A DNA stretch of 64,000 nucleotides, from contig CANEGO010000002.1 in NCBI GenBank assembly GCA_947427095.1, positions 99,810 to 163,809 on the forward strand, written 5' to 3'. This document shows positions 1-64,000 of this stretch, piece after piece. Position 1 is the stretch's first letter, and the number at the start of each line of letters is the position of its first letter. The stretch comes from an uncultured Clostridium sp. (lineage in GTDB: Bacteria > Bacillota_I > Bacilli_A > RF39 > UBA660). The notes under the pieces are model-generated. The model was given only the letters and a program-made list of their open reading frames with translations. It was not told where the DNA came from and searched no databases. The translations under genes and the position numbers were made by a program.

Positions 1-86
1 AGTTCTCTTAAGGTTTTTTTAGTATCAATTATATAATTAGCTTCATCTAAAATTCTTTGTTCTATTTCTAAAGACAAATCATTCAT
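1..86 (-). CDS. spoIIID: 5' end (start codon at 84-86) of a small HTH sporulation regulator, SpoIIID-like; the 3' part lies outside the window
   Basis: Reverse translation gives MNDLSLEIEQRILDEANYIIDTKKTLRE..., resembling the SpoIIID N-terminus (..ERTIKIGKYIVETKKTVRVIAKEF). A GGAG RBS sits upstream on the minus strand. The order spoIID-spoIIQ-spoIIID matches Clostridial clusters. Confidence 0.45.
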   Translation of the reverse strand, partial: MNDLSLEIEQRILDEANYIIDTKKTLRE

Positions 87-117
87 AGCTCCTTTATAAA
101 TTATATAATTTATACCA

Positions 118-768
118 TTAATTATTTACTAAATCTTTGACGGATTTATCATAATATTGTTCTGGATTGATTACACTACCATTTTTATACATTTCAAAAT
201 GTAGACCTTGTTTTACTTCACTATTTAAAGTACACGTACCACTTTTTGCTATTACTTGTCCTTGAGTTACGTTATCTCCCTTTTTTACCAATACTTCTCC
301 TAAAGATTGATACATAACAATTATTTCATTTGAATTTCTTATTTCAACCGTTTTACCAAGTAAGGTGTCATCGGTTACGTTTGTTACCGTTCCGGTTACT
401 GACGCAACAACATCAAATTGTTCATCTGCTTTATAAGTGATACCAGAATTTTGCATGTATATCCCTTCATGATAAATAATTGAATTTTTTTGTTCTTCTT
501 CGGAAGCATCTTTATCATAAAAATTCTTATAAATGCTTACAGTATCTGCAGTATATGGTTTTACAAATTTTTCTTCCTGGTTTACTACTGGGTAATAACT
601 ATCAAAAATATAATCATTTACGTAAGTAAAATCATCAGTATTTTTTGATACGGTACCTGTTTTACCATCAGTTAAAACAAAAACTGACAATAAACATACA
701 AATAGAAACGTTCCTATAATTGAAACTTTTACAAATGGTTTTAATTTTCTTCTTTTCATTTTTTTCAC
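118..768 (-). CDS. spoIIQ: Membrane-anchored degenerate LytM/M23-domain protein, SpoIIQ-like
   Basis: N-terminal TM helix. The C-terminal M23 fold (..GDNVTQGQVIAKSGT...GLHFEMYKNGSVINP) lacks the catalytic HxxxD and first HxH histidines, as in non-catalytic SpoIIQ. It is adjacent to spoIID and has a GAGAGGTG RBS. Confidence 0.55.
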   Translation of the reverse strand: MKKMKRRKLKPFVKVSIIGTFLFVCLLSVFVLTDGKTGTVSKNTDDFTYVNDYIFDSYYPVVNQEEKFVKPYTADTVSIYKNFYDKDASEEEQKNSIIYHEGIYMQNSGITYKADEQFDVVASVTGTVTNVTDDTLLGKTVEIRNSNEIIVMYQSLGEVLVKKGDNVTQGQVIAKSGTCTLNSEVKQGLHFEMYKNGSVINPEQYYDKSVKDLVNN

Positions 769-812
769 CTCTCATTTTAAGTTTTAACGAAAGACGAAAA
801 AATATACATTAA

Positions 813-1736
813 TTAATTTATTTTTTTTATTTCGCAGTCTTTATAATAATGTTTTAATATGTCTTGGTAATTATAGCCTTCCTTTGCCATTCCGTTTGCA
901 CCATATTGACTCATTCCAACTCCGTGACCATAACCACTAACATTAAAAACCACTTTATCTTCTAAAACATTAATATCAAAACTAGTTGACCTTAGATTAA
1001 AAATAGTTTTGATTTTGCTAGAATCGAAGTTTTTACCATTAATACTTAAACTAATTACCCTTCCAGTATTTGTTTTTTTTATGTTTTCAATTACTATATT
1101 CTCTTTTGTTTCGAGTCCTAAATTAAATAAAAATTCAGCTTTAGAAACTTCACTTTTACTATTAAAAACTGGAGATTCAGTTTTATCCCAAGAAGAAGAA
1201 ACACTTACCAAATATGGTTTTGAAGACGAAAAAACGTTCTCACTATTTTCTGTATAACCATTACTTGTTGAAAAAAACATTGCATCTATTAAGTTATTTT
1301 GATACAAAACAACCTCGCCTTTTGTACCTAACACTGCATTTTTTACTTTTGATAAGTTTTTTTCATAGTTTTCTTGCCATTTTTCCTTCATAATATCGTA
1401 ATTTATATAAACTTGATTTTGAGTACTATCAGTAACATCATAATCATTTTTACTATTTTGCGCGTGATTTAGTGCATATGTTCTAGAAGCAACCGCCTGA
1501 GCTTTCAAAGCTTCATCATTAAATGAAGCAGGCATTTCACCTGCTACAACACCAATTACATATTCTTCTATTGGCACGTTTATTATTTGTCCATCAGCAC
1601 TTTTTTTAACCCTTATTACTTTATTATTATAGCTACCATATTTAATTTTATTTATTATCTCATTAGAATTATTTAATCCAATTATAAATAAAGGAATTAG
1701 TATTATTAATAGTGTAAATAATAAAATTTTTTTCAT
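813..1736 (-). CDS. spoIID: SpoIID/LytB-family lytic transglycosylase (stage II sporulation protein D)
   Basis: Signal anchor followed by the conserved core VIGVVAGEMPASFNDEALKAQAVASRTYAL typical of SpoIID. Confidence 0.8.
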   Translation of the reverse strand: MKKILLFTLLIILIPLFIIGLNNSNEIINKIKYGSYNNKVIRVKKSADGQIINVPIEEYVIGVVAGEMPASFNDEALKAQAVASRTYALNHAQNSKNDYDVTDSTQNQVYINYDIMKEKWQENYEKNLSKVKNAVLGTKGEVVLYQNNLIDAMFFSTSNGYTENSENVFSSSKPYLVSVSSSWDKTESPVFNSKSEVSKAEFLFNLGLETKENIVIENIKKTNTGRVISLSINGKNFDSSKIKTIFNLRSTSFDINVLEDKVVFNVSGYGHGVGMSQYGANGMAKEGYNYQDILKHYYKDCEIKKIN

Positions 1737-1745
1737 TTTTGCTCC

Positions 1746-1955
1746 TTAAAGGAGACTAATGGTACTATATATATCAACAAAAAAATTAACCAATAAATAT
1801 GATAGTATAAGTGATAACGTAAAATAAAATGAATGTATTTGCATTATGCTATTTTTTTTAAAAATTTTATCTAAGTTTGTTGATGTAACTATCCATATGT
1901 TAAATGGAATTATAAGACAGTATAAAATAAGTTTAATACTCATTAGTTTCCTCAT
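1746..1955 (-). CDS. Small hydrophobic membrane protein (69 aa), hypothetical
   Basis: ORF with two predicted TM helices and a GAGGAA RBS. It overlaps the rpiB 3' end by 23 nt. Weak support. Confidence 0.3.
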   Translation of the reverse strand: MRKLMSIKLILYCLIIPFNIWIVTSTNLDKIFKKNSIMQIHSFYFTLSLILSYLLVNFFVDIYSTISLL

Positions 1956-2379
1956 AATTTTCTACTTGCTTAATTCTTATTTTATAACAAGGATCTGAAA
2001 GAAATGTCGAATTAATAAATATTTCTATCATTTCTTTTATTTCTTCTGCACTATGAGATTGTGCACTAAAAGCAAGTACGTTAGCATCATTATGCTCTTT
2101 TGCAGATTTAGCTTCAGCTTTATTATCAATTTTTGCGCATCTTATACCTTTTACCTTATTACAAGCAATCGAAACTCCAATACCGGTTCCACACATTACT
2201 ATTCCTAAATCAACTTCTTTATTTATTACAGCATCACTTAAAGTTAAAGCAAATTTAGGATAATCTATTCGCTCATCAGAATAACAACCATAATCGATTA
2301 TTTCATAATTATCTAATAAATTTTTCAATCTTTCTTTTACAGCATAAGCTCTATGATCGTTTGCAATTCCTATTCTCAT
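1933..2379 (-). CDS. rpiB: Ribose-5-phosphate isomerase B (RpiB/LacAB family)
   Basis: MRIGIANDHRAY...GIVMCGTGIGVSIACNKVKGIRCA matches RpiB motifs. An AAGGAGTGAT RBS is present. Confidence 0.85.
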   Translation of the reverse strand: MRIGIANDHRAYAVKERLKNLLDNYEIIDYGCYSDERIDYPKFALTLSDAVINKEVDLGIVMCGTGIGVSIACNKVKGIRCAKIDNKAEAKSAKEHNDANVLAFSAQSHSAEEIKEMIEIFINSTFLSDPCYKIRIKQVENYEETNEY

Positions 2380-2404
2380 TTTATCACTCCTTCTTTTTAT
2401 TATA

Positions 2405-2431
2405 TCAAAAAAGACCGCTTCAAGTCTTTTA
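2405..2431 (-). terminator. Rho-independent terminator after the N/Q-rich gene, just upstream of the rpiB RBS
   Basis: Hairpin AAAAGAC-N8-GTCTTTT followed by a U-run on the minus strand. Confidence 0.45.
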
Positions 2432-3610
2432 TTTATTTATTTTTATTATCAATTGTTGCATATGTTCAAAATCAAATTCTTCTAACTCTATATCTACTCC
2501 TTGATTTTTCAAATCTTGAATTAACTCTTTTAATTTTAAAACAGAATCGTTAACAGATAACATAGGTTTTGAATCATCATCCGATTCATCTTCATTAATA
2601 TCCATAATATCTAATGTATCTGGTTCATCATACATACCTTCTATTCCTAAATCTGATAAAGTAGATACGTTTTGTGAACTATCGTTCAACTTAGAATCTT
2701 GAATAATAGTATATTCGTTATTAATACCCAAATCCGTTGATTGAGTATTAGTGGTATTATCCAATTCTTTAGTGATTTCATTATCTTCAGTTGAAACTTG
2801 ATTAATATTTAAATTTTCCTGACCTAAAATATTATTTACAATATTTTTATTGTTTTGATTAAATTCATTTTCGTTCACTGAAAAATTAGAATTCGTATTT
2901 AAAACAAAATTTTCATTACTATTAAAAGCGGGTTGATCATTATTAAATTGTGGTACTTGAGATAATTGATTGGGAATTTGTCCAGAAAAAGTACTTGAAG
3001 GTGTACTACTTAACATATTATTATTATTCAAATTAAAGTTTCCATTAGAAGTATCAAAATTTGAAAAAGAATTCATTGACATATAGTTTTGAGGCTGGTT
3101 AATCACTTCCGGATATGAATTATTAATAGACGGATTTGGCATAATAGAAGTTTGAACATTATTAAAATTATTTAAATTACCATTTTCATAATTATCCAAT
3201 GGATCGTTAGCCCTTGCAACTTCAGGCATTACATTCATAGGATCCAAAACTTCCATGGTTGGAGCACTTGCTATGGTTGCATCACTTAAATTTTTAATTT
3301 CACCTAATTCTGGTGGTATATCACCTAAATTTTGACCTTCTAAATTTAAATCTTGATTAACAAAAGAAGGTGCAGAATTTACGTTCATTTGAGGCATTGT
3401 AGTGTTAAAACTTTTATCAAAAACATTATTAGTATCGTATGATCCAGTTTGATAGTTATTTGTATTTTGAACAGGTTGATTGATTTCATTTTGAAAAGTT
3501 TGATATTCACCATTAGCATTTCCTAAAGTATTAGTAAAATCATTTTGAAAAAGCGGTTTTACTTCATCATTGTTAAAATTCCTATTATTATTCATATCAT
3601 TATTAAACAT
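2429..3610 (-). CDS. Asn/Gln-rich low-complexity protein (393 aa) with a short structured acidic/helical C-terminus
   Basis: Uninterrupted 393-codon ORF in AT-rich DNA with an AAAGGGGAA RBS. About 30% N+Q, no TM helix. It sits where noc/parA/parB are found in most Firmicutes. Confidence 0.5.
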   Translation of the reverse strand: MFNNDMNNNRNFNNDEVKPLFQNDFTNTLGNANGEYQTFQNEINQPVQNTNNYQTGSYDTNNVFDKSFNTTMPQMNVNSAPSFVNQDLNLEGQNLGDIPPELGEIKNLSDATIASAPTMEVLDPMNVMPEVARANDPLDNYENGNLNNFNNVQTSIMPNPSINNSYPEVINQPQNYMSMNSFSNFDTSNGNFNLNNNNMLSSTPSSTFSGQIPNQLSQVPQFNNDQPAFNSNENFVLNTNSNFSVNENEFNQNNKNIVNNILGQENLNINQVSTEDNEITKELDNTTNTQSTDLGINNEYTIIQDSKLNDSSQNVSTLSDLGIEGMYDEPDTLDIMDINEDESDDDSKPMLSVNDSVLKLKELIQDLKNQGVDIELEEFDFEHMQQLIIKINK

Positions 3611-3646
3611 ATTATAATTCCCCTTTATCTTTAATTAAATAATACA

Positions 3647-3677
3647 ATAAAAAAGCCACTATTACAATGGCTTTTTC
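3647..3677 (-). terminator. Terminator at the rsmG 3' end
   Basis: AAGCCA-N9-TGGCTT hairpin followed by a T-run on the minus strand. It overlaps the last rsmG codons. Confidence 0.55.
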
Positions 3678-4363
3678 TTAATTTCGCTAAACTTTCTAGG
3701 ATATTTAACACTTGTTCTCACAAGTTTTTCTATTTTTATTAAAGTTCTTGTCCCAGCATTATAAGGTAGTTCAAAAATAATGGTATCTTTTATAACTCCT
3801 CCTAGCGTTTTTACCGCTTTTTCGGCACTTTTTATCTCTTCTTTTGCTTCTGCTTTCATTGAAATAAAGTATCCGTCAGTTTTTACAAACGGAATACATA
3901 ATTCCGATAAAGTATTTAAATTTGCTACTGCTCTTGATGTCACTAAATCAAAACTTTCTCTTTTATTTATAACATATTCTTCTGCTCTAGCATGAATAGC
4001 TTCTATATCCTTTAGATTTAATTTTTCTATAACAGATTTTAAGAACGTAATTCTTTTATTTAATGAATCTACTAAAGTTACTTTTAAATTAGGAAATACT
4101 ATTTTTAATACTAATCCTGGAAAGCCAGCACCGGTTCCTATATCAAGTAACGTTTGATCATCTAATTTTATAGTTTTAACAAGCGTTAAACTATCATAAA
4201 AATGTTTTAAATATACTTCGTTTTCCTCGGTTATTCTAGTTAAATTAGTATGACTATTATAGTCTATTAACATTTTATAATAAGTATCTAAATCACTTAA
4301 CTGTTTATTGGTTATGTCTATGTTTAAATCTTTTAAAGCTCTTATAAACTCTTCTTTATTCAT
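3662..4363 (-). CDS. rsmG: 16S rRNA m7G527 methyltransferase RsmG (GidB)
   Basis: Full-length match to the RsmG pattern (..DIGTGAGFPGLVLKIVFP..). It overlaps mnmG by 8 nt. Confidence 0.9.
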   Translation of the reverse strand: MNKEEFIRALKDLNIDITNKQLSDLDTYYKMLIDYNSHTNLTRITEENEVYLKHFYDSLTLVKTIKLDDQTLLDIGTGAGFPGLVLKIVFPNLKVTLVDSLNKRITFLKSVIEKLNLKDIEAIHARAEEYVINKRESFDLVTSRAVANLNTLSELCIPFVKTDGYFISMKAEAKEEIKSAEKAVKTLGGVIKDTIIFELPYNAGTRTLIKIEKLVRTSVKYPRKFSEIKKKPL

Positions 4364-6179
4364 TGTAAAACCTCTTTAAGTATACCATTAGTATTGCTAT
4401 ATCAGATGGATTAACACCGCTAATACGAGTTGCTTGATCAATGGTTCTAGGTCTTACTTTTTCTAATTTTTGTCTTGCTTCAGTAGCTAGATTATCTATC
4501 TTTTTATAATCAATATCATCTGGTATCTGCTTTTTACCAAGCCTAATCGTTTTCTCAGCTTCTTTTTTAGCTTTTGCAATATAACCTTCATATTTATGAT
4601 TAATTTCTACTTGTTCTAATACTTCTTTATCATAAGTCTTGCTTAATTTATCTACATAATCCGTTATTTTCACTTCTGGTCTTTTCAAATATTCTGATAA
4701 ATTACATTTATACTGTGGAAAAGTAATAGTTTTAATATCTTCTTCTAATTCTTCTATTTGTTTTAATTTATTTAATAATTTATTATGTCTTTCCTCGCTA
4801 AGTAATCCCACGCTGTATGCTTTTTCACTTAGTCTTAAATCAGCGTTATCGCTTCTAAGTAGCAATCTAAACTCTGCACGAGAAGTAAGTAATCTATATG
4901 GTTCAATGGTTCCTTTAGTTACTAAATCATCTATTAAAACACCTATATAAGCATCACTTCTTGATAATATTAATGGTTCTTTATTATCTAGTTTTAAACT
5001 AGCGTTAATACCTGCAATAATACCTTGTCCTGCGGCTTCTTCATAACCTGATGTTCCATTTATTTGACCTGCGGTAAATAAGTTTTCTATTACCTTAGTT
5101 TCAAGTGATGGCTTAAGTTGTAATGGATCTATTGCATCGTATTCTATTGCGTATGCATATTTTAATATTTTAGCGTGTTCTAATCCTTTTAATGAGTGAA
5201 CCATATCTTCTTGAACATCGTGAGGCATAGATGTTGAAAATCCTTGTAAATATATATCATCATAGTACATACTTTCTGGTTCCAAAAATAATTGATGTCT
5301 TTCTTTATCTTTAAAGCGAACTACTTTATCTTCTATTGAAGGGCAATATCTAGGACCAGTACCTAGTTTTTCATAGAACCCACCATACATAGCGGATTTA
5401 TCTAGGTTATCCATTATTATCTTATGTGTCTTTTCATTTGTATAAGTTAAATAACAAGGTTCTTGGTTTTTGTAATCATAGTACGCTATATTATCAAAGC
5501 TGAAGGTTAACTCTTCATCATCCCCATCTTCACGAGATAATTCACTAAAATCAATAGAAGATCTTTCTATTCTAGGAGGTGTTCCTGTTTTTAATCTAAG
5601 TATCTTAAATCCTAACTTTTCTAAGTTATCACTTAAGAAATTAGATCTTTTTTCTCCATGTGGTCCTTCTGGTGTTCTATTATCACCTACTAATATATCC
5701 GCTTTTAAATAAGTACCCGTTGTTAATATACAAGCATCACAATTAATAGTTTCACCATCTTCAGTAGTAATTCCAGTTATTTTATCATTATTAACTAATA
5801 AATCTCCTACTACCCCTTCTTTAATTGTTAAATTATCAGTACTTTCTAATGTCTTTAACATTTCTTTTTTATATGTTACTTTATCTGCTTGGCTACGTAA
5901 AGATCTAACAGCAGGACCTTTAGACGAATTAAGCATCTTTATTTGAAGTAACGTCTTATCAGCATTACGTCCCATTTCTCCACCTAATGCATCTATTTCT
6001 CTTACAACGATACCTTTAGCACTACCACCAATAGATGGGTTACATGGCATATCCGCAATGTTTTCTTTATTAATTGTTATAAGTAAAGTCTTTTTTCCCA
6101 TTCTAGCTGTCGCAAGTGCGGCCTCACAACCGGCATGACCTGCTCCTACTACAATAATGTCATATTTCATACTACTCAC
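4356..6179 (-). CDS. mnmG: tRNA uridine-5-carboxymethylaminomethyl modification enzyme MnmG (GidA)
   Basis: N-terminal FAD motif KYDIIVVGAGHAGCEAA and 607 aa of conserved GidA sequence. Confidence 0.95.
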   Translation of the reverse strand: MSSMKYDIIVVGAGHAGCEAALATARMGKKTLLITINKENIADMPCNPSIGGSAKGIVVREIDALGGEMGRNADKTLLQIKMLNSSKGPAVRSLRSQADKVTYKKEMLKTLESTDNLTIKEGVVGDLLVNNDKITGITTEDGETINCDACILTTGTYLKADILVGDNRTPEGPHGEKRSNFLSDNLEKLGFKILRLKTGTPPRIERSSIDFSELSREDGDDEELTFSFDNIAYYDYKNQEPCYLTYTNEKTHKIIMDNLDKSAMYGGFYEKLGTGPRYCPSIEDKVVRFKDKERHQLFLEPESMYYDDIYLQGFSTSMPHDVQEDMVHSLKGLEHAKILKYAYAIEYDAIDPLQLKPSLETKVIENLFTAGQINGTSGYEEAAGQGIIAGINASLKLDNKEPLILSRSDAYIGVLIDDLVTKGTIEPYRLLTSRAEFRLLLRSDNADLRLSEKAYSVGLLSEERHNKLLNKLKQIEELEEDIKTITFPQYKCNLSEYLKRPEVKITDYVDKLSKTYDKEVLEQVEINHKYEGYIAKAKKEAEKTIRLGKKQIPDDIDYKKIDNLATEARQKLEKVRPRTIDQATRISGVNPSDIAILMVYLKRFYNE

Positions 6180-6789
6180 CTTCTTTTAAATTAACTTCGT
6201 AAATAAACTGTTCTTCTTTTTCTGTTTTAGCTTTATCGAAATAAATTGGCTCTTCGTAAATTTTTTTAAAACCTAAACGTTCATAATATTTATAGTTACA
6301 ATCATCATCAGTTACTATTTTTAGTTTTTTCATGTTATCTTTTCTTGCCAAATTAAAAATCATTTTTAATAGTTCGGATCCATAACCATTTCCTTGATAT
6401 TTTTTATCAACTATGAAAATAATAATATCTCCATCATATTTATTATCAAATTTAGATTCTATTTTATCATACAATTCATTATATCTTGCGAAAGCTTTTT
6501 TATCTTTTATAAAAGGGCCTTTTACTATTAAAGATTTTAAAAATTTATAGAATTTTTTTTTAACCAAAAATTTTTTGGAGTCTCTCTTTTCATATGCACA
6601 AAAACCAATTACTTTATTATCTACTTTTTTTATTATCATCCGCTCTGATTTTGATAATATATCAAATAATAAATAATAAGCACACCAAGGGCCAGTTGTT
6701 TTTGATTCTTCCTCCCCCAATTCCCACTGGTTATGTAAAATATTCATCATTTGCCTTAATTCTTTAATTTTCAAATAAATCACCAACAT
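6172..6789 (-). CDS. GNAT-family N-acetyltransferase (205 aa)
   Basis: Acetyl-CoA-binding motif A (VDKKYQGNGYGSELLKMIF) and YYERLGFKK. The stop overlaps the mnmG start by 8 nt, so it is co-transcribed with mnmG. Confidence 0.7.
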   Translation of the reverse strand: MLVIYLKIKELRQMMNILHNQWELGEEESKTTGPWCAYYLLFDILSKSERMIIKKVDNKVIGFCAYEKRDSKKFLVKKKFYKFLKSLIVKGPFIKDKKAFARYNELYDKIESKFDNKYDGDIIIFIVDKKYQGNGYGSELLKMIFNLARKDNMKKLKIVTDDDCNYKYYERLGFKKIYEEPIYFDKAKTEKEEQFIYEVNLKEGE

Positions 6790-6824
6790 TTCTTTTGGTA
6801 TTATACAATATAATTAAAAAAAAG

Positions 6825-7763
6825 TTAATTCCTAACTCTTTCCATGTTATTTAATTTATAACTTATTAAATAAATCCCATAATCATTTACGTATTGCATT
6901 ATAAAATTATCATTATTTTTTGATATAATTAATCCAATTGTTTTATTATGATATTTCATCTTTAAAGTTTTATCTACTATTTTTCTATATAGCTGTATTT
7001 GGCTAATATCTTTATAATTAGTGTTATTAAGTTTTAATTCTACTGGTATATAACAATTTAGATTGGTATTGAATAACATCATATCAACATAAAAGGGCTT
7101 ATCTAGATACGTTAATTTATACTCACTTCCTGCATATAAAAATCCTGTTCCTAGCTGCAAAAAGAAATCTCTTAACTCTTCTAATATATATTTTTTAAGC
7201 ATCTTTTCACTTAAATTTTTATTGTTTAGAGCTTTTATAATAATTGGATCTAATAACATATCTTTTAAACTATAATCTAATTCTTTATTTGTATCTATTA
7301 GTTTTATATTATTTTTATCTGCATAATATAATCTATCAAAGGCTTTTTCTTTTATTAATTTAATTAGTTCTCTCTTAGACAAATTATTTAAAATACATTG
7401 ATTTATATAATAATTTCTTTCATTTTCATTTTTTATTGGAAGCAGATAACGCCAATGGGTCCAAGTTATGTTAAATTGGTGGCCCGCTGGGCCACCTTTT
7501 TGAGTAACTATTAAAAATTGCCTCATTCTCTTTAAATTAGATATATCATAACCCTTACCATATTGTTCTACTAACTTTTTAGACCAATTCTTAATAAGTT
7601 CATTGCCATATTTAGCCCTTGTTTCTCCACCTTGTGCTTCTACTAATAACTTACCAATTTCATAATAAGCTTCTAATGTATCTTTATTAGATTGTAATCT
7701 TCTTACTCCTTCATTTATTTCTTTATTTTCTATTACGTTTTTTATTTTCTTATAATAATCCAT
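6825..7763 (-). CDS. DUF1016/YhcG-like protein with a C-terminal PD-(D/E)XK nuclease motif
   Basis: N-terminal YhcG-like region and a C-terminal ..FYVDMMLF..IPVELKL.. (D...ExK) motif. It has its own TATAAT -10 and GGAG RBS downstream of the mnmE terminator. Confidence 0.6.
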   Translation of the reverse strand: MDYYKKIKNVIENKEINEGVRRLQSNKDTLEAYYEIGKLLVEAQGGETRAKYGNELIKNWSKKLVEQYGKGYDISNLKRMRQFLIVTQKGGPAGHQFNITWTHWRYLLPIKNENERNYYINQCILNNLSKRELIKLIKEKAFDRLYYADKNNIKLIDTNKELDYSLKDMLLDPIIIKALNNKNLSEKMLKKYILEELRDFFLQLGTGFLYAGSEYKLTYLDKPFYVDMMLFNTNLNCYIPVELKLNNTNYKDISQIQLYRKIVDKTLKMKYHNKTIGLIISKNNDNFIMQYVNDYGIYLISYKLNNMERVRN

Positions 7764-7831
7764 AATATGGCTCCTTTCGAGGCTTTTATTATATGAATTA
7801 TTTTTAAAAAATGAATATTGTAATAAGAAAC

Positions 7832-7864
7832 AAAAAGGTACACCCGTGGCGCACCTTTTTAAAA
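7832..7864 (-). terminator. Bidirectional rho-independent terminator separating mnmE from the DUF1016-GNAT-mnmG-rsmG unit
   Basis: AAAAAGGT-ACACCCGTGGCGC-ACCTTTTT hairpin with a GC-rich core, flanked by A/T runs. Confidence 0.6.
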
Positions 7865-7868
7865 CATA

Positions 7869-9212
7869 TTACTTTCCTAAACAAAATCTACTAAATAAAT
7901 TATCAACAAGTTCTTCTGTATAATTAGCTCCTATTATATCTCCTAATTTCTCCCAAACTAGTTTTAAATCTATTTCTATCATGTCTATTTCTCTTTCTTC
8001 GTTAACTCCTTTTTCTACTTCTTCTAACGATTCTATCGCAGACTTAAGTAATGCTATTTGTCTTGCGTTAGTAAAAAACATCAAATTCTTACTTAAGAAT
8101 GTACCCACGTTAAATAATTCTTTTATTTTATTCTTTACATCTTCGATACCGGTATTTTCTTTAGCACTTATTTTAATAACATCTTTATCATATGTGTTAT
8201 TACTATCCAAATCAGTTTTATTCATTATAACAATTCTTTTTTTATCTTTAGTTTTATCAAGTAAGAACTTATCTTCATCTGATAATTCTTCAGAAGCATC
8301 AAGCACTAAAAGTACTAATTCTGATTCATCTATTAAACTAATACTTTTTTCTATACCTATTTTTTCTACAATATCATTTGAATCTCTAACGCCTGCGGTA
8401 TCAATTAAATTAAGCTTAACACCACTTATTATAATACTTCCTTCAACAATATCCCTAGTAGTTCCTTTAACATCTGTTACAATAGCTTTTTCTTCTTCAA
8501 GTAGTGCATTTAATAAACTTGATTTACCTACGTTTGGCTTACCTAATATAACAGTTTTAATACCATCTTTTAATATTTTACCATCTTCTGATAATTTAAG
8601 TATTTCAAGTAGTTTAGATTTCATTTCTACTACTTCTTCTTTAATTCTATTTATGGTAACAACTTCAATATCTTCATATTCTGGATAATCTATATTTACT
8701 TCTATGTTTGAAATTAGAGCAACTATCTTATCTCTTAAATCAGTAATAAGTTTAGATACTTTACCTGATAACTGATTGATAGCCATTTTTCTAGTAAGTT
8801 CTGTTTCTGAATTAATTAAATCCATTACTCCTTCAGATTCCGCTAAATCTATTCTACCGTTTAAAAATGCTCTTTTAGTAAATTCTCCTGGCTGAGCAAG
8901 TCTACATCCAGAAAGTAATAATACTTCCATTATTTTATTAACTACAGCAATAGAACCATGAGTATTTATTTCTATTACATCTTCCCTTGTATATGTTTTA
9001 GGTGCTTTCATTATAGAAAGTAAAACTTCATCTATTATTTCATCTTTATATATAATGTGTCCATAATTTATCGTATGAGTTTTAATTTTAGTTAAATCCT
9101 TTCCACTAAATAAAGGATTAACTATACTTATAGCATCTTCACCAGATACCCTAATAATAGATATAGCGCCTTCTCCTAAAGCAGTTGAGATTGCAACAAT
9201 CGTATCATTCAT
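7869..9212 (-). CDS. mnmE: tRNA modification GTPase MnmE (TrmE/ThdF)
   Basis: G1-G4 GTPase motifs (GKPNVGKSSLLNAL, DTAG) and a C-terminal ..CLGK. Full length, 447 aa. Confidence 0.95.
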   Translation of the reverse strand: MNDTIVAISTALGEGAISIIRVSGEDAISIVNPLFSGKDLTKIKTHTINYGHIIYKDEIIDEVLLSIMKAPKTYTREDVIEINTHGSIAVVNKIMEVLLLSGCRLAQPGEFTKRAFLNGRIDLAESEGVMDLINSETELTRKMAINQLSGKVSKLITDLRDKIVALISNIEVNIDYPEYEDIEVVTINRIKEEVVEMKSKLLEILKLSEDGKILKDGIKTVILGKPNVGKSSLLNALLEEEKAIVTDVKGTTRDIVEGSIIISGVKLNLIDTAGVRDSNDIVEKIGIEKSISLIDESELVLLVLDASEELSDEDKFLLDKTKDKKRIVIMNKTDLDSNNTYDKDVIKISAKENTGIEDVKNKIKELFNVGTFLSKNLMFFTNARQIALLKSAIESLEEVEKGVNEEREIDMIEIDLKLVWEKLGDIIGANYTEELVDNLFSRFCLGK

Positions 9213-9281
9213 AGATAATCACTTCCTTTTTAATAGGTATTTTAACACATGCATAATAAAATTATAATAATTAATTTAAAT

Positions 9282-10610
9282 CTAAATTAAAGTTACTGAA
9301 CTCTTTTTATTATCTATTTCATTAACTATTGAATTAATAGAGTTATCAAACGAATCTTTAGAAACTTCTTTTGCCATAATATCAGTTTCTTCTACTTCAT
9401 TAACACTTTTCTTCGTTATAACCTTAATATAATTATCATAATATTCCCTTATTATTGTCATATTATCTAAATCTAATGCTGTAGTATCAGAGTTTTTATT
9501 AGCAGATTGAAAAAAAGTTTTTTTATAAAACTTTGGAATTCCTATCTCCTCTATTTTTTTTGAATTAAAATAATATTTAATACCGGAATCGCAATGAGTA
9601 AAGTTTATATTTGATATATATTTGATATGTTCATAAATCATTGGATTTATGAGTTCTTCATTTTCGATAATATCAAAATAGCAATCTCTTAATAAATCTA
9701 TTATTTTAATTCTTAAACTATCAAAGTCAGGATTTTCTTCTTTTCGTTCCCATCTATAATCGTTAAATAAAGCAAATAATTCATCTACCTTTTCTTTTTC
9801 TATTCCTCTATTTACTAAGGCATTCACTAATATATTTATGTCTCCTTTTGCTCTTGTTTCAAACAATATATCTGAACCTACAAATTCACATAAGATTCTA
9901 CAAAAAGTAACTTCAGCATCATACGAAATCAACTCATCATTATATTCATAAGCCAATAAGGCAGTTAGCCCTTCAAAAAACCATGCATTATCCCCTTTAT
10001 AATGTTCTTCCGCATGAAATATTTCATGTGAAATGGAATTATTTCTACAATTATCATTAGCAAAGGTTATTGAATTATCGTAATTATTATATAAACCAGC
10101 TATTCCTTCATCAAGCAAAGCCTCGTCACTTGAATTAATTTTAAAACTTGATAATTTATTATATACATACTCATAATCTAAATATTTATTATCTATAAAA
10201 TACTGTATATAACCAGTTAATTTTTCTTTTTCTTCTTTAGTTAAATACTCATTTTGTAATAATGCGTAGTATAAAGCATATGCTTTTTTTTCATCCATAT
10301 CAGAATTTCTTATTTTATCTACTATGTCTTTAAATGCATCATCACAAATAAATTCATTTGTTTTCACAGCTTGATAATTAGCGATAAAATCGGAACTCAT
10401 AGTAGACCCGGTAAAAGGGTTAGAATTATTTAACTCATATTCTACTCCATTTTTTATAGTACTTAAACAAATAGTTCCTTGAAGTGATAATAAAAGAGCT
10501 AAAAAGGCTGAAGTTATTTTTATTTGCCTATTTTTTAATTGTTCTAATTTACTTATATTATCATTCTTTCTTTTATAAAAATCTTTATCTTTATACAAAT
10601 GTAACACCAC
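9282..10610 (-). CDS. Membrane-anchored putative zinc metallopeptidase (HExxH zincin), 442 aa, family unknown
   Basis: N-terminal signal-anchor TM (IKITSAFLALLLSLQGTICL). HEIFHAEEH is followed by EGLTALLAYE about 20 aa downstream, a gluzincin-like arrangement of a third ligand. Confidence 0.5.
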   Translation of the reverse strand: MVLHLYKDKDFYKRKNDNISKLEQLKNRQIKITSAFLALLLSLQGTICLSTIKNGVEYELNNSNPFTGSTMSSDFIANYQAVKTNEFICDDAFKDIVDKIRNSDMDEKKAYALYYALLQNEYLTKEEKEKLTGYIQYFIDNKYLDYEYVYNKLSSFKINSSDEALLDEGIAGLYNNYDNSITFANDNCRNNSISHEIFHAEEHYKGDNAWFFEGLTALLAYEYNDELISYDAEVTFCRILCEFVGSDILFETRAKGDINILVNALVNRGIEKEKVDELFALFNDYRWERKEENPDFDSLRIKIIDLLRDCYFDIIENEELINPMIYEHIKYISNINFTHCDSGIKYYFNSKKIEEIGIPKFYKKTFFQSANKNSDTTALDLDNMTIIREYYDNYIKVITKKSVNEVEETDIMAKEVSKDSFDNSINSIVNEIDNKKSSVTLI

Positions 10611-10699
10611 CTTAAATTAATTATACAATAAAACTATTATTCAAAAAATAAAATAAATGAATATTCAGTAAAATATCGTAAATAAAAAGAGAAATATCT

Positions 10700-11332
10700 C
10701 TATTCCTCCGTTGGTTTAATAACAACAAATCTATTTGGCTCTTCACCTTCACTTATAGTAGTAACACCTTTAAAATTAGCAAGCGCATTATGAACCAATC
10801 TTCTCTCATAAGAGTTCATACTATCCATTTTAACTTCTACTTTAGTTTTTCTTACGTCTTTTGCTAATCTAATAGCTAGTCTTTCTATATTTTTTTGTTG
10901 TTTTTCTCTATAATCGTTTGAATCTAAAATAACGTTTATCCTTACGCCTAGCTTACTTTGAATAGATTGTCTAAGTAAGTCTTGTAATGACATCATCGTT
11001 CTACCATTTTTACCAATTAAAATGGCCCCATTATCAGAAATCATATTTACTTTTATGTAATTTTCTCTTTTTTGAGTTTCAAATTCAACGTTTATCCCCA
11101 TTAAGTCAGTTACTTCTTTTAAATAAGATTTAATGTATTCAATAACATCTTCTTTTAATACAACGTTAACACAAAACTTTTTAGATTTAAATAAACCTCC
11201 TGACTGTTCTTCTGTTACGTTATAATAAACTTCATTGGTTGATGCATTAAGTTCTGCTAAAGCTTTATTTAATACGTCTTCACTATTTTTTCCTTCATAT
11301 TTATGATTTTTTAATTCTAGCATTATTTCCAC
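10700..11332 (-). CDS. khpB: Jag/KhpB RNA-binding protein (Jag_N, KH and R3H domains)
   Basis: The C-terminal R3H motif (..MNSYERRLVHNALANFKGVTTISEGE..) and its position downstream of yidC match Jag. Confidence 0.85.
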   Translation of the reverse strand: MEIMLELKNHKYEGKNSEDVLNKALAELNASTNEVYYNVTEEQSGGLFKSKKFCVNVVLKEDVIEYIKSYLKEVTDLMGINVEFETQKRENYIKVNMISDNGAILIGKNGRTMMSLQDLLRQSIQSKLGVRINVILDSNDYREKQQKNIERLAIRLAKDVRKTKVEVKMDSMNSYERRLVHNALANFKGVTTISEGEEPNRFVVIKPTEE

Positions 11333-12284
11333 CTCTTTGTACCAATAAGTTTTGAATAACAGTAAATAAACTTGAAGTTATCCAATATAATCCAATTGCA
11401 GTTGATAATTGAAATGAACTTATTGTTATTACAACAACCATTACATTCATCATCATTTTTGTTGAAGCAGCCGCTGGATTTGAGTTATCTGCAACATCAT
11501 TTTTGGTAAATTTAAATGAGAAGAAAGTAACTATAAATACTAATATAGGTAAAATTATGTACCAAAAGTTTCCTTGTGATAAAGCGAACCATGGCGTTGT
11601 ACCTAACTGTAATCCTAAAAAATTACCTTCGAAAATAGCTGGGGTTCTATTAATTGCTTCCAAAAATGCAATAAATAATGGTAATTGTATAAATGCTATG
11701 ATACAACCCGAGAACAATGAAATATTATATTTTTTATATATTGCCATCATTTCTTGACTCTTTTGAATCATTGCTTGTTGATCATCTGCTTTATTTGCAT
11801 ATTTCTTTTCAAGTTTTTGTAATTCTGGTTGAGCCTTCTTTAAATTTTCAGACTGCATAGCGCTTTTTTTAGTCACTGGGTATAAAATTAGTCTTATTAC
11901 AAGTCCTGCAAGTATTACTGCAAGACCAAAATTTTTAACAAGATATCCTAATTTTAATATTATCCAAGCAAGTGGTTTTATAAAAATATTATCCCATAAA
12001 CCTTCACTGGATTTTAACGATGGAGAAAAATTGTTACAATTAACTAATTTATCAGTATCAACACCGTTTTTATTATATATATTATTTAAATCTTTATCGG
12101 TTGGTTTACATAATATATTTTTAGTAAGTGCTTGACCAGTAGCATTTTTCCCTTCATCATATTTAACAACAACTTTTGTCTTTTTACCATTATCATTCGT
12201 TTTTTCAACAACTAATTGTTTTGTACAACCAGTTAATAAAAAAACCAGTAAAAAAACTATAATTATTTTTTTTAGTTTTTCCAT
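11301..12284 (-). CDS. yidC: YidC/SpoIIIJ membrane protein insertase (lipoprotein)
   Basis: Lipobox ..LLTGC and the conserved YidC 60-kDa core (..LQLGTTPWFALSQGNFWYIILPILV..). Confidence 0.9.
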   Translation of the reverse strand: MEKLKKIIIVFLLVFLLTGCTKQLVVEKTNDNGKKTKVVVKYDEGKNATGQALTKNILCKPTDKDLNNIYNKNGVDTDKLVNCNNFSPSLKSSEGLWDNIFIKPLAWIILKLGYLVKNFGLAVILAGLVIRLILYPVTKKSAMQSENLKKAQPELQKLEKKYANKADDQQAMIQKSQEMMAIYKKYNISLFSGCIIAFIQLPLFIAFLEAINRTPAIFEGNFLGLQLGTTPWFALSQGNFWYIILPILVFIVTFFSFKFTKNDVADNSNPAAASTKMMMNVMVVVITISSFQLSTAIGLYWITSSLFTVIQNLLVQRGGNNARIKKS

Positions 12285-12298
12285 TTGGTTTATATCTC

Positions 12299-12622
12299 CT
12301 ATTCATTTGATTTTTTAAGAAGGTTTACTAAATCTTCTTTTAGATTTAAATACTCAGTCCCAACGGCACTTTTCTTTAATATAATTATATAATCTTTACT
12401 ATCAAAATGCAACTTAGATTTGTCAATTATATCCTTTACCTGACGTTTTAATTTGTTTCTAACAACAGCATTTCCTGTTTTTTTTGATATGCATATTCCA
12501 AAACGATATTCTCCCTTTGTATCATAAGTATACAAAAAAGCATACCTAGATTTAGTTTGCCTATTTAGTTTAAAGGCTCTATCAAAATCTTTTTTTTCCT
12601 TAACTATGTTCTTTTTTTTCAT
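12299..12622 (-). CDS. rnpA: RNase P protein component RnpA (start taken at MKKKNIVKEK; the track ORF extends to 12655)
   Basis: Basic protein of about 107 aa with the RNR-like motif NKLKRQVKDI, directly downstream of rpmH. Confidence 0.85.
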   Translation of the reverse strand: MKKKNIVKEKKDFDRAFKLNRQTKSRYAFLYTYDTKGEYRFGICISKKTGNAVVRNKLKRQVKDIIDKSKLHFDSKDYIIILKKSAVGTEYLNLKEDLVNLLKKSNE

Positions 12623-12673
12623 AAATAAGCACCTCTTATTATAACAAAAAACCACTTACCTAAATAAGTGGGA

Positions 12674-12802
12674 TTATGCTGATAACTTTTTACGTCCTTT
12701 AGCTCTTCTTTGATTTAAAATACCAGTACCAGCTAATTTTCTAGCGAAAAAGCCATGATTTTTCTTTCTTTTATGGTTATTTGGTTGAAAAGGTCTTTTC
12801 AT
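12674..12802 (-). CDS. rpmH: 50S ribosomal protein L34 (42 aa; absent from the ORF track, which omits ORFs below 60 aa)
   Basis: Manual translation gives [42 protein letters not shown], the canonical L34 sequence. Confidence 0.9.
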
Positions 12803-12898
12803 ATCTACACCTCCAAGTCTTTATTTTTTCGGTTTTTTTTAACATGACTATTATAAATTTAATTCAGCAAGTTGTCAACCTTTTTGATATACAACTCA

Positions 12899-13276
12899 CT
12901 ATTTTTGAATAAATTCTATATTATTGCCATTAGGGTCATTAATAATAAAGTATTTTTTATTTAAAACCCCTTCTTTTATTAATATATCTTTATCATATAA
13001 ATTATTTTCAATAATATATTTTTTTGCTTTATCTATATTATCCACAGCAAAACCTAAAATTTTATTATCACAACAGGATGGTTTATTGTGAAAACAAGTA
13101 CCATTAAAATGCGATTTCATTTCTAATAATACCTGACCCATTTCTAGAATTATTATTCTTTTATTATCTTTTTTATTACAAATATCATTTACTTTTTCAA
13201 AACCTAGTTTATTATAAAAAAATATACTTTCTTCTACTTTATTAATCCATATATCAACATGATGCAATTCAAACAT
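12899..13276 (-). CDS. VOC/glyoxalase-bleomycin-resistance family protein lying between rpmH and the oriC DnaA boxes
   Basis: FELHHVDIWINKVEESIFFYNKLGF is a typical glyoxalase-I fold N-terminal motif. The first Met of the track ORF was trimmed. Confidence 0.6.
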   Translation of the reverse strand: MFELHHVDIWINKVEESIFFYNKLGFEKVNDICNKKDNKRIIILEMGQVLLEMKSHFNGTCFHNKPSCCDNKILGFAVDNIDKAKKYIIENNLYDKDILIKEGVLNKKYFIINDPNGNNIEFIQK

Positions 13277-13344
13277 ATAAACACCTACCATAATTTAAGT
13301 ATATCATCAGTTTAATTTATAAATATAAATTAAGTCAATATTAT

Positions 13345-13581
13345 TTTTCCACATTTGAGAAAAATAATTTTTTTATTACAAAAAAGATAACCACATACTT
13401 TTCCACAGATTTACACTGTTTTTTTCTATATTTCTTAATAATTACAATAATAATTAACAGTTTGTGGATAACTTTTACATGTTTACTATTTTATTAATAA
13501 TTTATTTTTTGGGGAAAAGTGCATTTTGTCGAAATTTGTTGAAAAATAAGAATTATAATTGTGGAAAACTCTTGTGGAAAA
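13345..13581. promoter_or_regulatory. oriC upstream DnaA-box cluster with the dnaA promoter region (5 boxes)
   Basis: TTTTCCACA at 13345 and 13399, a perfect TGTGGATAA at 13463, and TGTGGAAAA at 13560 and 13573, all immediately upstream of dnaA. Confidence 0.8.
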
Positions 13582-13672
13582 AATATAATTTATCAATATA
13601 CGTTGTTTTTCAACATTTTTTTTGGTAAAATAGATGTAAATAACTCGTTTTATAGGGGGAAAGGAGGTTATT

Positions 13673-15022
13673 ATGAACATAGATAATCTATGGGATAATT
13701 TCCTAGAAAAAATTAAACCAAGAATATCTTCATTATCTTATGATACTTGGTTTAAGAATACAAAACTAGTATCACTAGATAATAATGTTGCAAAAATACT
13801 TGTAGATTCGCCACTTCAAAAGAAAAGTTTACAAGAAACCTGGTATCAAACGATATCCGATGTATTTAGTGAAATAACGAATACAAGTTTCGATTTTGAA
13901 TTTGTTTTTGAAGATGAGGTAAGCATAAATACGAATATTCCTGTGGAAAACATCGGAGTTCCTTTAAATACACCAGAAAAATCAAATCTAAATCCTAAAT
14001 ATACGTTTGATTCTTTTATAACAGGTGATAGTAATAAGTTTGCTTACATGGCTGCGGTTTCAGTTGCAGAAAATCCAGGTAAAACTTATAATCCATTATT
14101 TTTATATGGAAATAGTGGACTAGGTAAAACTCATTTAATGCATGCAATAGGAAACTTTATTATCGAAAATTCAAATAAAAAAGTATTATATGTAACAAGT
14201 GAACAATTTATATCAGATTTTCTTAACCTTAATAAAAAGGATGAAACTGGTACAAATTTTAACTACATAGATAGCTTTAAGAACAAATATCGTGGAGTAG
14301 ACGTACTAATAATTGATGATATTCAGTTTTTAGGAGGCGCTACACAAACACAGCAAGAGTTTTTTAACACTTTTAATAACTTGTATGACGATAATAAACA
14401 AATTATAATCTCATCTGACAGATCACCGGATGACTTAAAAAAATTAGAAGATAGATTAAGAACCAGATTTAATTGGGGTCTTAGTGTAAATATTTATCCA
14501 CCTGATTATGAAATGAGAGTTCAAATTCTTAGAAAAAAAATAATTGGACAAAACATGGATGGTACGATAAATGATGATGTTATTGCTTATATTGCTAATA
14601 ATTGTGAATCGGACGTAAGGCAACTAGAGGGTGCACTAACTAGGGTTATTGCTTATGCAACGATGTTTAATACAAGAGATATTAATTTAACGCTAGCGAT
14701 TGATGCACTAAAAGATTATTTATCAAAATCTTCGTTTACTAAAAATAATATTCAAAAAATTCAGCAAGTTGTATCAGAATATTATAATATAACGGTGGAA
14801 GATTTAAAATCCAAAAAAAGAAAGGCAAGTATAGCGTTTCCAAGGCAAGTAGCGATATATCTATGTAGAACAATGACGGATGAGTCTTTTCCAAAAATTG
14901 GAATACAATTCGGTGGAAGAGACCATTCAACTGTTATACATTCGGTTGATAAAATTGATAATGAAATAAAAACTAATCCTCAATTTAAAACAATAATAGA
15001 TGCATTAAAAAGTAAAATATAA
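13673..15022 (+). CDS. dnaA: Chromosomal replication initiator DnaA
   Basis: Full-length DnaA with the AAA+ Walker A GNSGLGKTHL and the C-terminal DNA-binding domain. A GGAGG RBS is present. Confidence 0.97.
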   Translation: MNIDNLWDNFLEKIKPRISSLSYDTWFKNTKLVSLDNNVAKILVDSPLQKKSLQETWYQTISDVFSEITNTSFDFEFVFEDEVSINTNIPVENIGVPLNTPEKSNLNPKYTFDSFITGDSNKFAYMAAVSVAENPGKTYNPLFLYGNSGLGKTHLMHAIGNFIIENSNKKVLYVTSEQFISDFLNLNKKDETGTNFNYIDSFKNKYRGVDVLIIDDIQFLGGATQTQQEFFNTFNNLYDDNKQIIISSDRSPDDLKKLEDRLRTRFNWGLSVNIYPPDYEMRVQILRKKIIGQNMDGTINDDVIAYIANNCESDVRQLEGALTRVIAYATMFNTRDINLTLAIDALKDYLSKSSFTKNNIQKIQQVVSEYYNITVEDLKSKKRKASIAFPRQVAIYLCRTMTDESFPKIGIQFGGRDHSTVIHSVDKIDNEIKTNPQFKTIIDALKSKI

Positions 15023-15027
15023 TAAAC

Positions 15028-15160
15028 TGTGGATTAAATTAAATTTTTCAACTTAATTTGTGGATTAAAAATATTAGTTTTTCTTTTATTTAATAACAAA
15101 TATTTAACTTTTCCACATTATCCACAGTAATAATAAAAATACATATATATATATAAGGAG
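15028..15160. promoter_or_regulatory. oriC downstream DnaA-box cluster plus an AT-rich DNA-unwinding element between dnaA and dnaN
   Basis: TGTGGATTA at 15028 and 15059, TTTTCCACA at 15109, a perfect TTATCCACA at 15118, then a (TA)7 tract at 15143-15156. Confidence 0.8.
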
Positions 15161-15167
15161 AAATAAA

Positions 15168-16289
15168 ATGAAATTTAGTATTAAAAAAGAAGTATTACTT
15201 CAAAGTTTAAATTCTGTTAGCAAAGCTTTATCTAGTAAAAATTTAATTCCAGTTTTATCTGGTATAAAATTTAATTTAACTAATAATGGATTGTTTTTAA
15301 GTGCTAGTGATAATGATATTAGCATTGAATCTTTTATAGATAAAGATCATCTAGATAAAATAGATAATATAGGAAGTACGGTGATTCAAGGAAAATATAT
15401 TTTAGAAATAATTAGAAAATTAGAAGGTAGAGTAGTCAACATCGAATTATTAGATGGAATTAAAGTATTAATTTCTTGTGGAAATTCAGAATTTAACCTA
15501 AATTGTATGGATGCAGCAGAATTTCCTAATTTAAATTTAGAAGAAAAAAAGGAACCAATAATATTAAGAAAAGAAGAATTCAAAAATTTAATATCTAAAA
15601 CATCTTTTGCTGTTTCATCCCAGGAAACAAGACCAATATTAACAGGAATTAATTTTAAAATAAATGAAAATAAATTAGAATGTATAGCAACAGATTCATA
15701 TAGATTAGCTAAAAAGCAAGTTATTTTAAATAACAAGGTAGATGAAGATATAAATATTGTTATTCCTGGTAAAAACTTAATAGAATTGACTAAAATAATA
15801 GAAGATAATGATACAAATATTGAAATGCATGTATTTAATAATAAAGTTTTATTTAAATTTGATAATACTTTATTTCAAACACGTGTTTTAAGTGGAACTT
15901 TTCCTGATGTAAATAGATTAATTCCTGCATCTTTTGAGTTATCAATTAAAACAAATACCAATGAACTTTATAATGTTATTGATAGAGCGTCGTTATTAAC
16001 TAGTGAAAAAGACAAGAATATTATTAAGTTTGAATGTGAAAAAAGCGAAGTTACTGTTTCTTCTAATTCTCCTGAAATAGGTAAAGTAGAAGAGAAGATA
16101 TCAGTAGAAAAAAATAATGATAAAAATATTAAAATAGCGTTTTCTTCAAGGTTTATGATGGATGCAATAAAAACAGTAGAAAGTAAAAACGTAATATTAA
16201 ACTTTAATAATGATGTTCAACCAATAATTGTATTAGATGAAAAAGATGATAGTTTATTACAACTTATTTTACCAATAAAAACATACTAA
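15168..16289 (+). CDS. dnaN: DNA polymerase III beta sliding clamp
   Basis: 373 aa with a three-domain beta-clamp pattern, directly following dnaA. Confidence 0.95.
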   Translation: MKFSIKKEVLLQSLNSVSKALSSKNLIPVLSGIKFNLTNNGLFLSASDNDISIESFIDKDHLDKIDNIGSTVIQGKYILEIIRKLEGRVVNIELLDGIKVLISCGNSEFNLNCMDAAEFPNLNLEEKKEPIILRKEEFKNLISKTSFAVSSQETRPILTGINFKINENKLECIATDSYRLAKKQVILNNKVDEDINIVIPGKNLIELTKIIEDNDTNIEMHVFNNKVLFKFDNTLFQTRVLSGTFPDVNRLIPASFELSIKTNTNELYNVIDRASLLTSEKDKNIIKFECEKSEVTVSSNSPEIGKVEEKISVEKNNDKNIKIAFSSRFMMDAIKTVESKNVILNFNNDVQPIIVLDEKDDSLLQLILPIKTY

Positions 16290-16315
16290 AATTAGCGTTT
16301 GCTAATTTTTTTATT
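16288..16315 (+). terminator. Terminator after dnaN
   Basis: AATTAGC-GTTT-GCTAATT hairpin followed by TTTTTT. Confidence 0.6.
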
Positions 16316-16352
16316 TGTGATATTATAATTAGCATTTAAAGGAGGACAATTT

Positions 16353-17375
16353 ATGCCTAAGATTTTAGTGGCTGATTTATTTGGTACAATAATTCCAAAT
16401 AATATATTGAATGCTAATTATTTATATGTAAACATAGATAAATATAAAGATATTAATGAAATTTGTTATGATAAAAATCAGCATGAGTATTTGATTGAAA
16501 AATTATGTTTACAATGTGCAAATGATTTAAAAAAATTTTTAAACGATGGTAATGAACTTATAATAGCGTCGGATTTATCGGCTCACGAATTAAATTTAAC
16601 TTTTATTTATGAGGAGATTATAGAAAAAATATTAAAGTATTGTAATAAAAATTTTACTTTATATATGGTAACAAAGGGCGGCGCAGCTAGTTTCAACTTA
16701 GAGGTGTTAAAATCTCATATTACTGAAGAATATAGTGAACATGGTATTGATTATATTGTGTTTGAAGGTTATAAAATAGGTCTTATTGATAGAAAGGAAG
16801 ACATATTTAGAGTAGTTGAAAGTAAATTTAACTTACAAGAATGTGAATTATATTCAATTGGAAATGATTACAAAGATATTCCTATGCTTGTTAGATGTAT
16901 TGAGTTAGGTGGAAAAAGTTCTTTATTAAACTATAATTTATATTCTAACGAACTTCTTTCAAGAACTACGTTAGATAAAGCTATATGTGAAAGGATTCAA
17001 AGAGAAAATCATATATTATTAGAAAAAGAGTTGTTAAAAGACCATCCTGGTTTTAGTTTGTTAGATAAGTATAAATATTTAATGGAAAGAAGGCTAACTT
17101 CAGAATATAATAGATGGTATGAAAAAAGAAAAGAGGAGCTTTATCAAGAAGTAAGAAAAGGTAATATTACGTTAGAACAATTAATTAAAGAAAAATTAAT
17201 TTTTGGACTTTGTCAAACTGCTATTAATCATTGTTTAGAAAGGAAAACATTCATCGAAAATAATTTAGATAAAATAGATATGTATTCTACTTTTAGAGAT
17301 TATTATAATAAAGTACTTAATTGTGATTCAAAAGAAGAAATAAAAAAATCACCCGTAAAATTATTAAAACCTTAA
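16353..17375 (+). CDS. HAD-superfamily (Cof-like IIB) protein with a degenerate motif I and a roughly 130-aa charged helical C-terminal extension
   Basis: Motif IV SIGNDYKDIPML is present and motif I reads ILVADLFGTII (DxD changed to DxF). It has its own TATAAT promoter and an AAAGGAGG RBS. Confidence 0.55.
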   Translation: MPKILVADLFGTIIPNNILNANYLYVNIDKYKDINEICYDKNQHEYLIEKLCLQCANDLKKFLNDGNELIIASDLSAHELNLTFIYEEIIEKILKYCNKNFTLYMVTKGGAASFNLEVLKSHITEEYSEHGIDYIVFEGYKIGLIDRKEDIFRVVESKFNLQECELYSIGNDYKDIPMLVRCIELGGKSSLLNYNLYSNELLSRTTLDKAICERIQRENHILLEKELLKDHPGFSLLDKYKYLMERRLTSEYNRWYEKRKEELYQEVRKGNITLEQLIKEKLIFGLCQTAINHCLERKTFIENNLDKIDMYSTFRDYYNKVLNCDSKEEIKKSPVKLLKP

Positions 17376-17407
17376 GAAAAAAGAAGAATTTAATCTTCTT
17401 TTTTTCA
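17376..17407 (+). terminator. Terminator after the HAD-like gene
   Basis: AAAAAAAGAAG-N8-CTTCTTTTTTT hairpin. Confidence 0.55.
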
Positions 17408-17433
17408 TTATCTGACAATTTTTTTAAAAATAC

Positions 17434-17442
17434 TGTGGATAA
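17434..17442. promoter_or_regulatory. Perfect DnaA box (TGTGGATAA) overlapping the predicted -10 region of the comK-like gene
   Basis: Exact reverse complement of TTATCCACA, 33 nt upstream of the start codon. Confidence 0.4.
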
Positions 17443-17474
17443 TATAGTCAAATATTTTTAAAGGAGGGTTTTGT

Positions 17475-17936
17475 ATGAAAAATTATGAAATTAATAGGCA
17501 AACGTTAGCAATAATATCTTGTGGAAAGGAAAAATCAAAAATAATAGAAGAAAATAATGAGTTTTTTATTGATCAATCTTCTACTAAAATAATTGATGAT
17601 AGTTGTAGGTTTTTTGGTAGTTCATACGATGGGAGACTTAATGGGACTAAAAGTATTTTAGGTGTTTCACACAAAGCACCCATTATTATTGAAGAAAGTT
17701 CTGGTATAATATTTTTTCCAACCACATCTCCTAGATTAGATTGTTGTTCATGGATTTCTTTAAACAATATAGAAGAATACTATAAATTATATGGTGATAC
17801 AATAATAAAATTTAGTTGTGGAAAAAAAATAAAGTTAGAATTATCGTATGGAATAATTGATAATCAAATATTAAGAGCAACGAGATTAGAGGCATTAATA
17901 GCAAAAAGAACTTATAATTTAAAAAAAATAGCTTAA
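17475..17936 (+). CDS. comK: ComK-family competence transcription factor homologue (153 aa)
   Basis: DDSCRFFGSSYDGR and HKAPIIIEESSGIIFFPTTS align with B. subtilis ComK DRSCRFFGSSYAGR and HKPPIMVDPSNQIFLFPTLS. An AAAGGAGGG RBS is present. Confidence 0.7.
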   Translation: MKNYEINRQTLAIISCGKEKSKIIEENNEFFIDQSSTKIIDDSCRFFGSSYDGRLNGTKSILGVSHKAPIIIEESSGIIFFPTTSPRLDCCSWISLNNIEEYYKLYGDTIIKFSCGKKIKLELSYGIIDNQILRATRLEALIAKRTYNLKKIA

Positions 17937-18057
17937 AAAGCTGTTTTTTTATTAAATAATGCTAAATAAGCCTCATTTTGTGCTATAATTAGTATGTATG
18001 TAGTAGTATACTGAAAATAGGTGTAGGTGGTTTATATGGGCTTTAAAATACTGAATT

Positions 18058-19170
18058 ATGTTTTTAAAGAATCTTGAATTAAATAATTTTAGAAATGTTT
18101 CTAAAGTTTCTTTTAACTTTGATAAAAAAATAAACATATTTATAGGAAATAATGCCCAAGGAAAAACTAACGTATTAGAAAGTATCTATTTTCTTGCGAT
18201 TACAAGGTCTCATAGAACACACAATGAGCTTAATTTAATAAGAAGTGATGAACTTTATACTAAAGTAGCGGGTGTTTTTGATGATGATATGGATAATACA
18301 CATGCATTATCTATTCTTTTAAATGAAAAAGGTAAGAAAGTTTCGGTTGATAATCTTGTTCAAAAAAGGATAAGTAATTATTTATCAAGACTTAATGTTA
18401 TTATGTTTTGTCCAGACGATTTAGAAATAATTAAAGGATCTCCAAGCATCCGGAGAAAGTTTTTAAATATTGAACTTTCTCAGTTTAGAAATGATTACGT
18501 TTTTAAATTAAAACAATATAATCAAATTCTTAAACAAAGAAATGAATATTTAAAACAAAAGAGTAATGCAAAATTTGATAAGGCATACTTTAACATAATA
18601 ACGGATAATCTTGTCTTAAAAAATATTGAATTAGTAAAGATTAGGTATGATTTTATTAATAAAATAAATAAATATCTAGAAGGCGTATTTAATAATATTG
18701 CAGGATTTGGAAAGCTTGAAATTAAGTATAAAAGTTTTATTCATGAAGAGGACTTAAAAAAAGACAATTTAAAGGACTTTGTAATGAATAAGTATAATTC
18801 CTTATTTATGAGTGAATTGCTTCAGAAAACGACGCTTTTAGGCTGTCATAAGGATGATTTTAAGATGGTTTTAAATGATTTAGACGTAACTGAATTTTGT
18901 TCACAAGGACAACAAAGATTATCAATACTTAGTTTGAAGTTAGCAGAAATTGAGGTATTTATAAAAGAAAAGAATACAAAGCCAATCATTTTACTTGATG
19001 ATATTTTTAGTGAACTTGATGAAATAAAGAAAAATAATATAATTAATTATTTTAAAGAAGATGTTCAAATATTTATTACTACTACTGACATAAAAGATAT
19101 AAATGAGGACTTAAGGAAAAAATCTGATATTTATGTTGTTGAAAATGGAAGCTTTGAAAAGGAGGAATAG
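18058..19170 (+). CDS. recF: DNA replication/repair protein RecF
   Basis: Walker A GNNAQGKTNVLESIYF and an SMC-like ABC signature. Canonical position before gyrB. Confidence 0.95.
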   Translation: MFLKNLELNNFRNVSKVSFNFDKKINIFIGNNAQGKTNVLESIYFLAITRSHRTHNELNLIRSDELYTKVAGVFDDDMDNTHALSILLNEKGKKVSVDNLVQKRISNYLSRLNVIMFCPDDLEIIKGSPSIRRKFLNIELSQFRNDYVFKLKQYNQILKQRNEYLKQKSNAKFDKAYFNIITDNLVLKNIELVKIRYDFINKINKYLEGVFNNIAGFGKLEIKYKSFIHEEDLKKDNLKDFVMNKYNSLFMSELLQKTTLLGCHKDDFKMVLNDLDVTEFCSQGQQRLSILSLKLAEIEVFIKEKNTKPIILLDDIFSELDEIKKNNIINYFKEDVQIFITTTDIKDINEDLRKKSDIYVVENGSFEKEE

Positions 19171-19173
19171 TTT

Positions 19174-21102
19174 ATGGATGAAAAAAAAGAACATTATGAT
19201 GCCTCGGACATACAAGTATTAGAAGGCTTGGAGGCGGTAAGAAAAAGACCTGGTATGTACATCGGAACAACTAGTTCTGCCGGATTACATCATTTAGTGT
19301 GGGAAATTGTAGATAACGCAATTGATGAATCACTTGCAGGATATTGTGATGATATAGAAATAATAATTAATAAAGATAATTCTATTACAGTAAAAGATGA
19401 TGGCCGCGGTATTCCAACTGGAGTTCACAAAAAAACCGGATTATCAACTGTTGAGACTGTTTATACAGTACTTCATGCTGGCGGTAAGTTTGGTGGTGGT
19501 GGATACAAGGTATCTGGAGGACTTCATGGTGTAGGTGCATCAGTTGTTAATGCATTATCAAGTTGGGTAGAAGTAAAAGTTTATCAGGATAGTAAGGTTC
19601 ATTTTATTAGATTTGAAAATGGTGGGCATACAGTAAAACCACTTGAAGTAATTGATACTTGCTCTCCAGATAGGACAGGAACAACTGTTACGTTTAAGGC
19701 AGACCCAGAAATATTTAAGGAAACAACAGTATATGATTATGAAATATTAAAGACAAGAGTTAGAGAACTTGCTTTCCTAAATAAAGGTTTAAGAATAATT
19801 CTTATGGATGATAGAGAAATTGAACCAAGAAAAGAAATTTTTGTTTATGAAGGTGGAATAAGTGAATATGTTAAGTTCTTGAATAAAGGTAAAACTCCAA
19901 TTCATCAACAAATTATTCATTTATCAGGTGAACAAGATAATATTTCATTAGAAGTTGCTATGCAATATAATACTGGATATACCTCAAATATATACTCATT
20001 TACTAATAATATTAATACTCATGAAGGTGGAACTCACGAAGATGGTGTTAAAAGGGCTTTAACTAGAATTATTAATAACTATGGTAAGAAAAATAAGTTC
20101 TTAAAGGATAATGATGCTCCTTTAACTGGTGAAGATGTGAGAGAAGGTATTACAATGATTATATCTTGTAAGCATCCGGATCCACAATTTGAAGGGCAAA
20201 CAAAGACTAAACTAGGTAATAGTGAAGTAAGAAAAATAGCTGATGATGTATTTAGTGAAGGATTTGAAAGATTCTTGCTTGAAAATCCTGATGAAGCAAA
20301 ATTAATAATGGAAAAGGCGATGACGGCCGCAAGAGCTCGTGTTGCTGCTAAAAAAGCCCGTGAATTAACTCGTCGTAAAGGGGACTTGGACGTTATTAAC
20401 TTTGGTGGAAAACTAGTAGATTGTAAGGATAAAGACCCGTCAGTTTGTGAAATATTCTTAGTCGAGGGAGACAGTGCTGGAGGTAGTGCTATCAAAGGTA
20501 GAAATAGCATGACTCAAGCAATTCTTCCTTTAAGAGGTAAGATATTAAACGTTGAAAAAGCAAGGCTTGATAGGGCATTATCAAATGAGGAAATAAGAAC
20601 GATAATAACTGCGTTTGGAACTGGTATTGGGGAAGATTTTGACCTTAATAGGTTAAGGTATGATAAAATAATCATCATGACTGATGCCGATGTTGATGGT
20701 TCTCATATTAGGGTTTTATTATTAACGTTATTTTATAGATTTTTTAAGCCAATTGTTGAGGCAGGACATGTGTATGCCGCCCAACCACCGCTATTTTGTA
20801 TAAAACATGGTAAAACAATAAAATATGTTTTAAATGAAGAAGAAAGAGATGCTTATCTAGCCGTTTTGGCAGAAAAAAATGCTAAATACGAAATTACTCG
20901 TATGAAAGGTTTAGGCGAGATGGACGCTGAAGAGTTGAATGAAACTACAATGGATATAAACACTCGTGTTCTTCGTAAAATAACGGTAGAAGATACGATG
21001 GCAGCAGACCAAGTGTTTAATGAGTTAATGGGTGAAGAAGTAGAACCTAGACGTAAATTCATTGAAGAAAATGCTGTTTACGTAGAGAATTTGGATATAT
21101 AG
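19174..21102 (+). CDS. gyrB: DNA gyrase subunit B
   Basis: GHKL ATPase, TOPRIM (EGDSAGGS) and a C-terminal region; 642 aa. Confidence 0.97.
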
Positions 21103-21114
21103 GAGGTTTTAGTA

Positions 21115-23583
21115 ATGGATCATAGTAAAGATAGATTAGAACATAATAATATAGTAGATGAAGTAAGATCATCATTCCTAGAATATTCAATGAGTGTAAT
21201 AGTATCTCGTGCATTACCAGACTTAAGAGATGGTTTAAAACCAGTTCATAGAAGAATTTTATATTCAATGTATGAATCTGGTTATACCCCAGATAAACCA
21301 CATAAGAAATCGGCAAGAATTGTCGGTGATGTAATGGGAAAATATCATCCACACGGGGACTCATCAATTTACGAAGCCATGGTTCGTATGGCGCAAGATT
21401 TTTCTTTTCGTTATATGCTTGTTGATGGTCATGGTAACTTTGGTAACATTGAAGGTTATGGGGCAGCAGCAATGCGTTATACAGAGTCAAGATTATCTAA
21501 AATGTCCCTTGAGTTGCTAAGGGATATAAATAAAAATACAGTAGATTTCGCACCTAACTTTGATGAATCTGAAAAAGAGCCTAAAGTATTACCTTCAAGA
21601 TTTCCTAATATATTAGTAAACGGAACTATGGGTATTGCTGTTGGTATGGCAACAAATATTCCACCACATAATTTATCTGAAGTAATAGATGGGTGTGTTG
21701 CTTACATTGATAATCCTGAAATTGATACTTTAGGTTTAATGCAATACGTAAAGGGGCCTGATTTTCCAACTGGTGGTATAATTTTAGGAAATAAAGGTAT
21801 AAGACAAGCCTATGAAACTGGTCGCGGTTCAATCACGATTAGGAGTAGGGCTAAAATAGAAGAAAAAAATGGTAAAAACTATATAATAATTGATGAAGTT
21901 CCTTATGGTGTTAATACTTCAGATTTAAAAAATAAGGTTGCGGAACTTGTTCATAGCAAAGTATTAGATGGCATTTCTGATTACCATACTGACTTAAAAG
22001 ATGGCATTAAAATAACAATTACGTTAAAAAGAGATGCAAATCCTCAAGTTGTATTAAATAATTTATATAAACATACAGCTTTCCAATCAAATTTTGGTAT
22101 TATTTTCTTAATGCTCGACAATGGAACACCAAAAACATTAGGATTAAGAGATATAATTTCAAAATATATTGATTATCAAAAAGAAATAGTCATAAGAAGA
22201 ACCAAATTTGATTTAGCAAAGGCTGAAAATAGAGTTCATATTTTAGAAGGTTATAAGATTGCTTTAGATAACATTGACGAAGTAATTAAGATAATTAAAG
22301 AAGCAGAAAGCGATGTAGTAGCTAAAGAAAAATTAATAAAGAGATTTGGATTCTCACAAATTCAAGCTGATAATATACTAGAATTAAAATTACGTAGGTT
22401 AACAGGTTTAGAAAGAAGTAAAATAGAATCTGAATTACAAGATTTACTTAAATTAATAGAAGAATTAAAGTCTATTTTATCTAGTGATGCTAATGTCTTA
22501 GCAGTTGTAAAAAAAGAATTACTAGAAGTTAAAAATAAATATGGAGATGAAAGAAGAACAACTATTGATATGACAGCGATTGATTTTATCGAGGATGAAT
22601 CTTTAATTCCAGAAGAAGATATTGTTGTTGCATTAACTCATAAAGGATATATCAAGAGAATGCCTACAGATACCTATAAGCTTCAAAATAAAGGCGGAGT
22701 AGGAATAAAAGGAATGTCTACTAACGATGAAGACTTTGTTGAAGTATTGAAGGTAGGAACGACTCATAATCATGTATTATTCTTTACTAATAAAGGTAAA
22801 GTATATAGAATCAAAGGTTATGAAATTCCAGAATTTTCAAGGCAATCAAAAGGCTTGCCAATAATAAATCTACTTCCAATAGAAAAAGATGAGAAAATTA
22901 ATAGCATTTTACTTGACAATGGTGATGAAAATAACAAATATTTAGTAGTAACAACAAAGACAGGCTTAATCAAGCGTACAAATGTTTGTGAATTTGAAAA
23001 TATTAGAAAGAATGGTAAAATTGCTATTACGCTAAAAGAAAATGATGAAGTATTATCAGTTCACTTTACTAATGGAAATGATGATGTAGTAATTGCCTCT
23101 AATAATGGAAGAATGATTAGATTTAATGAAAATGAAATCAGAGTAATGGGTAGAAATGCAAGCGGAGTTAAGGGTATTGAATTATCAAAAGATTGTTATT
23201 GTGTTGGAGCAGAAATAGCTCATGCAGGACAGGATGTTTTAGTTGTAACTGAAAGGGGTTATGGAAAACGTACTGACATAAATGAATATAGATTAACTCA
23301 TCGCGGCAGCAAAGGTGTTAAAACTCTTAATATAACTGATAAAAATGGTGCAATTGTGGCATTTAAGACGGTAACCGAAGATAAAGATTTAATGATAATA
23401 ACGGATCAAGGTATTGTAATTAGAATATCTTTAGATAAAGTTTCAAGGATGAGTAGAGTTACACAAGGTGTGCGATTAATGAATTTGAGAGAAGGTCAAA
23501 AGGTTGCTACTGTATCTGCTGTAGAAAAAGAAGATCAAATTGAAGAAAAATTAGAAGAAGATGAAAAGAAAACTAGTGAATAA
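21115..23583 (+). CDS. gyrA: DNA gyrase subunit A
   Basis: Active-site region ..AAMRYTE.. and C-terminal beta-pinwheel repeats; 822 aa. Confidence 0.97.
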
Positions 23584-23597
23584 CTGGTTTTCTTTTT

Positions 23598-23623
23598 TTT
23601 AATGTTTCACGTGAAACATTAAT
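23598..23623. repeat. Perfect 24-bp palindrome TTAATGTTTCACGTGAAACATTAA (copy 1), between the gyrA stop and the ffs promoter
   Basis: Exact self-complementarity read directly from the sequence. Confidence 0.9.
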
Positions 23624-23671
23624 TAAGTATAATAATTCTTGATTATTTATTAATAATATAATAAAATATAA

Positions 23672-23750
23672 ATGCACAACGGAAATGCTAGAATCAGGTC
23701 AGGGCCGAGAGGCAGCAGCCTTAATAACCTCTTTTCGTGTGTGCTTTTTT
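23672..23750 (+). ncRNA. ffs: Signal recognition particle RNA, short 4.5S-type (ffs/scRNA)
   Basis: The domain IV core CAGGUCAGGGCCGAGAGGCAGCAGCC matches the conserved SRP RNA motif (E. coli CAGGUCAGGUCCGGAAGGAAGCAGCC). The 5' GCACA and 3' UGUGC ends can pair. A TATAAT -10 sits at 23657-62 and a U-run at the 3' end. Its position before dnaX mirrors B. subtilis scr. Confidence 0.6.
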
Positions 23751-23762
23751 AATTTAAAATAT

Positions 23763-23780
23763 ATGTTTCACGTGAAACAT
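23763..23780. repeat. Perfect 18-bp palindrome ATGTTTCACGTGAAACAT (copy 2), in the tadA promoter/5'UTR just upstream of the RBS
   Basis: Exact palindrome, 6 nt upstream of the GGAG RBS. Confidence 0.9.
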
Positions 23781-23794
23781 TATAGGAGAATAAA

Positions 23795-24205
23795 ATGCAA
23801 AAAAAATTTATAGAACTGGCAATAAAGGAAGCAGTAAAAGCATTAAAAAAGGGAGAAGTGCCAGTTGGAGCTATAATTATAAAAAATGGTAAAATTATTG
23901 CTAAAGCACATAATTTGGTAGAGAAGCGAAGAAATGCTACATTTCATGCAGAAATTTTAGCTATGACTAAAGCATACGGAAAAACAAAAAATTGGAGACT
24001 GAATGACTGTGAAATGTATGTTACATTGGAGCCTTGTAAGATGTGTGCTGCCGCAATAGAACTAAGTAGGATTAAAAAGGTCTATTATTTGTTACCTAAA
24101 GATAAAGAAAATATTTTTATTAATAAAGAAAAATATATATTTTTAAAAGATTATAAAAAAGATTCCTTAGATTTGATACATAGTTTTTTTAAAAAAATAA
24201 GATAA
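23795..24205 (+). CDS. tadA: tRNA-specific adenosine deaminase TadA
   Basis: Zinc-binding HAE (FHAEILAM) and PCxxC (EPCKMCAAAI) motifs. Confidence 0.85.
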   Translation: MQKKFIELAIKEAVKALKKGEVPVGAIIIKNGKIIAKAHNLVEKRRNATFHAEILAMTKAYGKTKNWRLNDCEMYVTLEPCKMCAAAIELSRIKKVYYLLPKDKENIFINKEKYIFLKDYKKDSLDLIHSFFKKIR

Positions 24206-24225
24206 TGTTTCACGTGAAACATTAT
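24202..24225. repeat. Perfect 24-bp palindrome ATAATGTTTCACGTGAAACATTAT (copy 3), overlapping the tadA stop codon and upstream of the dnaX promoter
   Basis: Exact palindrome. It may also act as an intrinsic terminator hairpin, since a U-rich tract follows it. Confidence 0.9.
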
Positions 24226-24288
24226 CTTTTAGTTTAAAAATAATAGTTAAAATGATATAATATAAAAGTAAATGAAAGGAGAGATTGC

Positions 24289-25932
24289 ATGGCATATCAA
24301 ACGTTATATAGAAAATATCGCCCAAAGAGTTTTAAACTAGTATATGGCCAAGATACTATAGTAAGAACTTTAAAAAATGTAATTAAAAATAATAAGTTAA
24401 GTCATGCATATCTGTTTACTGGGCCAAGAGGGACCGGAAAAACAAGTAGTGCTAAACTTTTTGCAAAAGCTATAAATTGTTTAAACAATCAAAATGGAGA
24501 TGCATGTAATGAATGCGATAATTGCAACTCATTTAATAATAATAAAAATCCGGATATAATTGAAATTGATGCTGCTTCAAATAATGGCGTGGATGAAATA
24601 AGAGAAATAAAAAATAAGATTAGTTTAGTTCCATCAATGTCAAAGTATAAAGTATATATAATTGATGAGGTACATATGCTTTCTATAGGTGCGTTTAATG
24701 CCCTGTTAAAAACTTTGGAAGAGCCACCAGAATATGTTATTTTTATATTGGCGACTACAGAGCCTCAAAAATTACCCGTAACAGTAATTTCACGATGCCA
24801 AAGATTCGATTTTAAAAACATATCTAAGCAAAATATGAAAGAATGCCTTAAAAATATAATCATGGGGGAAAATATAAATATTAGCGATGATGCATTAAAT
24901 GAAATTATAGATAATTCTAACGGTGGAATGAGAGATGCCATAGGAATGTTAGATCAAGCTTTTGCTTTTTGTGAGAAAGAAATCACTTTAAATGATATTC
25001 AAGAATTATCTGGTAGTATTTCAACTTCAGAAATATCTTCTTTCTTTAAAAATTTAAAGTTAAAATCATACAATGAAATTATAGATATGATAAAAAATTG
25101 GTCAAATAAAGGAAAGGATTTTTTTGTGATATCTCAAAAACTAATTAACATTACTAGAAATGCTATTTTGTATAAGAAAAATGTTGATATAGGAGAAACA
25201 AGAATAAATAATTTAAGTGTATTTGATGAATATAATGAATTAAATTTATATTTAATAATTGATAATTTGACTGAAACACTAAATAAATTACAATTTAGTT
25301 ATCAAAAGGAGTTAATATTTGAAATACAAATGATTAAATTAATTGATCAATTCAATGTTCCACGTGAAACATTGAATAAAAAAATAACAGAGCAATCAAA
25401 GCCTATCATAAAAAATGATGTTCCACGTGGAACATTGAATGATAATACATCTGTAGTTGAAAAATTAGATCAATTTATTTTGAAATTAAAAGAAATTAGA
25501 ATAAATAATATATTAAAAGAGTCTTCACGCAATGAATTAAAATATATAGATGATTTATGGGAAAATATAAATGATTATTTGGTGGAAGAAAAATATAAAA
25601 AATGCGCGGGCATACTATTACAATGTAAACCTGTTGCAGCTTCAAAAAATGGAATTATAATTACACTGCCAGCACAGTCATTGTTAGTGGAGATTGAAAA
25701 AAATTATGACTTTAGCAAAGAAATGATAAAAGAAATATTAAATTCAAAGTATAAAATTGTATATATAACAGATGAGTATTGGAAAAGTATAAGACCTAAA
25801 TATGTGGAATTAGTAAAAAATAATGAATTAGAGATAAAGGATGAACTACAATTGCTTTCTAAAATAAATAAAATTAAAAGCGAAACGTCTGTTAATGAAT
25901 TTGATGAATTAATTGAAATGGAGGAAAAATAA
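24289..25932 (+). CDS. dnaX: DNA polymerase III subunit tau/gamma
   Basis: Walker A GPRGTGKTS, a Zn module CNECDNC, and tau C-terminal domains. Extended -10 TGATATAAT and GGAG RBS. Confidence 0.95.
   Translation: MAYQTLYRKYRPKSFKLVYGQDTIVRTLKNVIKNNKLSHAYLFTGPRGTGKTSSAKLFAKAINCLNNQNGDACNECDNCNSFNNNKNPDIIEIDAASNNGVDEIREIKNKISLVPSMSKYKVYIIDEVHMLSIGAFNALLKTLEEPPEYVIFILATTEPQKLPVTVISRCQRFDFKNISKQNMKECLKNIIMGENINISDDALNEIIDNSNGGMRDAIGMLDQAFAFCEKEITLNDIQELSGSISTSEISSFFKNLKLKSYNEIIDMIKNWSNKGKDFFVISQKLINITRNAILYKKNVDIGETRINNLSVFDEYNELNLYLIIDNLTETLNKLQFSYQKELIFEIQMIKLIDQFNVPRETLNKKITEQSKPIIKNDVPRGTLNDNTSVVEKLDQFILKLKEIRINNILKESSRNELKYIDDLWENINDYLVEEKYKKCAGILLQCKPVAASKNGIIITLPAQSLLVEIEKNYDFSKEMIKEILNSKYKIVYITDEYWKSIRPKYVELVKNNELEIKDELQLLSKINKIKSETSVNEFDELIEMEEK
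25354..25375. repeat. Near-perfect palindrome CAATGTTCCACGTGAAACATTG (copy 4), in frame inside dnaX
   Basis: One mismatch from a perfect palindrome. It encodes ..NVPRETLN.. in the dnaX linker. Confidence 0.85.
25418..25435. repeat. Perfect 18-bp palindrome ATGTTCCACGTGGAACAT (copy 5), in frame inside dnaX
   Basis: Exact palindrome. It encodes ..DVPRGTLN.., 60 nt after copy 4. Confidence 0.9.
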
Positions 25933-26231
25933 TGAATATACAAGCTTTAATGAAGCAAGCACAAGCAATGCAAAAAAATATGATGGATTCTAAAAGAAAA
26001 ATAGAAGAAAAAAACTTTGAAGGTAATTCCGAATTAGTAAGTGTTGTTTTAAACGGAAAAAGAGAGGTTATTTCGGTAAAAATAAAAAATGATGCATCTC
26101 TTGAAAAAGAAGATTTAGAAATATTAGAAGATATGATTGCAATAGCAGTTAATGATGCTATGAAAAAAATTGATAAAGAAATAAATGATAAATTAGGTAG
26201 TCAAGCAGGAGCTTTAGGAAGCTTTTTGTAG
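25932..26231 (+). CDS. ybaB: Nucleoid-associated protein YbaB/EbfC
   Basis: MNIQALMKQAQAMQKNM... is the canonical YbaB pattern. The start overlaps the dnaX stop. Confidence 0.9.
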   Translation: MNIQALMKQAQAMQKNMMDSKRKIEEKNFEGNSELVSVVLNGKREVISVKIKNDASLEKEDLEILEDMIAIAVNDAMKKIDKEINDKLGSQAGALGSFL

Positions 26232-26243
26232 GAGAAATACATT

Positions 26244-26843
26244 ATGAATTATCCTAAATCTCTTCAAAACCTTATTGATTCATTTAAATTACTGCCAGGG
26301 GTAGGTGAAAAAACTGCTGAACGGTATGCTTTTTCTATATTAAAATTAGAAGAAGAACAATTAAATATATTTAGTGATTGTATATTAAATATAAATAAAA
26401 GATTAGTAACATGTCCAAATTGTGGATGTTTATCAGAAACAAACAATTGTTTGATTTGCAATGACTTGAACCGTGACCCTGCTACAATTTGCGTGGTAGA
26501 GAATCAAAAAAACGTGTTTATTTTTGAAAAAATAGGAGTTTTTAAAACAAAATATCATGTTTTAGGTGGATTGATATCCCCTATGGATGGTATTAATCCT
26601 GAAGATTTATCTATCGAAAAATTAATTAATCGTATAAAGACAGAAAATATAAAAGAAGTAATCTTGGCGTTAAGACCGGGTATAGAAGGAAACACAACCT
26701 CTCTTTATATTAGAAAGTTACTTGAAAATATAGATGTAAAAATCACACAAATCGCACAAGGTGTGCCAATTGGAGCTGATATGGAATATTTAGACATCTT
26801 AACATTGGAAATGGCTTTAGAAAACAGAAGTGAAATATCATAA
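26244..26843 (+). CDS. recR: Recombination protein RecR
   Basis: HhH motif, a C4 zinc finger (CPNCGCLSETNNCLIC) and a Toprim domain. Confidence 0.95.
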   Translation: MNYPKSLQNLIDSFKLLPGVGEKTAERYAFSILKLEEEQLNIFSDCILNINKRLVTCPNCGCLSETNNCLICNDLNRDPATICVVENQKNVFIFEKIGVFKTKYHVLGGLISPMDGINPEDLSIEKLINRIKTENIKEVILALRPGIEGNTTSLYIRKLLENIDVKITQIAQGVPIGADMEYLDILTLEMALENRSEIS

Positions 26844-26882
26844 AAAAAATATTTGAACATATTTTTTATTAGAGGTGAAGAC

Positions 26883-27071
26883 ATGTTCAAATTTTTATTG
26901 AAAGTATTGAAAAAAGTAGTTATAGGAATGGTTTTGTTATTTGGTTATAATACGTTTTTATCATCTCTTAATTTGATGATTCCGATAAACGTTGTAACTA
27001 TAGTTGTAGCAAGTCTTTTTGATGTTCCAGGTATAATTGGACTAGCATTATTTCTCCTTTTTAACTACTAA
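26883..27071 (+). CDS. bofA: Pro-sigma-K processing inhibitor BofA-like small membrane protein (start trimmed to MFKF.. after an AGAGGTGAAG RBS)
   Basis: LMIPINVVTIVVASLFDVPGIIGLALFLL resembles B. subtilis BofA IHVPINLVTTAISGILGIPGIAALVVI. The recR-bofA synteny matches Bacillus. Confidence 0.65.
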   Translation: MFKFLLKVLKKVVIGMVLLFGYNTFLSSLNLMIPINVVTIVVASLFDVPGIIGLALFLLFNY

Positions 27072-27086
27072 AAGAGGTGATATAAA

Positions 27087-28010
27087 TTGAATGAGGTAGT
27101 AATTGAAAATCAGCCTATTTTAAGTAGAATATTAACAAAATTAAATAACTCTTTTAATGGTGTCCAAGCATACTTGCTAGTTGGCAGTAACGAGGAGGAT
27201 TTGCAAAAATATGCTACTATTTTTGCAAAAGTTTTAATTTGCCCTAATAATTATTCAAATAATTGCTCTCGTTGTAATATTTGTTTGAGAATAACATCTG
27301 GAAATTTTAGTGAATTAAGTATTATAAATCCGATAAATGGAGTAATAAAAAAAGAGGAAATAATAAAATTGAAAGAAAGGTTTCAAACTAGGTCAATAGA
27401 AGGTAAAAATCAAGTTTATATAATGAACAATGTAGAAAATTTAAATTCTTCTGCTGCAAACTCTTTACTTAAATTCTTAGAAGAACCCGATAGTAATACA
27501 ATCGCTATATTTACAACAACTAACTTAAATTCTGTTATAAATACGATTGTTTCACGCTGTCAAATTATAAAATTAAATAATGATTTACCTAAAAAAGGGA
27601 TGGATTTCGTTAAAATTGTTACAAAAATGAATGATGAACAAATAAATAAAATACTAGATTTCTTATTTGTTCTTGAAAATAATAAAATTAAGGCTGTAAC
27701 ACAATTTAAGGAATTATTTTTAGATGAGTTTGAAACAAGAGAGTTATTGAAATCAGCATTTATGGTAATGCTCTTAGCATATAAAGATGCTTTGAATTAT
27801 AGTATTTTTAGTAAAATGGAATATTTTAATAATGAAACGGGAATTAAAAATATTTCTGAATCTCAATCCGTTGATATATTAATTAAAAAAATTAAATTTG
27901 TTTTAGAAAATATACAAAAATTAGAGTACAATGTAAATATAACATTGTTTATTAGTGATTTTCTGATTGGAATAGGAGAAATAACAGATGGTAAAGGTAA
28001 TAGGAATTAA
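27087..28010 (+). CDS. holB: DNA polymerase III delta' subunit HolB (TTG start)
   Basis: AAA+-like N-terminus (..AYLLVGSNEED..) and SRC motif (IVSRCQII). Canonical position after recR. Confidence 0.8.
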   Translation: MNEVVIENQPILSRILTKLNNSFNGVQAYLLVGSNEEDLQKYATIFAKVLICPNNYSNNCSRCNICLRITSGNFSELSIINPINGVIKKEEIIKLKERFQTRSIEGKNQVYIMNNVENLNSSAANSLLKFLEEPDSNTIAIFTTTNLNSVINTIVSRCQIIKLNNDLPKKGMDFVKIVTKMNDEQINKILDFLFVLENNKIKAVTQFKELFLDEFETRELLKSAFMVMLLAYKDALNYSIFSKMEYFNNETGIKNISESQSVDILIKKIKFVLENIQKLEYNVNITLFISDFLIGIGEITDGKGNRN

Positions 28011-28788
28011 ATTTTTGACTGGTGGTAGAACTTATTATTTTTCTCCAGGTAAAAATAGTGTTAAACTTGGTGACTTCGTTATTGTTGAAACTGAAAAGGG
28101 TTTACAATTTGGACAAGCAGTAACTAATATTGAAGACATAGAAGAAAATAATGTTTTTTTACCTTTAAAAGATGTTATAAGGATAGCTACAAAGGAAGAC
28201 AAGAATTTAAATGATAAAAATTCTAAGGATGCTTTAAAGGCACTAAAATATGCCAAAGATTTAGTAGAAACAGAAAATTTAGATATGAAACTATACGAAG
28301 CTTCTTATACTTTTGATAGAAAAAAATTAATATTTAAGTTTATTGCGGACGAACGGGTTGACTTTAGAGATCTGGCAAAAGCTTTAGCTGCAAAATACAA
28401 AACCAGAATAGAATTAAGACAAATTGGCGTAAGAGATAAAGCAAAAGAAATAGGAGGATTAGGCCCTTGTGGTAGGCCATTATGTTGTAGTGAATTTTTG
28501 ACTAATTTTAATAGTGTTTCAATAAATATGGCCAAGAATCAAGGGATTGCTCTTAACCCTACAAAAATAAATGGATCTTGTGGTAGGCTTCTATGCTGCC
28601 TAAGTTATGAAGATAATGTATATTCTGAATATAAGAAACAATTGCCAAAAGTTGGGGAAACCATTACAGTAAATGGTAAAACGGGTAAAGTAGTTGAAAT
28701 TAATGTACTTAAAAAAAGTTATAAGTTAAAGACTGAGGAATCAGAAGAAATGGAATTCATGGTAGGTAATGATGGAAGTAATAAATGA
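27988..28788 (+). CDS. ricT: PSP1-domain protein RicT/YaaT (stage 0 sporulation / RNase Y regulator)
   Basis: PSP1 C-terminal domain with the paired cysteines GPCGRPLCCSEFL..SCGRLLCCLSYE. Confidence 0.85.
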   Translation: MVKVIGIKFLTGGRTYYFSPGKNSVKLGDFVIVETEKGLQFGQAVTNIEDIEENNVFLPLKDVIRIATKEDKNLNDKNSKDALKALKYAKDLVETENLDMKLYEASYTFDRKKLIFKFIADERVDFRDLAKALAAKYKTRIELRQIGVRDKAKEIGGLGPCGRPLCCSEFLTNFNSVSINMAKNQGIALNPTKINGSCGRLLCCLSYEDNVYSEYKKQLPKVGETITVNGKTGKVVEINVLKKSYKLKTEESEEMEFMVGNDGSNK

Positions 28789-29497
28789 TCTTTTAAATTT
28801 TAATAAATTAAAGATATGCCAAAATTCAGATTGGTTCAGTTTTTCTTTAGATTCTGTCTTACTTGCTGATTTTGTTAAGGTTAATAATAAGATGAAAATA
28901 ATTGATTTTTGTTGTGGAAACGCGCCAATTCCGCTTTTTTTAAGTACTAAAACAAAATCTAATATTATAGGTGTGGAATTACAAACCCAGGTTTATGATT
29001 TAGCCGTTAAAAGTATAGAAATAAACAAACTTGAAAAGCAGATAGAAATTTTAAATATGGATGTTAAAGATGTAGACAAAAGCTTCGAAACTGATTACTT
29101 TGATTTAATCACATGCAATCCACCTTATTTTAAGGTTGACAAAACTAGTAATCTTAATGAAAACAAAGTTAAAGCTTTAGCAAGACATGAGATTTCTATT
29201 AACTTAGAAGATATTTTTAAGTGTGCTAGAAAAATACTTAAAAATAATGGTAGAATTGCTTTAGTTCATAGAACGGATAGATTAGTTGATATAATATCAT
29301 TAATGCGCCAAAATAATATTGAGCCAAAACGTTTAAAAATGATATATCCTTTTTCGGATTCAAAGTCAAATTTGATTTTAATAGAGGGTAGCAAAAATGG
29401 TAAATCAGGACTTGAAATAGAACCAAGTATAGTGGTTCATAATCCTGATGGTACATATACTGACGAGATAAAAATAATATTTAACGGAGGATTTTAA
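28769..29497 (+). CDS. N6-adenine-specific class I SAM methyltransferase, YabB/TrmN6-like
   Basis: Motifs DFCCGNAPIP and NPPYF. Confidence 0.7.
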   Translation: MMEVINDLLNFNKLKICQNSDWFSFSLDSVLLADFVKVNNKMKIIDFCCGNAPIPLFLSTKTKSNIIGVELQTQVYDLAVKSIEINKLEKQIEILNMDVKDVDKSFETDYFDLITCNPPYFKVDKTSNLNENKVKALARHEISINLEDIFKCARKILKNNGRIALVHRTDRLVDIISLMRQNNIEPKRLKMIYPFSDSKSNLILIEGSKNGKSGLEIEPSIVVHNPDGTYTDEIKIIFNGGF

Positions 29498-30072
29498 TGA
29501 AAATAAAGATGGTTGTTGGTTTAGGAAATCCAGGCAAGGAATATCAAAATACCAGGCATAATATTGGTTTTAAAGTATTAGATGAAATAGCAAAAAGATT
29601 AGATGTATATAAATGGAAAGAAAGAGATGGGGCACTTTATTTTGATTGTCATTTAGATATGTGCCGTGTTATTTTTATCAAACCACAAAAGTATATAAAT
29701 TTATCAGGAGATGTAATGATCAAATTTGTTAACTTTTTAGATATTAAAACAGAAGATATAATTGTTGTAAGTGATGATTTGGATTTGCCAATAGGCTCTA
29801 TAAAATTAAAGGAAAAAGGTAGTTCTGGTGGGCACAATGGTTTAAAGAATATAGAAAATAGGTTACAAACAAACGAATATAAAAGAATAAAAATAGGAAT
29901 TTCTAATGATCGCACTATTGATACTAAAGATTATGTTTTAGGTAAATTAAGTAAAGAAGAAAAAAATAAACTTAAACCGGTAATAGAAAAAGCTGCAGAT
30001 GCAGTATTAGAATCTATAGGGCATCCTTTTTCTGTTGTTATGAGTAAATATAATACCAGAATAAAAAATTAA
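29497..30072 (+). CDS. pth: Peptidyl-tRNA hydrolase
   Basis: VVGLGNPGKEYQNTRHNIGF is the canonical Pth N-terminus. Confidence 0.9.
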   Translation: MKIKMVVGLGNPGKEYQNTRHNIGFKVLDEIAKRLDVYKWKERDGALYFDCHLDMCRVIFIKPQKYINLSGDVMIKFVNFLDIKTEDIIVVSDDLDLPIGSIKLKEKGSSGGHNGLKNIENRLQTNEYKRIKIGISNDRTIDTKDYVLGKLSKEEKNKLKPVIEKAADAVLESIGHPFSVVMSKYNTRIKN

Positions 30073-30074
30073 GA

Positions 30075-33000
30075 ATGGGTGATAAAATGCTTAAAAACAT
30101 TTTTAAAAATAAATTTATATATGATAATAATCCGGTGACTGTCTCAGGTTTATGTAAGGGGGTCCAAGCAACATATGTTTGGAATCTTTTTAATGTTACA
30201 AAAGATAACCTTTTAATCGTTACCAATACTTTATATGAAGCAAATAATTTATATAAATCCCTTTCTTTTTATGGAATTAATAATATTTTGTTGTTTCCTA
30301 TGGATGATTTTATTGTTAGTGAAGTTCTTGCAATTTCCCCGGATTTAATGGCAAAGAGAATAGAAACCTTAAATGAATTAACTTTTACAAAAGAAAAAAA
30401 AATAGTTATAACTAATCTTATGGGTTATTTAAGGTTTTTACCTTCAAAATCATTGTGGGAAGCATCATATGTAACACTTAATGAAAATGATATAGTGAAC
30501 CGTGATCTGTTAATAAAAAAATTATCTAAAATTGGATATAGTAAAGAAAGTGTAGTAACTAAAACTGGAGAATTTGCCAATCGGGGTTATATTTTAGATA
30601 TTTTTCCTTATGGTTGTGATAATCCGGTGAGGATTGAGTTTTTTGATAATGAAATAGATGATATTAGAGAGTTTGATCCTTCTAGTCAGTTATCTATTAC
30701 GAAGAAAGATAATATTAAAATAATGCCATTTACTGAGTTTATAAATGAAAAAGAAATAGATGATATTCCTAGCCGACAAAGTTTACTACCAAGGGTAATA
30801 AATGACGTATCATCTTTATCAGAATATGTTTCAGCTGGAGTTCAGGTTTTTATAGATTTAGACGTGTTAACTTTGTCATATTCTAAAATTATGGAAGAAG
30901 TAGTTGAATTTAAAGAAAGTGATACTTTTATAATTGATAAATATATGCATGATTTAAAAGCGCTTGTTCCAAGTAAATATATAAATATTTTATCTGTTGA
31001 TAATTATAATAAAAATATGGTTAGTGTTGAGAATTATGTTTCATCCGAGATAGAAAAATTTAATGGTAATTATAATAGAATTGGTCTTTTTTTAGCCGAT
31101 ATGTTAAGGAAAAACAAAAAGATTATTGTTTATTTAGAAGAAAGTGAATTGATATCTGATTTTATAAGTAGAATTAATCTTAAAACAATATTAGTTCCAG
31201 AAACTGATATAAAAGATAATATAATAAACGTTGTAAAAAAGAATATTCCTAATGGATTTATATTTGATGAATATGTGTTTTTATCTAAAAATGAGCTTTA
31301 TAAAGCTAATACTCTTTCTGGTTATCGCAGCAAATTTAGATATGGTTCTAAAATAAAAGATGTGGATAAATTAAAACCAGGTGATTATGTAGTTCATGCA
31401 TCACATGGTATTGGACGTTATATGGGAATTGTTACTTTGACTGTAAAAGGTTTAAAAAAAGATTTTCTTAACCTAGCTTATTCTGGTGCAGATAAGCTAT
31501 ATATTCCTGTAGAAAAAATAGAGTACATAAGTAAATATTCTTCTAATGAAGGAGTTAAACCAAAATTAAATAAACTTGGTGGTACAGAATGGGTAAAACA
31601 AAAGGCAAGGGTAAAAGGTAGGGTTAAAGATATTGCAAAGGAATTATTAGAAACCTCTGCAAAAAGAAAGCTATCAAAAGGGTTTCAATTTTTAGAAGAT
31701 GATGAGGAACAACTTGTTTTTGAAAATAAGTTTGGTTATGATGAAACTCCTGATCAAATAAGGGCAATAAGAGAAATAAAAGAGGATATGCAAATGCCGT
31801 ATCCAATGGATAGGTTGCTTTGTGGAGATGTTGGTTATGGCAAAACGGAGGTAGCTTTTAGAGCAATTTTTAAAGCTATAAAATCTGGTAAACAAGCCTG
31901 CTTTTTATGCCCTACAACAATTTTATCAAAACAACATTATGATAATGCCGTGTCTAGATTTGATAACTTTGGTATGAACATAGCAGTATTAAATAGATTT
32001 GTTACTCCAAAGAAGAAAATAGATATATTAAATGATTTGAAAACAGGAAAAACCGATTTAATAATAGGAACTCATAGCTTATTAAGCAAGGATGTAAAAT
32101 ATAAGGATTTAGGTCTTTTAGTAATAGATGAAGAGCAAAGATTTGGGGTTTCTCACAAGGAAAAAATAAAAGAATATAAAGAGAATATTGATGTCCTAAC
32201 ACTTTCTGCAACACCAATTCCAAGAACCTTGCAAATGTCTTTAACTGGTGTTAGAGGTTTATCTTTAATTGAAACACCACCGGCTTTTAGATATCCAATA
32301 CAAACTTATGTGCTAAGGGAAAATGATCAAGTAATAAAAGATGCTATTTATAAAGAGTTATCACGTGATGGTCAAATTTTCTTTCTTTACAATAACGTAT
32401 CAAAGATAGAAGATCAGGTAGTAAGAATCAAAAAATTAGTACCAGAAGCGATGATTACGTATATTCATGGTCAAATGAATAGAGGTCAAATCGAAAAAAC
32501 AATGGAAAGTTTTATTAATAAGGAATATAATATTTTGGTTTGCACTACCATTATAGAAACAGGAATAGATATAGAAAATGCCAATACTTTAATTGTTTTA
32601 GACGCTGATCATTTTGGGCTTAGTCAACTATATCAAATAAGAGGTAGAATAGGTCGTAGTAAAAATATAGCATATGCGTATTTAATGTATAATAAAGCTA
32701 AAGAATTAAATGATGTGGCTTTGAAAAGATTAGAAGCGATAAAAGAATTTACCGAATTAGGAAGTGGTTACGCGTTAGCGGTAAGAGACCTTTCAATTCG
32801 TGGAGCTGGAGATATTTTGGGATCTGAACAGTCTGGATTTATTGATACAGTTGGTTACGATATGTATTTAAAAATTTTAAACGAAGAAGTAGAACGCTTA
32901 AAAGGTAATGGGTATGATGAAAAAGATGATTCAACATTAGATGAAAAGTCATTTATAAATGTTGCAACTCATATAAGTGATAAATATGCTGATACCGAAG

Positions 33001-33383
33001 ATTTAAAAATAGAAATCCATAAGAAAATAAACATGATCAATGATTATAATAGTTTTGTTAAAGTAAAAGATGAACTTACTGATCGTTTTGGGTCTTTAGA
33101 TAAAGATATAATAATATACATGTTAGAAGAATTATTTGAAGTTAAAGCAAAAGAAAAAGGTGTATTTAAAGTTGAACAACAGACTAATAAAATAATCATA
33201 TATTTTGACAAAATAATTTCGAAAAGACAAAATGGAGCTAATCTTTTGGCTGGTTTGTTTAAAATAAGTTCCAATTTTGAGGTTAAATATATAAATGATA
33301 TTTTAAAAATAACACTAAATACAAGAAATCTTGAAGATCACTTTCTTTATTATTTAATAAAAATGCTTGATGTTATTGAATAA
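30075..33383 (+). CDS. mfd: Transcription-repair coupling factor Mfd
   Basis: 1102 aa with UvrB-homology, RNAP-interaction and DEAD/helicase domains (DEEQRFGV, TATPIPRTL), and a TRG motif region. Confidence 0.95.
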   Translation: MGDKMLKNIFKNKFIYDNNPVTVSGLCKGVQATYVWNLFNVTKDNLLIVTNTLYEANNLYKSLSFYGINNILLFPMDDFIVSEVLAISPDLMAKRIETLNELTFTKEKKIVITNLMGYLRFLPSKSLWEASYVTLNENDIVNRDLLIKKLSKIGYSKESVVTKTGEFANRGYILDIFPYGCDNPVRIEFFDNEIDDIREFDPSSQLSITKKDNIKIMPFTEFINEKEIDDIPSRQSLLPRVINDVSSLSEYVSAGVQVFIDLDVLTLSYSKIMEEVVEFKESDTFIIDKYMHDLKALVPSKYINILSVDNYNKNMVSVENYVSSEIEKFNGNYNRIGLFLADMLRKNKKIIVYLEESELISDFISRINLKTILVPETDIKDNIINVVKKNIPNGFIFDEYVFLSKNELYKANTLSGYRSKFRYGSKIKDVDKLKPGDYVVHASHGIGRYMGIVTLTVKGLKKDFLNLAYSGADKLYIPVEKIEYISKYSSNEGVKPKLNKLGGTEWVKQKARVKGRVKDIAKELLETSAKRKLSKGFQFLEDDEEQLVFENKFGYDETPDQIRAIREIKEDMQMPYPMDRLLCGDVGYGKTEVAFRAIFKAIKSGKQACFLCPTTILSKQHYDNAVSRFDNFGMNIAVLNRFVTPKKKIDILNDLKTGKTDLIIGTHSLLSKDVKYKDLGLLVIDEEQRFGVSHKEKIKEYKENIDVLTLSATPIPRTLQMSLTGVRGLSLIETPPAFRYPIQTYVLRENDQVIKDAIYKELSRDGQIFFLYNNVSKIEDQVVRIKKLVPEAMITYIHGQMNRGQIEKTMESFINKEYNILVCTTIIETGIDIENANTLIVLDADHFGLSQLYQIRGRIGRSKNIAYAYLMYNKAKELNDVALKRLEAIKEFTELGSGYALAVRDLSIRGAGDILGSEQSGFIDTVGYDMYLKILNEEVERLKGNGYDEKDDSTLDEKSFINVATHISDKYADTEDLKIEIHKKINMINDYNSFVKVKDELTDRFGSLDKDIIIYMLEELFEVKAKEKGVFKVEQQTNKIIIYFDKIISKRQNGANLLAGLFKISSNFEVKYINDILKITLNTRNLEDHFLYYLIKMLDVIE

Positions 33384-33426
33384 AATTGGTAGTTTTATAC
33401 ATTCTAAAAAGGAAGGGAAGAATTGT

Positions 33427-33924
33427 ATGAAAACTACGGGAATAACAAGAAGAATAGATGAATTAGGACGAATTGTAATACCAAAGGAATTAAGAAAAAA
33501 TATGCATATTAAAACAGGGGAATTATTAGAGATTTTTTTAAGCGACACAGAAACTATTTCTCTTAGAAAACATATAACAATAGATAAAAAATAGGAATTT
33601 TTAAACACATATATTAAAATTTTAGCAAATAAGATAAATACTAATGTTTTTGTTGCTAATTTAGATGAAATAGTTTTTTCAAATGTAACTGAAATGATAA
33701 ATATGAAACTCTCACTAGAGTTTGAAAATAACGCTTTTAGTAATATCGGAAAAAATTTAGTTCTTACAAAAGGTTATGAATTAAAAAAATCGCATGAGGT
33801 TTTTCCTATTTCTCCTAATGGGGATTTAGTTGGGTATTTGGTTTTGGAGGACTTAAATTCTAAAAATCAAGAGTTAATCAAGTTTTCTCTTATGTTTTTA
33901 GAAAGTTATTTTGAAACAATTTAA
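33427..33924 (+). pseudogene. spoVT: spoVT (AbrB-N/SpoVT with a GAF-like C-domain) interrupted by a single in-frame TAG at 33592-33594
   Basis: The N-terminal part, MKTTGITRRIDELGRIVIPKELRKNMHIKTGELLEIF, is an AbrB/SpoVT swapped-hairpin domain. After the TAG the same frame continues open for 110 codons (EFLNTYIKILANKINTNVFVANLDEIVFSN...ISPNGDLVGYLVL). This aligns gap-free with B. subtilis SpoVT (DFAKEYADALYDSLGHSVLICDRDVYIAVSG...IVANGDPIGAVVI). Confidence 0.6.
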
Positions 33925-34053
33925 ATATTATAATTGTAAAATTTTGTCTAATTATAAATTTAATTGTCAAAATCGTTTACACGGTCTTTTTTATATGTTA
34001 TATTTTTATCGTTGTGATTGCTGTAAAAACCCTATGAAAGGAAGATAGAGAGT

Positions 34054-34236
34054 ATGCACCATAACGCTTTAACGGATGATAAAAGAAGTTTTGCGTTTAA
34101 GATTGTATTTTTCTTGGTTTTACTATCTTTTATAGCTCTTATGTATTTAGAAAGTGGACTATTAAAAGATGCGTTTTATTTTGCTGTCGTACTAATATTA
34201 TTTATAAAATTTTTAATAATTAAATTATACCGATAA
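34054..34236 (+). CDS. Small two-TM membrane protein (60 aa), hypothetical
   Basis: ORF with hydrophobic helices and a GGAAG RBS. Weak support. Confidence 0.3.
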   Translation: MHHNALTDDKRSFAFKIVFFLVLLSFIALMYLESGLLKDAFYFAVVLILFIKFLIIKLYR

Positions 34237-34265
34237 TATGGTATAATTTTTTTTGGTGATTTATA

Positions 34266-35018
34266 ATGTTAATAGATTCACATTGTCATGTTCTAAAAAG
34301 TGAATATTCCAACCCAGATTCCGTAATAATAGAATCGTTTAATCATGGGGTTAAAAAGATAATTATAAATGGTTATAATATGCAAAGTAGCATAGAGGCT
34401 GTTATTCTTGCCCAAAAATATGAGAATGTTTATGCTGCTATAGGTATAGGGCCACAAAACGTCGATGATTTCGATGATGTTGTTTTTCAAAAACTAGATG
34501 ATTTGGCATCCGCAAATAAGGTGGTGGCAATAGGTGAGGTAGGCTTGGATTACTATTGGACAAAGGATAATAAAAATCTTCAGATTGATGTTTTTAAAAG
34601 TATGCTTACCCTTGCAAAAAAGCATAATTTGCCGGTTATTGTTCATTCAAGAAAGGCTTTTTTAGATACATACAATTTTCTAAAAGAATATAATATAAAT
34701 GGAATACTACATTGTTACTCAGGTAGCTTAGAAATGGCAAAAGATTTTATTAATCTTGGATTTCTATTAGGAATTGGTGGAGTAGTAACTTTTAAAAATG
34801 CAAAGGAATTAATAAACGTTGTAAAGGAAATAGACCTACGTTATTTATCCTTGGAAACTGATAGTCCTTATCTATCTCCAGAGCCTTATAGAGGCAAGCA
34901 AAATAATCCTAAAAATGTTATCTTCGTAGCGCAGAAAATTGCTGAAATAAAAGGTATTTCAATCGATGATGTTATTAGTGTAACCGGAAACTCGGTTTGC
35001 TCTAAATTTGACTTGTAG
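34266..35018 (+). CDS. tatD: TatD-family metal-dependent DNase
   Basis: MLIDSHCHV... N-terminal His motif and the TatD fold throughout. Confidence 0.9.
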   Translation: MLIDSHCHVLKSEYSNPDSVIIESFNHGVKKIIINGYNMQSSIEAVILAQKYENVYAAIGIGPQNVDDFDDVVFQKLDDLASANKVVAIGEVGLDYYWTKDNKNLQIDVFKSMLTLAKKHNLPVIVHSRKAFLDTYNFLKEYNINGILHCYSGSLEMAKDFINLGFLLGIGGVVTFKNAKELINVVKEIDLRYLSLETDSPYLSPEPYRGKQNNPKNVIFVAQKIAEIKGISIDDVISVTGNSVCSKFDL

Positions 35019-35073
35019 TACCATTTATGATATTATTAATAACGACCCCCTAGTAGGGTTATGAGGTGAAAAA

Positions 35074-35688
35074 GTGAAACATTTAAATAGAAAAATTAAG
35101 GGTGCATTATTAATCCTTGTGATTTGTTTAATAGCATTTATTGGTTTTTCAAAGGCCGGAATACTATTTTCGGCTGGTGGCGGTGATGTAATTACTGTTT
35201 CTACCACAAAAAAGACGTTTGATCCTAATAACTATGTTGCTTCGGCATCAATAGTTGCAACTACAACGAAACAAGAGACAACAACTATTACAACCACGAC
35301 AACGAAAGTAATTACAACTACTAAGGTGTTTACAACAGTGGAAACTACAACCGAAGCACCTAAAATAAGTTGGGCTGGAGAAGTTCTTTCTAAATCTAAA
35401 GGTGTTGTTATTGGACCTTCTGGAAAGGAATCTTATTATAACTTAAATATGACAAAAGTAATAAACACCATGAGACGTGCTGGATACTCTGAGGCAGAAT
35501 ATCCTTATTGGGTTCGTGAGGATGGTGTTAAGATGCTAGGCGATTATGTTATGGTTGCCGCAAATTATGATATACGTCCGCGAGGAACAATATTAGAAAG
35601 TTCACTTGGTTATGCCATAGTTTGTGACACTGGAGGATTTGCGAAAACAAATCCAACCCAAATTGATGTTGCTGTTACTTGGAGATAA
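35074..35688 (+). CDS. Secreted/membrane-anchored 3D-domain protein (YabE/YocH/MltA-like) with a poly-Thr linker (GTG start)
   Basis: Signal anchor, a T-rich spacer (TTTKQETTTITTTTTKVITTTKV), and a C-terminal 3D domain (..GYAIVCDTGGF...IDVAV). The position matches B. subtilis yabE. Confidence 0.7.
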   Translation: MKHLNRKIKGALLILVICLIAFIGFSKAGILFSAGGGDVITVSTTKKTFDPNNYVASASIVATTTKQETTTITTTTTKVITTTKVFTTVETTTEAPKISWAGEVLSKSKGVVIGPSGKESYYNLNMTKVINTMRRAGYSEAEYPYWVREDGVKMLGDYVMVAANYDIRPRGTILESSLGYAIVCDTGGFAKTNPTQIDVAVTWR

Positions 35689-35708
35689 TTTTAAATTTAT
35701 GATAAAAT

Positions 35709-35739
35709 AAAAACAAATAAATTTATTTATTTGTTTTTT
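35709..35739 (+). terminator. AT-rich perfect-palindrome hairpin after the 3D-domain gene
   Basis: AAAAACAAATAAAT-TT-ATTTATTTGTTTTT, a 14-bp stem ending in a U-run. Confidence 0.5.
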
Positions 35740-35757
35740 CGTATAAGAGGAGATTTT

Positions 35758-36576
35758 ATGAGTGTTAAAGATATTTTAAATAAAAATGGATTTATTTTTA
35801 AGAAAAAGTTTGGTCAAAACTTTTTGCTTGATAATAATATTTTAAATAATATTGCTGATTTAGGTAATATAACAAAAGATACTCTTGTTATAGAGGTTGG
35901 CGTAGGAGCAGCTGCTTTAACTAAAAAATTAAGCCTTAAAGCAAAGCTAGTATTGGGTTATGAGATAGATATAAATTTGAAAAAACCGCTTGATGAAATA
36001 CTTACGGGCTATGAAAATGTTAATATAATTTATGATGACTTTTTGAATCGTGACGTAAAAAAAGATTTAAGTAAGTATGAATACAAAAACATTATAGTAG
36101 TCGCAAATCTTCCGTATTATATAACGACTCCAATAATAACTAAATTTATTGAAGAAAAAATAAACGTAGAAAAGATAGTAGTTATGGTGCAAAACGAGGT
36201 GGCTGACCGATTTTGTGCAAAAACTGGAACTAAATCATATAACTCTTTAACTATTTTTTTGAATTATTATTTTGATATTAAAAAGGCTTTTACCGTTTCA
36301 AGAAATGTATTTTATCCAAAACCAAACGTTGATTCTGCTGTTGTAGTTTTTACAAAAAAAGAGAAAAAATTAAAGTTAAATGATGAAGCCTATTTCTTTA
36401 GACTTGTAAAAGCAGCATTTACTCAAAAAAGAAAAACTTTGAAAAATAACTTATCAGACTACGACTTAGATAAAATTAATGAGGTATTAAAAATATCAGG
36501 TAAAGATATAACTAAAAGAGCAGAATGTATTACAATAGAAGAATTTGCTAAAATTTCAAACGAATTAACCAGATGA
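35758..36576 (+). CDS. rsmA: 16S rRNA (adenine1518/1519-N6)-dimethyltransferase RsmA/KsgA
   Basis: The ATG is preceded by AAGAGGAG; the track ORF starts upstream at a TTG. Motifs FGQNFL and ..VVANLPYYITTPII... Confidence 0.9.
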   Translation: MSVKDILNKNGFIFKKKFGQNFLLDNNILNNIADLGNITKDTLVIEVGVGAAALTKKLSLKAKLVLGYEIDINLKKPLDEILTGYENVNIIYDDFLNRDVKKDLSKYEYKNIIVVANLPYYITTPIITKFIEEKINVEKIVVMVQNEVADRFCAKTGTKSYNSLTIFLNYYFDIKKAFTVSRNVFYPKPNVDSAVVVFTKKEKKLKLNDEAYFFRLVKAAFTQKRKTLKNNLSDYDLDKINEVLKISGKDITKRAECITIEEFAKISNELTR

Positions 36577-36617
36577 TAGAATGTCTGGTTTTTTCTTTGC
36601 ATATATTTTATTGGGTG

Positions 36618-37370
36618 ATGATATTGTTTAAAGTAGGAGATTTAGTCACTAGGATATCACATGATAATGATGTTGTATTTAAGATAGAAAAAATTGATTC
36701 AGGAATTGCTTATTTGAAGGGTGTAAATGTAAGACTGTGCGCCGATAGCAGTGTAAGTGACCTAATTTTGGTTGATTCAAAGAATAATGAAGAAGACCGA
36801 ATATTTTACGAAAAATTAGAGACGATAAGGAATTTTGAAAGAAGTGATTATTTTTATATTCCTGGTAAAATTCTACATGTGGATGGGGATAGAGAATATT
36901 TAAATAGGTGTTTAGATTTTTATAAAAAAGCTAATGTTTTGGCTTTTGGAGTTTACTCACCGGAAAGTGAAATGGCACAAAATATCGAAAAGTATTTAGA
37001 TGATATTAACCCTGATATTGTTGTTATAACTGGTCATGATTCGGAAATAAAAAAGAACTCAAAGTATTTTTCAGAAGCTGTAAAGGCTTGCCGTAAGTAC
37101 CAAAGGGATTATGATAAATTAATAATAATTGCTGGTGCTTGTCAATCGGATTATGAACACCTTATAAAAGCGGGAGCCAATTTCGCGTCAAGCCCAAAGA
37201 GGATAAACATTCATGCGCTTGATCCTGCAATTATTGCTTTATCCCTAAGTCTGTCTGATAAAAATAAAAATGTTGATTTACTAGCGCTTTTAGAAAAAAC
37301 GAGCAACGGTAAGGACGGTATTGGTGGTGTTAATACAAGGGGTGTTATGACTACCGGGTATCCTAGGTAA
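36618..37370 (+). CDS. yabG: Sporulation-specific protease YabG
   Basis: PGKILHVDGD, IVVITGHD and IIAGACQSDYEHLIKAGANFASSPKRINIHALDP align closely with B. subtilis YabG. The position between ksgA and veg is conserved. The start was chosen at MILFKVGDLV; the track ORF begins at 36573. Confidence 0.75.
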   Translation: MILFKVGDLVTRISHDNDVVFKIEKIDSGIAYLKGVNVRLCADSSVSDLILVDSKNNEEDRIFYEKLETIRNFERSDYFYIPGKILHVDGDREYLNRCLDFYKKANVLAFGVYSPESEMAQNIEKYLDDINPDIVVITGHDSEIKKNSKYFSEAVKACRKYQRDYDKLIIIAGACQSDYEHLIKAGANFASSPKRINIHALDPAIIALSLSLSDKNKNVDLLALLEKTSNGKDGIGGVNTRGVMTTGYPR

Positions 37371-37379
37371 AGGAGAAAA

Positions 37380-37586
37380 ATGATAAACGAAATAAAATGT
37401 AAAATAAAAGCTCTTAAAGGAAAAAAAATTAGAGTTTATGTTGATGTAGGAAGAAATAAAAGTGAAACGTATGAAGGGATAGTTTTGAATACATATAATA
37501 ATATTTGGACGCTTAAGACTGATACTGATATAAAAAGTTTTGGTTATTCAGACGTTTTAATTAATACGGTTGTTATAAGTTCATGA
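37380..37586 (+). CDS. veg: Veg (biofilm/sporulation-associated small protein)
   Basis: 68 aa with IKCKIKALKGKKIRVYV..ETYEGIVLNTY..SFGYSDVLI, similar to B. subtilis Veg. Synteny after yabG. Confidence 0.7.
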   Translation: MINEIKCKIKALKGKKIRVYVDVGRNKSETYEGIVLNTYNNIWTLKTDTDIKSFGYSDVLINTVVISS

Positions 37587-37675
37587 TATATGAACTTTTT
37601 TATTTGTGTTTATTGATTTTTATCCCCATTTGTGGTTAAATTAAAATGTATAAACTAAAATGGGAGGACTATACT

Positions 37676-40600
37676 ATGAACATGGCAAAGTCGAATATTA
37701 AAAGCAGATTAAGTGATTGGTTTCTTATTCAGAGAATTAGAATAACTAATTTTATGAAGGAACATAAGTATGTTTCGGCGTTTATTGGTGTTTTTTTAAT
37801 GTCTTCCTTAATTGCTTTCATAGTTTACGCGGTTGATGCAAACAAGTATGATGGTCAGGTTTCAGTTACGGCTAAAGTTGAGCAAAAAAACGTATCTTCA
37901 AGCGAGGAAATTACACATATTAAAAGCTTTAGCAACATCATATATGATATATCATATGGATTATCAATATCAGACTTACCTGCCAACGAAACGGTTGTAA
38001 GGGAAAAAGTAATAATTGAAGCAGAATTTAACGAAGGTATTGATGCTGAATGGATATTCCAGGACGAGGATGCAACTTATGAATTGTCAGAAGATAAAAG
38101 AAAGTTAACGGTAACTATTTATCAAACTAAGGTTGGGGAACTTAACAGCAAGCAATTGTATTTAAAAGCAAAAAATATACAAAATGGAACAGTTATAAAT
38201 ACGAATATTAGAATAAAGGAATCTACCGCCGCAGATTTTACTGATTTAGGTCAAAAAAGTGTAGTAATAGAAAGTGAAAAAGTTGATTTAACTACTAAAA
38301 TAATATCTGGCACAGCTTATAAATCTTCTGACTATCAAGAAGGACGATTAGCTCCTTTTGGTATATTAGTTGGATTTGATAAAAGTAATCTTAAAACAGA
38401 GAATAAAGATAGTTTAGAGGGGCTTTATTTTGATCCTAATTTGAGTTTAATATTAGAAGCAACTCAGACTGTAAATGGAGTTAATTCTCAAATAGAATTA
38501 AAAAATGATAGTAATAAATTTTTTGGATTATATGATAAAGGATCTAATTTATTGCCATTGATGCCACATCATATAAATAATTATCAATATTATTCAGTAT
38601 ATAATTCCGGTAAGGTTACAAACTTAATCAAGTCAAAAAGTGGGGTTTCCGGTGTTGTTACTGAAAATAAAAATCCAGATTTATATTTAATAGGTGATAA
38701 AACCATGAATTTAGAGCTTGGAGAAAAATACGAAGAATATGGTGTGTCAACAACAAATGGTGGTTCAGCTATTTGCAAAACAAGCAGTTCTTCCTGCACC
38801 CGTGTTATAAAAGATAAAGATGGAAATGAAATCGCTGATAATGACGTTACCAAATCGGTTGGTAATTATATTGTTAGCTATGAATATAATACGGCAAGTG
38901 GTGTTACTAAGGTTAACAGAAATATCAAAGTTGCTGAAAAAACAACGGCTACTTTAAATGATGATGTGTATGAACTAAACGGTAATAAAATCATTACTTT
39001 AGTAAAAGGTACAGCTTATTCTGAAAGTGGAATAATAAAAAATGGTGCTAAATATTATAATTATGAAAGTATCATAACAAAAGATGGAGATGTTATTGAA
39101 AAAATAGACGCAACCATAGTTGGTACCTATGTAATAACTTATAAAATTACTGATGCTACTAGTCAGACGCCAGAAACTGGTGAAGAGACCCTGGCAGAGG
39201 AATCTACCATTAAAGAAGTTTCGTTAACAAGGACGGTTAAAGTAGTTGAAGGCTTGGAGTATTTGAAAGCACAAACGATTACTTCCAGCACTATTTATGC
39301 TCCGTCAGATGGTTCATTTACTAACCCTTTAATAAATCTTGATGGCAAGGATATAGAATGTACAAGCGATAGTGGATGTGAGGTTAAATATTATGATCCA
39401 ATTAGTAAAAAAGAAACAACTATTGATAAACAAAAAGCTGGAACATATAATGCTATATATAAAATAACCGATAAAAATGGATTTGAACTACAAACGGGAA
39501 ATGTTATTAATATTCAAACTAAATATGATTTTAATATAGAGGGAATAAAATCTGATGGAACTATTAATTTATATGGAGACGATTTTGTTGCATTAGGTTC
39601 TTATTTTGTAAATGCGGCATCTCCTAGAGCTCTTGAAGCAAGTGGTGATATTGCAGTTAATCTAAGAATTGGTGATGTAGTATCAGAAAATGTTATTAAT
39701 AAAGTTTATTCGGCAGGAACGAAAACTAATCATTTAACATTTAATACCGATACCTCTGGAATGTTAACAGAGTTGCCAAATGACACTTATTTAGCTTATG
39801 GTGAAGAAGTTATTTTAAGATCGGTATTTAATTATTCTAGTGATGGCGATGATAATATTGGAACTTTAACAACTAGGATTCCGATTGGTACGGCTGTTTC
39901 ATCAGCAAATAATCCGACCGCTCCGTTTACTATGGTTGAGTATAATAATAGTGTGGAGAATGGTGAACCCTATTACGTAAATGAGGAATTAAAAGATAAA
40001 GTAAAAGTTAGCTATTATGCATGTGAAATGGAAGAATCTAAGACAACCTGTATTAGTGAAACCGGAGCAACTTATGAAACTTTTGATACATTAAATGACG
40101 CTTTGAAGAAAAATGATAAATTAAGATTAGCTTATTTAACATACGTGGTTAATGACGTAAGACCTGGCTCTGAAATTGATTTTAGGATTAGATTAGTTGC
40201 TAACGTTGGAAATCATGATGGAGTACTTACAATGACATCAACATCTACATTTGATGAAAAGCAAGAAAATGGAACTAGTCAAAGTAAAAATATATCTGAT
40301 AATAGTACTATAAACGTTACCGCGTTTAAGGCAAGGACTAAAGTGTTTATTGGTAATAGTGAACAAGACGTCATAATAAATGCCGCTAATGTAAATAGCT
40401 CAACGTGGACTATTTATCCGACAATAAGTTTACCAGCAGAGTTAGTAAATACTAATATAGCGGCTATAGATGAACTTTCTAATATTACAATCGTTGTTAC
40501 TTTGCCTGATGGAATTAATTATTTATATAATGAAAATTATGATATTCCTTCAGTAAGTAATAATGGCAAAACCCTAACTTATGTTTTAAAGGGGAAACAC

Positions 40601-42250
40601 GTTAATGAGTGGATTGATCCGATAACGTTTGAGGCTAGTTATGATATAGATATTCCTTCTGGAACAAGAAAGGAAGTTAACGTTTTAATACAAGCAACGT
40701 CAACCAGTGGAATATCTGATGCATCTAGTAAAAACTTAAGAACAACAACGAGAGCAGTGACATATCAAAATAACGAAGTAATAACATATGCACAGTATAC
40801 TCCATATACAGCAATATCTAAAGAGACAAGTTTTAATGTAAGCACTAAATTATACAATAATGATAGTAAAGAAGTAACGCATTCAAATTTAGATATTGTA
40901 ACGCTACTTCCGTATAATGATGTAAGTAACGAAAAAAATAAATATACAGGCACATATACTATATCTAATTTACCTAAGGGAGCTTTATGTACAACTAGTA
41001 TTCCATCCGTAATAAGTGACTCTAAAAAACTTTTATCTGGTGATGAAATAACATGGGAAGATTGTTCTAAATATCAATCTGAGAACTATGTTGGCATTAC
41101 GGCCATTAGGGTTAATGGTATAAGTCTTGCTGCTAGAAAAACTTATGAACAAAGTATAACAATTAATCCAATAGGTAATAAAACAGATGATTCATATCAA
41201 ATTAATTCGTATTTAATCATGGATTCTGATGGTAAAAGGATTGTAAAAAATATTAAAGCTTTAAATATTGATGTTATTAGTAAAAGAATAACTGGTACGG
41301 TTTGGGAAGACTTTGACGCCAACGGTATTATGGATGCACAAGAAAAAAAGGTGTCAGGGGTTACTTTAAAATTATACAATGCGGAAACTGACGAACTTGT
41401 AAAAACTACTACTTCTGATGAAAAGGGTAAATATAGTTTATCTGATTTGATTCCGGGCACCTATTATGTAGTGGCAGAGTATAATACGGCAAAATATGGT
41501 TTATCACCATATCAAGTAACACTAGATAAATCTGTTAGTTCCTCGTTTAATGCAACTAAGGTTAACGAAGATAATATTGACTCTAAAAATAGTAATACAA
41601 AAGATGATATAGTATCTTCCGAATCGACAAAAGAAGATGTAGAATGCACTGGTGATGAGTGTACAGATCTTGACCCCTCTGATAAACTGGAAGAAACTCA
41701 GCCTGTTATTAGGACCGAAAATATAGAAATAAATAGTAATACTAGAATGGTTAGTAATGTTAATCTTGGTCTTGCACTTAGAAAGACATATTCTGTTAAA
41801 TTGACAAAGTATGTAACAAAGGCAATTACGACTAATAATCTTGGTGTATCAACAATAAAAGATTATGGTAATGTTTCTTTGGCAAAATTGGACGTAAAGG
41901 ATATAAATAATTTAGGTATTAAGGTTGTTTATACTTTAGAATTAGAAAATACTGGTTATTATCCTGGTTATATTTATTCTGTGAAGGATTATATTCCAGA
42001 TGGGATGAAGTTTAATGAAAATTATGAAGAAAATAAAGGTTGGGTAATGACTGAATATGGTTATTTGGAAAATAACACTTTATTTGATCAGTTGGTTGCT
42101 GGGGGAGAAAAGAAATATCTTACAGTCGCCTTTGATATCGTAAGAAAAGAAGCTGGCTCTTTTGTTAACTATGCGGCAGTGGATGATGAAGATTTACAAA
42201 TTTTAGTTGTTGCTGGAAATGAAGGAGAAGAAGGTGATAGTAATGAATAA
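37676..42250 (+). CDS. Giant N-terminally membrane-anchored surface protein (about 1525 aa) with a C-terminal CnaB/SdrD-B-type domain and a DUF11 domain
   Basis: Start set at the ATG 8 nt after GGGAGG; the track starts at 37646. A TM helix (VSAFIGVFLMSSLIAFIVYAV) follows a short cytoplasmic tail. ITGTVWEDFDANGIMDAQEKKVSGVTLKLYNAETDELVKTTTSDEKGKYSLSDLIPGTYYV is a classic CnaB/SdrD B repeat. The terminal VVYTLELENTGYYPGYIYSVKDYIPDGMKF is DUF11-like. There is no C-terminal sorting signal. Confidence 0.7.
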   Translation: MNMAKSNIKSRLSDWFLIQRIRITNFMKEHKYVSAFIGVFLMSSLIAFIVYAVDANKYDGQVSVTAKVEQKNVSSSEEITHIKSFSNIIYDISYGLSISDLPANETVVREKVIIEAEFNEGIDAEWIFQDEDATYELSEDKRKLTVTIYQTKVGELNSKQLYLKAKNIQNGTVINTNIRIKESTAADFTDLGQKSVVIESEKVDLTTKIISGTAYKSSDYQEGRLAPFGILVGFDKSNLKTENKDSLEGLYFDPNLSLILEATQTVNGVNSQIELKNDSNKFFGLYDKGSNLLPLMPHHINNYQYYSVYNSGKVTNLIKSKSGVSGVVTENKNPDLYLIGDKTMNLELGEKYEEYGVSTTNGGSAICKTSSSSCTRVIKDKDGNEIADNDVTKSVGNYIVSYEYNTASGVTKVNRNIKVAEKTTATLNDDVYELNGNKIITLVKGTAYSESGIIKNGAKYYNYESIITKDGDVIEKIDATIVGTYVITYKITDATSQTPETGEETLAEESTIKEVSLTRTVKVVEGLEYLKAQTITSSTIYAPSDGSFTNPLINLDGKDIECTSDSGCEVKYYDPISKKETTIDKQKAGTYNAIYKITDKNGFELQTGNVINIQTKYDFNIEGIKSDGTINLYGDDFVALGSYFVNAASPRALEASGDIAVNLRIGDVVSENVINKVYSAGTKTNHLTFNTDTSGMLTELPNDTYLAYGEEVILRSVFNYSSDGDDNIGTLTTRIPIGTAVSSANNPTAPFTMVEYNNSVENGEPYYVNEELKDKVKVSYYACEMEESKTTCISETGATYETFDTLNDALKKNDKLRLAYLTYVVNDVRPGSEIDFRIRLVANVGNHDGVLTMTSTSTFDEKQENGTSQSKNISDNSTINVTAFKARTKVFIGNSEQDVIINAANVNSSTWTIYPTISLPAELVNTNIAAIDELSNITIVVTLPDGINYLYNENYDIPSVSNNGKTLTYVLKGKHVNEWIDPITFEASYDIDIPSGTRKEVNVLIQATSTSGISDASSKNLRTTTRAVTYQNNEVITYAQYTPYTAISKETSFNVSTKLYNNDSKEVTHSNLDIVTLLPYNDVSNEKNKYTGTYTISNLPKGALCTTSIPSVISDSKKLLSGDEITWEDCSKYQSENYVGITAIRVNGISLAARKTYEQSITINPIGNKTDDSYQINSYLIMDSDGKRIVKNIKALNIDVISKRITGTVWEDFDANGIMDAQEKKVSGVTLKLYNAETDELVKTTTSDEKGKYSLSDLIPGTYYVVAEYNTAKYGLSPYQVTLDKSVSSSFNATKVNEDNIDSKNSNTKDDIVSSESTKEDVECTGDECTDLDPSDKLEETQPVIRTENIEINSNTRMVSNVNLGLALRKTYSVKLTKYVTKAITTNNLGVSTIKDYGNVSLAKLDVKDINNLGIKVVYTLELENTGYYPGYIYSVKDYIPDGMKFNENYEENKGWVMTEYGYLENNTLFDQLVAGGEKKYLTVAFDIVRKEAGSFVNYAAVDDEDLQILVVAGNEGEEGDSNE

Positions 42251-44372
42251 AAAAGTTAAAAATATTATATTAGTTATTCTTCTTTCCATTACTACCTTCT
42301 TTAGCTTTAACAACATTTTATTTGCTAAAACAGGGCAAATACACCCTCATAGTAATACGAATTATAAAAATGCAGTATATCGAATGAATGGTGTTAATAA
42401 AGATAAGAACATAGGTTGGGTTGGAATTTATAATATAAATGGGCAACATGCTTATTGTATAGAATTAGGAACACCTCTATCTCCTGGGTATGATCCTAAT
42501 AATAACGTTGATTTTAACGATTATTCATATGGTTTTTTCAAGAATTTAAGTGCCTCAGAACGAGCTGCTAGAAGTACTAGAATCGCTTATATATTAACGT
42601 TTGCTGAAAATATTGGTACTGTTCCGGCAGAGAGTGCCATGAATAAAACTCAAGCGTTAAGAATTTATGCTGCTCAAGGTTTAATTTGGGAAACTATGAC
42701 TGGGGAGAGAACTTCTTTTAATAATTTGTGGCCAGAAAATCATCAGGGAACGGCTTGTAGTTTTTACGATGTTGTTCATAGCAGAAATGGTTGTAATAAG
42801 GGTAATGATATGAGCGTGATCTCCCAAGAGTATGATCGTATTGTAAAAGCAATCCAATCTACGTTTTTAGATAGTAATCCGGGGGAATCTGGTAAAACTT
42901 TTAAACCAGGTGGTAGTGAAAACAAAGTGGCTCTTTCTTGGGATGGTTCAAAATATACTTTAAGAATTAATGATTATAATTTTTCGTATTGGGAAGTAAT
43001 CAAAACCGATGGTCTTCAAGTAGAAAAAGGTTCAAATTATATTACTATTTCAAGTAAAAATCCAATTGATGAAAATGCTGCAAAGCAGGTTGGTATTCAG
43101 ATTATTAATAAAAATAATAGTTCTAATATCGCGAAGGCATATTATCATGATAGTTTGCAAGATCTTACTACTATTGTAGGTACTACATTACAAAGATATA
43201 TTAAGGTATACACACCAAAATATCAGTTAAAAATCACTAAAAAAGCTTCTTTAGATGGAAAGGTTTTAAGTGGAGCAAAATTCAATATTTGTTCAAATAG
43301 TTCCTGTACAAAAATATTAGGTACGGTAACAACGGATAAAAATGGAACTGCAACATTTCAAAGTATCCCATCACCAGGTACTTATTATGTAAAGGAAATA
43401 GTTGCTCCGCCGGGGTATGAACTTGATTCAACACCACGTGCCGTTACTGTTTCATCTTCTAGTATCGCGGGATCATCAAGTTATGGGGTGATAACTTTAA
43501 CTGATGCGAATAAAGTATTTAACTTAACAAAAAAGACAGTTGATGAAAATGGAAACGTTATTGATTTAGATGATGGATGTGGAACAGATAATTATACTGG
43601 TCCAGAATTTGAGATTAAAGAAAACGGAAGTAGTCTTTATTTTAAAGAAATAAAACCAGGTGAATATGATGTTTCAAGTAAGGATGCTGATGGTGCAACA
43701 ACAAAGCTTAGAACTTGCAAAGGAAAATTCAAAGTTTATACTTTGCCAAAGTGTAATTACACCATATCGGAAACTAAAGCTCCAGAAGGACTTACTTTGC
43801 CATCCGAACCAACAAAAGCAATTAACGTTTGTGGTTCTGGGAAAAACGTATCATTTACCAATGGATTTGCAGGTTTAGAATTTCAAAAAAAAGATGAGGA
43901 TGGTAACTTTGTAGAAGGAGGAAAATTTTCTCTCCAAAGAAGGGTAAATAATGTTTATCGTGATATTTTACTAAAACAAGTAGAAGATGGTAGTTATGTT
44001 TACGATGCTAATCTAAAAGAAGAAGACGAAGGAGCTACTTATATAATTCTTACTAATAAAGGTATAGCACGCATTTCAAAATTAGCACCTGGTGAATACA
44101 GGGTGGTAGAAAAAGAGGCTCCAGAAGGATTTGAACTTATTCAAGATAAGGATTCCAAATCTTTAGTTACCATAAAAGATAGTGATAAAGAAGGATATTA
44201 TTTAGTAGAAATGATTGACCAAAAGGTTAGGAAAAATGGAAGTAAATCCTCCGCTGAACTTGTAGTTACGATCACAACTGGTAGAAAGGTTCCAAATTAT
44301 ATACTTATTATTTCTGCTTTAGTTATTATGCTTGTAATAGCTATATTGATAAGAAAAAAAATAAAAAAATAG
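42243..44372 (+). CDS. Secreted adhesin/pilin-like protein (about 709 aa) with a possible thioester-type N-domain, two SpaA-like prealbumin-fold domains, and a C-terminal TM helix with a KR-tail cell-wall-anchor-like signal
   Basis: The ATG overlaps the upstream stop (ATGAATAA), with a GAAGGAG RBS. Signal peptide MNKKVKNIILVILLSITTFFSFNNILFA. YCIELGTP and AAQGLIWE resemble the Cys and TQxA(I/V)W Gln motifs of thioester domains. GTYYVKEIVAPPGYELDSTPRAVTV and KLAPGEYRVVEKEAPEGFELIQ are SpaA-like. The C-terminus is ..VVTITTGRKVPNYILIISALVIMLVIAILIRKKIKK. Confidence 0.65.
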   Translation: MNKKVKNIILVILLSITTFFSFNNILFAKTGQIHPHSNTNYKNAVYRMNGVNKDKNIGWVGIYNINGQHAYCIELGTPLSPGYDPNNNVDFNDYSYGFFKNLSASERAARSTRIAYILTFAENIGTVPAESAMNKTQALRIYAAQGLIWETMTGERTSFNNLWPENHQGTACSFYDVVHSRNGCNKGNDMSVISQEYDRIVKAIQSTFLDSNPGESGKTFKPGGSENKVALSWDGSKYTLRINDYNFSYWEVIKTDGLQVEKGSNYITISSKNPIDENAAKQVGIQIINKNNSSNIAKAYYHDSLQDLTTIVGTTLQRYIKVYTPKYQLKITKKASLDGKVLSGAKFNICSNSSCTKILGTVTTDKNGTATFQSIPSPGTYYVKEIVAPPGYELDSTPRAVTVSSSSIAGSSSYGVITLTDANKVFNLTKKTVDENGNVIDLDDGCGTDNYTGPEFEIKENGSSLYFKEIKPGEYDVSSKDADGATTKLRTCKGKFKVYTLPKCNYTISETKAPEGLTLPSEPTKAINVCGSGKNVSFTNGFAGLEFQKKDEDGNFVEGGKFSLQRRVNNVYRDILLKQVEDGSYVYDANLKEEDEGATYIILTNKGIARISKLAPGEYRVVEKEAPEGFELIQDKDSKSLVTIKDSDKEGYYLVEMIDQKVRKNGSKSSAELVVTITTGRKVPNYILIISALVIMLVIAILIRKKIKK

Positions 44373-44393
44373 CAATAGGTTGCTATTTTTTTT
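44363..44393 (+). terminator. Terminator after the adhesin pair
   Basis: AATAGCAA-TAGG-TTGCTATT hairpin plus T8; it begins at the stop codon. Confidence 0.65.
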
Positions 44394-44445
44394 AATAATG
44401 TGGTAAAATTATATTGTTTAATAATCAACTAAAAGGAGTGTTCAT

Positions 44446-44703
44446 ATGGAAATAACTAGTGTGTCAGTTCAAAAAGAAACTAAGGAAAATTCCAGAATGA
44501 TAGGTTATGCAGAAATAGTTTTTGACGATTGCCTAAAGGTTAATGGAATTAGAATAATAAGGGGAAACTCAAAAATTTTTGCGGCCATGCCAAATAAAAA
44601 GTTACAAGACGGGAAATATAAAGACTATGTTCATCCAATTAATGCCGAACTAAGAAAGAAAATAGATGATGCGATTGAGGAAGCCTATAACAAGGCAGAA
44701 TAA
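44446..44703 (+). CDS. spoVG: Septation/sporulation protein SpoVG
   Basis: MEITSVSVQKETKENSRMIGYAEIVFDDCLKVNGIRII... is the canonical SpoVG sequence. Confidence 0.9.
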   Translation: MEITSVSVQKETKENSRMIGYAEIVFDDCLKVNGIRIIRGNSKIFAAMPNKKLQDGKYKDYVHPINAELRKKIDDAIEEAYNKAE

Positions 44704-44754
44704 TATGCTATCATATTTTTCTTTTTTTTTAATATAATTTATCAGGAGGTAGTT

Positions 44755-45045
44755 ATGGATAAAGATGTTGATAAAATGGAGTTAATAAATCATAACATTA
44801 CGATAACACAGAGGCAAAACGTAACAATTAGTGGCATAACTAAAATAGAGAGTTTTGATAGCGAAGAATTCCTTCTTGATACAAGTTCTGGCCCTCTTGG
44901 AATCAAGGGAAAAGAACTTGAAATAGTAAAATTAGATACCTATGATGGCACGATTGTTATTAAAGGTATTATAGATGGCTTTTCATATCTAGATGCGGGT
45001 AAAAATAAAAAAGAGGATTCAGTAATATCGAGGTTGTTTAAGTAA
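44755..45045 (+). CDS. yabP: Sporulation protein YabP
   Basis: ..HNITITQRQNVTISGITKIESFDSEEFLLDTSSGPLGIKGKELEI.. matches the YabP family. Conserved yabP-yabQ-divIC order. Confidence 0.8.
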   Translation: MDKDVDKMELINHNITITQRQNVTISGITKIESFDSEEFLLDTSSGPLGIKGKELEIVKLDTYDGTIVIKGIIDGFSYLDAGKNKKEDSVISRLFK

Positions 45046-45317
45046 TGAATTTGGAAACCCAATTTAAAGTCATTTTTTATTCGTTTGTGTACGGAATGTT
45101 TTTTATTGCAACTTTTAAAGGATTAAAAATAATAACACTTAAAAAGAATTTTTTTAAAGTGTTATTAGAATTATTATTCTGCTTTTTTCATGCTATTACC
45201 TTTTATTTTTTGTTATATAGGATAGATTATGGGATTCTTAGTTATTATATTATTGTATTTGTAATACTTGGAGGAATCTTTTGTCAATTACTTTACTTTA
45301 AAGACAAAAATACCTAG
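45045..45317 (+). CDS. yabQ: Spore cortex biosynthesis protein YabQ-like small membrane protein
   Basis: Small 3-TM protein whose start overlaps the yabP stop, in the syntenic position. Confidence 0.55.
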   Translation: MNLETQFKVIFYSFVYGMFFIATFKGLKIITLKKNFFKVLLELLFCFFHAITFYFLLYRIDYGILSYYIIVFVILGGIFCQLLYFKDKNT

Positions 45318-45367
45318 AAAAAAACTTTTTTTCATTATATAATATACTATATAATGGAGATGGTATA

Positions 45368-45658
45368 ATGAGTAACAAATTAACTGCAAAAGAACGAAGA
45401 AGAATTGTGTTAACTTCAATATTTTGCTTTTTTATAATAACCTTATCGATTATATCATCCATTGGTAATGTTTTTAAAATAGGAGAAAAAACTAAGGAGA
45501 AAAAACAATTAACGGTTCAGTTAGAAACACTTGCGGAAGAAGAAAAAATACTTTCTGATGACGTAGAAAAGTTAAAAAATCCTGAATATGCCGCAAGGTA
45601 TGCCAGGGAAAAATATTTATATTCTAAGACCGGAGAAAAAATATTAAAAATAGATTAG
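45368..45658 (+). CDS. divIC: Septum-formation initiator DivIC/FtsB family protein
   Basis: Basic N-terminus, one TM helix, then a coiled coil (..LTVQLETLAEEEKILSDDVEKLKNPEY..). Syntenic with Bacillus divIC. Confidence 0.7.
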   Translation: MSNKLTAKERRRIVLTSIFCFFIITLSIISSIGNVFKIGEKTKEKKQLTVQLETLAEEEKILSDDVEKLKNPEYAARYAREKYLYSKTGEKILKID

Positions 45659-45678
45659 CAAGGTTTTCCTTGTTTTTT
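45659..45678 (+). terminator. Terminator after divIC
   Basis: CAAGG-TTTT-CCTTG followed by TTTTTT. Confidence 0.55.
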
Positions 45679-45702
45679 GCGTTTTAATGTGCTTTAATAC
45701 AT

Positions 45703-46092
45703 ATGGATGTGAGAAAAGTGAATATAAATGAAATAAATGCGGGTATTTTAGCATATCTAGGAGATTCTGTATACGAGGTTAAAATAAGAAATTATCTAAT
45801 TGAAAAAAAGTATGGTAATGTTAATGTGCTTGATAAAGAGGCTATAAAATATGTTAGTGCAAATAATCAAGCAATAATTCTTGATAATTTGATATCTAAA
45901 AAAATATTTACGGATGAGGAACTTTATACAATTAATAGGGCCAGAAATTATAAACCAAATTCAAAACCCAAGAATACATCAATAAAGATATATAAAAAAG
46001 CTACTGCATTAGAGGCTTTATTTGGGATGTTATATTTAAAAAAAGATTATGAAAGAATAAGTTATATAATGAAAGAAATTTTAGGTGATTAA
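45703..46092 (+). CDS. mrnC: Mini-ribonuclease 3 (MrnC/YazC), 23S rRNA maturation
   Basis: RNase III-like signature ..LAYLGDSVYEVKIRNYLI.., about 129 aa. Confidence 0.8.
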   Translation: MDVRKVNINEINAGILAYLGDSVYEVKIRNYLIEKKYGNVNVLDKEAIKYVSANNQAIILDNLISKKIFTDEELYTINRARNYKPNSKPKNTSIKIYKKATALEALFGMLYLKKDYERISYIMKEILGD

Positions 46093-46804
46093 TATGCATG
46101 TGTTTGGTAAGAATGTTGCAAAGGAACTAATATTTAATAAAAAAGAAATAAAAAAGGCATATTTATCTAAGAATATGATAGGCTCTGATATTGAGAAAGA
46201 ATTACAAAATTTAAACGTAAAAATAAGTTATTTAAGTAAGTTTGAACTTGATAAAATAGATAGTGGTAATCATCAAGGAATAATACTAGAAATTCCTGAT
46301 TTCAATTATTTAAGTGAAAGTGAAATGTTTGATAATTTATCTTCTAACCCTTTTATCTTAATTTTAGATCACGTAGAGGATCCGCATAATTTTGGGGCAA
46401 TAATAAGAACCGCTGAAGCTGCTGGTGTTCATTATATAGTGATTCCAAAAAACCGTAGTGTTAGGGTTAACTCTACTGTAATGAAAACCAGTGTGGGAGC
46501 TTTAGATAACGTAAAAATAGTTGAAATAACCAACATTAATAACACTATAAAAAAACTAAAGAAACAAGGTGTTTGGATAGTGGGAACTGATATGGAAGAT
46601 AGCGTTTTATATGATAGCATAGATTATAAAATGCCTATTGCTTTAATAATAGGTAGTGAAGGTTTTGGAATGAGTAATCTAGTTAAAAAAAACTGTGATT
46701 TTATTGCACGAATTCCAATGTACGGTAAAATAAATAGTTTGAATGCATCTGTTGCGGCGGGAATAATGATATATGAGGTTGTAAGACAAAGAAATAGCAA
46801 GTAA
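46085..46804 (+). CDS. rlmB: 23S rRNA 2'-O-methyltransferase RlmB (TrmH/SpoU family, YacO); the likely ATG is at 46094
   Basis: SpoU methylase motifs (..LILDHVEDPHNFGAIIRTAEAAGV.., ..GSEGFGMS.., ..NSLNASVAAGI..). Confidence 0.85.
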   Translation: MINMHVFGKNVAKELIFNKKEIKKAYLSKNMIGSDIEKELQNLNVKISYLSKFELDKIDSGNHQGIILEIPDFNYLSESEMFDNLSSNPFILILDHVEDPHNFGAIIRTAEAAGVHYIVIPKNRSVRVNSTVMKTSVGALDNVKIVEITNINNTIKKLKKQGVWIVGTDMEDSVLYDSIDYKMPIALIIGSEGFGMSNLVKKNCDFIARIPMYGKINSLNASVAAGIMIYEVVRQRNSK

Positions 46805-46814
46805 GGGGGATTTA

Positions 46815-47429
46815 ATGAAAAAGCAATATGAGGACGATTTTGAATTGTTATATATGATTTCTGATAGTAATGAGCAAGCAAGCGAAACTATATTTAAGAA
46901 ATACGAAGCTGTTATTGAATATTATGCAAAAAGGTATTCTCCATTTGTTGAGGGGAAGGGAATAGATTATAATGATTTATATCAAGAGGGATTGATAGGA
47001 CTTGATTCGGCAATTAAAGGTTATAAGGATCAAAAGGACATAAAATTCTCTACTTTTGCATTTATATGTATTAAAAGGAAGATAATAACAGCAGTTAAGC
47101 AAGCAAATCGAAAAAAACATAGTATATTAAATGAATCTTATTCCATAGACTATCATAATGATGATGATAAGAATGGTTTTGGAAACGTGGTTTATAATAA
47201 TGATGGTGGAATTGAAGATTTATTAGTGAGTAAAGAAAATACAGAAACCTTTAATAAAAGACTTAGTGAGGAGTTAACACCTTTTGAAAAACAAGTATAT
47301 GAATTAAGATTGTATGGATTTAACTATGATGAGATATCTAAAAACTTAGGTAAAACCACAAAATCGATTGAAAGTGCTTTATTTAGGATAAGAATAAAGT
47401 TGAAAAATATATTAAATGAAATAAATTGA
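46815..47429 (+). CDS. sigH: RNA polymerase sigma factor SigH
   Basis: DLYQEGLIGLDSAIKGYKDQKDIKFSTFAFICIKRKIITAVKQANRKKH aligns with B. subtilis SigH DIVQEGMIGLYKSIRDFKEDKLTSFKAFAELCITRQIITAIKTATRQKH. Region 4 is at the C-terminus. Confidence 0.85.
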   Translation: MKKQYEDDFELLYMISDSNEQASETIFKKYEAVIEYYAKRYSPFVEGKGIDYNDLYQEGLIGLDSAIKGYKDQKDIKFSTFAFICIKRKIITAVKQANRKKHSILNESYSIDYHNDDDKNGFGNVVYNNDGGIEDLLVSKENTETFNKRLSEELTPFEKQVYELRLYGFNYDEISKNLGKTTKSIESALFRIRIKLKNILNEIN

Positions 47430-47509
47430 CTATTTTAAAAGTTTGTGTTACTATTTAATTAGTAAGCACGAAAAGTGTTTTTTATTTTGAAATAATAGGA
47501 GATATTAAT

Positions 47510-47728
47510 ATGGCAAAAAATAATAAAAAAAGAAACATGTTTAAGTTTTTGTCTGATTTTTTTAAAGATGTAAAAAAAGAGGCCGGTAAGGTTATGTGGA
47601 CATCTAAAAAGAACTTGTTTAAGTATTCGATTGCAACACTAGCATTTATGTTTTTCATATGTGTATTTTTTGTTGGAACGGACTTAATTATTGCACTATT
47701 ATCATACGTAAAGGAGTTAGTTGGTTAA
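47510..47728 (+). CDS. secE: Preprotein translocase subunit SecE
   Basis: Small single-TM protein directly upstream of nusG. Confidence 0.85.
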   Translation: MAKNNKKRNMFKFLSDFFKDVKKEAGKVMWTSKKNLFKYSIATLAFMFFICVFFVGTDLIIALLSYVKELVG

Positions 47729-47729
47729 T

Positions 47730-48266
47730 ATGGAAGAAAAAAAATGGTACGTAGTTAATACATATTCAGGTCATGAATCTAAAGTAAAAGAAAAACTAGA
47801 CATGAGAATTAACTCTATGGAAATGCAAGAAAATATATTTAGAGTAATTGTTCCTGAAAGAAAAGAAGTAGAAATAAAAGATGGTAAGAAAAAAGAAAAA
47901 ATAAAAAAATTATTTCCAGGATATGTTTTAGTTGAAATGATTATGTCTGATGAGTCTTGGTATATTGTTCGTAATACCCCTGGTGTAACTGGATTTTTAG
48001 GTTCATCTGGTAAAGGGGCAAAACCAGTTCCATTATATGACGAAGAAGTAGAAAGAATATTTAAAGAAATTGGTTATACTGGCGAAAATGTTGTTGTTAA
48101 TTATGAAGTTGGAGACAACGTTAAGATAACTGATGGTCCGTTTAAAATGCTTGCGGGTAAAATTACTGAAATTGATATCGATAAAGGTATAGCAAACGTT
48201 TCAATTGATTTATTTGGGCAAGAAACGAACGTTGAGTTAGAACTTACAAAGTTCATAAAGGAATAA
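47730..48266 (+). CDS. nusG: Transcription termination/antitermination factor NusG (ATG start; the track ORF uses an upstream TTG)
   Basis: NGN domain (WYVVNTYSGHE) and KOW domain (VGDNVKITDGPFKMLAGKI). Confidence 0.95.
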   Translation: MEEKKWYVVNTYSGHESKVKEKLDMRINSMEMQENIFRVIVPERKEVEIKDGKKKEKIKKLFPGYVLVEMIMSDESWYIVRNTPGVTGFLGSSGKGAKPVPLYDEEVERIFKEIGYTGENVVVNYEVGDNVKITDGPFKMLAGKITEIDIDKGIANVSIDLFGQETNVELELTKFIKE

Positions 48267-48423
48267 AAGTAAAAAAACTATTGCTTTTATCATGTATGCT
48301 GTGATAAAATTAATGCGCAGCTATATTTGTATATAGATGATGAAAGAAAAAAGTGGAAGGCGCGGATTTAAAATAAAAGCTATTTGACCACTCGCGAAAA
48401 AATGATTATAGGAGGTGTTTTTC

Positions 48424-48849
48424 GTGGCAAAAGAAGTTGTAAAGATGATTAAGTTGCAATTACCAGCCGGAAAAGCAACACCAGCTCCTCCAGTAGGAAC
48501 GGTGTTAGGACCAGCAGGAGTTAACTCAGGTGAGTTCTGTGTTAAATATAATGATGCAACTAAAGATAAGATGGGAGATATAATTCCAGTTGAGATTACT
48601 ATTTATGATGATAGAAGTTTTGACTTAAGATTTTTAACTCCACCAACACCATTCTTACTTAAGAAGTATGCTAAAATTAAGGCAGGTTCTGCTAAGGGTT
48701 CTAGTGAGGTTGTTGGAAGTATTACTACAGCACAATTGAAAGAGATTGCTGAAATTAAATTACCTGATTTAAATGCGTACACGGTAGAAGAAGCAATGAA
48801 GAGCATTGCTGGTACTGCTAAAAATATGGGTATCGAAATTAAAGATTAA
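48424..48849 (+). CDS. rplK: 50S ribosomal protein L11 (GTG start after AGGAGG)
   Basis: [34 protein letters not shown] is the canonical L11 N-terminus. Confidence 0.95.
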
Positions 48850-48933
48850 TAAAAAATTAATTACTAAATTAAATATCATATAGATTTATCTATGTGGGAG
48901 GAAAATCCGCTTATACCACAGGGAGGTAAGAAA

Positions 48934-49632
48934 ATGAAAAAGAAAAGTAAAAAGTATACAGAAGCTTTAAGTAAACTAGAAAAAGGTAAACTTTATTCTC
49001 TTGAAGAAGCTGTAAAATTAGTAAAAGAAACTTCTGTATCTAAGTTTGATGGAACTGTTGAGATTGCGGTTAGATTGAACTTAGATACTAAGAAAAATGA
49101 TCAACAATTAAGAGGAGCAATCGTACTACCTCACGGAACTGGCAAAACTAAAAAGGTTTTAGTTTTGGCTAAGGGTGAAGCTGCGAAGGCTGCAGAATCA
49201 GCAGGGGCTGACTTTGTTGGTGATGTTGATATGATTACTAAAATTGAAAAGGAAAACTGGTTTGAGTTTGATGTAATTATAGCAACACCTGAAATGATGC
49301 CACTTTTAGGTAAATTAGGTAAAATTTTAGGTCCTAAAGGTTTAATGCCTAATCCAAAAACAGGAACTGTTACGATGGATACCAAGAAGGCTGTTGAAGA
49401 TGTTAAAAAAGGTCGTGTAGAATATCGTACAGACTCTTATGCAAACGTTCATGCCATTGTTGGTAAAGTTTCGTTTACGAATGAAAAATTAATGGATAAC
49501 ATTAATGCATTTATGGACGTAATCATTAAGTCTAAGCCACAAGCTGCTAAAGGGGTATACTTAAAGAATGTATCTTTAGCATCAACTATGGGCCCAGGAG
49601 TTAAAGTTGATTTAACTTCATTTGACAAATAA
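48934..49632 (+). CDS. rplA: 50S ribosomal protein L1 (ATG after GGGAGG; the track ORF starts upstream)
   Basis: [15 protein letters not shown]... and conserved L1 sequence throughout. Confidence 0.95.
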
Positions 49633-49639
49633 TAATAAA

Positions 49640-49827
49640 TGTTTTAAAATATGAATAGTTATTGCCGGTAAAGCATAACTATATAGTACCAAAGACAGTA
49701 GGAGCAAAACGCATAACTATATTCCTACCGAGGACAAAAATCATAATTAGGATTTTAAGGTCTTTCATGTCTTTGATGTGAAGGCCTTTTAATTTAGGTA
49801 CTTATTACTAAAGAAGGAGGAAGAAAC
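49640..49827 (+). promoter_or_regulatory. rplJ leader (L10(L12)4 autoregulatory leader RNA region)
   Basis: A 188-nt untranslated leader in the position where Firmicutes carry the L10 leader, with structured GC-containing segments in an otherwise AT-rich context. The secondary structure was not verified. Confidence 0.45.
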
Positions 49828-50322
49828 ATGGCAAACCAAGCAATCATAGCTAAAAAAGAAGAAGTTGTTAATGAAATAACAGAACGTGTTAAGAATGCTA
49901 ATAGCGTTGTTTTATTTGATTACCGTGGTTTAACTGATGCTGAGATAGTTGAACTTCGTCGTAAGCTTCGTGAATCAGAATCTTCTTATAAGGTATATAA
50001 AAATACTTTAACAAAAAGAGCTTTTGATAAATTATCTATTAATTTAGATAATTGCTTAGAAGGTCCATCTGCTTTAGCAACATCAGATGATGCTATAGCT
50101 CCAATAAAGGTTTTAGCTGATTTTGCAAAGGATCATCCAGCCTTGGAGTTAAAAGGTGGATATGTAGATGGGAAAGAAACAACACTTGAAGAGTTAAAAG
50201 AGTTAGCAAAAGTACCATCAAGGGATGGATTACTTACAATGTTTGCGGCAGGCTTAATGGAACATGTTAAGAATGTTGCAATATGTCTTGACTTACATAG
50301 TCAAAATCTAGAGGAAGAATAA
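49828..50322 (+). CDS. rplJ: 50S ribosomal protein L10
   Basis: Conserved L10 sequence; GAAGGAGG RBS. Confidence 0.95.
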   Translation: MANQAIIAKKEEVVNEITERVKNANSVVLFDYRGLTDAEIVELRRKLRESESSYKVYKNTLTKRAFDKLSINLDNCLEGPSALATSDDAIAPIKVLADFAKDHPALELKGGYVDGKETTLEELKELAKVPSRDGLLTMFAAGLMEHVKNVAICLDLHSQNLEEE

Positions 50323-50352
50323 TTTAATTTAAAAATAAGGAGGAATTTAAAA

Positions 50353-50721
50353 ATGGCAAAATTAAGTACACAAGAAATAATTGATGCAATTAAGGAAATG
50401 AAAATTCTTGAAGTAAAAGAATTAGTAGACGCAATGAAAGAAGAATTTGGAGTAGATCCAAGTGCTGTAGCAGTAGCTGCTGCTCCAGCTGCTGGAGCTG
50501 TAGCTGAAGAAAAAACTTCTGCAACTGTAGTATTAAAAGATGCTGGAGCAACTAAAATTCAAGTAATTAAGGTAATTAGAGATATTACTGGTTTAGGATT
50601 GATGGAAGCTAAGAAGCTAGCTGACGAAGGTGGTAACGTTAAAGAAAACGCTGCTATGGATGAAGCTAACGACATTAAAGCTAAGCTTGAAGAAGCTGGC
50701 GCTACTGTTGAACTTGCTTAA
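50353..50721 (+). CDS. rplL: 50S ribosomal protein L7/L12
   Basis: An Ala-rich hinge (AAAPAAGAVAEEK) and the C-terminal domain KVIRDITGLGLMEAKKL. Confidence 0.95.
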   Translation: MAKLSTQEIIDAIKEMKILEVKELVDAMKEEFGVDPSAVAVAAAPAAGAVAEEKTSATVVLKDAGATKIQVIKVIRDITGLGLMEAKKLADEGGNVKENAAMDEANDIKAKLEEAGATVELA

Positions 50722-50742
50722 TTTAGTAAATAAGTACTTAGA

Positions 50743-50769
50743 GAATACGAATTATTTCGTATTCTTTTT
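50743..50769 (+). terminator. Strong terminator after rplL
   Basis: GAATACGAA-TTAT-TTCGTATTC hairpin followed by TTTTT. Confidence 0.7.
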
Positions 50770-50827
50770 ATTTGTGTTATAATTAGTTTATTATTAGTTA
50801 TATGCGTTTGAAAAGGAGTTTTTAATT

Positions 50828-51352
50828 ATGGAGTTAACATTAAATTATGTATTATCCCAGATATTTTCTTTATTATGTTTTACATGTTTTGGAATAACAT
50901 TTTTTTCTAAAAACCAGAAAAATATTAGATTTTTAGGAATTCTTATGAATGTTTTTCAAGCAATAAGTTATATGTTTTTAAATGCAACTAGTGGATATGC
51001 TACTCTAATTATAGCTATAATTAGGAATTTAATTTTCTTTAAACTGAACAAACAAGAGTACACAACGTCATATAAATTATTATTATTTGCTTTATTATTT
51101 GTAATAGGAGTTACTGGAATTATAACTTATACTAATTTCTTTAGTTTATTGCCTATATTTGCAATTGTATTATATACTATAGGCGTATGGCAAAAAAGTC
51201 CTAAGATTTATAAATTATTATCTATTCCAAATTGCATATTATGGGTAATATATAATCTTTCAGTTGCTTCATTCATCGCAAGTATTGATGAATTTGTTGC
51301 GCTAATTTTATCAATAATAGGTTTTTATAACGAGGTAAAAGTTAAAAAATAA
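50828..51352 (+). CDS. Multi-pass inner-membrane protein (174 aa; possibly YgjV-like), function unknown
   Basis: 5-6 predicted TM helices. It has its own extended -10 TGTTATAAT and a GGAG RBS. Confidence 0.5.
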   Translation: MELTLNYVLSQIFSLLCFTCFGITFFSKNQKNIRFLGILMNVFQAISYMFLNATSGYATLIIAIIRNLIFFKLNKQEYTTSYKLLLFALLFVIGVTGIITYTNFFSLLPIFAIVLYTIGVWQKSPKIYKLLSIPNCILWVIYNLSVASFIASIDEFVALILSIIGFYNEVKVKK

Positions 51353-51380
51353 AATATTTAATTAGTTTAACGGGGGCATT

Positions 51381-51965
51381 ATGGCACATTATTTTACGAA
51401 TGATGAAAATTTATCTCATGATATAAAAAAAGTAAATGTACTTATCCACAGTATTAATTATTATTTTTATACTGATAATGGTGTATTTTCTAAAGGTGAG
51501 CTAGATTTTGGAACAGAATTACTTTTAAATACATTTGAATATAGTTTTCCACAAGAAAAAGATTTCCTAGACATTGGATGCGGATGTGGTCCAATAGGAA
51601 TATATGCATCAAAATTAGGTTTTACTGTGGATATGTCTGATGTTAACAAAAGAGCGATGGAACTATCTAAAAGAAGTTTAAACGAACAAAAACTAAAAGC
51701 AAATGTCTTTGAGTCAGATGCTTATGAAAGTATAAATAATAAGTATGATTACATAGTATCTAATCCTCCAATTAGGGTAGGCAAAGAAAAGTTATATGAA
51801 ATCATAATGGGAGCTAAAGCTTATTTAAAAGAAAATGGTAATTTGTGGATTGTTGTTAGAAAACAGCAGGGTGCGGAAAGTTTAATAAGGGATATGAAAG
51901 ATGTATATTCTACTGTTGATGTAGTGGAAAAGAAAAAAGGATTTTATATAATAAGAGCAAAATAA
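51381..51965 (+). CDS. Class I SAM-dependent rRNA methyltransferase, RsmC/YbxB-like small MTase
   Basis: Motif I DIGCGCGPIG and motif IV NPPI. The position between rplL and rpoB matches B. subtilis ybxB. Confidence 0.75.
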   Translation: MAHYFTNDENLSHDIKKVNVLIHSINYYFYTDNGVFSKGELDFGTELLLNTFEYSFPQEKDFLDIGCGCGPIGIYASKLGFTVDMSDVNKRAMELSKRSLNEQKLKANVFESDAYESINNKYDYIVSNPPIRVGKEKLYEIIMGAKAYLKENGNLWIVVRKQQGAESLIRDMKDVYSTVDVVEKKKGFYIIRAK

Positions 51966-51977
51966 ACTGGATTTAAG

Positions 51978-52006
51978 CACAAATATTCAATTATTTGTGT
52001 TTTTTT
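51978..52006 (+). terminator. Terminator after the methyltransferase gene
   Basis: CACAAATA-N6-TATTTGTG hairpin plus T7. Confidence 0.6.
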
Positions 52007-52026
52007 GTAATAATTTCTAAAATCTA

Positions 52027-52055
52027 TTGACAATACTAGCTTTTTCTTGTAATAT
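52027..52055 (+). promoter_or_regulatory. Sigma-A-type promoter for rpoBC
   Basis: TTGACA, a 17-nt spacer, then TAATAT, followed by an approximately 70-nt leader. Confidence 0.55.
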
Positions 52056-52125
52056 TTTAAATTGGTACTGTGTCTTTAATTTTAGACATGTTCTTTAAAA
52101 ATTTATAGTTTAGGGGTGGAATTGC

Positions 52126-55100
52126 GTGGCTTATAAGATTAAAAAAGTAAACGAATACCGTGAAAGAAGAGACTTTTCAAGAGTTGAAAAATCATTAGAA
52201 TTAGCAGACTTACTTGAGATACAAACAAAGTCTTATAATTGGTTTATTCAAGATGGAATCAAAGAAGTGTTAGAGGAAATAAGCCCAGTAGAAAATTTCT
52301 CTGGAACATTATCATTAGAATTTGGTGAATACTCATTTGATGAACCAAGACATACGATTAAAGAATGTAAGGAGAAGAAGACTACTTATGCTGCTCCATT
52401 AAAGGTTCAAACTCGTTTGTTTAACAACGAAACAGGTGAGGTTAAGGAACAAGAGATATTCTTAGGCGATATGCCACTTATGACAGATTCAGGATCATTT
52501 ATATTTAATGGTTCAGAACGTGTTATTGTATCTCAATTAGTACGTTCTCCAAGCGTGTATTATGGAAGAGAAATAGACAAGAATGGACGTTCTATAATAT
52601 CATCACAAATTATTCCAACAAGAGGTACTTGGCTTGAATACAAATTAAATAGTAAAGATGTTGTAGATGTTAGAATTGACCGTAATAGGAAGGTTGTTAT
52701 CACTGCTTTTTTAAGGGCTTTTGGTTTATCTTCTGATGAGGAAATACTAAAGTTATTTGGTCAAGATGAATATTTAATTAATACTTTAAGTAAGGATTCT
52801 ACTAAGAATACCGACGAAGCTTTACTTGAAATATATGAAAAATTAAAACCAGGTGAACCTGCTACTTTAGATAGTGCTAAAAACCAACTAATTACAAGAT
52901 TTTTTGATAATTTCAGATATGATTTAGCTAAGGTTGGACGTTATAAATTCAACAAGAAACTTAATGTTGTTGATCGTTTGCTAAATCAAACTTTAGCCGA
53001 GGATATTAAAGTTGATGGTAAAATTGTAATTAAAAGTGGAACTAAAATCACTAATGAAGTAATGGATACTTTAAAACCAATTTTAGCTAATGGTTATGGT
53101 ATGGTTGATGCTACCATGGATAAAGAGCTTGATGATCATACGATGGTTCAAGTTATTAATATTTTCTCTCCAGTAGAGCCAGATAAAATTATAAAAGTGG
53201 TAGGTAACGATCAAAATATTGATGTTAAAACACTTACTATATCTGATATATATGCATCTGTATCATATTATTTGAACCTTTTACATAACGTTGGTTCAAT
53301 TGATGAAATAGATCACTTATCTAATCGTCGTTTAAGACAGGTTGGTGAGTTATTACAAAATCAATTTAGAATTGGTGTTGCTCGTATGGAAAGGGTTATT
53401 CGTGAAAGAATGACAACACTAGATATTGAAACAGCAACTCCAAAAACTTTAATAAATATAAGACCAATTACAGCGGTTATTAAAGAATTCTTTGGATCGA
53501 GTCCATTATCTCAATTTATGGATCAAATAAATCCTTTATCAGAGTTAAATAATAAACGTCGTTTATCGGCTTTAGGACCTGGTGGTTTATCACGTGATAG
53601 AGCTGCTATGGAAGTGCGTGACGTAAATGTTTCTCACTATGGTAGAATTTGTCCTATCGAGTCACCAGAAGGTGCTAACATTGGGCTTATTACGTCTCTT
53701 GCTAATTATGCAAAGGTAAATGATTATGGGTTTATTATGACTCCATATAGAAGAGTTAAAGATGGTAAGTTACAAGACCAAATAGATTATTTAACAGCTG
53801 ATGAAGAAAATGGCCACATCATAGCACAAGCTAAGATAGAAATGGATGGAGATACAATCACTCAAGAGCATGTTCCGGCTCGTTCTAATGGTGAAAATAT
53901 TTTAGCTAAGCCAAGTGAAATAGACTATATAGATGTAGCTCCACAACAAATAGTATCAGTTACTACAAGTTGTATTCCATTCCTTGATCATGATGATGGA
54001 CACCGTGCGTTAATGGGATCTAACATGCAACGTCAAGCATTACCACTTTTAAGAGCAGAAGCTCCACTTGTTGCAACAGGGGTAGAGGCGCAAGCTGCAA
54101 AAGATAGTGGTGTTGCCGTACTTGCAAAAGCAGATGGTGTAGTAGAATATGTTGACGGTAAAAAAATAGTTGTTAAAACTACTAAAGCTAAAGATATTTA
54201 CATTCTTAAAAATTTCGAAGGTTCAAACGCTGGTACGTGTTATCATCAAAGACCAATCGTAAAGGTTGGAGACAAAGTAGCTCGTGGTCAGATAATTGCA
54301 GATGGTCCTTCAACAGATAAAGGTGAGGTAGCATTAGGTAAGAACTTAGTTGTTGCATTCATGACTTATAATGGATATAACTATGAAGATGCTGTAATCC
54401 TTAATGAAAGAATGGTTAAGGATGATGTATTAACATCAATTTACATAGAAGATTATGAAATACAATGCCGTGATACTAAACTAGGACCTGAAGAAATTAC
54501 CCGTGATATTCCTAACGTAAGTGAGGATGCTCGTAAAAACTTAGATGCTAATGGTATTATAAGAATTGGTACAGAGGTAAAAGAAGGTGACATCTTAGTT
54601 GGTAAGGTTACTCCAAAGGGAATGGTAGAACTTACTTCTGAAGAAAAATTATTACATGCAATCTTTGGTGAAAAAACTCGTGAAGTAAGAGATACGTCTT
54701 TACGTGTTCCACATGGTGGAGCTGGTATCGTTCATGATATAAAGATTTATACTAAGAAAGATTCTGATGAACTTCCAAGTGGAGTTTCTAAAGAAATCCG
54801 TGTATACATCGTTCAAAAACGTAAGATTCAAGTTGGTGACAAGATGGCTGGTCGTCATGGTAACAAGGGTGTTATTTCACTTGTTGCACCACAAGAGGAC
54901 ATGCCATACTTACCAGATGGTACTCCAGTAGATATCTTACTTAATCCATTAGGTGTTCCATCACGTATGAACCCTGGCCAAATACTTGAAATGCACTTAG
55001 GTATGGCTGCTAAAAAATTAGGCGTTTATACTGCAACACCAGTATTTGATGGTGCAACATGGCAAGATATTCAGGAAATGATGGCCGAAGCTGGTATGGA

Positions 55101-55764
55101 TCCAGATGGTAAGACTATTTTATATAATGGTAAAACAGGAGAACCGTTTGATAATAGAGTAGCAGTTGGTGTTATGTACATGATTAAACTTGACCATATG
55201 GTTGATGATAAGTTACATGCTCGTGCAACTGGACCTTATTCGTTAGTTACACAACAACCACTTGGTGGTAAAGCACAATTTGGTGGACAAAGATTTGGTG
55301 AAATGGAAGTTTGGGCGCTTTATGCTTATGGTGCTGCTCATGTACTTCAAGAAATACTTACTGTAAAATCAGATGATGTCGTAGGTCGTGTAAAGGTTTA
55401 CGAATCAATTGTTAAGGGAAAACCAATTAATCAGGCTGGAGTTCCAGAAAGTTTCCGTGTTCTTGTTAAAGAATTCCAAGCTTTAGGTTTAAACATAGCA
55501 ATGATTACTGAAGATGGTACAGAAGTTGACGTTAAAACTCTTGAAGAAGAGGAAGAAAAAGAAGTTTCTCCATTGTCGATTGAAGAAATAGATAATGTTT
55601 CAATGGTTAATCCAAAACAAACGGTGGATGTTATTTCTGAAGAAGAGGCTATATCAGAATCAGATGAGCTTGCAAGTGAAGAAGAACAAGATGATTATGA
55701 AGCAGAAATCGAAGATGAGCTAGATGAAATGGATGATGCTTTAATGGAAGGGGATGAAGAGTAA
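52126..55764 (+). CDS. rpoB: DNA-directed RNA polymerase beta subunit (GTG start), with an acidic C-terminal tail
   Basis: 1212 aa of conserved RpoB sequence. The C-terminal roughly 70 aa are strongly acidic (..[33 protein letters not shown]..). Confidence 0.97.
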
Positions 55765-58700
55765 TGTTAGATGCAAATAGATTTGAAGGAATAAAAATAT
55801 CTATCGCTTCACCCGAACAAATTAGAGAGTGGTCATATGGAGAGGTTAAAAAACCTGAAACAATTAACTATCGTACTTTAAAACCTGAAAGAGATGGTTT
55901 GTTCTGTGAGAAAATTTTCGGACCAACTAAAGATTATGAATGTGCTTGTGGTAAGTACAAAAGATTAAGATATAAAGATATAATTTGTGATAGATGTGGT
56001 GTTGAGGTTACTAAAGCTAAAGTTCGTCGTGAGCGTATGGGTCACATCGAACTTGCAACCCCAGTATCTCATATTTGGTTCTTTAAAGGCGTTCCATCTC
56101 GTATGGGATTAGTACTTGATATGTCTCCAAGAGATTTAGAAGAAGTTTTATATTTTGTTTCTTATGTTGTTATCAATCCAGGATCAGCTCCATTAGAGAA
56201 GAAACAAACTTTATCTGATAAAGAATACCGTGCATATTATGAAAAGTATGGTAATACATTTGAAGTAGGCATGGGAGCTGAAGCTATTTTAAAATTACTT
56301 AAAGAAATTGATGTAAAGGCTGAAATAGCTGAGATTGAAAAAGAATTAGAAGATGCTACAGAACAAAAGAGAACAAGATTATTAAAGAGATTAGATATTT
56401 TAGATTCATTTGATAAATCAGGAAATAAACCTGAATGGATGATATTAACAGCACTTCCTGTTATACCTCCAGAATTAAGACCAATGATTCAATTGGATGG
56501 TGGTCGTTTTGCAACTAGTGATTTAAATGATTTATATAGGCGTGTTATTAACCGTAATAATCGTTTGAAGAAATTATTAGAATTAAACGCTCCATCTATC
56601 ATTGTTCAAAATGAAAAACGTATGCTTCAAGAAGCAGTTGATGCTTTATTTGATAACGGAAGACGTGGTAGAAATGTTACTGGTCCATCAAATAGACCAT
56701 TAAAATCAATTTCTTCTATGTTAAAAGGTAAGCAGGGACGTTTCCGTCAAAACTTACTTGGTAAACGTGTTGACTACTCAGGACGTAGCGTTATCGCGGT
56801 TGGCCCAACACTTAAGATGTACCAATGTGGTATACCAAAAGAAATGGCTCTTGAGTTATTTAAGCCTCACGTTATTCATGGTTTAGTAGAAAGGGATATT
56901 GTTCATAATATTAAATCTGCTAAAAAATTAATAGAAAATCAAGATGAAAGGGTATGGGACGTTGTTGAAGATGTTATTAAAGAGCATCCAGTAATGTTAA
57001 ACCGTGCACCAACACTTCACAGGTTAGGAATTCAAGCGTTTGAGCCGAAGCTTGTTAGTGGTAAAGCAATTAGGCTTCACCCACTTGTTTGTACGGCTTT
57101 TAACGCTGACTTTGATGGTGACCAAATGGCTGTTCACGTTCCACTTTCTGAAGCAGCTCAAGCAGAAGCTAGAATATTAATGCTTGGTGCTAATAACATC
57201 CTTTCACCAAAGGATGGAAAACCTATCGTTACTCCATCGCAAGATATGGTTCTAGGTAATTATTACATAACCATGGAAAAAGCTGGTATTGAAGGTGAAG
57301 GAAGGGTATTTAGAAACTCAAATGAGGCGATTGAAGCTTATGAAAGAAGAGAGTTAACTCTTCACGCTAGAATAGCCTTACCAGCTAAATCATTAAAATA
57401 CAAAATGTTTACTGAAGAGCAAAGAGAAATGTATTTGGTAACAACTGTTGGTAAACTTATATTTAATGAAGTGTTACCGGATGGATTCCAATATATAAAC
57501 GAACCTACGGATGAGAATTTTGAAAGTTTAACTCCAATGAAGTTCTTCTTACCTCGTGGAACAAATATTCCAGAAGCAATAAAGAGTATGCCTTTGGTAA
57601 AACCGTTCCCTCAGGGAGCTTTAAAGAGTATCATTGCCCAAATATTTAAACGTTATAAAACTACTGAAACTTCGGTAATGCTAGACCGTTTAAAAGATTT
57701 AGGATTTAAATATTCAACTCTTGCAGGTATTTCAATATCTATCGCTGATGTTGAAACAAGTGAAAAGAAACATGAAATAGTTGAAGAATCACAAAAGATA
57801 GTTGATACAATTAATAAGCAATATAGACGTGGTTTAATAACTGATAGAGAACGTTATGAAAAGGTTTGTGAAATTTGGAATAAGGCAACAAGCGAAGTAG
57901 AAAAGGAATTAAAAGCTAAAGTAGAGGCTCCATCTGATAATCCTATTATGATGATGATGAACTCTAAAGCGCGTGGTAACTTATCTCAATTTAGACAGCT
58001 AGCTGGTATGATAGGATTAAAAGCAAAACCTAATGGTGAAGCGGTTGAAATTCCAGTTACATCTTCATTTATAGATGGTTTATCTGTATCAGAATTCTTC
58101 CTATCTACTCATGGAACTCGTAAAGGTAATGCCGATACAGCACTTAAAACAGCAGACTCTGGTTACTTAACTAGACGTTTAGTTGATGTTGTACAAGATG
58201 TTATCGTAAGAGAAGAAGACTGCGGAACTATTCAAGGTGTTTTAGTTAAAGCTTTCATTGACGAGAATGCTGGAACGGTAATTGAAAGTTTACATGAACG
58301 TATAGTTGGTCGTTATACTAATAAAAAGGTTGTTAATCCTGAAACTAAGGAATTAATAATTGATAAAAATGAGTTAATAACCGAACCAATTGCGGATAAG
58401 ATAGATAAAGCTGGTATTAAGGAAGTTGAAATAAGAACAGCTTTAACATGTAAAACTGAAAACGGAGTATGTAAACATTGTTATGGTAATAACTTAGCTA
58501 CTGGTAACGTAGTTGAAATTGGTGAAGCAGTAGGTATTATGGCTGCACAATCAATTGGTGAACCAGGTACTCAGCTTACCATGAGAACGTTCCATACCGG
58601 AGGTGTTGCATCAGGTGAGGATATAACTCAAGGTTTACCTCGTGTACAAGAGTTATTTGAGGCTAGAATACCTAAAGCAAAATCTACTATTGCTGAAATA

Positions 58701-59396
58701 AATGGTAAGATAACTAAAATAGATGATCTTAACGGAAAATATAAAATAGAAATTACTAATGATGTTGAAGCAAGGGAACATACAACTAACTATGGTGTTA
58801 AACTTTGTGTTCAAGTAGGAGATGAAGTTAAGGCTGGAGATAAACTTAACATAGGTTCTATAAATCCTAAAGAGTTACTTGCGGTAACGGATCCTATTAC
58901 TGCTCAAAATTATATTTTGGCAGAAGTACAAAAAGTTTATAAATCTCAAGGTGTTGATGTTTCTGATAAACATATTGAAATCCTTGCTCGTCGTATGATT
59001 GCAAGAATTAAGATTGTAGATGGTGGAGATACTACACTTGTATCTGGTAAGTTAGTTTCAATGCATGAGTTTACTAGAATTAACAAAGAAGCTATTATAG
59101 AAGGTAAGAAACCAGCTACTGGTAGACCTATAATGCTTGGTATTACTAAGGCGTCATTAGAAACTGATTCATTCTTATCAGCTGCATCATTCCAAGAAAC
59201 TACTAGAATCCTAACGGATGCTGCTATTAAGGGTAAAGTAGACAATTTGACTGGATTAAAAGAAAATGTTATCATTGGTAAATTAATTCCAGCGGGTACG
59301 GGTTCTAAGTTTTACTCTAATGTTAAATATCAGTTAGAAAGTGAAATGGTTGAAGATGATGCGCTAGACGTATTAGAAGATCAATTAACAGATTAA
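55764..59396 (+). CDS. rpoC: DNA-directed RNA polymerase beta' subunit
   Basis: 1210 aa with a zinc-binding CxxC pair, NADFDGD, and the trigger loop. The start overlaps the rpoB stop by 1 nt. Confidence 0.97.
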
Positions 59397-59425
59397 GAAA
59401 GTCTTTGACTTTCTTTCTTTTTTTT
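59397..59425 (+). terminator. Terminator after rpoC
   Basis: GAAAGTC-TTT-GACTTTC hairpin plus a T-rich run. Confidence 0.65.
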
Positions 59426-59452
59426 GTTATTCTTTAACTAAGGGATGATTAT

Positions 59453-59869
59453 ATGAGCGACAAAAAAATTTTAACTATTGTTGGGTCTGGAGATCAAATG
59501 ATGAATGCTTTAATGCAGACTGTTGGTAATAAGGGATTGGACATAGATAAAGATTATTTAATTAGGGAATACATAGAAAAACCAATGACAAAAGAAGAGT
59601 TTATAAAGGGACTTATTTCTAAGGAAGCCTTTGTACACTATATATATGGTAATGTTTCTATAATAGGTTATGATTCAGATAAAGATGAATTAACTGTATT
59701 TATCAATAAGACATCTAATACCATTACATGTAAAATAGGTGATTTAAGAACTATGTCTAAGTATAAAAAATATGAAAGTGTACTTAATTCATTAGCTGAT
59801 GGCAATAAAGAAAAAAATGCGTTCAATTATTTTGAGGATGTAGTTATACCAGAAGCACAGAAAAAATAA
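59453..59869 (+). CDS. Hypothetical cytoplasmic protein (138 aa), no recognisable motif
   Basis: Clean ORF with a weak AAGGGA RBS and an imperfect hairpin plus T-run downstream (59895-59935). It sits where rpsL/rpsG/fusA follow rpoC in Bacillus. Confidence 0.4.
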   Translation: MSDKKILTIVGSGDQMMNALMQTVGNKGLDIDKDYLIREYIEKPMTKEEFIKGLISKEAFVHYIYGNVSIIGYDSDKDELTVFINKTSNTITCKIGDLRTMSKYKKYESVLNSLADGNKEKNAFNYFEDVVIPEAQKK

Positions 59870-59974
59870 ATAAAATTAGTAATTATATATTTAAGATGGT
59901 TATTTTTAACCTTCTTTTTTTATTTTTTTTTAGAATTTTAGGGGAATTTCAAAAGTTTTATCTAATTATAATAT

Positions 59975-59986
59975 GAGAGTACCTAA
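59975..59986. repeat. Left 12-bp inverted repeat GAGAGTACCTAA at the predicted 5' end of the small-ORF transcript
   Basis: Exact inverse match to 60195-60206. Nearby imperfect matches extend it to about 25 bp. Confidence 0.8.
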
Positions 59987-60039
59987 AATGGGTAGTAGCC
60001 TTCCGTCTTTTTATGAAGAATAGAAAGGTGTTGATGTTT

Positions 60040-60165
60040 ATGAAAAGTGAAACAAAGTTTCAAAGAGTAATAATTATCCTTTTGATTTTATTATTAGCAT
60101 TGCTGATTTTTAAAATACAAAAGAAAAAGCGTACTTACCCAGGGGGTGTACGCTTTTTTCATTAA
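60040..60165 (+). CDS. Small hydrophobic peptide (41 aa), type-I-toxin-like
   Basis: MKSETKFQRVIIILLILLLALLIFKIQKKKRTYPGGVRFFH has a polar N-terminus, one TM helix and a basic C-tail. AGAAAGGTG RBS, a TATAAT -10 at 59967-72, and a 3' end inside a bidirectional terminator. It is absent from the ORF track because it is below 60 aa. Confidence 0.4.
   Translation: MKSETKFQRVIIILLILLLALLIFKIQKKKRTYPGGVRFFH
60124..60159. terminator. Bidirectional rho-independent terminator
   Basis: AAAAAGCGTAC-TTACCCAGGGGGT-GTACGCTTTTTT: GC-rich stem flanked by an A-run and a T-run. Confidence 0.7.
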
Positions 60166-60194
60166 AGTGTTAATGGAAAGTTACTAACCTTAAG

Positions 60195-60206
60195 TTAGGT
60201 ACTCTC
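60195..60206. repeat. Right 12-bp inverted repeat TTAGGTACTCTC at the predicted 5' end of a minus-strand antisense transcript
   Basis: Exact reverse complement of 59975-59986. Confidence 0.8.
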
Positions 60207-60215
60207 GCTAATTAA

Positions 60216-60244
60216 ATTATACAGTATTAATACTATTAAGTAAA
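60216..60244 (-). promoter_or_regulatory. Predicted sigma-A promoter on the minus strand, driving an approximately 85-nt antisense RNA that ends at the shared terminator
   Basis: On the minus strand: TTTACT, a 17-nt spacer, then the extended -10 CTGTATAAT. The predicted start lies just upstream of GAGAGUACCUAA. Confidence 0.5.
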
Positions 60245-60332
60245 TAAAAAATTATTTTAAAACTTGACATAATCTTAGATAAGATATGGTATTTTTTTGC
60301 TTTTATGATACAATATACGTTAAGGTGATTTT

Positions 60333-61676
60333 ATGGATTCCGTTAATGAATTTTTAAAAACTTTAAATATAAATAAGAATGATACATTAATTGTTGCTGT
60401 GTCTTTTGGGCCAGATTCTATGGCATTATTAAATATTATAAAAAGAGTGTATCCTAATAATAAAATAGTTTGTGCTCATGTACATCATAATCATAGAAAA
60501 GAAAGTGATATAGAATGTGACGAGTTGAGAAAATATTGTGTTAAAAGCAAGATAGATTTTGAATTTATGAAAATAGAATCTTATAAAAATGATATGTTTA
60601 CCGAAGAGGAAGCAAGAAGTAAAAGATATTCTTTCTTTGATTCTTTGATAAAAAAATATGGCTCTAATTATTTATTTACGGCACACCATGGTGATGATTT
60701 AGTTGAAACCGTATTGATGAGAATAATAAGGGGTTCTTCGCTTAAAGGATATGCTGGAATACCACTTATTAGTAAACGAAAAAGTTATAATCTTATTAGG
60801 CCATTTCTTTTTGTTACCAAAGATGATATATTAAGTTATTGTAATGAAAATAATATTTCTTATGCTGTGGATAAGTCCAATTCGGATGACTCATATACAA
60901 GAAATAGGTATAGAAAATACGTATTACCATGTCTTAAACAAGAAAATCCATTAGTTCACAAACAGTTTTTAAAGTTTTCCACAGTATTAAATGAATATGA
61001 TAATTACTTTGAGAAAGTTATTGATAAGTTATATCCTAGTGTTATAACTCAAAATGAAATAAACGTAAGTGAACTTTTAAAACAGGATGATTTGATTATA
61101 AAAAGATTGATTATGAGGTATTTATACGATAATTATAAAGAAGAAATTACTTACGTAGAAAGTGATAACATCGATTTAGTCCTTTCTCTTGTTAAAAGTA
61201 AAAAAACATGTAGTGAAATTTCTTTACCTAGAAAAAAAACGTTAATAAAGTCTTATAATAAGATATATTTCGATAATGGTTTTAAATATAATGATTATTG
61301 TTTTGTGTTTGATGGTTATGAAAAGTTGCCTAATGATTTTATAATTAATAAGATTGGTAATCTAGAAAATACCACTAATTACGTTACTGCTTTTAATAGT
61401 CAGGATATTAGTTTTCCACTATACATAAGAAACGTTATTAATGGTGACAAAATCGAGGTTCTAGGACTTAATGGTTCAAAAAAAGTACATGATATTTTTA
61501 TTACGGAAAAGATTCCTAAACGATTTAGAGAAGTATATCCATTATTAGTAGATAGTGAAGGTAAAATACTTTGGATACCTGGTGTTAAAAAATCTAAATA
61601 TGATAAGTCAAAACAAGGGAAATATGATATAATATTAAAGTATTACAAGGAGGAAAAAAATGACAGGACAAAATAG
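60333..61676 (+). CDS. tilS: tRNA(Ile)-lysidine synthetase TilS
   Basis: PP-loop (VAVSFGPDSMAL) and a C-terminal TilS substrate-binding domain; 447 aa. Confidence 0.85.
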   Translation: MDSVNEFLKTLNINKNDTLIVAVSFGPDSMALLNIIKRVYPNNKIVCAHVHHNHRKESDIECDELRKYCVKSKIDFEFMKIESYKNDMFTEEEARSKRYSFFDSLIKKYGSNYLFTAHHGDDLVETVLMRIIRGSSLKGYAGIPLISKRKSYNLIRPFLFVTKDDILSYCNENNISYAVDKSNSDDSYTRNRYRKYVLPCLKQENPLVHKQFLKFSTVLNEYDNYFEKVIDKLYPSVITQNEINVSELLKQDDLIIKRLIMRYLYDNYKEEITYVESDNIDLVLSLVKSKKTCSEISLPRKKTLIKSYNKIYFDNGFKYNDYCFVFDGYEKLPNDFIINKIGNLENTTNYVTAFNSQDISFPLYIRNVINGDKIEVLGLNGSKKVHDIFITEKIPKRFREVYPLLVDSEGKILWIPGVKKSKYDKSKQGKYDIILKYYKEEKNDRTK

Positions 61677-63651
61677 TCAAAACATGAAAAAGGGAATGTT
61701 TCCTTATTTTTTACTACTAGCTATTGGACTATCAATATTGTTCTTTTATAGTATGACTAGTGGAACTAATAAGGAATTAACTTATAATGAGTTTAATAAA
61801 GCATTATCTAAAAATAATATAGAAGAGGTTGTAATTACCCCATCTACGGCTGCATATACTTATCAAATCACTGGTAAGTTAAAAGATGCTAAAGAGGGAG
61901 AAACTTTTAGCGTAAAGACTCCGTTATCAGATACAGTAATTAATAAAATTGTAGATGCAAGTGATGAAAAAGATTTTAAAATAGTGTCTAAAGCTGATCC
62001 ATCCGCTAGCCCATGGCTATCATTTTTAATAAATGTAGCTCCTACGCTTTTACTTATAGGCCTTGCTTTTTGGTTTTTTACTAAGCAGCTTAATGGTCAA
62101 AAAGGATCGATGGACTTTGGAAGAAGTAAGGCTAAACTAAATCCAGATAAGGGCAGGATAACCTTTAAGGATGTTGCGGGCCTTCCAGAGGAAAAAGAAG
62201 AATTGCAGGAGCTAATAGACTTCTTAAAATATCCTAAAAAATTCCAAAAATTAGGGGCTAGAATTCCTAAAGGAGTACTTTTAGTAGGGCCTCCGGGAAC
62301 TGGTAAAACATTACTTGCAAAGGCTGTTGCAGGTGAAGCAAACGCACCATTTTATTTTATATCGGGTTCTGATTTTGTTGAATTATATGTTGGTGTTGGA
62401 GCATCTAGAGTTAGAGATATGTTTAAACAAGCTAAGCAAAATGCACCTTGTTTAATATTTATTGATGAAATTGATGCTGTAGGCCGTCAGCGTGGTACTG
62501 GTATTGGTGGCGGGCATGATGAAAGAGAACAAACGCTTAACCAATTATTAACGGAAATGGATGGTTTTGGAGCAAATGAAGGTATTATAATTATCGCTGC
62601 AACCAACAGACCTGACGTACTTGATCCAGCTTTACTTAGACCAGGACGTTTTGATAGACAGGTTACGGTTGCACTTCCTGAACAAAAAGCAAGGGAAGAA
62701 ATTTTAAAAGTACATGCAAGAAACAAAGTGTTATCAAAGGGTGTACACCTAGATAGTATTGCTAAGAGAACAGTCGGATTTTCAGGAGCAGATTTAGAAA
62801 ATCTGCTTAATGAAGCGGCACTTCTTGCAGTTAGAAGAGAAAAAGGGGCTATTACCATGTCAGAAATAGATGAGGCAATAGATAGAGTTATAATGGGCCC
62901 TGCAAAGGTAACTAAAAAGTATACTGCAAAGGAAAAGAAGCTTGTTGCATATCATGAGGCGGGTCATGCCGTACTTGGTATTAAACTTGATGATGCCAAT
63001 GACGTTCAAAAAGTAACAATAATACCTAGAGGTCAAGCTGGTGGTTATAATTTAATGTTACCAAAAGAAGAAAAGTATACTGCTACTAAAACCGAGTTAC
63101 TAGAACAAATAATGGGATTACTTGGAGGTCGAGTTGCGGAAGAAGTGGTTTTCGACGAAATTACGACGGGTGCTCATAATGACTTTGAAAAAGCAACTAA
63201 AATTGCTAGAAGCATGGTAACCGAATATGGTATGTCTACGCTTGGGCCAATACAATTAGAAACTCCAGAAGGAAGTTCTTTCTTAGGAAGAGATTATAAT
63301 AAAAACCGTAATTTTTCTGATCAAGTTGCTCTTGAGATAGATAATGAAGTAAGAAACATAATTAATGATTGTTACGATAAAGCTAAGAAAATTATCGAAA
63401 AAAATAGAGATTTACTTGATTTAATAGCTAATTCTTTGATTGAACATGAAACTTTAACAAAAGAACAAATTGACTATTTAGCAGAAAATGGTAAAATGCC
63501 AGCAGATGATATGTTAGATGATGTTTCACTATCTAAATTAAAAGAAATGGCAAAAGAGAAGAAAATTAAAGGATTTAGTTCTATGAATAAAGATGAACTA
63601 AAGAAAGTTTTAACAGAAGAATTAACTGATAATAATAAGAAAAGCGACTAA
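61660..63651 (+). CDS. ftsH: ATP-dependent zinc metalloprotease FtsH
   Basis: Two N-terminal TM helices, AAA Walker [12 protein letters not shown], and zinc-binding HEAGHA. Confidence 0.97.
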
Positions 63652-63668
63652 TTGTTAGTCGCTTTTTT
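63644..63668. terminator. Bidirectional terminator shared by convergent ftsH and the PBP gene
   Basis: GCGACTAA-TTG-TTAGTCGC hairpin plus T6. Both stop codons lie inside the stem (CTAA overlap). Confidence 0.6.
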
Positions 63669-64000
63669 AGTGGTAGTTTTTTTCTTTTTATTTGTTTTAT
63701 TTACATAACTAGGCTCAGTTCCTTTAATATAATATAAAATCTTTTTAAGCTTTGATTCGTTTGTTGCTACTTCTCCGGTTTGAACATCAGTTAATACTCC
63801 AACAACGTTATCTGGTTTTTCATACCAACTTTGTTTTTTATCCCTTAGGTAACTTTCTATCGCATCTGCCCATATGTTTTTAGAATATTTATATTCTTTG
63901 TTTGATAATTTTCTATTATCATCATACCCAGTCCATACCCCGACTACAATATCTGGATTATAACCAACAGTCCATAAGTCATAGTCTGTCGTTCCACTTT
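63648..64000 (-). CDS. C-terminal end (116 codons, partial) of a penicillin-binding protein / transpeptidase
   Basis: Reverse translation gives ..SGTTDYDLWTVGYNPDIVVGVWTGYDDNRKL.. (the KTG(T/S) region and downstream PBP motif), then a Lys/Thr-rich tail. The 5' part lies outside the window. Confidence 0.6.
   Translation of the reverse strand, partial: SGTTDYDLWTVGYNPDIVVGVWTGYDDNRKLSNKEYKYSKNIWADAIESYLRDKKQSWYEKPDNVVGVLTDVQTGEVATNESKLKKILYYIKGTEPSYVNKTNKKKKTTTKKATNN

Follow-up and report, generated by a model that had tools for sequence, protein, structure and literature searches.

When noc appears to be missing from its usual place, what fills the slot, and what has become of noc? The usual place of noc, a nucleoid occlusion gene of the ParB family, in Firmicutes is immediately downstream of rsmG. 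In the window analyzed here (the whole stretch of 64,000 nucleotides), this position is taken by an intact open reading frame encoding an Asn/Gln-rich protein, subsequently designated X (Table). dnaA and dnaN are located near 14 kb, at the switch in GC skew of the window, which identifies the stretch as an origin region. The earlier note on this DNA had described X as a 'prion-like' protein occupying the noc/parA/parB slot. The comparisons presented below lead to a different answer: X is very probably the noc orthologue itself, stripped of its N-terminal CTPase and DNA-binding domains.

The genes around X confirm the nature of the slot. X lies between rsmG (gidB) and rpiB, and beyond rpiB the window carries a DUF1146/ywzB-like ORF, spoIID and a gene for an M23 peptidase. 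The neighborhood had been correctly described as to rpiB and spoIID, but spoIIID, also named earlier, lies past the left end of the window and is seen in relatives only. Upstream of rsmG follow, all on the minus strand, mnmG, a GNAT gene, a DUF1016 gene, mnmE, an unknown 442-aa ORF, jag and yidC.

Table. Features of the X locus and the parS cluster (window positions; X residues in parentheses)
Feature	Position	Strand	Basis and remarks
rpiB	1933..2379	-	Downstream neighbor; PF02502, 4.2e-44
Weak terminator-like hairpin after the X stop codon	2407..2428	-	AAGAC-TTGAAGCG-GTCTT plus T run; read by eye
X, headless-Noc ORF	2429..3610	-	393 aa, ATG start; probably Noc-derived linker and C-terminal domain, without ParB_N/HTH
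C-terminal domain (aa 352-393)	2432..2557	-	Predicted helix plus beta-hairpin, Noc-type dimerization domain; ..KIKxLIxxLKxxGxxIELEEFDFExMxQLIIKIxK
Third conserved motif (aa 318-338)	2597..2659	-	LSDLGIExxYDEPDTLDIMDI; acidic-hydrophobic
Central conserved motif (aa 95-146)	3173..3328	-	DIPPELGEIKNLSDAT..SAPTMxVLDPMNVMPE..DPLDxYENG
N-terminal conserved motif (aa 1-25)	3536..3610	-	MFNNDMNNNxNFNN..(K)PLFxNxF; MFNNxMNNNxNFNN..PLFxNxF across alignments
Ribosome-binding site	3620..3626	-	AAAGGGG, 10 nt upstream of the ATG; sequence
Candidate sigma-70-like promoter	3639..3667	-	TTGTAA-17-TATTAT; overlaps the terminator, directly upstream of the X ORF
rsmG intrinsic terminator hairpin	3649..3677	-	Terminator scan; GC-poor stem with 3 G-C pairs only; overlaps the rsmG stop codon
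rsmG (gidB)	3662..4363	-	Upstream neighbor defining the noc slot; PF02527 GidB, 2.5e-54
Cluster of five parS sites	23603..25434	.	23603-18, 23764-79 and 24206-21 perfect; 25356-71 and 25419-34 with 0-1 mismatch, inside dnaX

X is a genuine and conserved gene, as had been supposed. A search at E<=1e-3 yielded 114 homologues of 250-465 aa, all of them without a name, which come from uncultured gut MAGs carrying the label Bacilli, Mollicutes or Tenericutes, including Clostridium sp. CAG:594 and Candidatus Aphodocola excrementigallinarum. The slot gene directly follows rsmG in 47 out of 47 related loci fetched, and rpiB comes directly after it in all of these except the distant loci L041-L045. X-type loci and locus L037 share the order slot gene-rpiB-DUF1146-spoIID-M23, continued by spoIIID in some and by mbl in several cases. 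The ORF is intact and has kept its start, ribosome-binding site and length (~300-510 aa) in the 34 X-type loci of species-representative genomes as well as in ~100 clusters, which were defined at 50% identity and have diverged from one another to 30-45% identity. N-terminal extensions reading 'AFLLYYL.K.KG' in some database homologues were rejected as gene-caller artefacts, because they are translated from the terminator and the ribosome-binding site.

Taken by itself, the sequence of X reveals little. Comparison with Pfam and NCBIfam gave no match even at E<=1, a profile of the whole X family compared with PDB sequences gave nothing beyond spurious low-complexity matches (TFIIA, E 0.005), and the topological-specificity domain of MinE, a dimer of helix plus hairpin, showed no significant fold match. 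No hydrophobic segment is present (maximum 19-residue hydropathy, 0.54), and tandem repeats in the ORF are limited to trivial AT-rich ones. AlphaFold2, supplied with an alignment of 84 sequences, predicted ~250 of the 393 residues to be disordered, including the polar N-terminus (MFNNDMNNNRNFNND..). The sole part folded with confidence comprises residues 353-392, modelled as a helix (353-369) followed by a beta-hairpin (373-392) at pLDDT >90; a second model, computed for the C-terminal 78 residues, agrees with this arrangement. The earlier description of a helical C-terminus thus captured the helix, but not the hairpin.

The identity of X emerged from six more distant loci, L037 and L041-L045, in which only the C-terminal block of X had matched. 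Their slot genes encode single proteins of 343-606 aa (369 aa from a GTG start in L042), in which ParB_N and HTH_ParB domains are followed by a long linker and an EEFDFExMYQ tail, and which are also matched by tblastn with Spo0J as query. The slot protein of L037 has 428 aa and scores 1.6e-32 for ParB_N and 3.7e-31 for HTH_ParB. Its best NCBIfam model is TIGR04285 (nucleoid_noc; 268.6 bits, profile positions 1-208 of 255), and the same model ranks first for the full-length relatives with 268-292 bits over positions 1 to ~210 of 255; they stay below the cut-off of 315 because the C-terminal part is not aligned. Residues Q173, K179, K184 and R201 specify binding to NBS rather than parS (Jalal 2020, PMC7383237). 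Q173, K179 and R201 are present in the full-length relatives, in L037 together with K184, and the HTH of these proteins reads ..SQ..I.NK.RLL(K).L...ISERHAR... The full-length relatives begin ~13-20 aa before the sequence PNRFQPR, compared to 39 aa in B. subtilis Noc.

Among the full-length-Noc loci, L037 has the flanks nearest to the X clade (DnaA 86% identical to that of the window, MnmG 75%). BLASTP aligned X 99-143 with L037 246-292 (49% identity, E 3e-10) and, collinear with this match of the central motif, X 320-393 with L037 357-428 (42% identity, E 5e-12). The start of X corresponds to a point just past the DNA-binding domain of L037 and the other long-linker Nocs. These proteins (L037, L041-L045, P0162, P0175, P0183 and others), which lack the N-terminal membrane-targeting sequence (MTS), resemble X in their slot, in the C-terminal domain of EEFDFExMYQ type and in the possession of a long disordered acidic linker; L037 in addition carries the motif PP(E/F)LGEIxNL..AP(T/S)xDxLxPMN..DPxxAYEN. 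Unlike X, they have retained the ParB_N and HTH_ParB domains as well as the residues for Noc specificity.

The C-terminal domain also provides a direct link to canonical Noc. For comparison, we used an alignment of P0243, the canonical B. subtilis Noc (99% identical to the query), with 11 other Bacillaceae Nocs. hhalign matched residues 356-393 of X to residues 246-283 of Noc, a pairing that runs to the C-terminus of both proteins and covers 38 columns with 29% identity (probability 85.6%, E 5.6e-6). The HMM of the X C-terminus scored 42-71 bits on the long-linker Nocs, 17-20 bits on Bacillaceae Noc and -4.8 bits on Spo0J. The similarity between X and Bacillus Noc is modest when considered alone, and the case for orthology rests on the intermediate long-linker Nocs. 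An exhaustive search with the C-terminal block profile returned 377 cluster representatives; among the 150 of these that were listed, the stronger matches were all X-type, while the weaker, full-length ones mostly contained ParB_N. ParB/Spo0J belongs to the same superfamily as the ancestor of X, and its C-terminal domain, in Spo0J a helix followed by beta-strands, is similar in general layout. However, this domain is not matched by the X HMM, and X would be unable to bind parS. In Noc, the C-terminal domain has been described as the primary dimerization domain (PMC8429893).

Further evidence comes from the DNA between rsmG and the start codon. The terminator after rsmG, noted earlier, was recovered by the terminator scan, and its sequence is kept in the compared X-type relatives as well as in L037. 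The overlapping TTGTAA-17-TATTAT element matches the consensus at 9 of 12 positions, which alone is not above chance in a consensus scan, but its ATTGTATTAT block is kept in most compared relatives, including L037 with its full-length noc; it may function as a promoter. A G-rich block is found in relatives at the same place as the ribosome-binding site of X. In fact, L037 and the X genes hardly differ over the stretch between the rsmG end and the ATG (GCCATTGTAA-TAGTGGCTTTTTT-ATTGTATTATTTA..GATA..GGGG..ATG), indicating that X uses the control region and the start of noc. At the other end of the gene, the hairpin following the stop codon was not called by the terminator scan, as it contains fewer than three G-C pairs.

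Finally, a neighbor-joining tree of MnmG plus RsmG, calculated without support values, grouped the X-type genomes together without exception; L037 is the sister of this clade, and L045 and L041-L044 fall outside. A single loss of the head would account for this topology. The position after rsmG, the 5' control region in common with noc of L037 and the tree thus agree in assigning X to the noc locus. At the level of sequence comparison, homology, orthology, domain loss and purifying selection (see below) of X are established. X lacks the CTP-binding ParB_N domain with its GERRxR box, which is present in L037 and L041-L045, the HTH with the Noc specificity residues, and the N-terminal amphipathic membrane-targeting helix. 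Very probably, ~215 N-terminal codons of noc were lost in frame in the ancestor of the clade. The lost codons encoded the CTP-binding ParB_N and the NBS-specific HTH; left behind were terminator, candidate promoter, ribosome-binding site and start codon, together with a linker that is long, acidic and disordered, and the C-terminal dimerization domain of Noc type.

Comparison with the Noc of B. subtilis (YyaA) and other Bacillota (TIGR04285) illustrates the consequences. Both genes occupy the slot downstream of rsmG and both proteins end with homologous dimerization domains, but canonical Noc possesses a membrane helix, a CTP-binding ParB_N and an NBS-binding HTH, and X none of the three. Conversely, the linker of X spans ~330 aa and contains conserved motifs, whereas Bacillus Noc has ~30 aa at this place. 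Canonical Noc performs nucleoid occlusion by connecting DNA to the membrane (PMC4331003, PMC8429893). Without membrane helix, CTPase and HTH, this mode of action should be impossible for X.

Could the missing head have survived as a separate gene? In this case ParB_N and HTH would be encoded elsewhere, X would represent the detached tail, for instance a partner-binding subunit, and occlusion would be kept in two pieces. Purifying selection on the linker motifs and the C-terminal domain would fit such a retained role in the Noc pathway, and the DNA inspected consists of the 64-kb window plus, for the relatives, 10 kb on either side of the gene. However, when all six frames of the 64 kb were searched with hmmsearch and phmmer for ParB_N/HTH, a Noc head or Soj-like proteins, also with an HMM made from the ParB_N+HTH region of the relatives, no match had an E-value below 0.1, and neither ParB_N nor HTH was detectable in ~0.7 Mb of X-clade loci. 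A head devoid of the C-terminal domain would also miss the primary dimerization domain (PMC8429893). The 64 kb contain no NBS (ATTTCCCGGGAAAT) at <=2 mismatches, which is uninformative, since only 0.25 sites are expected by chance and ~1 from the density in B. subtilis. We regard a split noc gene as improbable.

The same searches bear on ParA and ParB, whose absence from the origin-proximal block had been claimed earlier. Within the window, tblastn with Spo0J and Soj queries detected no ParA or ParB at 1e-5, and Pfam scans of all ORFs of matching size were negative; in the entire set of fetched loci, the tblastn matches of Spo0J and Soj were restricted to the Noc-like genes of L037 and L041-L045. 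For the locus, the claim is therefore correct, but it does not extend to a genome without ParB. The palindrome in the tadA region, which had been proposed for comparison with parS, turned out to match canonical parS exactly: TGTTTCACGTGAAACA occurs in three perfect copies, each embedded in an 18-bp palindrome (ATGTTTCACGTGAAACAT), in the gaps between gyrA, the SRP RNA gene, tadA and dnaX, and two further copies with 0-1 mismatch lie inside dnaX. Chance would predict none of them. At <=3 mismatches there are 13 matches compared to 1.5 expected, a number reached in 0 of 100 shuffles. The five-site cluster is located ~10 kb from dnaA and ~20 kb from X. A ParB protein that binds these sites is thus almost certainly encoded elsewhere in the genome, outside the window. 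The loci of the relatives revealed no parS, but their span of +/-10 kb around X excludes the region ~20 kb away. As soj and spo0J are likewise absent beside noc in the outgroups with full-length Noc, their absence from this locus predates the truncation and is unrelated to it.

We next consider what selection has maintained in X. In alignments of the family four blocks stand out as conserved; the N/Q-rich stretches between them differ in length and align poorly. In the N-terminal block, which is predicted to be disordered, N7-N9, F12, N13, F21 and N23 are nearly invariant; a weak counterpart, APLFDSSTF, is found in L037. The central block has the consensus DIPPELGEIKNLSDAT..SAPTMDVLxPMNxMPE..DPLDAYENG with P99, P100, L102, I105, L108, A116, P117, L122, D136 and Y141 invariant or nearly so, and was modelled by AlphaFold2 with intermediate confidence (pLDDT 60-80). 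Its HMM scores 60.9 bits on L037, and since the motif is common to X and L037 only, it appears to have arisen before the head was lost. The third block (LSDLGIxxYxEPDTLxIMDI; L321, G322, Y327, D331, L333 and I335 nearly invariant) is clade-specific in HMM comparison, as is the N-terminal one. By position, the third block seems to sit where long-linker Nocs carry a ..RF(I/F)xDFDDE.. motif. The C-terminal block reads ..V.KIK.LIEELK..G..IELEEFDFE.MYQLIIKI.K across the alignments. Relative to the 74%-identical homologue L046, dN/dS of X amounts to 0.28 overall, 0.115 in the four blocks and 0.40 in the linkers, compared to 0.08 for rpiB and 0.16 for rsmG in the same pair. Hence, purifying selection acts on the linker motifs and the dimerization tail of X.

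These data also address the idea that the Asn/Gln-rich regions are functional in themselves, driving self-assembly or phase separation. The composition of X is indeed unusual: Asn makes up 20.4% and Gln 6.9% of the residues (together 27.2%, compared to ~10% in other long ORFs of the window), and Asn plus Gln range from 21 to 29% in the X-clade homologues. The extensive predicted disorder would suit a condensate-forming protein, and dN/dS in the linkers, though the highest in X, remains below 1. However, conservation resides in the four motifs, which are not N/Q-rich, whereas the N/Q stretches between them can hardly be aligned and vary in length. X is also strongly acidic (D+E 14.8%, K+R 3.6%, pI ~4), and its net charge of ~-44 is atypical for prion domains. 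Moreover, the homologous linkers of the full-length relatives are rich in P, E, T, V and S rather than in N and Q, suggesting that the Asn content of X tracks its AT-rich genome (26% GC). A prion-like role, as suggested earlier, is therefore not supported and improbable, and the N/Q richness is better explained by a fast-evolving disordered linker whose filler would have drifted towards Asn and Gln while the short motifs were conserved. That X is merely a decaying relic, a truncated noc without own function on its way to loss, is highly improbable: every known biochemical activity of Noc is gone and the linkers evolve fast with many indels, but the ORF has remained intact with start, ribosome-binding site and length across strongly diverged clusters, and the motifs exhibit invariant residues and the low dN/dS given above.

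How, then, might a Noc derivative without its head act? The current picture of Noc is that of a clamp, switched by CTP, which connects DNA with the membrane. As X would bind neither DNA nor CTP, it should not carry out nucleoid occlusion in the canonical manner. X may still dimerize through its C-terminal domain and thereby present two long, flexible, acidic arms, whose conserved motifs could bind a partner. X would then represent a DNA- and CTP-independent dimeric adaptor or a regulator of this partner, a mechanism that we put forward tentatively. PopZ of Caulobacter, in which an acidic disordered region with short binding motifs is combined with a small C-terminal self-association domain, offers an analogy for such a design, but no more than that: there is no relationship in sequence or fold, and the evolutionary origin is different.

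The full-length long-linker Nocs suggest a possible origin of this adaptor function. They also lack the amphipathic helix, which raises the possibility that in these proteins the linker took over the tethering and that X has kept this role only. Conceivably, linker and C-terminal domain of Noc constitute an autonomous module that binds a conserved partner, for example a component of the divisome, the membrane or replication initiation. In MTS-less Nocs this module would tether the bound DNA to the partner in place of a lipid-binding helix, while the headless clade would have kept the module alone, with a mechanism that does without DNA as the substitute for, or the remainder of, nucleoid occlusion. 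This wider proposal is likewise speculative. To our knowledge, no protein partner of Noc has been established. Literature searches, extended to truncated forms, yielded only studies of canonical Noc, and neither a naturally headless Noc nor a long-linker subfamily was found in them.

A clade-wide natural Noc that is devoid of CTPase, DNA-binding domain and membrane helix, yet maintained by selection, argues that tail and linker can act alone. PPELGEIKNL..APTMDVLDPMN..DPLDAYENG and LSDLGIxxYxEPDTLxIMD are candidate baits for the putative partner. The comparisons also bring to light a large Noc subfamily, so far without annotation, in which the linkers measure 150-450 aa and the N-terminal membrane-targeting sequence is missing, and they allow several hundred 'hypothetical proteins' to be labelled as probably Noc-derived.

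Five canonical parS sites, the binding sequence of ParB, are clustered in a 1.8-kb stretch inside the window, at a distance of about 10 kb from dnaA. Three of the five are perfect 18-bp palindromes, ATGTTTCACGTGAAACAT, which are placed exactly in the intergenic gaps and flank the SRP RNA and tadA genes, and the other two reside in the interior of dnaX. No ParB gene is encoded within the 64-kb window.

Positions of features in the window, in loci of related genomes (L) and among database homologues (P).
Feature	Location	Strand	Context
parS sites	window 23603-23618, 23764-23779, 24206-24221, 25356-25371, 25419-25434
340-aa ORF	window 16353-17375	+
comK homologue	window 17475-17936	+
442-aa ORF	window 9282-10610	-	between jag and mnmE
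DUF1016/YhcG PDDEXK-nuclease and GNAT acetyltransferase genes	window 6172-7763	-	between mnmE and mnmG
204-aa protein	window 35074-35688	+
Two very large neighbouring surface-protein genes	window 37646-44372	+
Noc-like subfamily members	L037 9266-10552; L041-L045; P0162, P0175, P0183-P0240
NBS-like sequence	L045 ~6290-6310		between rsmG and noc

Among the homologues, Noc-like proteins that possess the residues specifying the Noc binding site (NBS) over parS constitute a large, unannotated subfamily. Linker motifs recur in many of its members, e.g. ..D(I/V)xKIKExAxDI.., ..P(N/D)(L/F)DxLL.. and ..(K/N)(R/K)F(F/I)xx(F/L)(D/E)(D/E)E.., the last of which resembles SRFFGLGEKE at the N-terminus of canonical Noc. 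In L045, a more distant locus with a full-length noc, this gene is closely preceded by the NBS-like sequence TATTTCCCGGAATA, corresponding to the ATTTCCCGGGAAAT consensus minus one base. This candidate could represent an autoregulatory or nucleation site. Gene calls of some homologues (P0008, P0011, P0033 and, at position 9218, the sister-lineage locus L037) carry the N-terminal extension '..AFLLYYL.K.KG..', which was rejected as a real peptide: the underlying DNA is the T-run of the conserved rsmG terminator together with the RBS, and the extension is therefore a start-codon artefact.

In the relatives L001 and L007, jag adjoins mnmE, while both genes are separated by a gap of ~1.4 kb in other relatives, and thus the 442-aa ORF found here is a variable insertion. 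Its N-terminal segment is apparently hydrophobic, and a Pfam search with this ORF returned no match. The usual mnmE-mnmG pair is split in the window by the nuclease and acetyltransferase genes, of which L004 has the GNAT gene as well. The 340-aa ORF, for which Pfam gave no match either, sits between dnaN and the comK homologue, and in L001 comK follows dnaN directly. The location of comK beside the origin genes of a reduced, Bacillus-like gut genome is noteworthy.

Further into the window, the 204-aa protein has a membrane anchor at its N-terminus, a mucin-like stretch rich in Thr and a C-terminal part that is folded; its sole match, a weak one to Pfam 'Mucin', is due to composition. The two surface proteins consist of 1534 aa with SdrD_B, SpaA and Ig-like domains and of 721 aa with SpaA repeats, respectively, and their genes resemble a locus encoding a pilus or an adhesin.

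Follow-up and report, generated by a model that had tools for sequence, protein, structure and literature searches.

To our knowledge, most Bacillota carry nothing between jag and mnmE. In the stretch of DNA analysed here, 64,000 nt long and referred to below as the window, a gene with an HExxH motif lies between the two. We call this gene, and its product, X. Is X a genuine gene, and does it have the features of a zinc-dependent peptidase of a recognised family? If it is transcribed with yidC, jag and mnmE, does that make it part of the housekeeping functions of this operon? Or is it a gene with a separate history that happens to be fixed at this site in some bacteria? Here we investigate X through its sequence, its predicted fold, its relatives and the loci in which these are found.

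Gene model and neighbourhood

The initial annotation described a protein of 442 aa, the product of the mechanically called ORF from a GTG (9282-10610, minus strand). The ORF is present and X is a genuine gene; the length, however, is to be revised. The GTG falls inside a Shine-Dalgarno-like AAGGTGG, and a TTG codon at 10598 comes 8 nt after this site. In addition, a nearly identical database protein (P0001, 99%), which represents 7 member sequences on 7 contigs, has 438 aa and the same motifs. For these reasons X is likely to start at the TTG and to have a product of 438 aa, and residues are numbered from this start throughout. The features of the gene and its surroundings are collected in Table 1.

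Table 1. Positions of X, its features and its neighbours in the window, with one OLE-linked locus for comparison
Feature	Position	Strand	Remark
X coding sequence	9282..10598	-	438 aa from TTG start, stop codon included
Shine-Dalgarno-like AAGGTGG	10607..10613	-	8 nt upstream of the TTG of X; encloses the GTG
rpmH	12674-12802	-	upstream of X
rnpA	12299-12655	-	upstream of X
yidC	11301-12284	-	upstream of X
jag/khpB	10700..11332	-	upstream neighbour of X; Jag_N, KH and R3H domains
mnmE	7869..9212	-	downstream neighbour of X; 69-nt spacer between
Perfect sigma-70 consensus, TTGACA-17-TATAAT	12850..12878	-	upstream of rpmH; likely operon promoter
Terminator-like hairpin and T-run	7831..7861	-	after mnmE; first such site downstream of X
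Lys/Arg-rich N-terminal tail, residues 1-26	10521..10598	-	predicted cytoplasmic
Single hydrophobic signal-anchor helix, residues 27-48	10455..10520	-	predicted; Kyte-Doolittle 1.74
Helical N-terminal subdomain, residues 88-160	10119..10337	-	most conserved part; N116, N137, DN(K/P)YLD
Catalytic centre (predicted), residues 161-222	9933..10118	-	short beta strands, HExxH helix, Glu helix
HEIFH (H191, E192, H195)	10014..10028	-	two predicted zinc ligands and catalytic base
E209 (GAA) in WFFEGLT	9972..9974	-	invariant; predicted third zinc ligand
E218-Y219 pair, end of Glu helix	9942..9947	-	nearly invariant
Helical C-terminal subdomain of core, residues 223-345	9564..9932	-	conserved R234/C237 'RILCE'
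Variable C-terminal beta-sheet and helix, residues 346-438	9285..9563	-	
Mosaic patch, residues about 140-234	9896..10180	-	~57-78% identity to L018
Locus L032: zincin gene	4830-5993		OLE-linked clade
Locus L032: OLE RNA	6044-6652		
Locus L032: OapA-like ORF	6701-7300		

The order on the minus strand is rpmH, rnpA, yidC, jag, X, mnmE, a YhcG/DUF1016 nuclease gene, a GNAT gene, mnmG and rsmG, while dnaA and dnaN are on the opposite strand, divergent from the rpmH-mnmE unit. X had been placed between jag and mnmE in the rpmH-rnpA-yidC-jag-mnmE unit, and this position is correct, the insertion being specific to one clade. In the window sequence no terminator-like site separates yidC, jag, X and mnmE from one another, so that X has none on either side. 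X would probably be transcribed together with yidC, jag and mnmE, by read-through from the rpmH promoter. Between rpmH and rnpA there is a terminator-like hairpin with a T-run (12652-12671, minus strand), which overlaps the mechanical start of rnpA and could be an attenuator or partial terminator inside the operon.

Recent horizontal transfer of X into the operon was considered and rejected, its GC content of 25% being that of the flanks. A tblastn search of phage and plasmid collections with X gave no match above threshold, which argues against X as a gene of a mobile element. An HMM search of the whole 64,000-nt window found no second family member among its ORFs.

Other genes of the window may be noted. 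The YhcG/DUF1016 gene, encoding a PD-(D/E)xK nuclease, lies between mnmE and mnmG (6825-7763, minus strand); it is present in four related loci (L003, L005, L009, L010) and absent in two (L001, L007). The GNAT acetyltransferase gene between it and mnmG (6172-6789, minus strand) is present in L010 and absent from L018, where there is a gap of ~580 bp; it is a strain-level indel within the mnmE-mnmG unit. Downstream of rsmG is a 393-aa ORF (2429-3610, minus strand) at a conserved position, with no Pfam or NCBIfam match. It is another fast-evolving gene, 48% identical in L001/L008 where its neighbours are 77-87% identical. On the plus strand a 340-aa ORF (16353-17375), between dnaN and a comK homologue (17475-17936), likewise has no Pfam or NCBIfam match. 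Two very large plus-strand ORFs (37646-42250, 1534 aa, and 42207-44372, 721 aa) have SdrD_B, SpaA and Ig-like surface domains and probably encode surface proteins of the pilus or adhesin type.

The HExxH motif and its conservation

The HEIFHAEEH reported for X is present, and so is a gluzincin-like Glu downstream of it. The spacing had been given as about 20 residues; it is in fact 13, from the second His of HEIFH to E209. Family members have between 11 and 25 residues in this interval, most often 16. In an alignment of 149 homologous sequences, which are 17-91% identical to the X of the window, H191, H195 and E209 are invariant, and E192, G210, E218, Y219, N116 and N137 are conserved at 90% or more. 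The invariance of the two His and E209, with E192 so strongly conserved, indicates that the HExxH of X is more than a chance occurrence. Conservation of these residues in orthologues was one of the two points on which the initial reading had been made to depend. It is borne out for the His/Glu/His and for the Glu downstream, in orthologues as well as in distant members of the family. HExxH is found in 148 of the 162 retrieved proteins, and most of the others are fragments.

A metzincin (HExxHxxGxxH) was rejected as the class of X. This reading fails because H199, the last His of HEIFHAEEH, is not conserved in the homologues; there is also no Gly at the required position.

Five full-length relatives (P0026, P0028, P0044, P0051 and P0054) have altered motifs, among them HEFIVH, with one extra residue, HGLLH and HDGCH. 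Since these motifs are degenerate, such members are probably inactive, and catalysis is probably not universal in the family.

Membrane topology and predicted fold

One hydrophobic segment is present in X, after a Lys/Arg-rich tail. This agrees with the single N-terminal signal anchor and extracytoplasmic domain first proposed, the latter being predicted here as well. The tail is 43% identical, and within the clade its YKDKD..Y..K motif is kept. Of the 144 full-length family members that have HExxH, 107 have a hydrophobic 19-mer on the N-terminal side of it, and the mean net charge is +3.4 before this 19-mer and +0.1 after it. Under the positive-inside rule, such a charge pattern is the signature of a signal anchor with the N-terminus in and the C-terminus out. 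X is therefore predicted to be a type II membrane protein, with a cytoplasmic N-terminus and a large C-terminal domain outside. That X might be a lipoprotein was rejected: C44 is preceded by G-T-I, which is not a lipobox ([LVI][ASTVI][GAS]C), and C44 is not conserved in homologues.

Conservation is uneven along the protein. Mean pairwise identity is 64% over residues 88-160, 49% over the catalytic segment and 23% in the C-terminal region. The AlphaFold2 model of full-length X has a pLDDT of 75, with values of about 90 across residues 100-330, and a model of the core (residues 66-352, from the 149-sequence alignment) reaches a pLDDT of 90.4 and a pTM of 0.87. In order along the chain there are six helices, short strands, the HExxH helix (182-197), a short loop, the E209 helix (205-220) and more helices. 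The zincin fold suggested at the outset is not contradicted by this arrangement, and the core model shows strand-strand-helix(HExxH)-loop-helix(E209). In the models, X would have two characters of a gluzincin, HExxH on the active-site helix and a Glu on the helix that follows. Fold matches of the model are gluzincins, protein and peptide peptidases, with modest scores and with unrelated helical proteins among them. With the full-length model, a Foldseek search of the PDB found no significant match.

Placement of the family

Only 21 relatives of X were found by a word-indexed search of 5.8 billion proteins, none of them named and none with a Pfam domain. When 1.84 billion cluster representatives were searched exhaustively with an HMM, 340 were matched at E ≤ 1e-3 and 180 at E ≤ 1e-10. 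Searches with X, 22 close and 16 distant homologues gave nothing above threshold in Pfam, NCBIfam, PHROGs or PADLOC. Nor did a PDB sequence search with X, the 149-sequence profile or the motif consensus. The initial annotation could not place X in a known family, and these results bear it out.

Below threshold, the recognisable Pfam matches of the family consensus are all zincins: BSP, SprT-like, Peptidase_M1, Peptidase_MA_2 and PhageMetallopep. The consensus scores 13.7 bits against Peptidase_M1 (PF01433), where the cut-off is 27.7, and 13.2 bits against Peptidase_MA_2 (PF13485), where it is 32.4, so it lies below both; X itself has no match to PF01433. A distant relative of 856 aa (P0166) scores 22.1 bits where the M78 cut-off is 22. 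The M1 exopeptidase motif GxMEN has no match in X and a single chance match (P0130) in the 168 retrieved proteins. From the sequence comparisons and the models we conclude that X appears to be a gluzincin-type enzyme outside every described family.

The family, with about 340 clusters at 50% identity, is apparently confined to low-GC Bacillota, and many of its members come from gut samples. Naming this unannotated gluzincin-type family would improve the annotation of uncultured gut Bacilli.

A clade associated with OLE RNA

In JGI metagenomes there is a distant subgroup of the family, 25-30% identical to X, with the motif HExIH...F-x-EGMTELL-x-NEYF. Its loci were traced with a 41-sequence EGMTELL alignment. 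At 12 loci a full-length OLE RNA (RF01071, up to 419 bits) is found 16-137 nt downstream of the zincin gene on the same strand. Ten of these belong to the 14 metagenome loci whose sequence extends far enough downstream, and the other two are L013 and L014 (the full set is L013, L014, L019-L022, L024, L027-L029, L031 and L032). The OLE RNA is followed by a gene for a 200-aa OapA-like protein with four hydrophobic helices, at the usual position of oapA relative to OLE (PMC12265935). A neighbour-joining tree separates the OLE clade from the jag/mnmE clade, and no OLE RNA was found in the window itself. A literature search found no report of a zincin between jag and mnmE or beside OLE. A functional link between the zincin family and OLE is offered as a low-probability lead. 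OLE is a large non-coding RNA, and a family of which one clade is its immediate upstream neighbour is a possible new lead for it.

Immediately upstream of the zincin in the OLE-linked clade is a gene with a Glucosaminidase domain. Could X be a cell-wall hydrolase that cleaves the peptide stems or cross-bridges of peptidoglycan, and not proteins? The predicted active site would lie on the outer side, and wall-remodelling genes are close by, at 813-1736 and 118-768 on the minus strand, encoding a SpoIID-domain protein and an M23 peptidase. However, the glucosaminidase neighbour is absent from the clade of the window, no LysM, SH3, SPOR or PG_binding domain is recognisable in X, no known peptidoglycan peptidase family is matched, and the fold matches are peptidases of proteins and peptides. 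We regard a wall hydrolase as unlikely.

Synteny and rapid evolution in the jag-mnmE clade

The order jag-X-mnmE is found in at least 9 related loci, from at least 6 GTDB species, all named 'uncultured Bacilli bacterium' and from rabbit, mouse or human gut, and in several metagenome assemblies. Outside one clade of low-GC gut Bacilli MAGs this placement is not conserved. Within these same genomes X is 37-54% identical to the copy in the window. For the surrounding genes the corresponding values are 60-78% (rnpA), 84-94% (yidC), 76-85% (jag), 77-92% (mnmE), 87-96% (mnmG) and 69-88% (rsmG).

Differences in X are also seen between strains. Over 13 kb a contig from another sample (L018) shares ~98% identity with the window, except for a patch of ~285 bp in X. 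The patch includes 15 bp of indels and takes in the beta strands and both the HExxH and the Glu helix. Recombination seems to have replaced the active-site region here. Such swapping between strains, together with its fast evolution, suggests that X is a surface enzyme on which diversifying pressure acts.

Several relatives have disrupted copies. In one species (L001, L002, L008; 5732-6010 in L001) the loss of 1 nt from a T-run where the anchor begins shifts the frame and splits the gene into ORFs of 31 and 344 aa. In L038 (192-1505) the codon for the invariant Glu is itself a TAA (WFI*GLT), the remaining 229 codons being in frame; the truncated product, P0165, is recorded from 3 contigs. P0021 is an in-frame deletion allele of P0006 from which residues about 92-222, including HExxH, are gone. 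Only a 90-residue remnant of X is left in L012, and L011 has a 42%-identical member located outside the operon. Together, the low identity, the active-site patch, the disrupted relatives and the member outside the operon argue that X is dispensable and fast-diversifying despite its operon site. The initial annotation had proposed co-expression with core housekeeping genes. Co-transcription is indeed probable, given the rpmH promoter and the uninterrupted unit, but a housekeeping role is not implied by it, because X has diverged much faster than the genes around it and several relatives have broken copies.

These observations bear on whether X might be a protease of envelope biogenesis or quality control that works with YidC and/or Jag (KhpB), trimming or degrading membrane or secreted proteins as they emerge. 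Such a role would explain why X is fixed inside the yidC-jag operon. The yidC-jag-X-mnmE order is conserved without terminators, as is the short cytoplasmic tail, and the second clade adjoins the membrane-associated OLE RNA/oapA-like system, the loss of which is reported to lead to a secretion defect (PMC11332333). On the other hand, yidC and jag change far more slowly than X, several relatives with an intact operon have a disrupted X, and close members occur outside the operon. Most Bacillota, moreover, have no gene at this position. We do not see X as a core partner for YidC, Jag or MnmE, and we consider a protease of this kind improbable. Its stable placement in a housekeeping operon in several species, together with the conserved cytoplasmic tail, could nevertheless mean a more integrated role than the word 'accessory' conveys.

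A broader idea takes both clades together. One clade has X fixed immediately downstream of yidC and jag (khpB), the latter a gene for an RNA-binding protein, and the other adjoins OLE. The family might be functionally tied to membrane-associated RNA-protein machines, with X an extracytoplasmic protease acting with, or controlled by, membrane RNPs. This is doubtful at best. If it were true, a role in secretion or in envelope stress responses would be possible, and the OLE system would have in the zincin a protein partner that has gone unrecognised.

A sporulation-specific protease, for example one in forespore-mother cell signalling or in the maturation of coat or cortex, was also considered. 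In Bacillus the yidC homologue of the rpmH operon is spoIIIJ. The window encodes the sporulation protease YabG (Peptidase_U57, E 1e-82; 36573-37370, plus strand) in addition to SpoIID, so that the host is probably an endospore former or the descendant of one, and one distant family member lies near spoIVA. But no sporulation-type promoter or partner gene was identified for X, which is apparently driven by the housekeeping rpmH promoter and is frequently disrupted in relatives, and we find a sporulation role very hard to credit. Equally remote is the suggestion that the X of the window is itself a non-catalytic or decaying remnant, a pseudoenzyme or scaffold: relatives with a frameshift, stop codon or deletion, the degenerate motifs of some paralogues and an unusually short HExxH-E209 loop in this allele (13 residues, against the mode of 16) all point that way, but the ORF is intact over 438 codons with all invariant residues kept, and its 99%-identical counterpart stands for 7 sequences.

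Proposed function

The reading we prefer, and hold to be probable, is that X is a membrane-anchored, outward-facing zinc metallopeptidase of the gluzincin type, serving as an accessory and fast-diversifying surface protease. H191, H195 and E209 would hold one Zn2+, and E192 would activate the zinc-bound water. A substrate peptide may align with the edge strand of the small beta sheet in front of the HExxH helix, in a cleft that would be shaped by the helical subdomain (88-160) and by the variable C-terminal region. The substrates of X would be extracellular or envelope proteins or peptides.

Comparison with known metallopeptidases

How does X, read in this way, compare with the zincins that have been described? 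One likeness is to the M1 aminopeptidases (PepN, LTA4 hydrolase and ERAP1; PF01433, clan MA(E)). These share with X the HExxH, the Glu on the next helix (in X a predicted ligand) and the W/F-x-x-E-G around it, and the sub-threshold Pfam alignment spans both motifs. However, X is a much smaller protein with a predicted N-terminal anchor helix, it lacks GxMEN, and the N-terminal beta domain and C-terminal ARM-like domain of M1 are absent from it. Peptidase_MA_2 (PF13485), the M61 glycyl aminopeptidases and the small 'HExxH...EG' gluzincins have no counterpart of its helical subdomain with DN(K/P)YLD, N116 and N137. There is no sequence match to the bacterial collagenases of M9 or to hyicolysin and lugdulysin of M30; these are secreted whereas X is predicted to be membrane-anchored, and their activator, PKD and collagen-binding domains are not found in X. 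Like X, M78 (ImmA/IrrE, PF06114), SprT-like and BSP (PF04450) proteins are small HExxH zincins, but their matches to the X family are weak and cover the HExxH helix only. They are cytoplasmic or soluble, and their partners, repressors and DNA, are absent here.

What the first reader, a model, noticed from the sequence alone, without database searches (positions are those of the whole stretch)
16290..18057. dnaN-recF interval carries a degenerate HAD protein and a ComK-family regulator with a DnaA box on its promoter
In Bacillus the dnaN-recF gap holds only the small S4-like yaaA/rlbA gene. Here it holds two separately terminated genes, each with its own promoter. The first is a Cof-like HAD protein whose catalytic motif I is DLFGT (DxD changed to DxF, so probably a non-phosphatase) and which carries a long charged helical tail. 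The second is a clear ComK homologue with the DxSCRFFGSSY signature. A perfect DnaA box (TGTGGATAA, 17434-17442) overlaps the comK-like -10 region, and the gene sits immediately upstream of recF, itself a competence recombination gene. ComK regulators are rarely characterised outside Bacilli. An origin-linked copy under DnaA control would couple competence-like gene expression to replication initiation status.
Basis: partly seen in the sequence, partly recalled or inferred. Interest (0 to 1): 0.6.

Follow-up and report, generated by a model that had tools for sequence, protein, structure and literature searches.

The report
Origin-anchored ComK gene with DnaA box
Next to the replication origin of an uncultured gut bacterium (order RF39) lies a short homologue of the Bacillus competence regulator ComK, kept at that spot across the order, with a conserved binding site for the replication initiator DnaA in its promoter; the enzyme-like gene beside it is a clade-specific add-on.

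Summary
Between dnaN and recF lie a 340-aa protein (X) and a 153-aa ComK-family protein (Pfam E=9e-44). A perfect DnaA box sits at 17434-17442.

New context changes the picture:
- dnaA-dnaN-comK-recF-gyrB is conserved in about 70 metagenomic loci, even where DnaA is only 43-60% identical. Named members belong to GTDB order RF39.
- X occurs only in a small subclade. Other genomes carry unrelated genes in the same slot, and distant X relatives lie elsewhere. X is accessory cargo, not a ComK partner.
- The DnaA box is perfect in 12 of 17 distinct promoters of the near clade, within TTGACA-N20-GATAAT. More distant RF39 promoters instead carry TTCGACA repeats (Spo0A-box sequence) phased at exactly 10 bp.
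- The ComK lacks the Bacillus C-terminal activation and MecA-degron region. Its model resembles LytTR DNA-binding domains.

DnaA control is plausible but unproven: there is only one box. Competence machinery could not be checked. This is a new variant of a known kind, of moderate interest.

The parts
15168..16289 (+). dnaN (sliding clamp), the left border of the interval
   Evidence: ORF. Orthologues in the related loci carry DNA_pol3_beta domains.
16288..16316 (+). dnaN terminator-like hairpin (AAAATTAGC-GTTT-GCTAATTTT) with a T-run
   Evidence: dG -7.0 kcal/mol, z -4.25.
16299..16326 (+). Promoter of X: -35 TTGCTA, 16-bp spacer, extended -10 TGTGaTATTAT. The RBS AGGAGG is at 16340-16345.
   Evidence: (9 of 12 matches, TG present) and the sequence.
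16353..17375 (+). X, a 340-aa divergent HAD-fold protein. Motif I is D8-L-F-G-T12, motif III is K148, and motif IV is G170-N-x3-D175. It has a conserved helical C-terminal domain ending IDMYSTFRDYYNKVL. It is clade-restricted cargo.
17376..17405 (+). X terminator hairpin (AAGAAGA-ATTTAA-TCTTCTT with flanking A and T runs)
   Evidence: dG -10.8 kcal/mol, z -3.4. The same hairpin is kept in L016, which lacks X.
17412..17443 (+). Conserved comK promoter block: -35-like CTGACA (17412-17417), a 20-bp AT-rich spacer, and -10 GATAAT (17438-17443). There are no indels across 17 distinct promoters.
17434..17442 (-). Perfect DnaA box TTATCCACA (TGTGGATAA on the + strand). It overlaps the -10 element by 5 bp.
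17475..17936 (+). Short-form ComK-family transcription factor, 153 aa. The RBS GGAGG is at 17463-17467.
17925..17950 (+). comK terminator-like hairpin with a T-run
   Evidence: dG -7.3 kcal/mol, z -2.5.
17979..17989 (+). recF promoter with an extended -10 (TGTGcTATAAT), conserved in both near and far clades
18058..19170 (+). recF, the right border of the interval. It is followed directly by gyrB and gyrA.

Best explanation
The interval holds two unrelated things.

(1) A short-form ComK gene fixed at the origin. It encodes a 153-aa ComK-family DNA-binding transcription factor. Its predicted structure is a LytTR-like beta fold followed by a long C-terminal helix. The gene is a fixed resident of the dnaN-recF gap throughout the uncultured gut and digester order RF39, which belongs to class Bacilli. 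It occupies the slot where Bacillus has yaaA/rlbA.

The gene has its own promoter and terminator. In the window's clade the promoter is unusual: a TTGACA-like hexamer lies 20 bp from GATAAT, and a consensus DnaA box overlaps the -10 element.

The most likely mechanism has two parts, both inferred. First, DnaA bound at this box occludes or remodels the -10 region, so comK transcription follows DnaA activity. Second, the position about 2 kb from oriC adds gene-dosage coupling to replication. This resembles sda in B. subtilis and comCDE at the pneumococcal origin.

In more distant RF39 lineages the same gene is fronted instead by 2-3 TTCGACA direct repeats, phased at exactly 10 bp. TTCGACA is the Spo0A 0A-box sequence. 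So across the order the gene appears to be wired to master cell-cycle or developmental regulators.

By homology, the ComK product most likely controls DNA-uptake and recombination (K-state-like) genes. It lacks the Bacillus C-terminal activation and MecA-degron segment, so its control must differ from the Bacillus model, and perhaps the sign of its action does too.

(2) X, an accessory gene. X was inserted between the dnaN terminator and the comK promoter in one subclade. It encodes a HAD-fold protein from a small family, about 60 clusters among 1.84 billion representatives. The nucleophile Asp, Thr, Lys and distal Asp are conserved, but the D+2 residue is always hydrophobic. A conserved helical C-terminal domain follows. 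X is probably an active enzyme with non-canonical HAD chemistry. Nothing ties it to ComK.

Shown: the gene identities, the synteny, the conservation of the box and promoter, the HAD fold, and the patchy distribution of X.

Inferred: DnaA binding and its effect, the ComK regulon, and X activity.
For: ComK identity:
- Pfam match E=8.9e-44 over the full model.

Synteny:
- About 70 of 80 metagenomic loci, plus L001-L017, have dnaA-dnaN-comK-recF-gyrB. This holds with DnaA identity down to 43% and RecF identity down to 34%.
- Named members are Ca. Aphodocola (CAG-594) and Ca. Faecenecus (CAG-988). Both are GTDB order RF39.

DnaA box:
- The box is exact, with 7 in the window against 0.82 expected.
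- It is the only intergenic perfect box outside the two oriC clusters.
- 95% of near-clade comK upstream regions carry a box with at most one mismatch. The background is 0.17 per 120 bp.
- The box keeps a fixed register with GATAAT.

Far clade:
- Exact TTCGACA occurs 0.96 times per 120 bp upstream of comK, against 0.01 in the background.
- 29 of 53 promoters have at least two copies, spaced exactly 10 bp (25 cases) or 20 bp (11 cases) apart.
- TGTCGAA is the 0A box (PMC3485338).
- Spo0A~P binds B. subtilis PcomK directly (PMC3297582).
- The window encodes SpoIID (above the equivalog cut-off) and has SpoIIQ-, YabG- and SigH-like hits.

Gene-dosage precedent: comCDE and comAB lie near the pneumococcal oriC (PMC5034851).

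X:
- Invariant D8, G11, T12, K148, G170 and D175.
- 63 relatives at E<=1e-3 in 1.84e9 representatives.
- X-lacking sister genomes exist. L063 and L004 have almost identical comK promoters but differ in X. L016 keeps X's terminator without X.
- Other cargo occupies the same slot in other genomes.
- Distant X homologues lie elsewhere.
Against: - There is only one DnaA box and no cluster. In B. subtilis, only the 8 strongest multi-box regions among 269 in-vitro DnaA sites are occupied in vivo (PMC4447404).
- The spacer and the -35-like element are about as conserved as the box. Conservation therefore cannot be assigned to DnaA specifically.
- Five of 17 near-clade promoters carry substitutions in the box (TGAGGATAA, TGTAGATAA, TGATGATAA). 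One of them changes the critical A7 position.
- The box is absent from the more distant RF39 promoters.
- No late competence genes lie in the 64-kb window. The rest of the genome could not be examined.
- There is no K-box enrichment and no K-box pair in the comK upstream region.
- The protein lacks the C-terminal 25 aa needed for activation at comG in B. subtilis (PMC3128618).
- The TTCGACA repeats might instead be ComK autoregulatory sites, because LytTR-type folds bind direct repeats.
Confidence: 0.6

Rival explanations
1. The 9-mer is a promoter element that merely looks like a DnaA box. In this reading the TG(T)G stretch acts as a -16/extended -10 motif abutting GATAAT. Alternatively, the 9-mer is a weak orphan box that DnaA does not occupy in vivo. 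Either way comK is an ordinary sigma-A gene, perhaps needing an activator because of its 20-bp spacer, and only its chromosomal position links it to replication.
For: - The neighbouring recF and X promoters of the same genome use TGTGnTATAAT-type extended -10 elements.
- The first TG of the box is invariant, whereas positions 3-4 vary in 5 of 17 promoters.
- The whole promoter block is equally conserved.
- There is a single box only. Single boxes are rarely occupied in vivo in B. subtilis (PMC4447404).
Against: - The TGTG abuts GATAAT without the usual 1-nt gap, so it is out of register for a canonical extended -10.
- A full 9-of-9 match is kept in 12 of 17 promoters. The chance expectation is about 0.001 per 99 bp.
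- It is the only perfect intergenic box outside oriC in 7 kb of intergenic DNA.
Confidence: 0.35
2. The RF39 ComK-family protein is not a competence activator. It is a repurposed short-form DNA-binding protein, either a repressor or a nucleoid/origin-associated factor, acting in DNA replication or repair. Its strict linkage to dnaN/recF or to ligA/pcrA would reflect that role.
For: - Synteny with replication and repair genes is order-wide.
- The non-origin copies sit beside ligA and pcrA.
- The protein lacks the C-terminal region required for activation in B. subtilis. The comparable short ComK2 of B. cereus lowers comG expression (PMC3128618).
- No com genes were seen in the window.
Against: - The core ComK domain is complete and well conserved, including SCxFFGSSxxGR and FFPTxSPR.
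- The gene has its own promoter and terminator, so it is not in an operon with dnaN or recF.
- Origin-proximal placement of competence regulators has a known rationale (PMC5034851).
- There is no direct evidence for an origin function.
Confidence: 0.25
3. X and ComK form a functional module, for example with X as an anti-ComK adaptor or a signal-processing enzyme that controls ComK.
For: X is adjacent to comK and on the same strand in every close X-bearing locus (window, L001, L004, L007, L009, L010).
Against: - Most genomes with origin-linked comK lack X, including sister genomes with near-identical promoters (L063 against L004).
- The slot holds unrelated genes elsewhere.
- The nearest outgroup and more distant X homologues are not next to comK or dnaN.
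- X has a separate promoter and terminator.
Confidence: 0.07
4. X is a catalytically dead HAD pseudoenzyme that acts only as a scaffold through its helical tail.
For: - The second Asp of motif I is missing.
- In the window's subclade the first acidic residue of motif IV is Asn, giving GN(D/S/T)xxD.
- The Pfam HAD score is below threshold.
Against: - The nucleophile D8, T12, K148 and D175 are invariant down to 23% identity, and H78 is nearly invariant. This argues for a selected active site.
- Active HAD members without Asp+2 exist. Examples are the L-2-haloacid dehalogenases (DxYGT), phosphonatase and the P-type ATPases (DKTGT). This comes from established knowledge and was not tested here.
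Confidence: 0.25

Closest known systems
Bacillus subtilis ComK (PF06338), master regulator of the K-state
   Same: It belongs to the same Pfam family with a full-length domain match. Identity is 39% over about 145 residues. The signature SCRFFGSSY is the same. Both are stand-alone genes with their own promoter. In both lineages the comK promoter carries sites for a master regulator: Spo0A in B. subtilis, and 0A-box-like repeats in distant RF39.
   Different: - It is 153 aa against 192 aa. It lacks the C-terminal FMLYPK...MecA/ClpCP degron and the activation segment.
- It has a fixed position between dnaN and recF next to oriC.
- Its promoter has a DnaA box and a 20-bp spacer, and no AAAAN5TTTT K-boxes.
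- Its regulon is unknown.
Short-form paralogue ComK2 of Bacillus cereus (S. aureus also has a ComK2, but its length was not checked)
   Same: B. cereus ComK2 lacks the C-terminal 22 aa of B. subtilis ComK (PMC3128618), as the RF39 protein lacks about 35 aa. Such a truncated form can have a modulatory or repressive role.
   Different: The Bacillus and Staphylococcus ComK2 proteins are second copies beside a ComK1. Here no longer copy was seen in the window. Whether the genome has a second copy elsewhere is unknown.
Streptococcus pneumoniae comCDE and comAB at oriC (gene-dosage induction of competence under replication stress)
   Different: The regulator family and circuit differ, and no quorum-sensing peptide is seen here. 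The RF39 promoter additionally carries a direct DnaA box. Nothing has been tested experimentally.
DnaA-regulated promoters of B. subtilis (dnaA, sda, ywlC, yydA)
   Same: A consensus TTATCCACA box overlaps core promoter elements, in the origin-proximal neighbourhood.
   Different: The B. subtilis targets bound in vivo have clusters of many boxes. Here there is a single box.
HAD superfamily: Cof-type (IIB) sugar phosphatases such as BT4131 (1ymq), SupH (2hf2) and TM0651 (1nf2), and L-2-haloacid dehalogenases
   Different: - There is no Asp at +2 anywhere in the family.
- In the window's clade the first acidic residue of motif IV is Asn.
- X has an extra conserved helical C-terminal domain of about 135 aa ending YPTFxDYxxKVL.
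- No Pfam or NCBIfam model reaches its threshold.
The yaaA (rlbA) slot of the Bacillus and Staphylococcus dnaA-dnaN-yaaA-recF-gyrB-gyrA cluster
   Same: The chromosomal slot and the flanking genes are the same.
   Different: The occupant is a ComK-family regulator, with variable cargo beside it, rather than the S4-domain protein.

Membership tests
ComK family (PF06338) | Full-length match to the family profile above the curated threshold | tested here: met
   E=8.9e-44, 149.3 bits against a cut-off of 22.3. Residues 2-146 align to model positions 2-151 of 152.
ComK family (PF06338) | Conserved core motifs (SCxFFGSSxxGR and FFPTxSPR) | tested here: met
   These motifs are invariant in 25 RF39 homologues and aligned with B. 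subtilis ComK.
Bacillus-type ComK (functional master regulator) | C-terminal segment with the MecA/ClpCP degron (FMLYPK...) that is required for transcription activation | tested here: not met
   The alignment ends at B. subtilis residue 157 and the protein stops 8 residues later. The degron and activation region are described in PMC8138137 and PMC3128618.
Bacillus-type ComK (functional master regulator) | K-boxes (paired AAAAN5TTTT) in its own promoter and in late com promoters | tested here: not met
   no site in 17376-17474. The window has 32 sites against 30.8 expected. The site at 17935 is the comK terminator. Late com promoters were not available.
Bacillus-type ComK (functional master regulator) | The genome encodes the DNA-uptake machinery (comG, comE, comF, dprA, ssbB) under ComK control | not testable with these tools
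   None lie in the 64-kb window.
HAD superfamily | Rossmannoid HAD core fold | tested here: met
   [not shown]
HAD superfamily | Motif I, DxDx(T/V), with both Asp residues | tested here: not met
   the motif is D8-L-(F/I/L/Y/M/C)-G-T12. The second Asp is absent in all 23 aligned family members.
HAD superfamily | Motif II Ser/Thr, motif III Lys, and the acidic pair of motif IV | tested here: inconclusive
   K148 and D175 are invariant, and position 73 is S/T in most members. The first acidic residue of motif IV is Asp in distant members but Asn171 in the window's clade. The assignments rest on the alignment and the model, not on a superposition of active sites.
HAD superfamily | Sequence-profile match above the Pfam threshold | tested here: not met
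   PF00702 scores 15.5 bits against a cut-off of 26.4. There was no NCBIfam hit.
DnaA-regulated promoter | Consensus DnaA box positioned on core promoter elements | tested here: met
   a 9-of-9 box overlaps the conserved GATAAT.
DnaA-regulated promoter | Evolutionary conservation of the box | tested here: met
   the box is perfect in 12 of 17 near-clade promoters and within one mismatch in 16 of 17. It is absent in the far clade.
DnaA-regulated promoter | A cluster of several boxes, as in B. subtilis regions bound in vivo | tested here: not met
   a single box. The only other recurrent near-match (+45) lies in coding sequence.
DnaA-regulated promoter | DnaA binding and DnaA-dependent expression | not testable with these tools
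   This requires EMSA, ChIP or reporter assays.
LytTR-type DNA-binding fold | Structural similarity of the ComK model to solved LytTR domains | tested here: met
   [not shown]

The most novel reading that the evidence does not exclude
Across order RF39, a ComK-family regulator is hard-wired to the replication origin, and its promoter is read by the cell's master cell-cycle or developmental regulators. These are DnaA in the CAG-433-like clade and Spo0A (or ComK itself) through 10-bp-phased TTCGACA arrays elsewhere. Entry into a competence or K-state-like programme would then be set directly by replication-initiation status and origin copy number. That would be a convergent counterpart of pneumococcal comCDE at oriC and of the B. 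subtilis DnaA-sda checkpoint.
Probability: 0.25. Interest if true: 0.7.

Novelty: new variant of a known kind. Interest (0 to 1): 0.5.

Why it matters
RF39 is an abundant, uncultured order of human and animal gut bacteria with reduced genomes. Almost nothing is known about its gene exchange or cell-cycle control.

A ComK homologue locked between dnaN and recF in every sampled lineage points to a testable idea. Its promoter carries either a DnaA box or phased 0A-box-like repeats. Competence-like differentiation may therefore be coupled to replication status by chromosomal position plus direct initiator binding. So far that logic has been shown only for gene dosage in streptococci.

The case also gives a natural pair of promoter designs (DnaA box against TTCGACA array) for the same gene. 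It adds a short-form ComK lacking the MecA degron, and the ComK fold appears LytTR-like.

The HAD-like protein defines a small unannotated family with an unusual, conserved motif I.

Tried and rejected
- K-box test. AAAAN5TTTT occurs at chance frequency in this 29% GC window (32 sites against 30.8 expected). The only hit near recF is the comK terminator. The test was rejected as uninformative.
- Sigma-H promoter reading of TG(A/T)GGATAAT. No conserved GAAT -10 element lies at the right distance (inspection). Rejected.
- Standard sigma-70 scan. It does not call the comK promoter, because the spacing is 20 bp.
- Search of the window for com machinery. Pfam was run on 30 further ORFs and none was found. 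The window instead holds housekeeping, sporulation (spoIID, spoIIQ-like, yabG, sigH-like) and surface-protein genes.
- Literature searches. ComK+dnaN+recF, RF39+competence, ComK+DnaA and Aphodocola were tried. None gave a prior description of origin-linked ComK or of competence in RF39.
- Sequence search of the PDB with the ComK and X profiles. Nothing significant was found.
- X-ComK functional pairing. Rejected on distribution.
- DnaA-box cluster around comK. None was found.
- Paralogues of comK or X in the window. None was found.
- Compositional anomaly of X. There is none: X is 24% GC, against 23-25% for dnaN, comK and recF.
- Unused resources. The third homologous-protein search was not used, because no query could be tied to this genome.
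Full report
**1. What is at the coordinates**

The ORF map gives, in order:
- rpmH-rnpA-yidC-jag on the minus strand
- dnaA (13673-15022)
- dnaN (15168-16289)
- a 340-aa ORF, here called X (16353-17375)
- a 153-aa ORF (17475-17936)
- recF (18058-19170)
- gyrB and gyrA

The 153-aa protein is a full-length ComK-family member. It matches PF06338 with E=8.9e-44 and aligns to 151 of 152 model positions. It contains DDSCRFFGSSYDGR.

X gives only a sub-threshold HAD match (E=0.023) and no NCBIfam match.

The 9-mer TGTGGATAA at 17434-17442 is a perfect DnaA box. The window has seven perfect boxes against 0.82 expected from shuffles.
- Three of the seven lie inside distant coding regions.
- One lies inside a glyoxalase-like ORF (12899-13291) next to oriC.
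- Within about 7 kb of intergenic DNA, the only perfect boxes are the dnaA-upstream cluster, the dnaA-dnaN cluster and this one.

AT-rich hairpins with T-runs follow dnaN, X and comK. X has a TTGCTA-16-TGTGaTATTAT promoter.

**2. The ComK gene is an order-wide fixture of the origin region**

The ComK protein has more than 1000 relatives of about 150 aa. Context was looked up for P0076, P0026 and P0015. A metagenome scan returned 80 more loci. All loci were then screened by tblastn with the window's DnaA, DnaN, X, ComK, RecF and GyrB.

About 70 loci have dnaA-dnaN-comK-recF-gyrB. This includes loci whose DnaA is only 43-60% identical and whose RecF is 34-50% identical to the window's.

Named cluster members are:
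- Candidatus Aphodocola / Clostridium sp. CAG:594
- Candidatus Faecenecus / Bacillus sp. CAG:988

Both are assigned to GTDB order RF39 (PMC8035907). The window's DnaA is 92-95% identical to those of the Aphodocola-like 'near clade'.

About nine loci carry comK away from dnaN and recF. Where examined, these copies sit next to ligA, in a pcrA-ligA-comK-gatCAB arrangement.

No paper in the searchable library describes this arrangement or competence in RF39.

**3. X is clade-restricted cargo**

A word-indexed search found only 12 relatives of X in 5.8 billion proteins. An exhaustive profile search found 63 among 1.84 billion representatives. Only two GTDB species genomes have it.

All close relatives of X (43-97% identity) lie between dnaN and comK. 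Several facts argue against a link to ComK:
- Most near-clade genomes lack X.
- L063 and L004 have almost identical comK promoters but differ in the presence of X.
- L016 lacks X yet keeps X's terminator hairpin, which suggests deletion.
- In other genomes the same slot holds unrelated genes: a 230-aa protein in L026, a 202-aa P-loop protein on the other strand in L095, and ORFs of 129 and 172 aa in L061 and L033.
- More distant X homologues (P0149, P0151, P0152) are not at the origin.

A functional X-ComK pairing is therefore rejected.

**4. What X is**

The model (pLDDT 76.9, pTM 0.78) has an alpha/beta core up to about residue 200 and then five helices. Residues 201-340 are 36% charged.

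A 23-member alignment down to 23% identity shows:
- Invariant D8, G11, T12, K148, G170, D175, M178 and G186.
- Nearly invariant H78.
- A conserved C-terminal YPTFxDYxxKVL.

The D+2 position is F, I, L, Y, M or C in every member and never Asp. The window's subclade also has Asn instead of Asp at the first motif IV position.

So X is a HAD-fold protein with a selected, non-canonical active site. It is not a decaying phosphatase. From general knowledge, active HADs without Asp+2 exist: dehalogenases (DxYGT), phosphonatase and P-type ATPases (DKTGT). Its substrate is unknown.

**5. The comK promoter**

Seventeen distinct near-clade promoters align without a single indel over the block TTGACA-like / AT-rich spacer / TGTGGATAAT. 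The -35-like hexamer is 20 bp from GATAAT, so the sigma-70 scan does not call this promoter.

The DnaA box is perfect in 12 of the 17 promoters. The variants are:
- TGAGGATAA in L001 and L016
- TGTAGATAA in L020 and L028
- TGATGATAA in L027

A box with at most one mismatch is found in 95% of near-clade upstream regions. The background is 0.17 per 120 bp.

The spacer is about as conserved as the box, and there is no second conserved box.

In B. subtilis, only the eight strongest multi-box regions among 269 in-vitro DnaA sites are occupied in vivo (PMC4447404). DnaA regulation is thus plausible but unproven. I put it at roughly even odds. If DnaA binds, overlap with the -10 element predicts repression or remodelling.

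**6. A different promoter design in distant RF39**

Far-clade promoters lack the DnaA box. They carry TTCGACA 0.96 times per 120 bp against 0.01 in the background. Twenty-nine of 53 have at least two copies on the coding strand, spaced exactly 10 bp (25 cases) or 20 bp (11 cases) apart.

TTCGACA is the reverse complement of the Spo0A 0A-box core TGTCGAA (PMC3485338). Spo0A~P binds the B. subtilis comK promoter directly, including at a box that overlaps the -35 element (PMC3297582).

The window encodes SpoIID (above the equivalog cut-off) and has SpoIIQ-, YabG- and SigH-like hits. A Spo0A-bearing spore-former is therefore plausible.

The alternative is that these repeats are ComK autoregulatory sites, which fits point 7 below. 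The window itself keeps one degenerate copy (CTGACA). It has an exact TGTCGAA only in oriC (13527) and inside rpiB.

**7. What kind of ComK**

BLASTP against B. subtilis ComK gives 39% identity over residues 1-145, aligned to residues 9-157.

The RF39 proteins end about 35 residues earlier than B. subtilis ComK. They therefore lack two things:
- the FMLYPK... MecA/ClpCP degron (PMC8138137)
- the C-terminal 25 aa needed for activation at comG (PMC3128618)

In this they resemble B. cereus ComK2, which lowers comG expression.

**8. Mechanism and comparison with known systems**

The best-supported reading is as follows. A short-form ComK-family transcription factor is anchored next to oriC across RF39. 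Its transcription depends on master regulators, and its dosage follows origin copy number.

The nearest functional analogies are:
- pneumococcal comCDE and comAB at oriC (PMC5034851)
- DnaA-controlled sda and dnaA in B. subtilis

In B. subtilis only an indirect DnaA-Rok link and Rok repression of comK are described (PMC11841835).

**9. Verdict**

- The 'degenerate HAD' is a conserved-variant HAD enzyme family and is unrelated cargo.
- The ComK gene is the interesting part, for its order-wide origin anchoring and its alternative promoter designs.
- DnaA control and a competence function both remain hypotheses.

Novelty: a new variant of a known kind. Interest: about 0.5.

Noticed in passing
window 17976-18077 (recF leader); the same region in L001, L004, L008, L009, L011, L014, L016, L018-L021, L029 and L063: The recF leader is strongly conserved. 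It has three parts:
- an extended -10 promoter, TGTGcTATAAT (17979-17989);
- a near-palindromic GTATGTAGTAGTATAC at the predicted 5' end (17996-18011), which is GTATAGGAGTAC in the far clade;
- in the near clade only, a strong RBS plus a 13-16-codon uORF (18036-18077, MGFKILNYVFKES).

The uORF starts 22 nt before the recF ATG and ends about 20 nt after it. recF itself has no Shine-Dalgarno sequence in this clade. Far-clade loci have a normal SD and no uORF. This suggests translational coupling or leader-peptide control of recF.
   Followed up: partly
L032-L097 (far-clade RF39 loci), 50-110 bp upstream of comK: These promoters carry two or three direct repeats of TTCGACA, the Spo0A 0A-box sequence, spaced exactly 10 or 20 bp apart. 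The motif is about 100-fold enriched over the background. Degenerate 10-bp-phased versions also precede the ligA-linked comK copies. Whether they are Spo0A sites or ComK autoregulatory sites is unresolved.
   Followed up: partly
[not shown]
   Followed up: partly
L078 3995-4453, L055 4001-4459 and L084 3992-4441: A second conserved location exists for ComK-family genes in related metagenomic lineages, directly beside NAD-dependent DNA ligase ligA. The arrangements are pcrA-ligA / comK / gatCAB, or with rmuC nearby. It is unknown whether these are paralogues in genomes that also have the origin copy.
   Followed up: partly
L026 3208-3900, L095 3362-3970 (-), L061 3457-3846 and L033 280-798: The dnaN-comK spacer is a variable slot. 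Four other unrelated ORFs (230, 202, 129 and 172 aa) occupy it in different RF39 genomes. They were not annotated further.
   Followed up: no
window 118-768 (-), 813-1736 (-), 36573-37370 (+) and 46815-47429 (+): Sporulation-type genes occur in a genome related to RF39, which is usually regarded as reduced:
- SpoIID (TIGR02870, 318 bits against a cut-off of 235)
- a SpoIIQ-like M23 peptidase
- the YabG peptidase
- a SigH-like sigma factor at the canonical rlmB-sigH-secE/nusG position

   Followed up: partly
window 13527-13533: An exact Spo0A-box core, TGTCGAA, lies inside the DnaA-box cluster upstream of dnaA. It is one of only two exact matches in the window. An exact 0A box lies within 400 bp upstream of dnaA in 42% of near-clade loci and 20% of far-clade loci. 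This is reminiscent of the 0A boxes in B. subtilis oriC.
   Followed up: no
window 37646-44372: Two very large adjacent ORFs (1534 and 721 aa) carry SdrD_B, SpaA and Ig-like surface domains. They are followed by a 1.3-kb stretch without ORFs of 100 aa or more (44373-45702). They are probably cell-wall-anchored adhesin or pilin-like proteins.
   Followed up: no
L009 (CAYOWI010000005.1): The GTDB representative contig closest to the window (DnaN 100% identical, X 97%) is deposited as 'uncultured Muribaculaceae bacterium'. That is a Bacteroidota label and is inconsistent with its Bacilli-type dnaA-dnaN-comK-recF region and with its relatives. The record's taxonomy is probably wrong. In addition, its ComK is only 81% and its RecF 83% identical to the window's, although its DnaA, DnaN and X are 97-100% identical. 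This suggests a recombination breakpoint near comK.
   Followed up: no

Follow-up and report, generated by a model that had tools for sequence, protein, structure and literature searches.

What is the function of five copies of one palindrome that lie within 1.9 kb of DNA around gyrA, ffs, tadA, and dnaX in an uncultured member of the Bacilli? An earlier note on this DNA had proposed an operator for an unidentified dimeric regulator that coordinates SRP RNA, tRNA editing, and the clamp loader, with a miniature palindromic repeat or RNA hairpins as alternatives. We conclude here that the five palindromes are very probably chromosomal parS, the centromere-like loading sites for ParABS/SMC that are found near oriC. 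The analysis covers the 64-kb window (the whole stretch of DNA under study) together with left (~10 kb) and right (~4 kb) extensions that were reached through rpiB and tilS. The source is metagenome contigs, and the readable DNA of this organism amounts to ~80 kb.

Positions of the Five Palindromes

The sequence ATGTTYCACGTGRAACAT occurs five times in the window, with starts at positions 23602, 23763, 24205, 25355, and 25418. For shuffled sequence, 0.07 matches to ATGTTYCACGTGRAACAT are expected at three or fewer mismatches, and five matches were reached in 0 of 100 shuffles. No sixth copy was found in the 64-kb window, a scan of the window with the 16-mer TGTTNCACGTGAAACA returned no site with fewer than two mismatches beyond these five, and the ~14 kb of extensions contained no copies. 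The coordinates, the shuffles, and the 16-mer scan agree with the earlier claim that the five copies are nonrandom and occur nowhere else in the 64 kb. Half-sites (GTTTCAC) outside the full sites are not enriched in the window (8 observed versus ~6 expected).

None of the five features is assigned to a strand. Copy 1 (23602–23619) has the core TGTTTCACGTGAAACA at 23603–23618 and is contained within a 24-bp perfect palindrome at 23599–23622, with the stop codon of gyrA (21115–23583) on one side and ffs on the other. The gene for the small SRP RNA, ffs, is found on the plus strand at 23666–23757 (Rfam RF00169, 52 bits), between the first two copies; the gene serves as context and lies outside the element. 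Copy 2 (23763–23780; core 23764–23779) follows the 3′-end of ffs and precedes the ribosome-binding site of tadA (23795–24205), and its palindrome is perfect over 18 bp only. The first base of copy 3 (24205–24222; core 24206–24221) doubles as the third base of the tadA stop codon. This copy is embedded in a 30-nt perfect palindrome (24199–24228) that is followed by a T-rich tail, and it lies upstream of a promoter-like site for dnaX (24289–25932, plus strand). Copies 4 (25355–25372; core TGTTCCACGTGAAACA at 25356–25371) and 5 (25418–25435; core TGTTCCACGTGGAACA at 25419–25434) are both in-frame within the variable linker of DnaX, at approximately residues 350–385. The palindrome of copy 4 is imperfect, with C at position 5 versus A at position 12. 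The gene assignments from Pfam (gyrA, tadA, and dnaX) and Rfam (ffs) are the same as those given earlier. The perfect palindromes had been described as 18–24 bp in length, and this range holds for copy 1 (24 bp) and copy 2 (18 bp) but is exceeded by copy 3 (30 nt).

Sequence Identity to parS

In B. subtilis and across many phyla, the consensus reported for parS, the site recognized by ParB/Spo0J, is TGTTNCACGTGAAACA (PMC7022226). Four of the five cores match this consensus exactly, and copy 5 has a single mismatch, at the position that mirrors the N. When compared with the parS definition tGTTNCACGTGAAACa, a 16-bp palindrome, the cores likewise show no mismatches in four cases and one mismatch in the fifth. 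Copies 1–3 are identical to TGTTTCAC-GTGAAACA, the idealized parS used for the ParB co-crystals (PMC7383237). The identity of these sequences with parS is a direct observation. The earlier proposal of a binding site for a dimeric protein would be correct as to the class of site, now parS, but the protein need not be called unidentified since the ParB/Spo0J consensus is matched.

The number of parS sites per genome is 10 in B. subtilis, 4 in S. pneumoniae, 5 in Caulobacter crescentus, 10 in Corynebacterium glutamicum, 22 in Myxococcus xanthus, and 21 in Streptomyces coelicolor (PMC7022226). Five sites is a typical count.

The Noc-binding site (NBS), TATTTCCCGGGAAATA, is also a 16-bp palindrome; each of its half-sites has two positions that distinguish it from parS, and it is recognized by Noc, a ParB paralogue and CTP-dependent clamp (PMC7383237). 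This assignment was rejected. There are no matches to TATTTCCCGGGAAATA in the window at two or fewer mismatches, and the window sites carry the parS-specific bases, unlike an NBS. Noc-binding sites are dispersed around the chromosome and do not cluster at the origin.

Proximity to the Replication Origin

The replication origin region was assigned to positions 13345–15126 (no strand) from the DnaA boxes, the GC skew, and the flip in gene orientation. Clusters of DnaA boxes are found at 13345–13581 and 15028–15126, on either side of dnaA (13673–15022), and the GC skew switches sign at 13–14 kb. The genes rnpA/yidC/jag/mnmE/mnmG/rsmG are on the minus strand, and dnaA/dnaN/recF/gyrB/gyrA are on the plus strand. 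With oriC at ~13.3–15.1 kb and the parS sites at 23.6–25.4 kb, the cluster is observed 8.5–10.4 kb to the right of the origin. In published genomes parS is restricted to the origin region (PMC7022226, PMC7383237).

Conservation and Turnover in Relatives

Relatives were gathered by a DnaX search of genome contigs. Approximately 16 related uncultured Bacilli genomes have 2–10 parS copies in the same gyrA-ffs-tadA-dnaX interval. The corresponding loci from cultured Bacillus, Staphylococcus, Streptococcus, and Lachnospiraceae have none, with the exception of one match with a single mismatch in Viridibacillus (L018). A logo constructed from 79 sites (22 sources) is variable only at position 5 (T56/C21) and position 12 (A62/G16), corresponding to the position at which the consensus tolerates variation and to its mirror. 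Outside the 16-mer, conservation extends no further than one base.

The individual copies duplicate, decay, and move from slot to slot, and those that survive retain the full 16-mer. The slot of copy 1 is intact in one relative (L007) and decayed in another (L006). The ffs/tadA slot that holds copy 2 has one parS in the window, three in L006, and four in L007, where they form a 44-bp tandem array; the tandem arrays of the relatives have periods of 44, 126, and 167 bp. Copy 3, by the dnaX promoter, does not vary among the window, L006, and L007. The slot of copy 4 is retained in L006 and decayed in L007, and that of copy 5 is retained in both. In more distant relatives, every copy is located between gyrA and ffs, with none at tadA or dnaX. 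The location of the centromere is fixed at gyrA-ffs-tadA-dnaX across the clade while the individual copies turn over fast.

There are eight coding copies of parS in four genomes, and all eight are in the poorly conserved DnaX linker, where each is read in a single hydrophilic open frame, V-[S/P]-R-[E/G]-T. In the window, copy 4 reads NVPRETL and copy 5 reads DVPRGTL in the dnaX frame. The parS inside spo0J of B. subtilis is likewise translated as NVPRET. The probability of the exact codon spelling of the coding copies, from the codon usage of the window, is P = 0.019 and 0.008. These copies hold the DNA motif despite divergence of the surrounding linker, and the disordered linker has been used repeatedly as the host of an in-frame parS. 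The 79-site logo, the coding copies, and the slot turnover display the constraint that characterizes parS, at the level of the DNA and with variation at the tolerated position only. Purifying selection on the DNA, accompanied by turnover of the sites, is directly observed in these relatives.

Alternative Explanations

The pattern over the relatives fits a loading site for ParB, rather than an operator tied to promoters, a repeat that is mobile, or a family of RNA hairpins. The operator reading, in which a dimeric transcription factor would co-regulate ffs, tadA, and dnaX, draws on the promoter-proximal placement of copies 1–3. Copy 1 contains the −35-like hexamer of one promoter-like match for ffs, copy 3 stops 11 bp short of a dnaX −35-like hexamer that is paired with an extended −10, and this dnaX-promoter copy is unchanged across the window, L006, and L007. 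However, a known site that is not an operator has exactly this sequence (PMC7022226, PMC7383237). Neither copy number nor promoter spacing is conserved among the relatives, two to three copies are found ~1.1 kb into the dnaX coding region, there is no regulator gene adjacent, and the distant relatives have all of their copies at gyrA-ffs and none at tadA or dnaX. A fixed position relative to a promoter, which defines the operator class, is absent, as number and placement vary among the window, L006, L007, and the distant relatives. We consider it very unlikely that these are operators. The alignment of the region that had been suggested as a check gives 1, 3, or 4 copies in the ffs/tadA slot and no conserved promoter-relative position, so the proposal of an operator coordinating SRP RNA, tRNA editing, and the clamp loader is not sustained, given this variability and the identity with parS. 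Judged from the sequence, the element is one that is already understood, and not a new operator.

The proposal that the palindromes act as RNA hairpins or intrinsic terminators is best served by copy 3, with a 13-bp stem (−14.6 kcal/mol, z = −6.0) followed by the T-rich tail, an arrangement that is terminator-like on both strands. Copy 3 may double as the tadA terminator hairpin, and to this extent the earlier suggestion stands. It does not extend to the family: copy 3 alone forms a stable, G+C-containing hairpin that runs directly into a U tract at a gene end, whereas the hairpins of copies 1, 2, 4, and 5 are weak (−6.9 to −10.9 kcal/mol, z = −1.5 to −2.8) and lack a U tract. The middle of a gene is the setting for copies 4 and 5, and gyrA has its own terminator-like hairpin (23563–23597) immediately before copy 1. 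A hairpin would also permit compensatory changes, yet the sequence is invariant over the 79 sites. A function at the level of the RNA is thus highly improbable as the general explanation. Copies that are palindromic, mostly intergenic, and, in the relatives, part of 44–167 bp tandem units might suggest a dispersed repeat or miniature mobile element (REP or MITE), but those arrays are local duplications with units that differ by genome. The five window copies have no similarity outside the 18-mer, terminal repeats and target duplications are lacking, and no copies are present elsewhere in the 64 kb or the ~14 kb of extensions. Because nothing is conserved past one base flanking the 16-mer, and with no copies at unrelated loci of the readable DNA, the miniature repeat alternative was discarded; its probability is close to nil.

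Search for the Cognate ParB

Searches of the window and its extensions, the ~80 kb of readable DNA, revealed no parB, parA, or noc, and no cognate ParB (ParB_N + HTH_ParB) was detected there. The searches were conducted with a Spo0J probe validated with Pfam as ParB_N + HTH_ParB + ParB_C. This probe gave no hits by tblastn in the window, the extensions, and all of the loci, and none by phmmer --max over the 105 stop-to-stop ORFs of the window. Pfam (ORFs 118 to 46092) and NCBIfam (ORFs without a family) also returned no ParB, and none of three family-less origin-proximal ORFs resembled ParB when read. In many Firmicutes, noc-soj-spo0J occupies the slot after rsmG. Here this slot contains an N/Q-rich low-complexity ORF of 393 amino acids and rpiB, and the par operon is missing from its usual position.

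That this organism has a cognate ParB is inferred from how strictly the sites are conserved. The sites could instead be bound by a noncanonical member of the ParB family or by an unrelated protein, as no ParB was found from approximately −23 to +52 kb of oriC and soj-spo0J is not beside rsmG. This is very improbable, since the rsmG-adjacent gene order is not universal, only ~80 kb of the genome was covered, and the recognition of parS by ParB is specific and conserved between species (PMC7383237).

Comparison with Known Systems

The closest known system is that of parS and Spo0J from B. subtilis (10 sites, 8 of which are in the origin domain), in which the same 16-bp sequence TGTTNCACGTGAAACA is found in multiple copies near the origin at both intergenic and intragenic positions, as in the window. 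The B. subtilis sites are spread over hundreds of kilobases, whereas the five in the window are within 1.9 kb, and unlike in B. subtilis there is no spo0J/soj operon beside rsmG in the readable DNA. S. pneumoniae, which has ParB without ParA, is similar to the window in its small number of origin-proximal sites, but its consensus, AGTTTCACGTGAAACT, is different (PMC7022226). The clusters from Caulobacter, Corynebacterium, Myxococcus, and Streptomyces occupy a short origin-proximal stretch and support one partition complex, as proposed for the window (PMC7022226). The cluster at gyrA-ffs-tadA-dnaX has no parB in view, unlike these Caulobacter-type clusters. The latter are located near the parAB operon.

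Proposed Mechanism and Significance

By analogy with other bacteria, where the loading and spreading of ParB and the recruitment of SMC have been described (PMC8494293, PMC7053999, PMC9449133), we infer the same three activities for this organism. Each 16-bp palindrome would be recognized by a ParB (Spo0J) dimer through its helix-turn-helix domains, and parS would catalyze the CTP-dependent closure of ParB to a sliding clamp that leaves parS and spreads across several kilobases of adjacent DNA. Repeated loading at five close sites would build one large partition complex over gyrA-ffs-tadA-dnaX. This complex would tag the origin region as the part to be segregated by ParA/Soj, should the organism have it, and would load the SMC condensin, such that the chromosome arms are aligned.

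A supplement to the parS reading, compatible with it, is that the ParB loaded at these sites additionally modulates the transcription of ffs, tadA, and dnaX. The spreading of ParB from one parS in S. pneumoniae modulates the adjacent comCDE operon, which provides a precedent for such side effects (PMC4488948), and three of the sites in the window are within tens of bases of promoter-like elements. The variable placement in the relatives argues against promoter-specific selection, and we regard this modulation as unlikely. Slightly less likely still is that ParB-CTP clamps over the ffs, tadA, and dnaX promoters tune expression, with selection for this coupling rather than neutral siting. If so, the supply of the clamp loader and the SRP RNA would be coupled to the segregation state of the origin, and that selection would be reflected both in the in-frame DnaX linker copies and in the clade-wide fixed site of the centromere.

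In some of the relatives, parS copies are interleaved with Noc-binding sites in tandem arrays. These arrays are the least expected item in this analysis, and they could serve as a system for studying the joint loading of ParB and Noc.

The element itself is textbook, and the main value of its identification is therefore correct annotation, so that it is not mistaken for a new regulon. For an uncultured lineage of low-G+C, spore-forming Bacilli, the five sites would mark the centromere.

Identification of the Palindromes as parS

Five copies of ATGTTYCACGTGRAACAT were found in the window, with starts at positions 23602, 23763, 24205, 25355, and 25418. At up to three mismatches the number of matches expected by chance is 0.07, and five were reached in none of the dinucleotide-preserving shuffles. 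Copies 1, 2, and 3 have the same sequence. The perfect palindrome extends over 24 bp around copy 1 and 30 bp around copy 3 (24199–24228), the symmetry of copy 4 is broken at one mirrored position, and copy 5 is a perfect 18-mer. No further site was found for the 16-mer core at ≤1 mismatch anywhere in the 64 kb window, and isolated half-sites were not enriched in it. The search and the shuffles uphold the earlier note, which had described five non-random copies with none elsewhere in the 64 kb; its gene context was also correct (gyrA, tadA, and dnaX by Pfam; ffs by Rfam). Its size range of 18–24 bp fits copies 1, 2, and 5 but not the longer copy 3 or the asymmetric copy 4.

The 16-bp core, TGTT[T/C]CACGTG[A/G]AACA, matches the chromosomal consensus TGTTNCACGTGAAACA of parS, the centromere-like site bound by ParB (Spo0J). 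This consensus describes 10 sites in B. subtilis, 8 of them in the origin domain, and is also given for many other phyla (PMC7022226). Copies 1–3 do not differ from the idealised parS of ParB co-crystals, TGTTTCAC-GTGAAACA (PMC7383237). By sequence, the five palindromes are chromosomal parS, an already known element.

The window includes the replication origin, as determined from GC skew, which changes sign at 13–14 kb, a switch in gene strand, and DnaA boxes. The genes rnpA, yidC, jag, mnmE, mnmG, and rsmG occupy the minus strand up to 13291, and dnaA, dnaN, comK, recF, gyrB, gyrA, ffs, tadA, dnaX, ybaB, recR, and holB follow on the plus strand from 13673, with one cluster of DnaA boxes on each side of dnaA (13345–13581 and 15028–15126). 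With the origin so placed, the parS cluster lies 8.5–10.4 kb from oriC, as expected for a site that is restricted to the surroundings of oriC (PMC7383237).

Several other features of this region were recorded. A 340-aa ORF that matched neither Pfam nor NCBIfam and a gene of the ComK family (16353–17936) interrupt the otherwise conserved dnaA-dnaN-recF-gyrB-gyrA order between dnaN and recF, as they do in locus L001. Between mnmE and mnmG (6172–7763, minus strand) are a YhcG-like PDDEXK nuclease (DUF1016) and a GNAT acetyltransferase; the GNAT gene is absent from L090, a contig with an identical RpiB, which suggests strain-level variation. At 37646–44372, two genes for large surface proteins of 1534 and 721 aa, with SdrD_B, SpaA, and Ig-like domains, have housekeeping and sporulation genes (yabG, yabP, yabQ, divIC) as neighbours. 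On contig L086 (13590–16423), ∼8–11 kb past the left window edge and ∼21–24 kb from oriC, genes for AgrB, a 41-aa peptide, a histidine kinase, and a LytTR response regulator make up an agr-like quorum-sensing locus.

Conservation and Turnover of the Sites

The exact DnaX protein was matched only on metagenome contigs, and these carry the same five sites. The nearest genomes by DnaX identity are uncultured Bacilli MAGs: L006 (72%), L007 (64%), and then a group at ∼40%. About 16 of these MAGs have the common synteny dnaA-dnaN-recF-gyrB-gyrA-ffs-tadA-dnaX, with 2–10 parS copies per gyrA-dnaX interval. No parS was found in this interval in the cultured Bacillus, Staphylococcus, Streptococcus, Lactobacillus, and Lachnospiraceae loci, apart from one 1-mismatch site in Viridibacillus (L018). 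Firmicute-type DnaX is also encoded on contigs labelled Muribaculaceae (L006, L050, L079), Verrucomicrobiota (L063), Bacteroides (L074), and Dehalococcoidia (L082); L006 has the dnaA-to-dnaX synteny of the window, and these labels are probably binning or labelling errors.

In a logo drawn from 79 sites (22 sources), the only variable positions are 5 (T56/C21) and its mirror 12 (A62/G16); position 5 is the N that the published consensus tolerates. When the intergenic stretches of the window were aligned with those of L006 and L007, three common slots with differing contents emerged. In L006 the gyrA/ffs slot has decayed. In the order window, L006, L007, there are 1, 3, and 4 copies between ffs and tadA, the four in L007 forming a 44-bp tandem array, and 1, 2, and 2 copies between tadA and dnaX.

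Copies 4 and 5 are read in the dnaX frame as NVPRETL and DVPRGTL, within a linker of low conservation that joins the ATPase domains to the C-terminal domain. Coding copies number two in the window, two in L006, three in L007, and one in L076, and all eight use the frame V-[S/P]-R-[E/G]-T. Of the two alternative frames, one meets TGA whenever position 12 is A, and the other reads xFHV[K/E]x; the hydrophilic frame is the one in use, and a disordered linker can accommodate it. Under the codon usage of the window, the probabilities of the exact codon spelling of the two peptides are 0.019 and 0.008. In L007 one dnaX slot has decayed to TCTGGTGAAAGAGAAA, and an extra copy lies where neither the window nor L006 has one. 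Taken together, the spelling probabilities and the slot turnover indicate selection for the DNA sequence of these copies rather than for the encoded peptide.

Four more distant uncultured Bacilli MAGs have parS alternating with the Noc-binding site (NBS), consensus TATTTCCCGGGAAATA (PMC7383237), directly upstream of ffs. The arrays comprise 5.6 copies of ∼126-bp units in L029 (8622–9327) and 7 copies of ∼62-bp units in L032 (1–440), and the order is parS-NBS-parS in L034 (9280–9394) and L035 (9350–9418). Additional NBS are scattered across these four loci, whereas none was found in the window, L006, or L007. A non-exhaustive literature search returned no description of natural interleaved ParB/Noc site arrays.

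In many Firmicutes, noc-soj-spo0J adjoins rsmG. This cluster is not at its usual place in the window (region 2429–4363, minus strand) or in contigs L086–L089, where rsmG is followed by an N/Q-rich ORF of 393 aa, low in complexity and matching no family, and then rpiB, spoIID, an M23 peptidase gene, spoIIID, and mbl. Neither parB, parA, nor noc was found in the window, the ∼10 kb to its left, or the ∼4 kb to its right. Because the sites are strictly maintained in three diverged genomes, we infer that the organism has a ParB; this sub-lineage may lack Noc, since the window has no NBS.

Alternative Explanations and Proposed Function

The earlier note had proposed an operator through which a dimeric regulator would act on the neighbouring promoters of ffs, tadA, and dnaX. 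An operator needs a fixed position relative to its promoters, but placement and copy number vary among relatives, some copies lie in mid-gene, and distant relatives have all copies between gyrA and ffs. The comparative alignment that it had called for gave changing slot contents and no fixed promoter-linked arrangement; with the parS identity of the sites, the operator is not supported. A mobile element, including the miniature palindromic repeat also considered there, is excluded because the flanks of the copies are not conserved: in the logo, conservation beyond the site covers one base per side (A and T) and none further out. A role as RNA hairpin or terminator, the remaining suggestion, is plausible only at copy 3, which has a 13-bp stem with a T-rich tail (−14.6 kcal/mol, z = −6.0) and whose 30-nt palindrome at the tadA stop codon, with A-rich and T-rich runs on its sides, scores as terminator-like on either strand. 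Hairpins at the other copies are weak, and gyrA has a terminator-like hairpin of its own (23563–23597).

As parS sites, by analogy with other bacteria, the copies would be bound by ParB dimers, and parS would catalyse the CTP-dependent closing of ParB, which as a sliding clamp would spread to flanking DNA (PMC8494293, PMC7053999). The partition complex would recruit SMC (PMC9449133) and act with ParA in origin segregation (PMC7022226). Five sites in 1.9 kb would nucleate one complex across gyrA-ffs-tadA-dnaX, and its spreading could possibly modulate neighbouring transcription as a secondary effect, for which comCDE of S. pneumoniae is a precedent (PMC4488948). The element is already known and its interest is low; the exceptions are a placement specific to the clade, the DnaX copies that stay in frame, and the arrays of parS and NBS in relatives.
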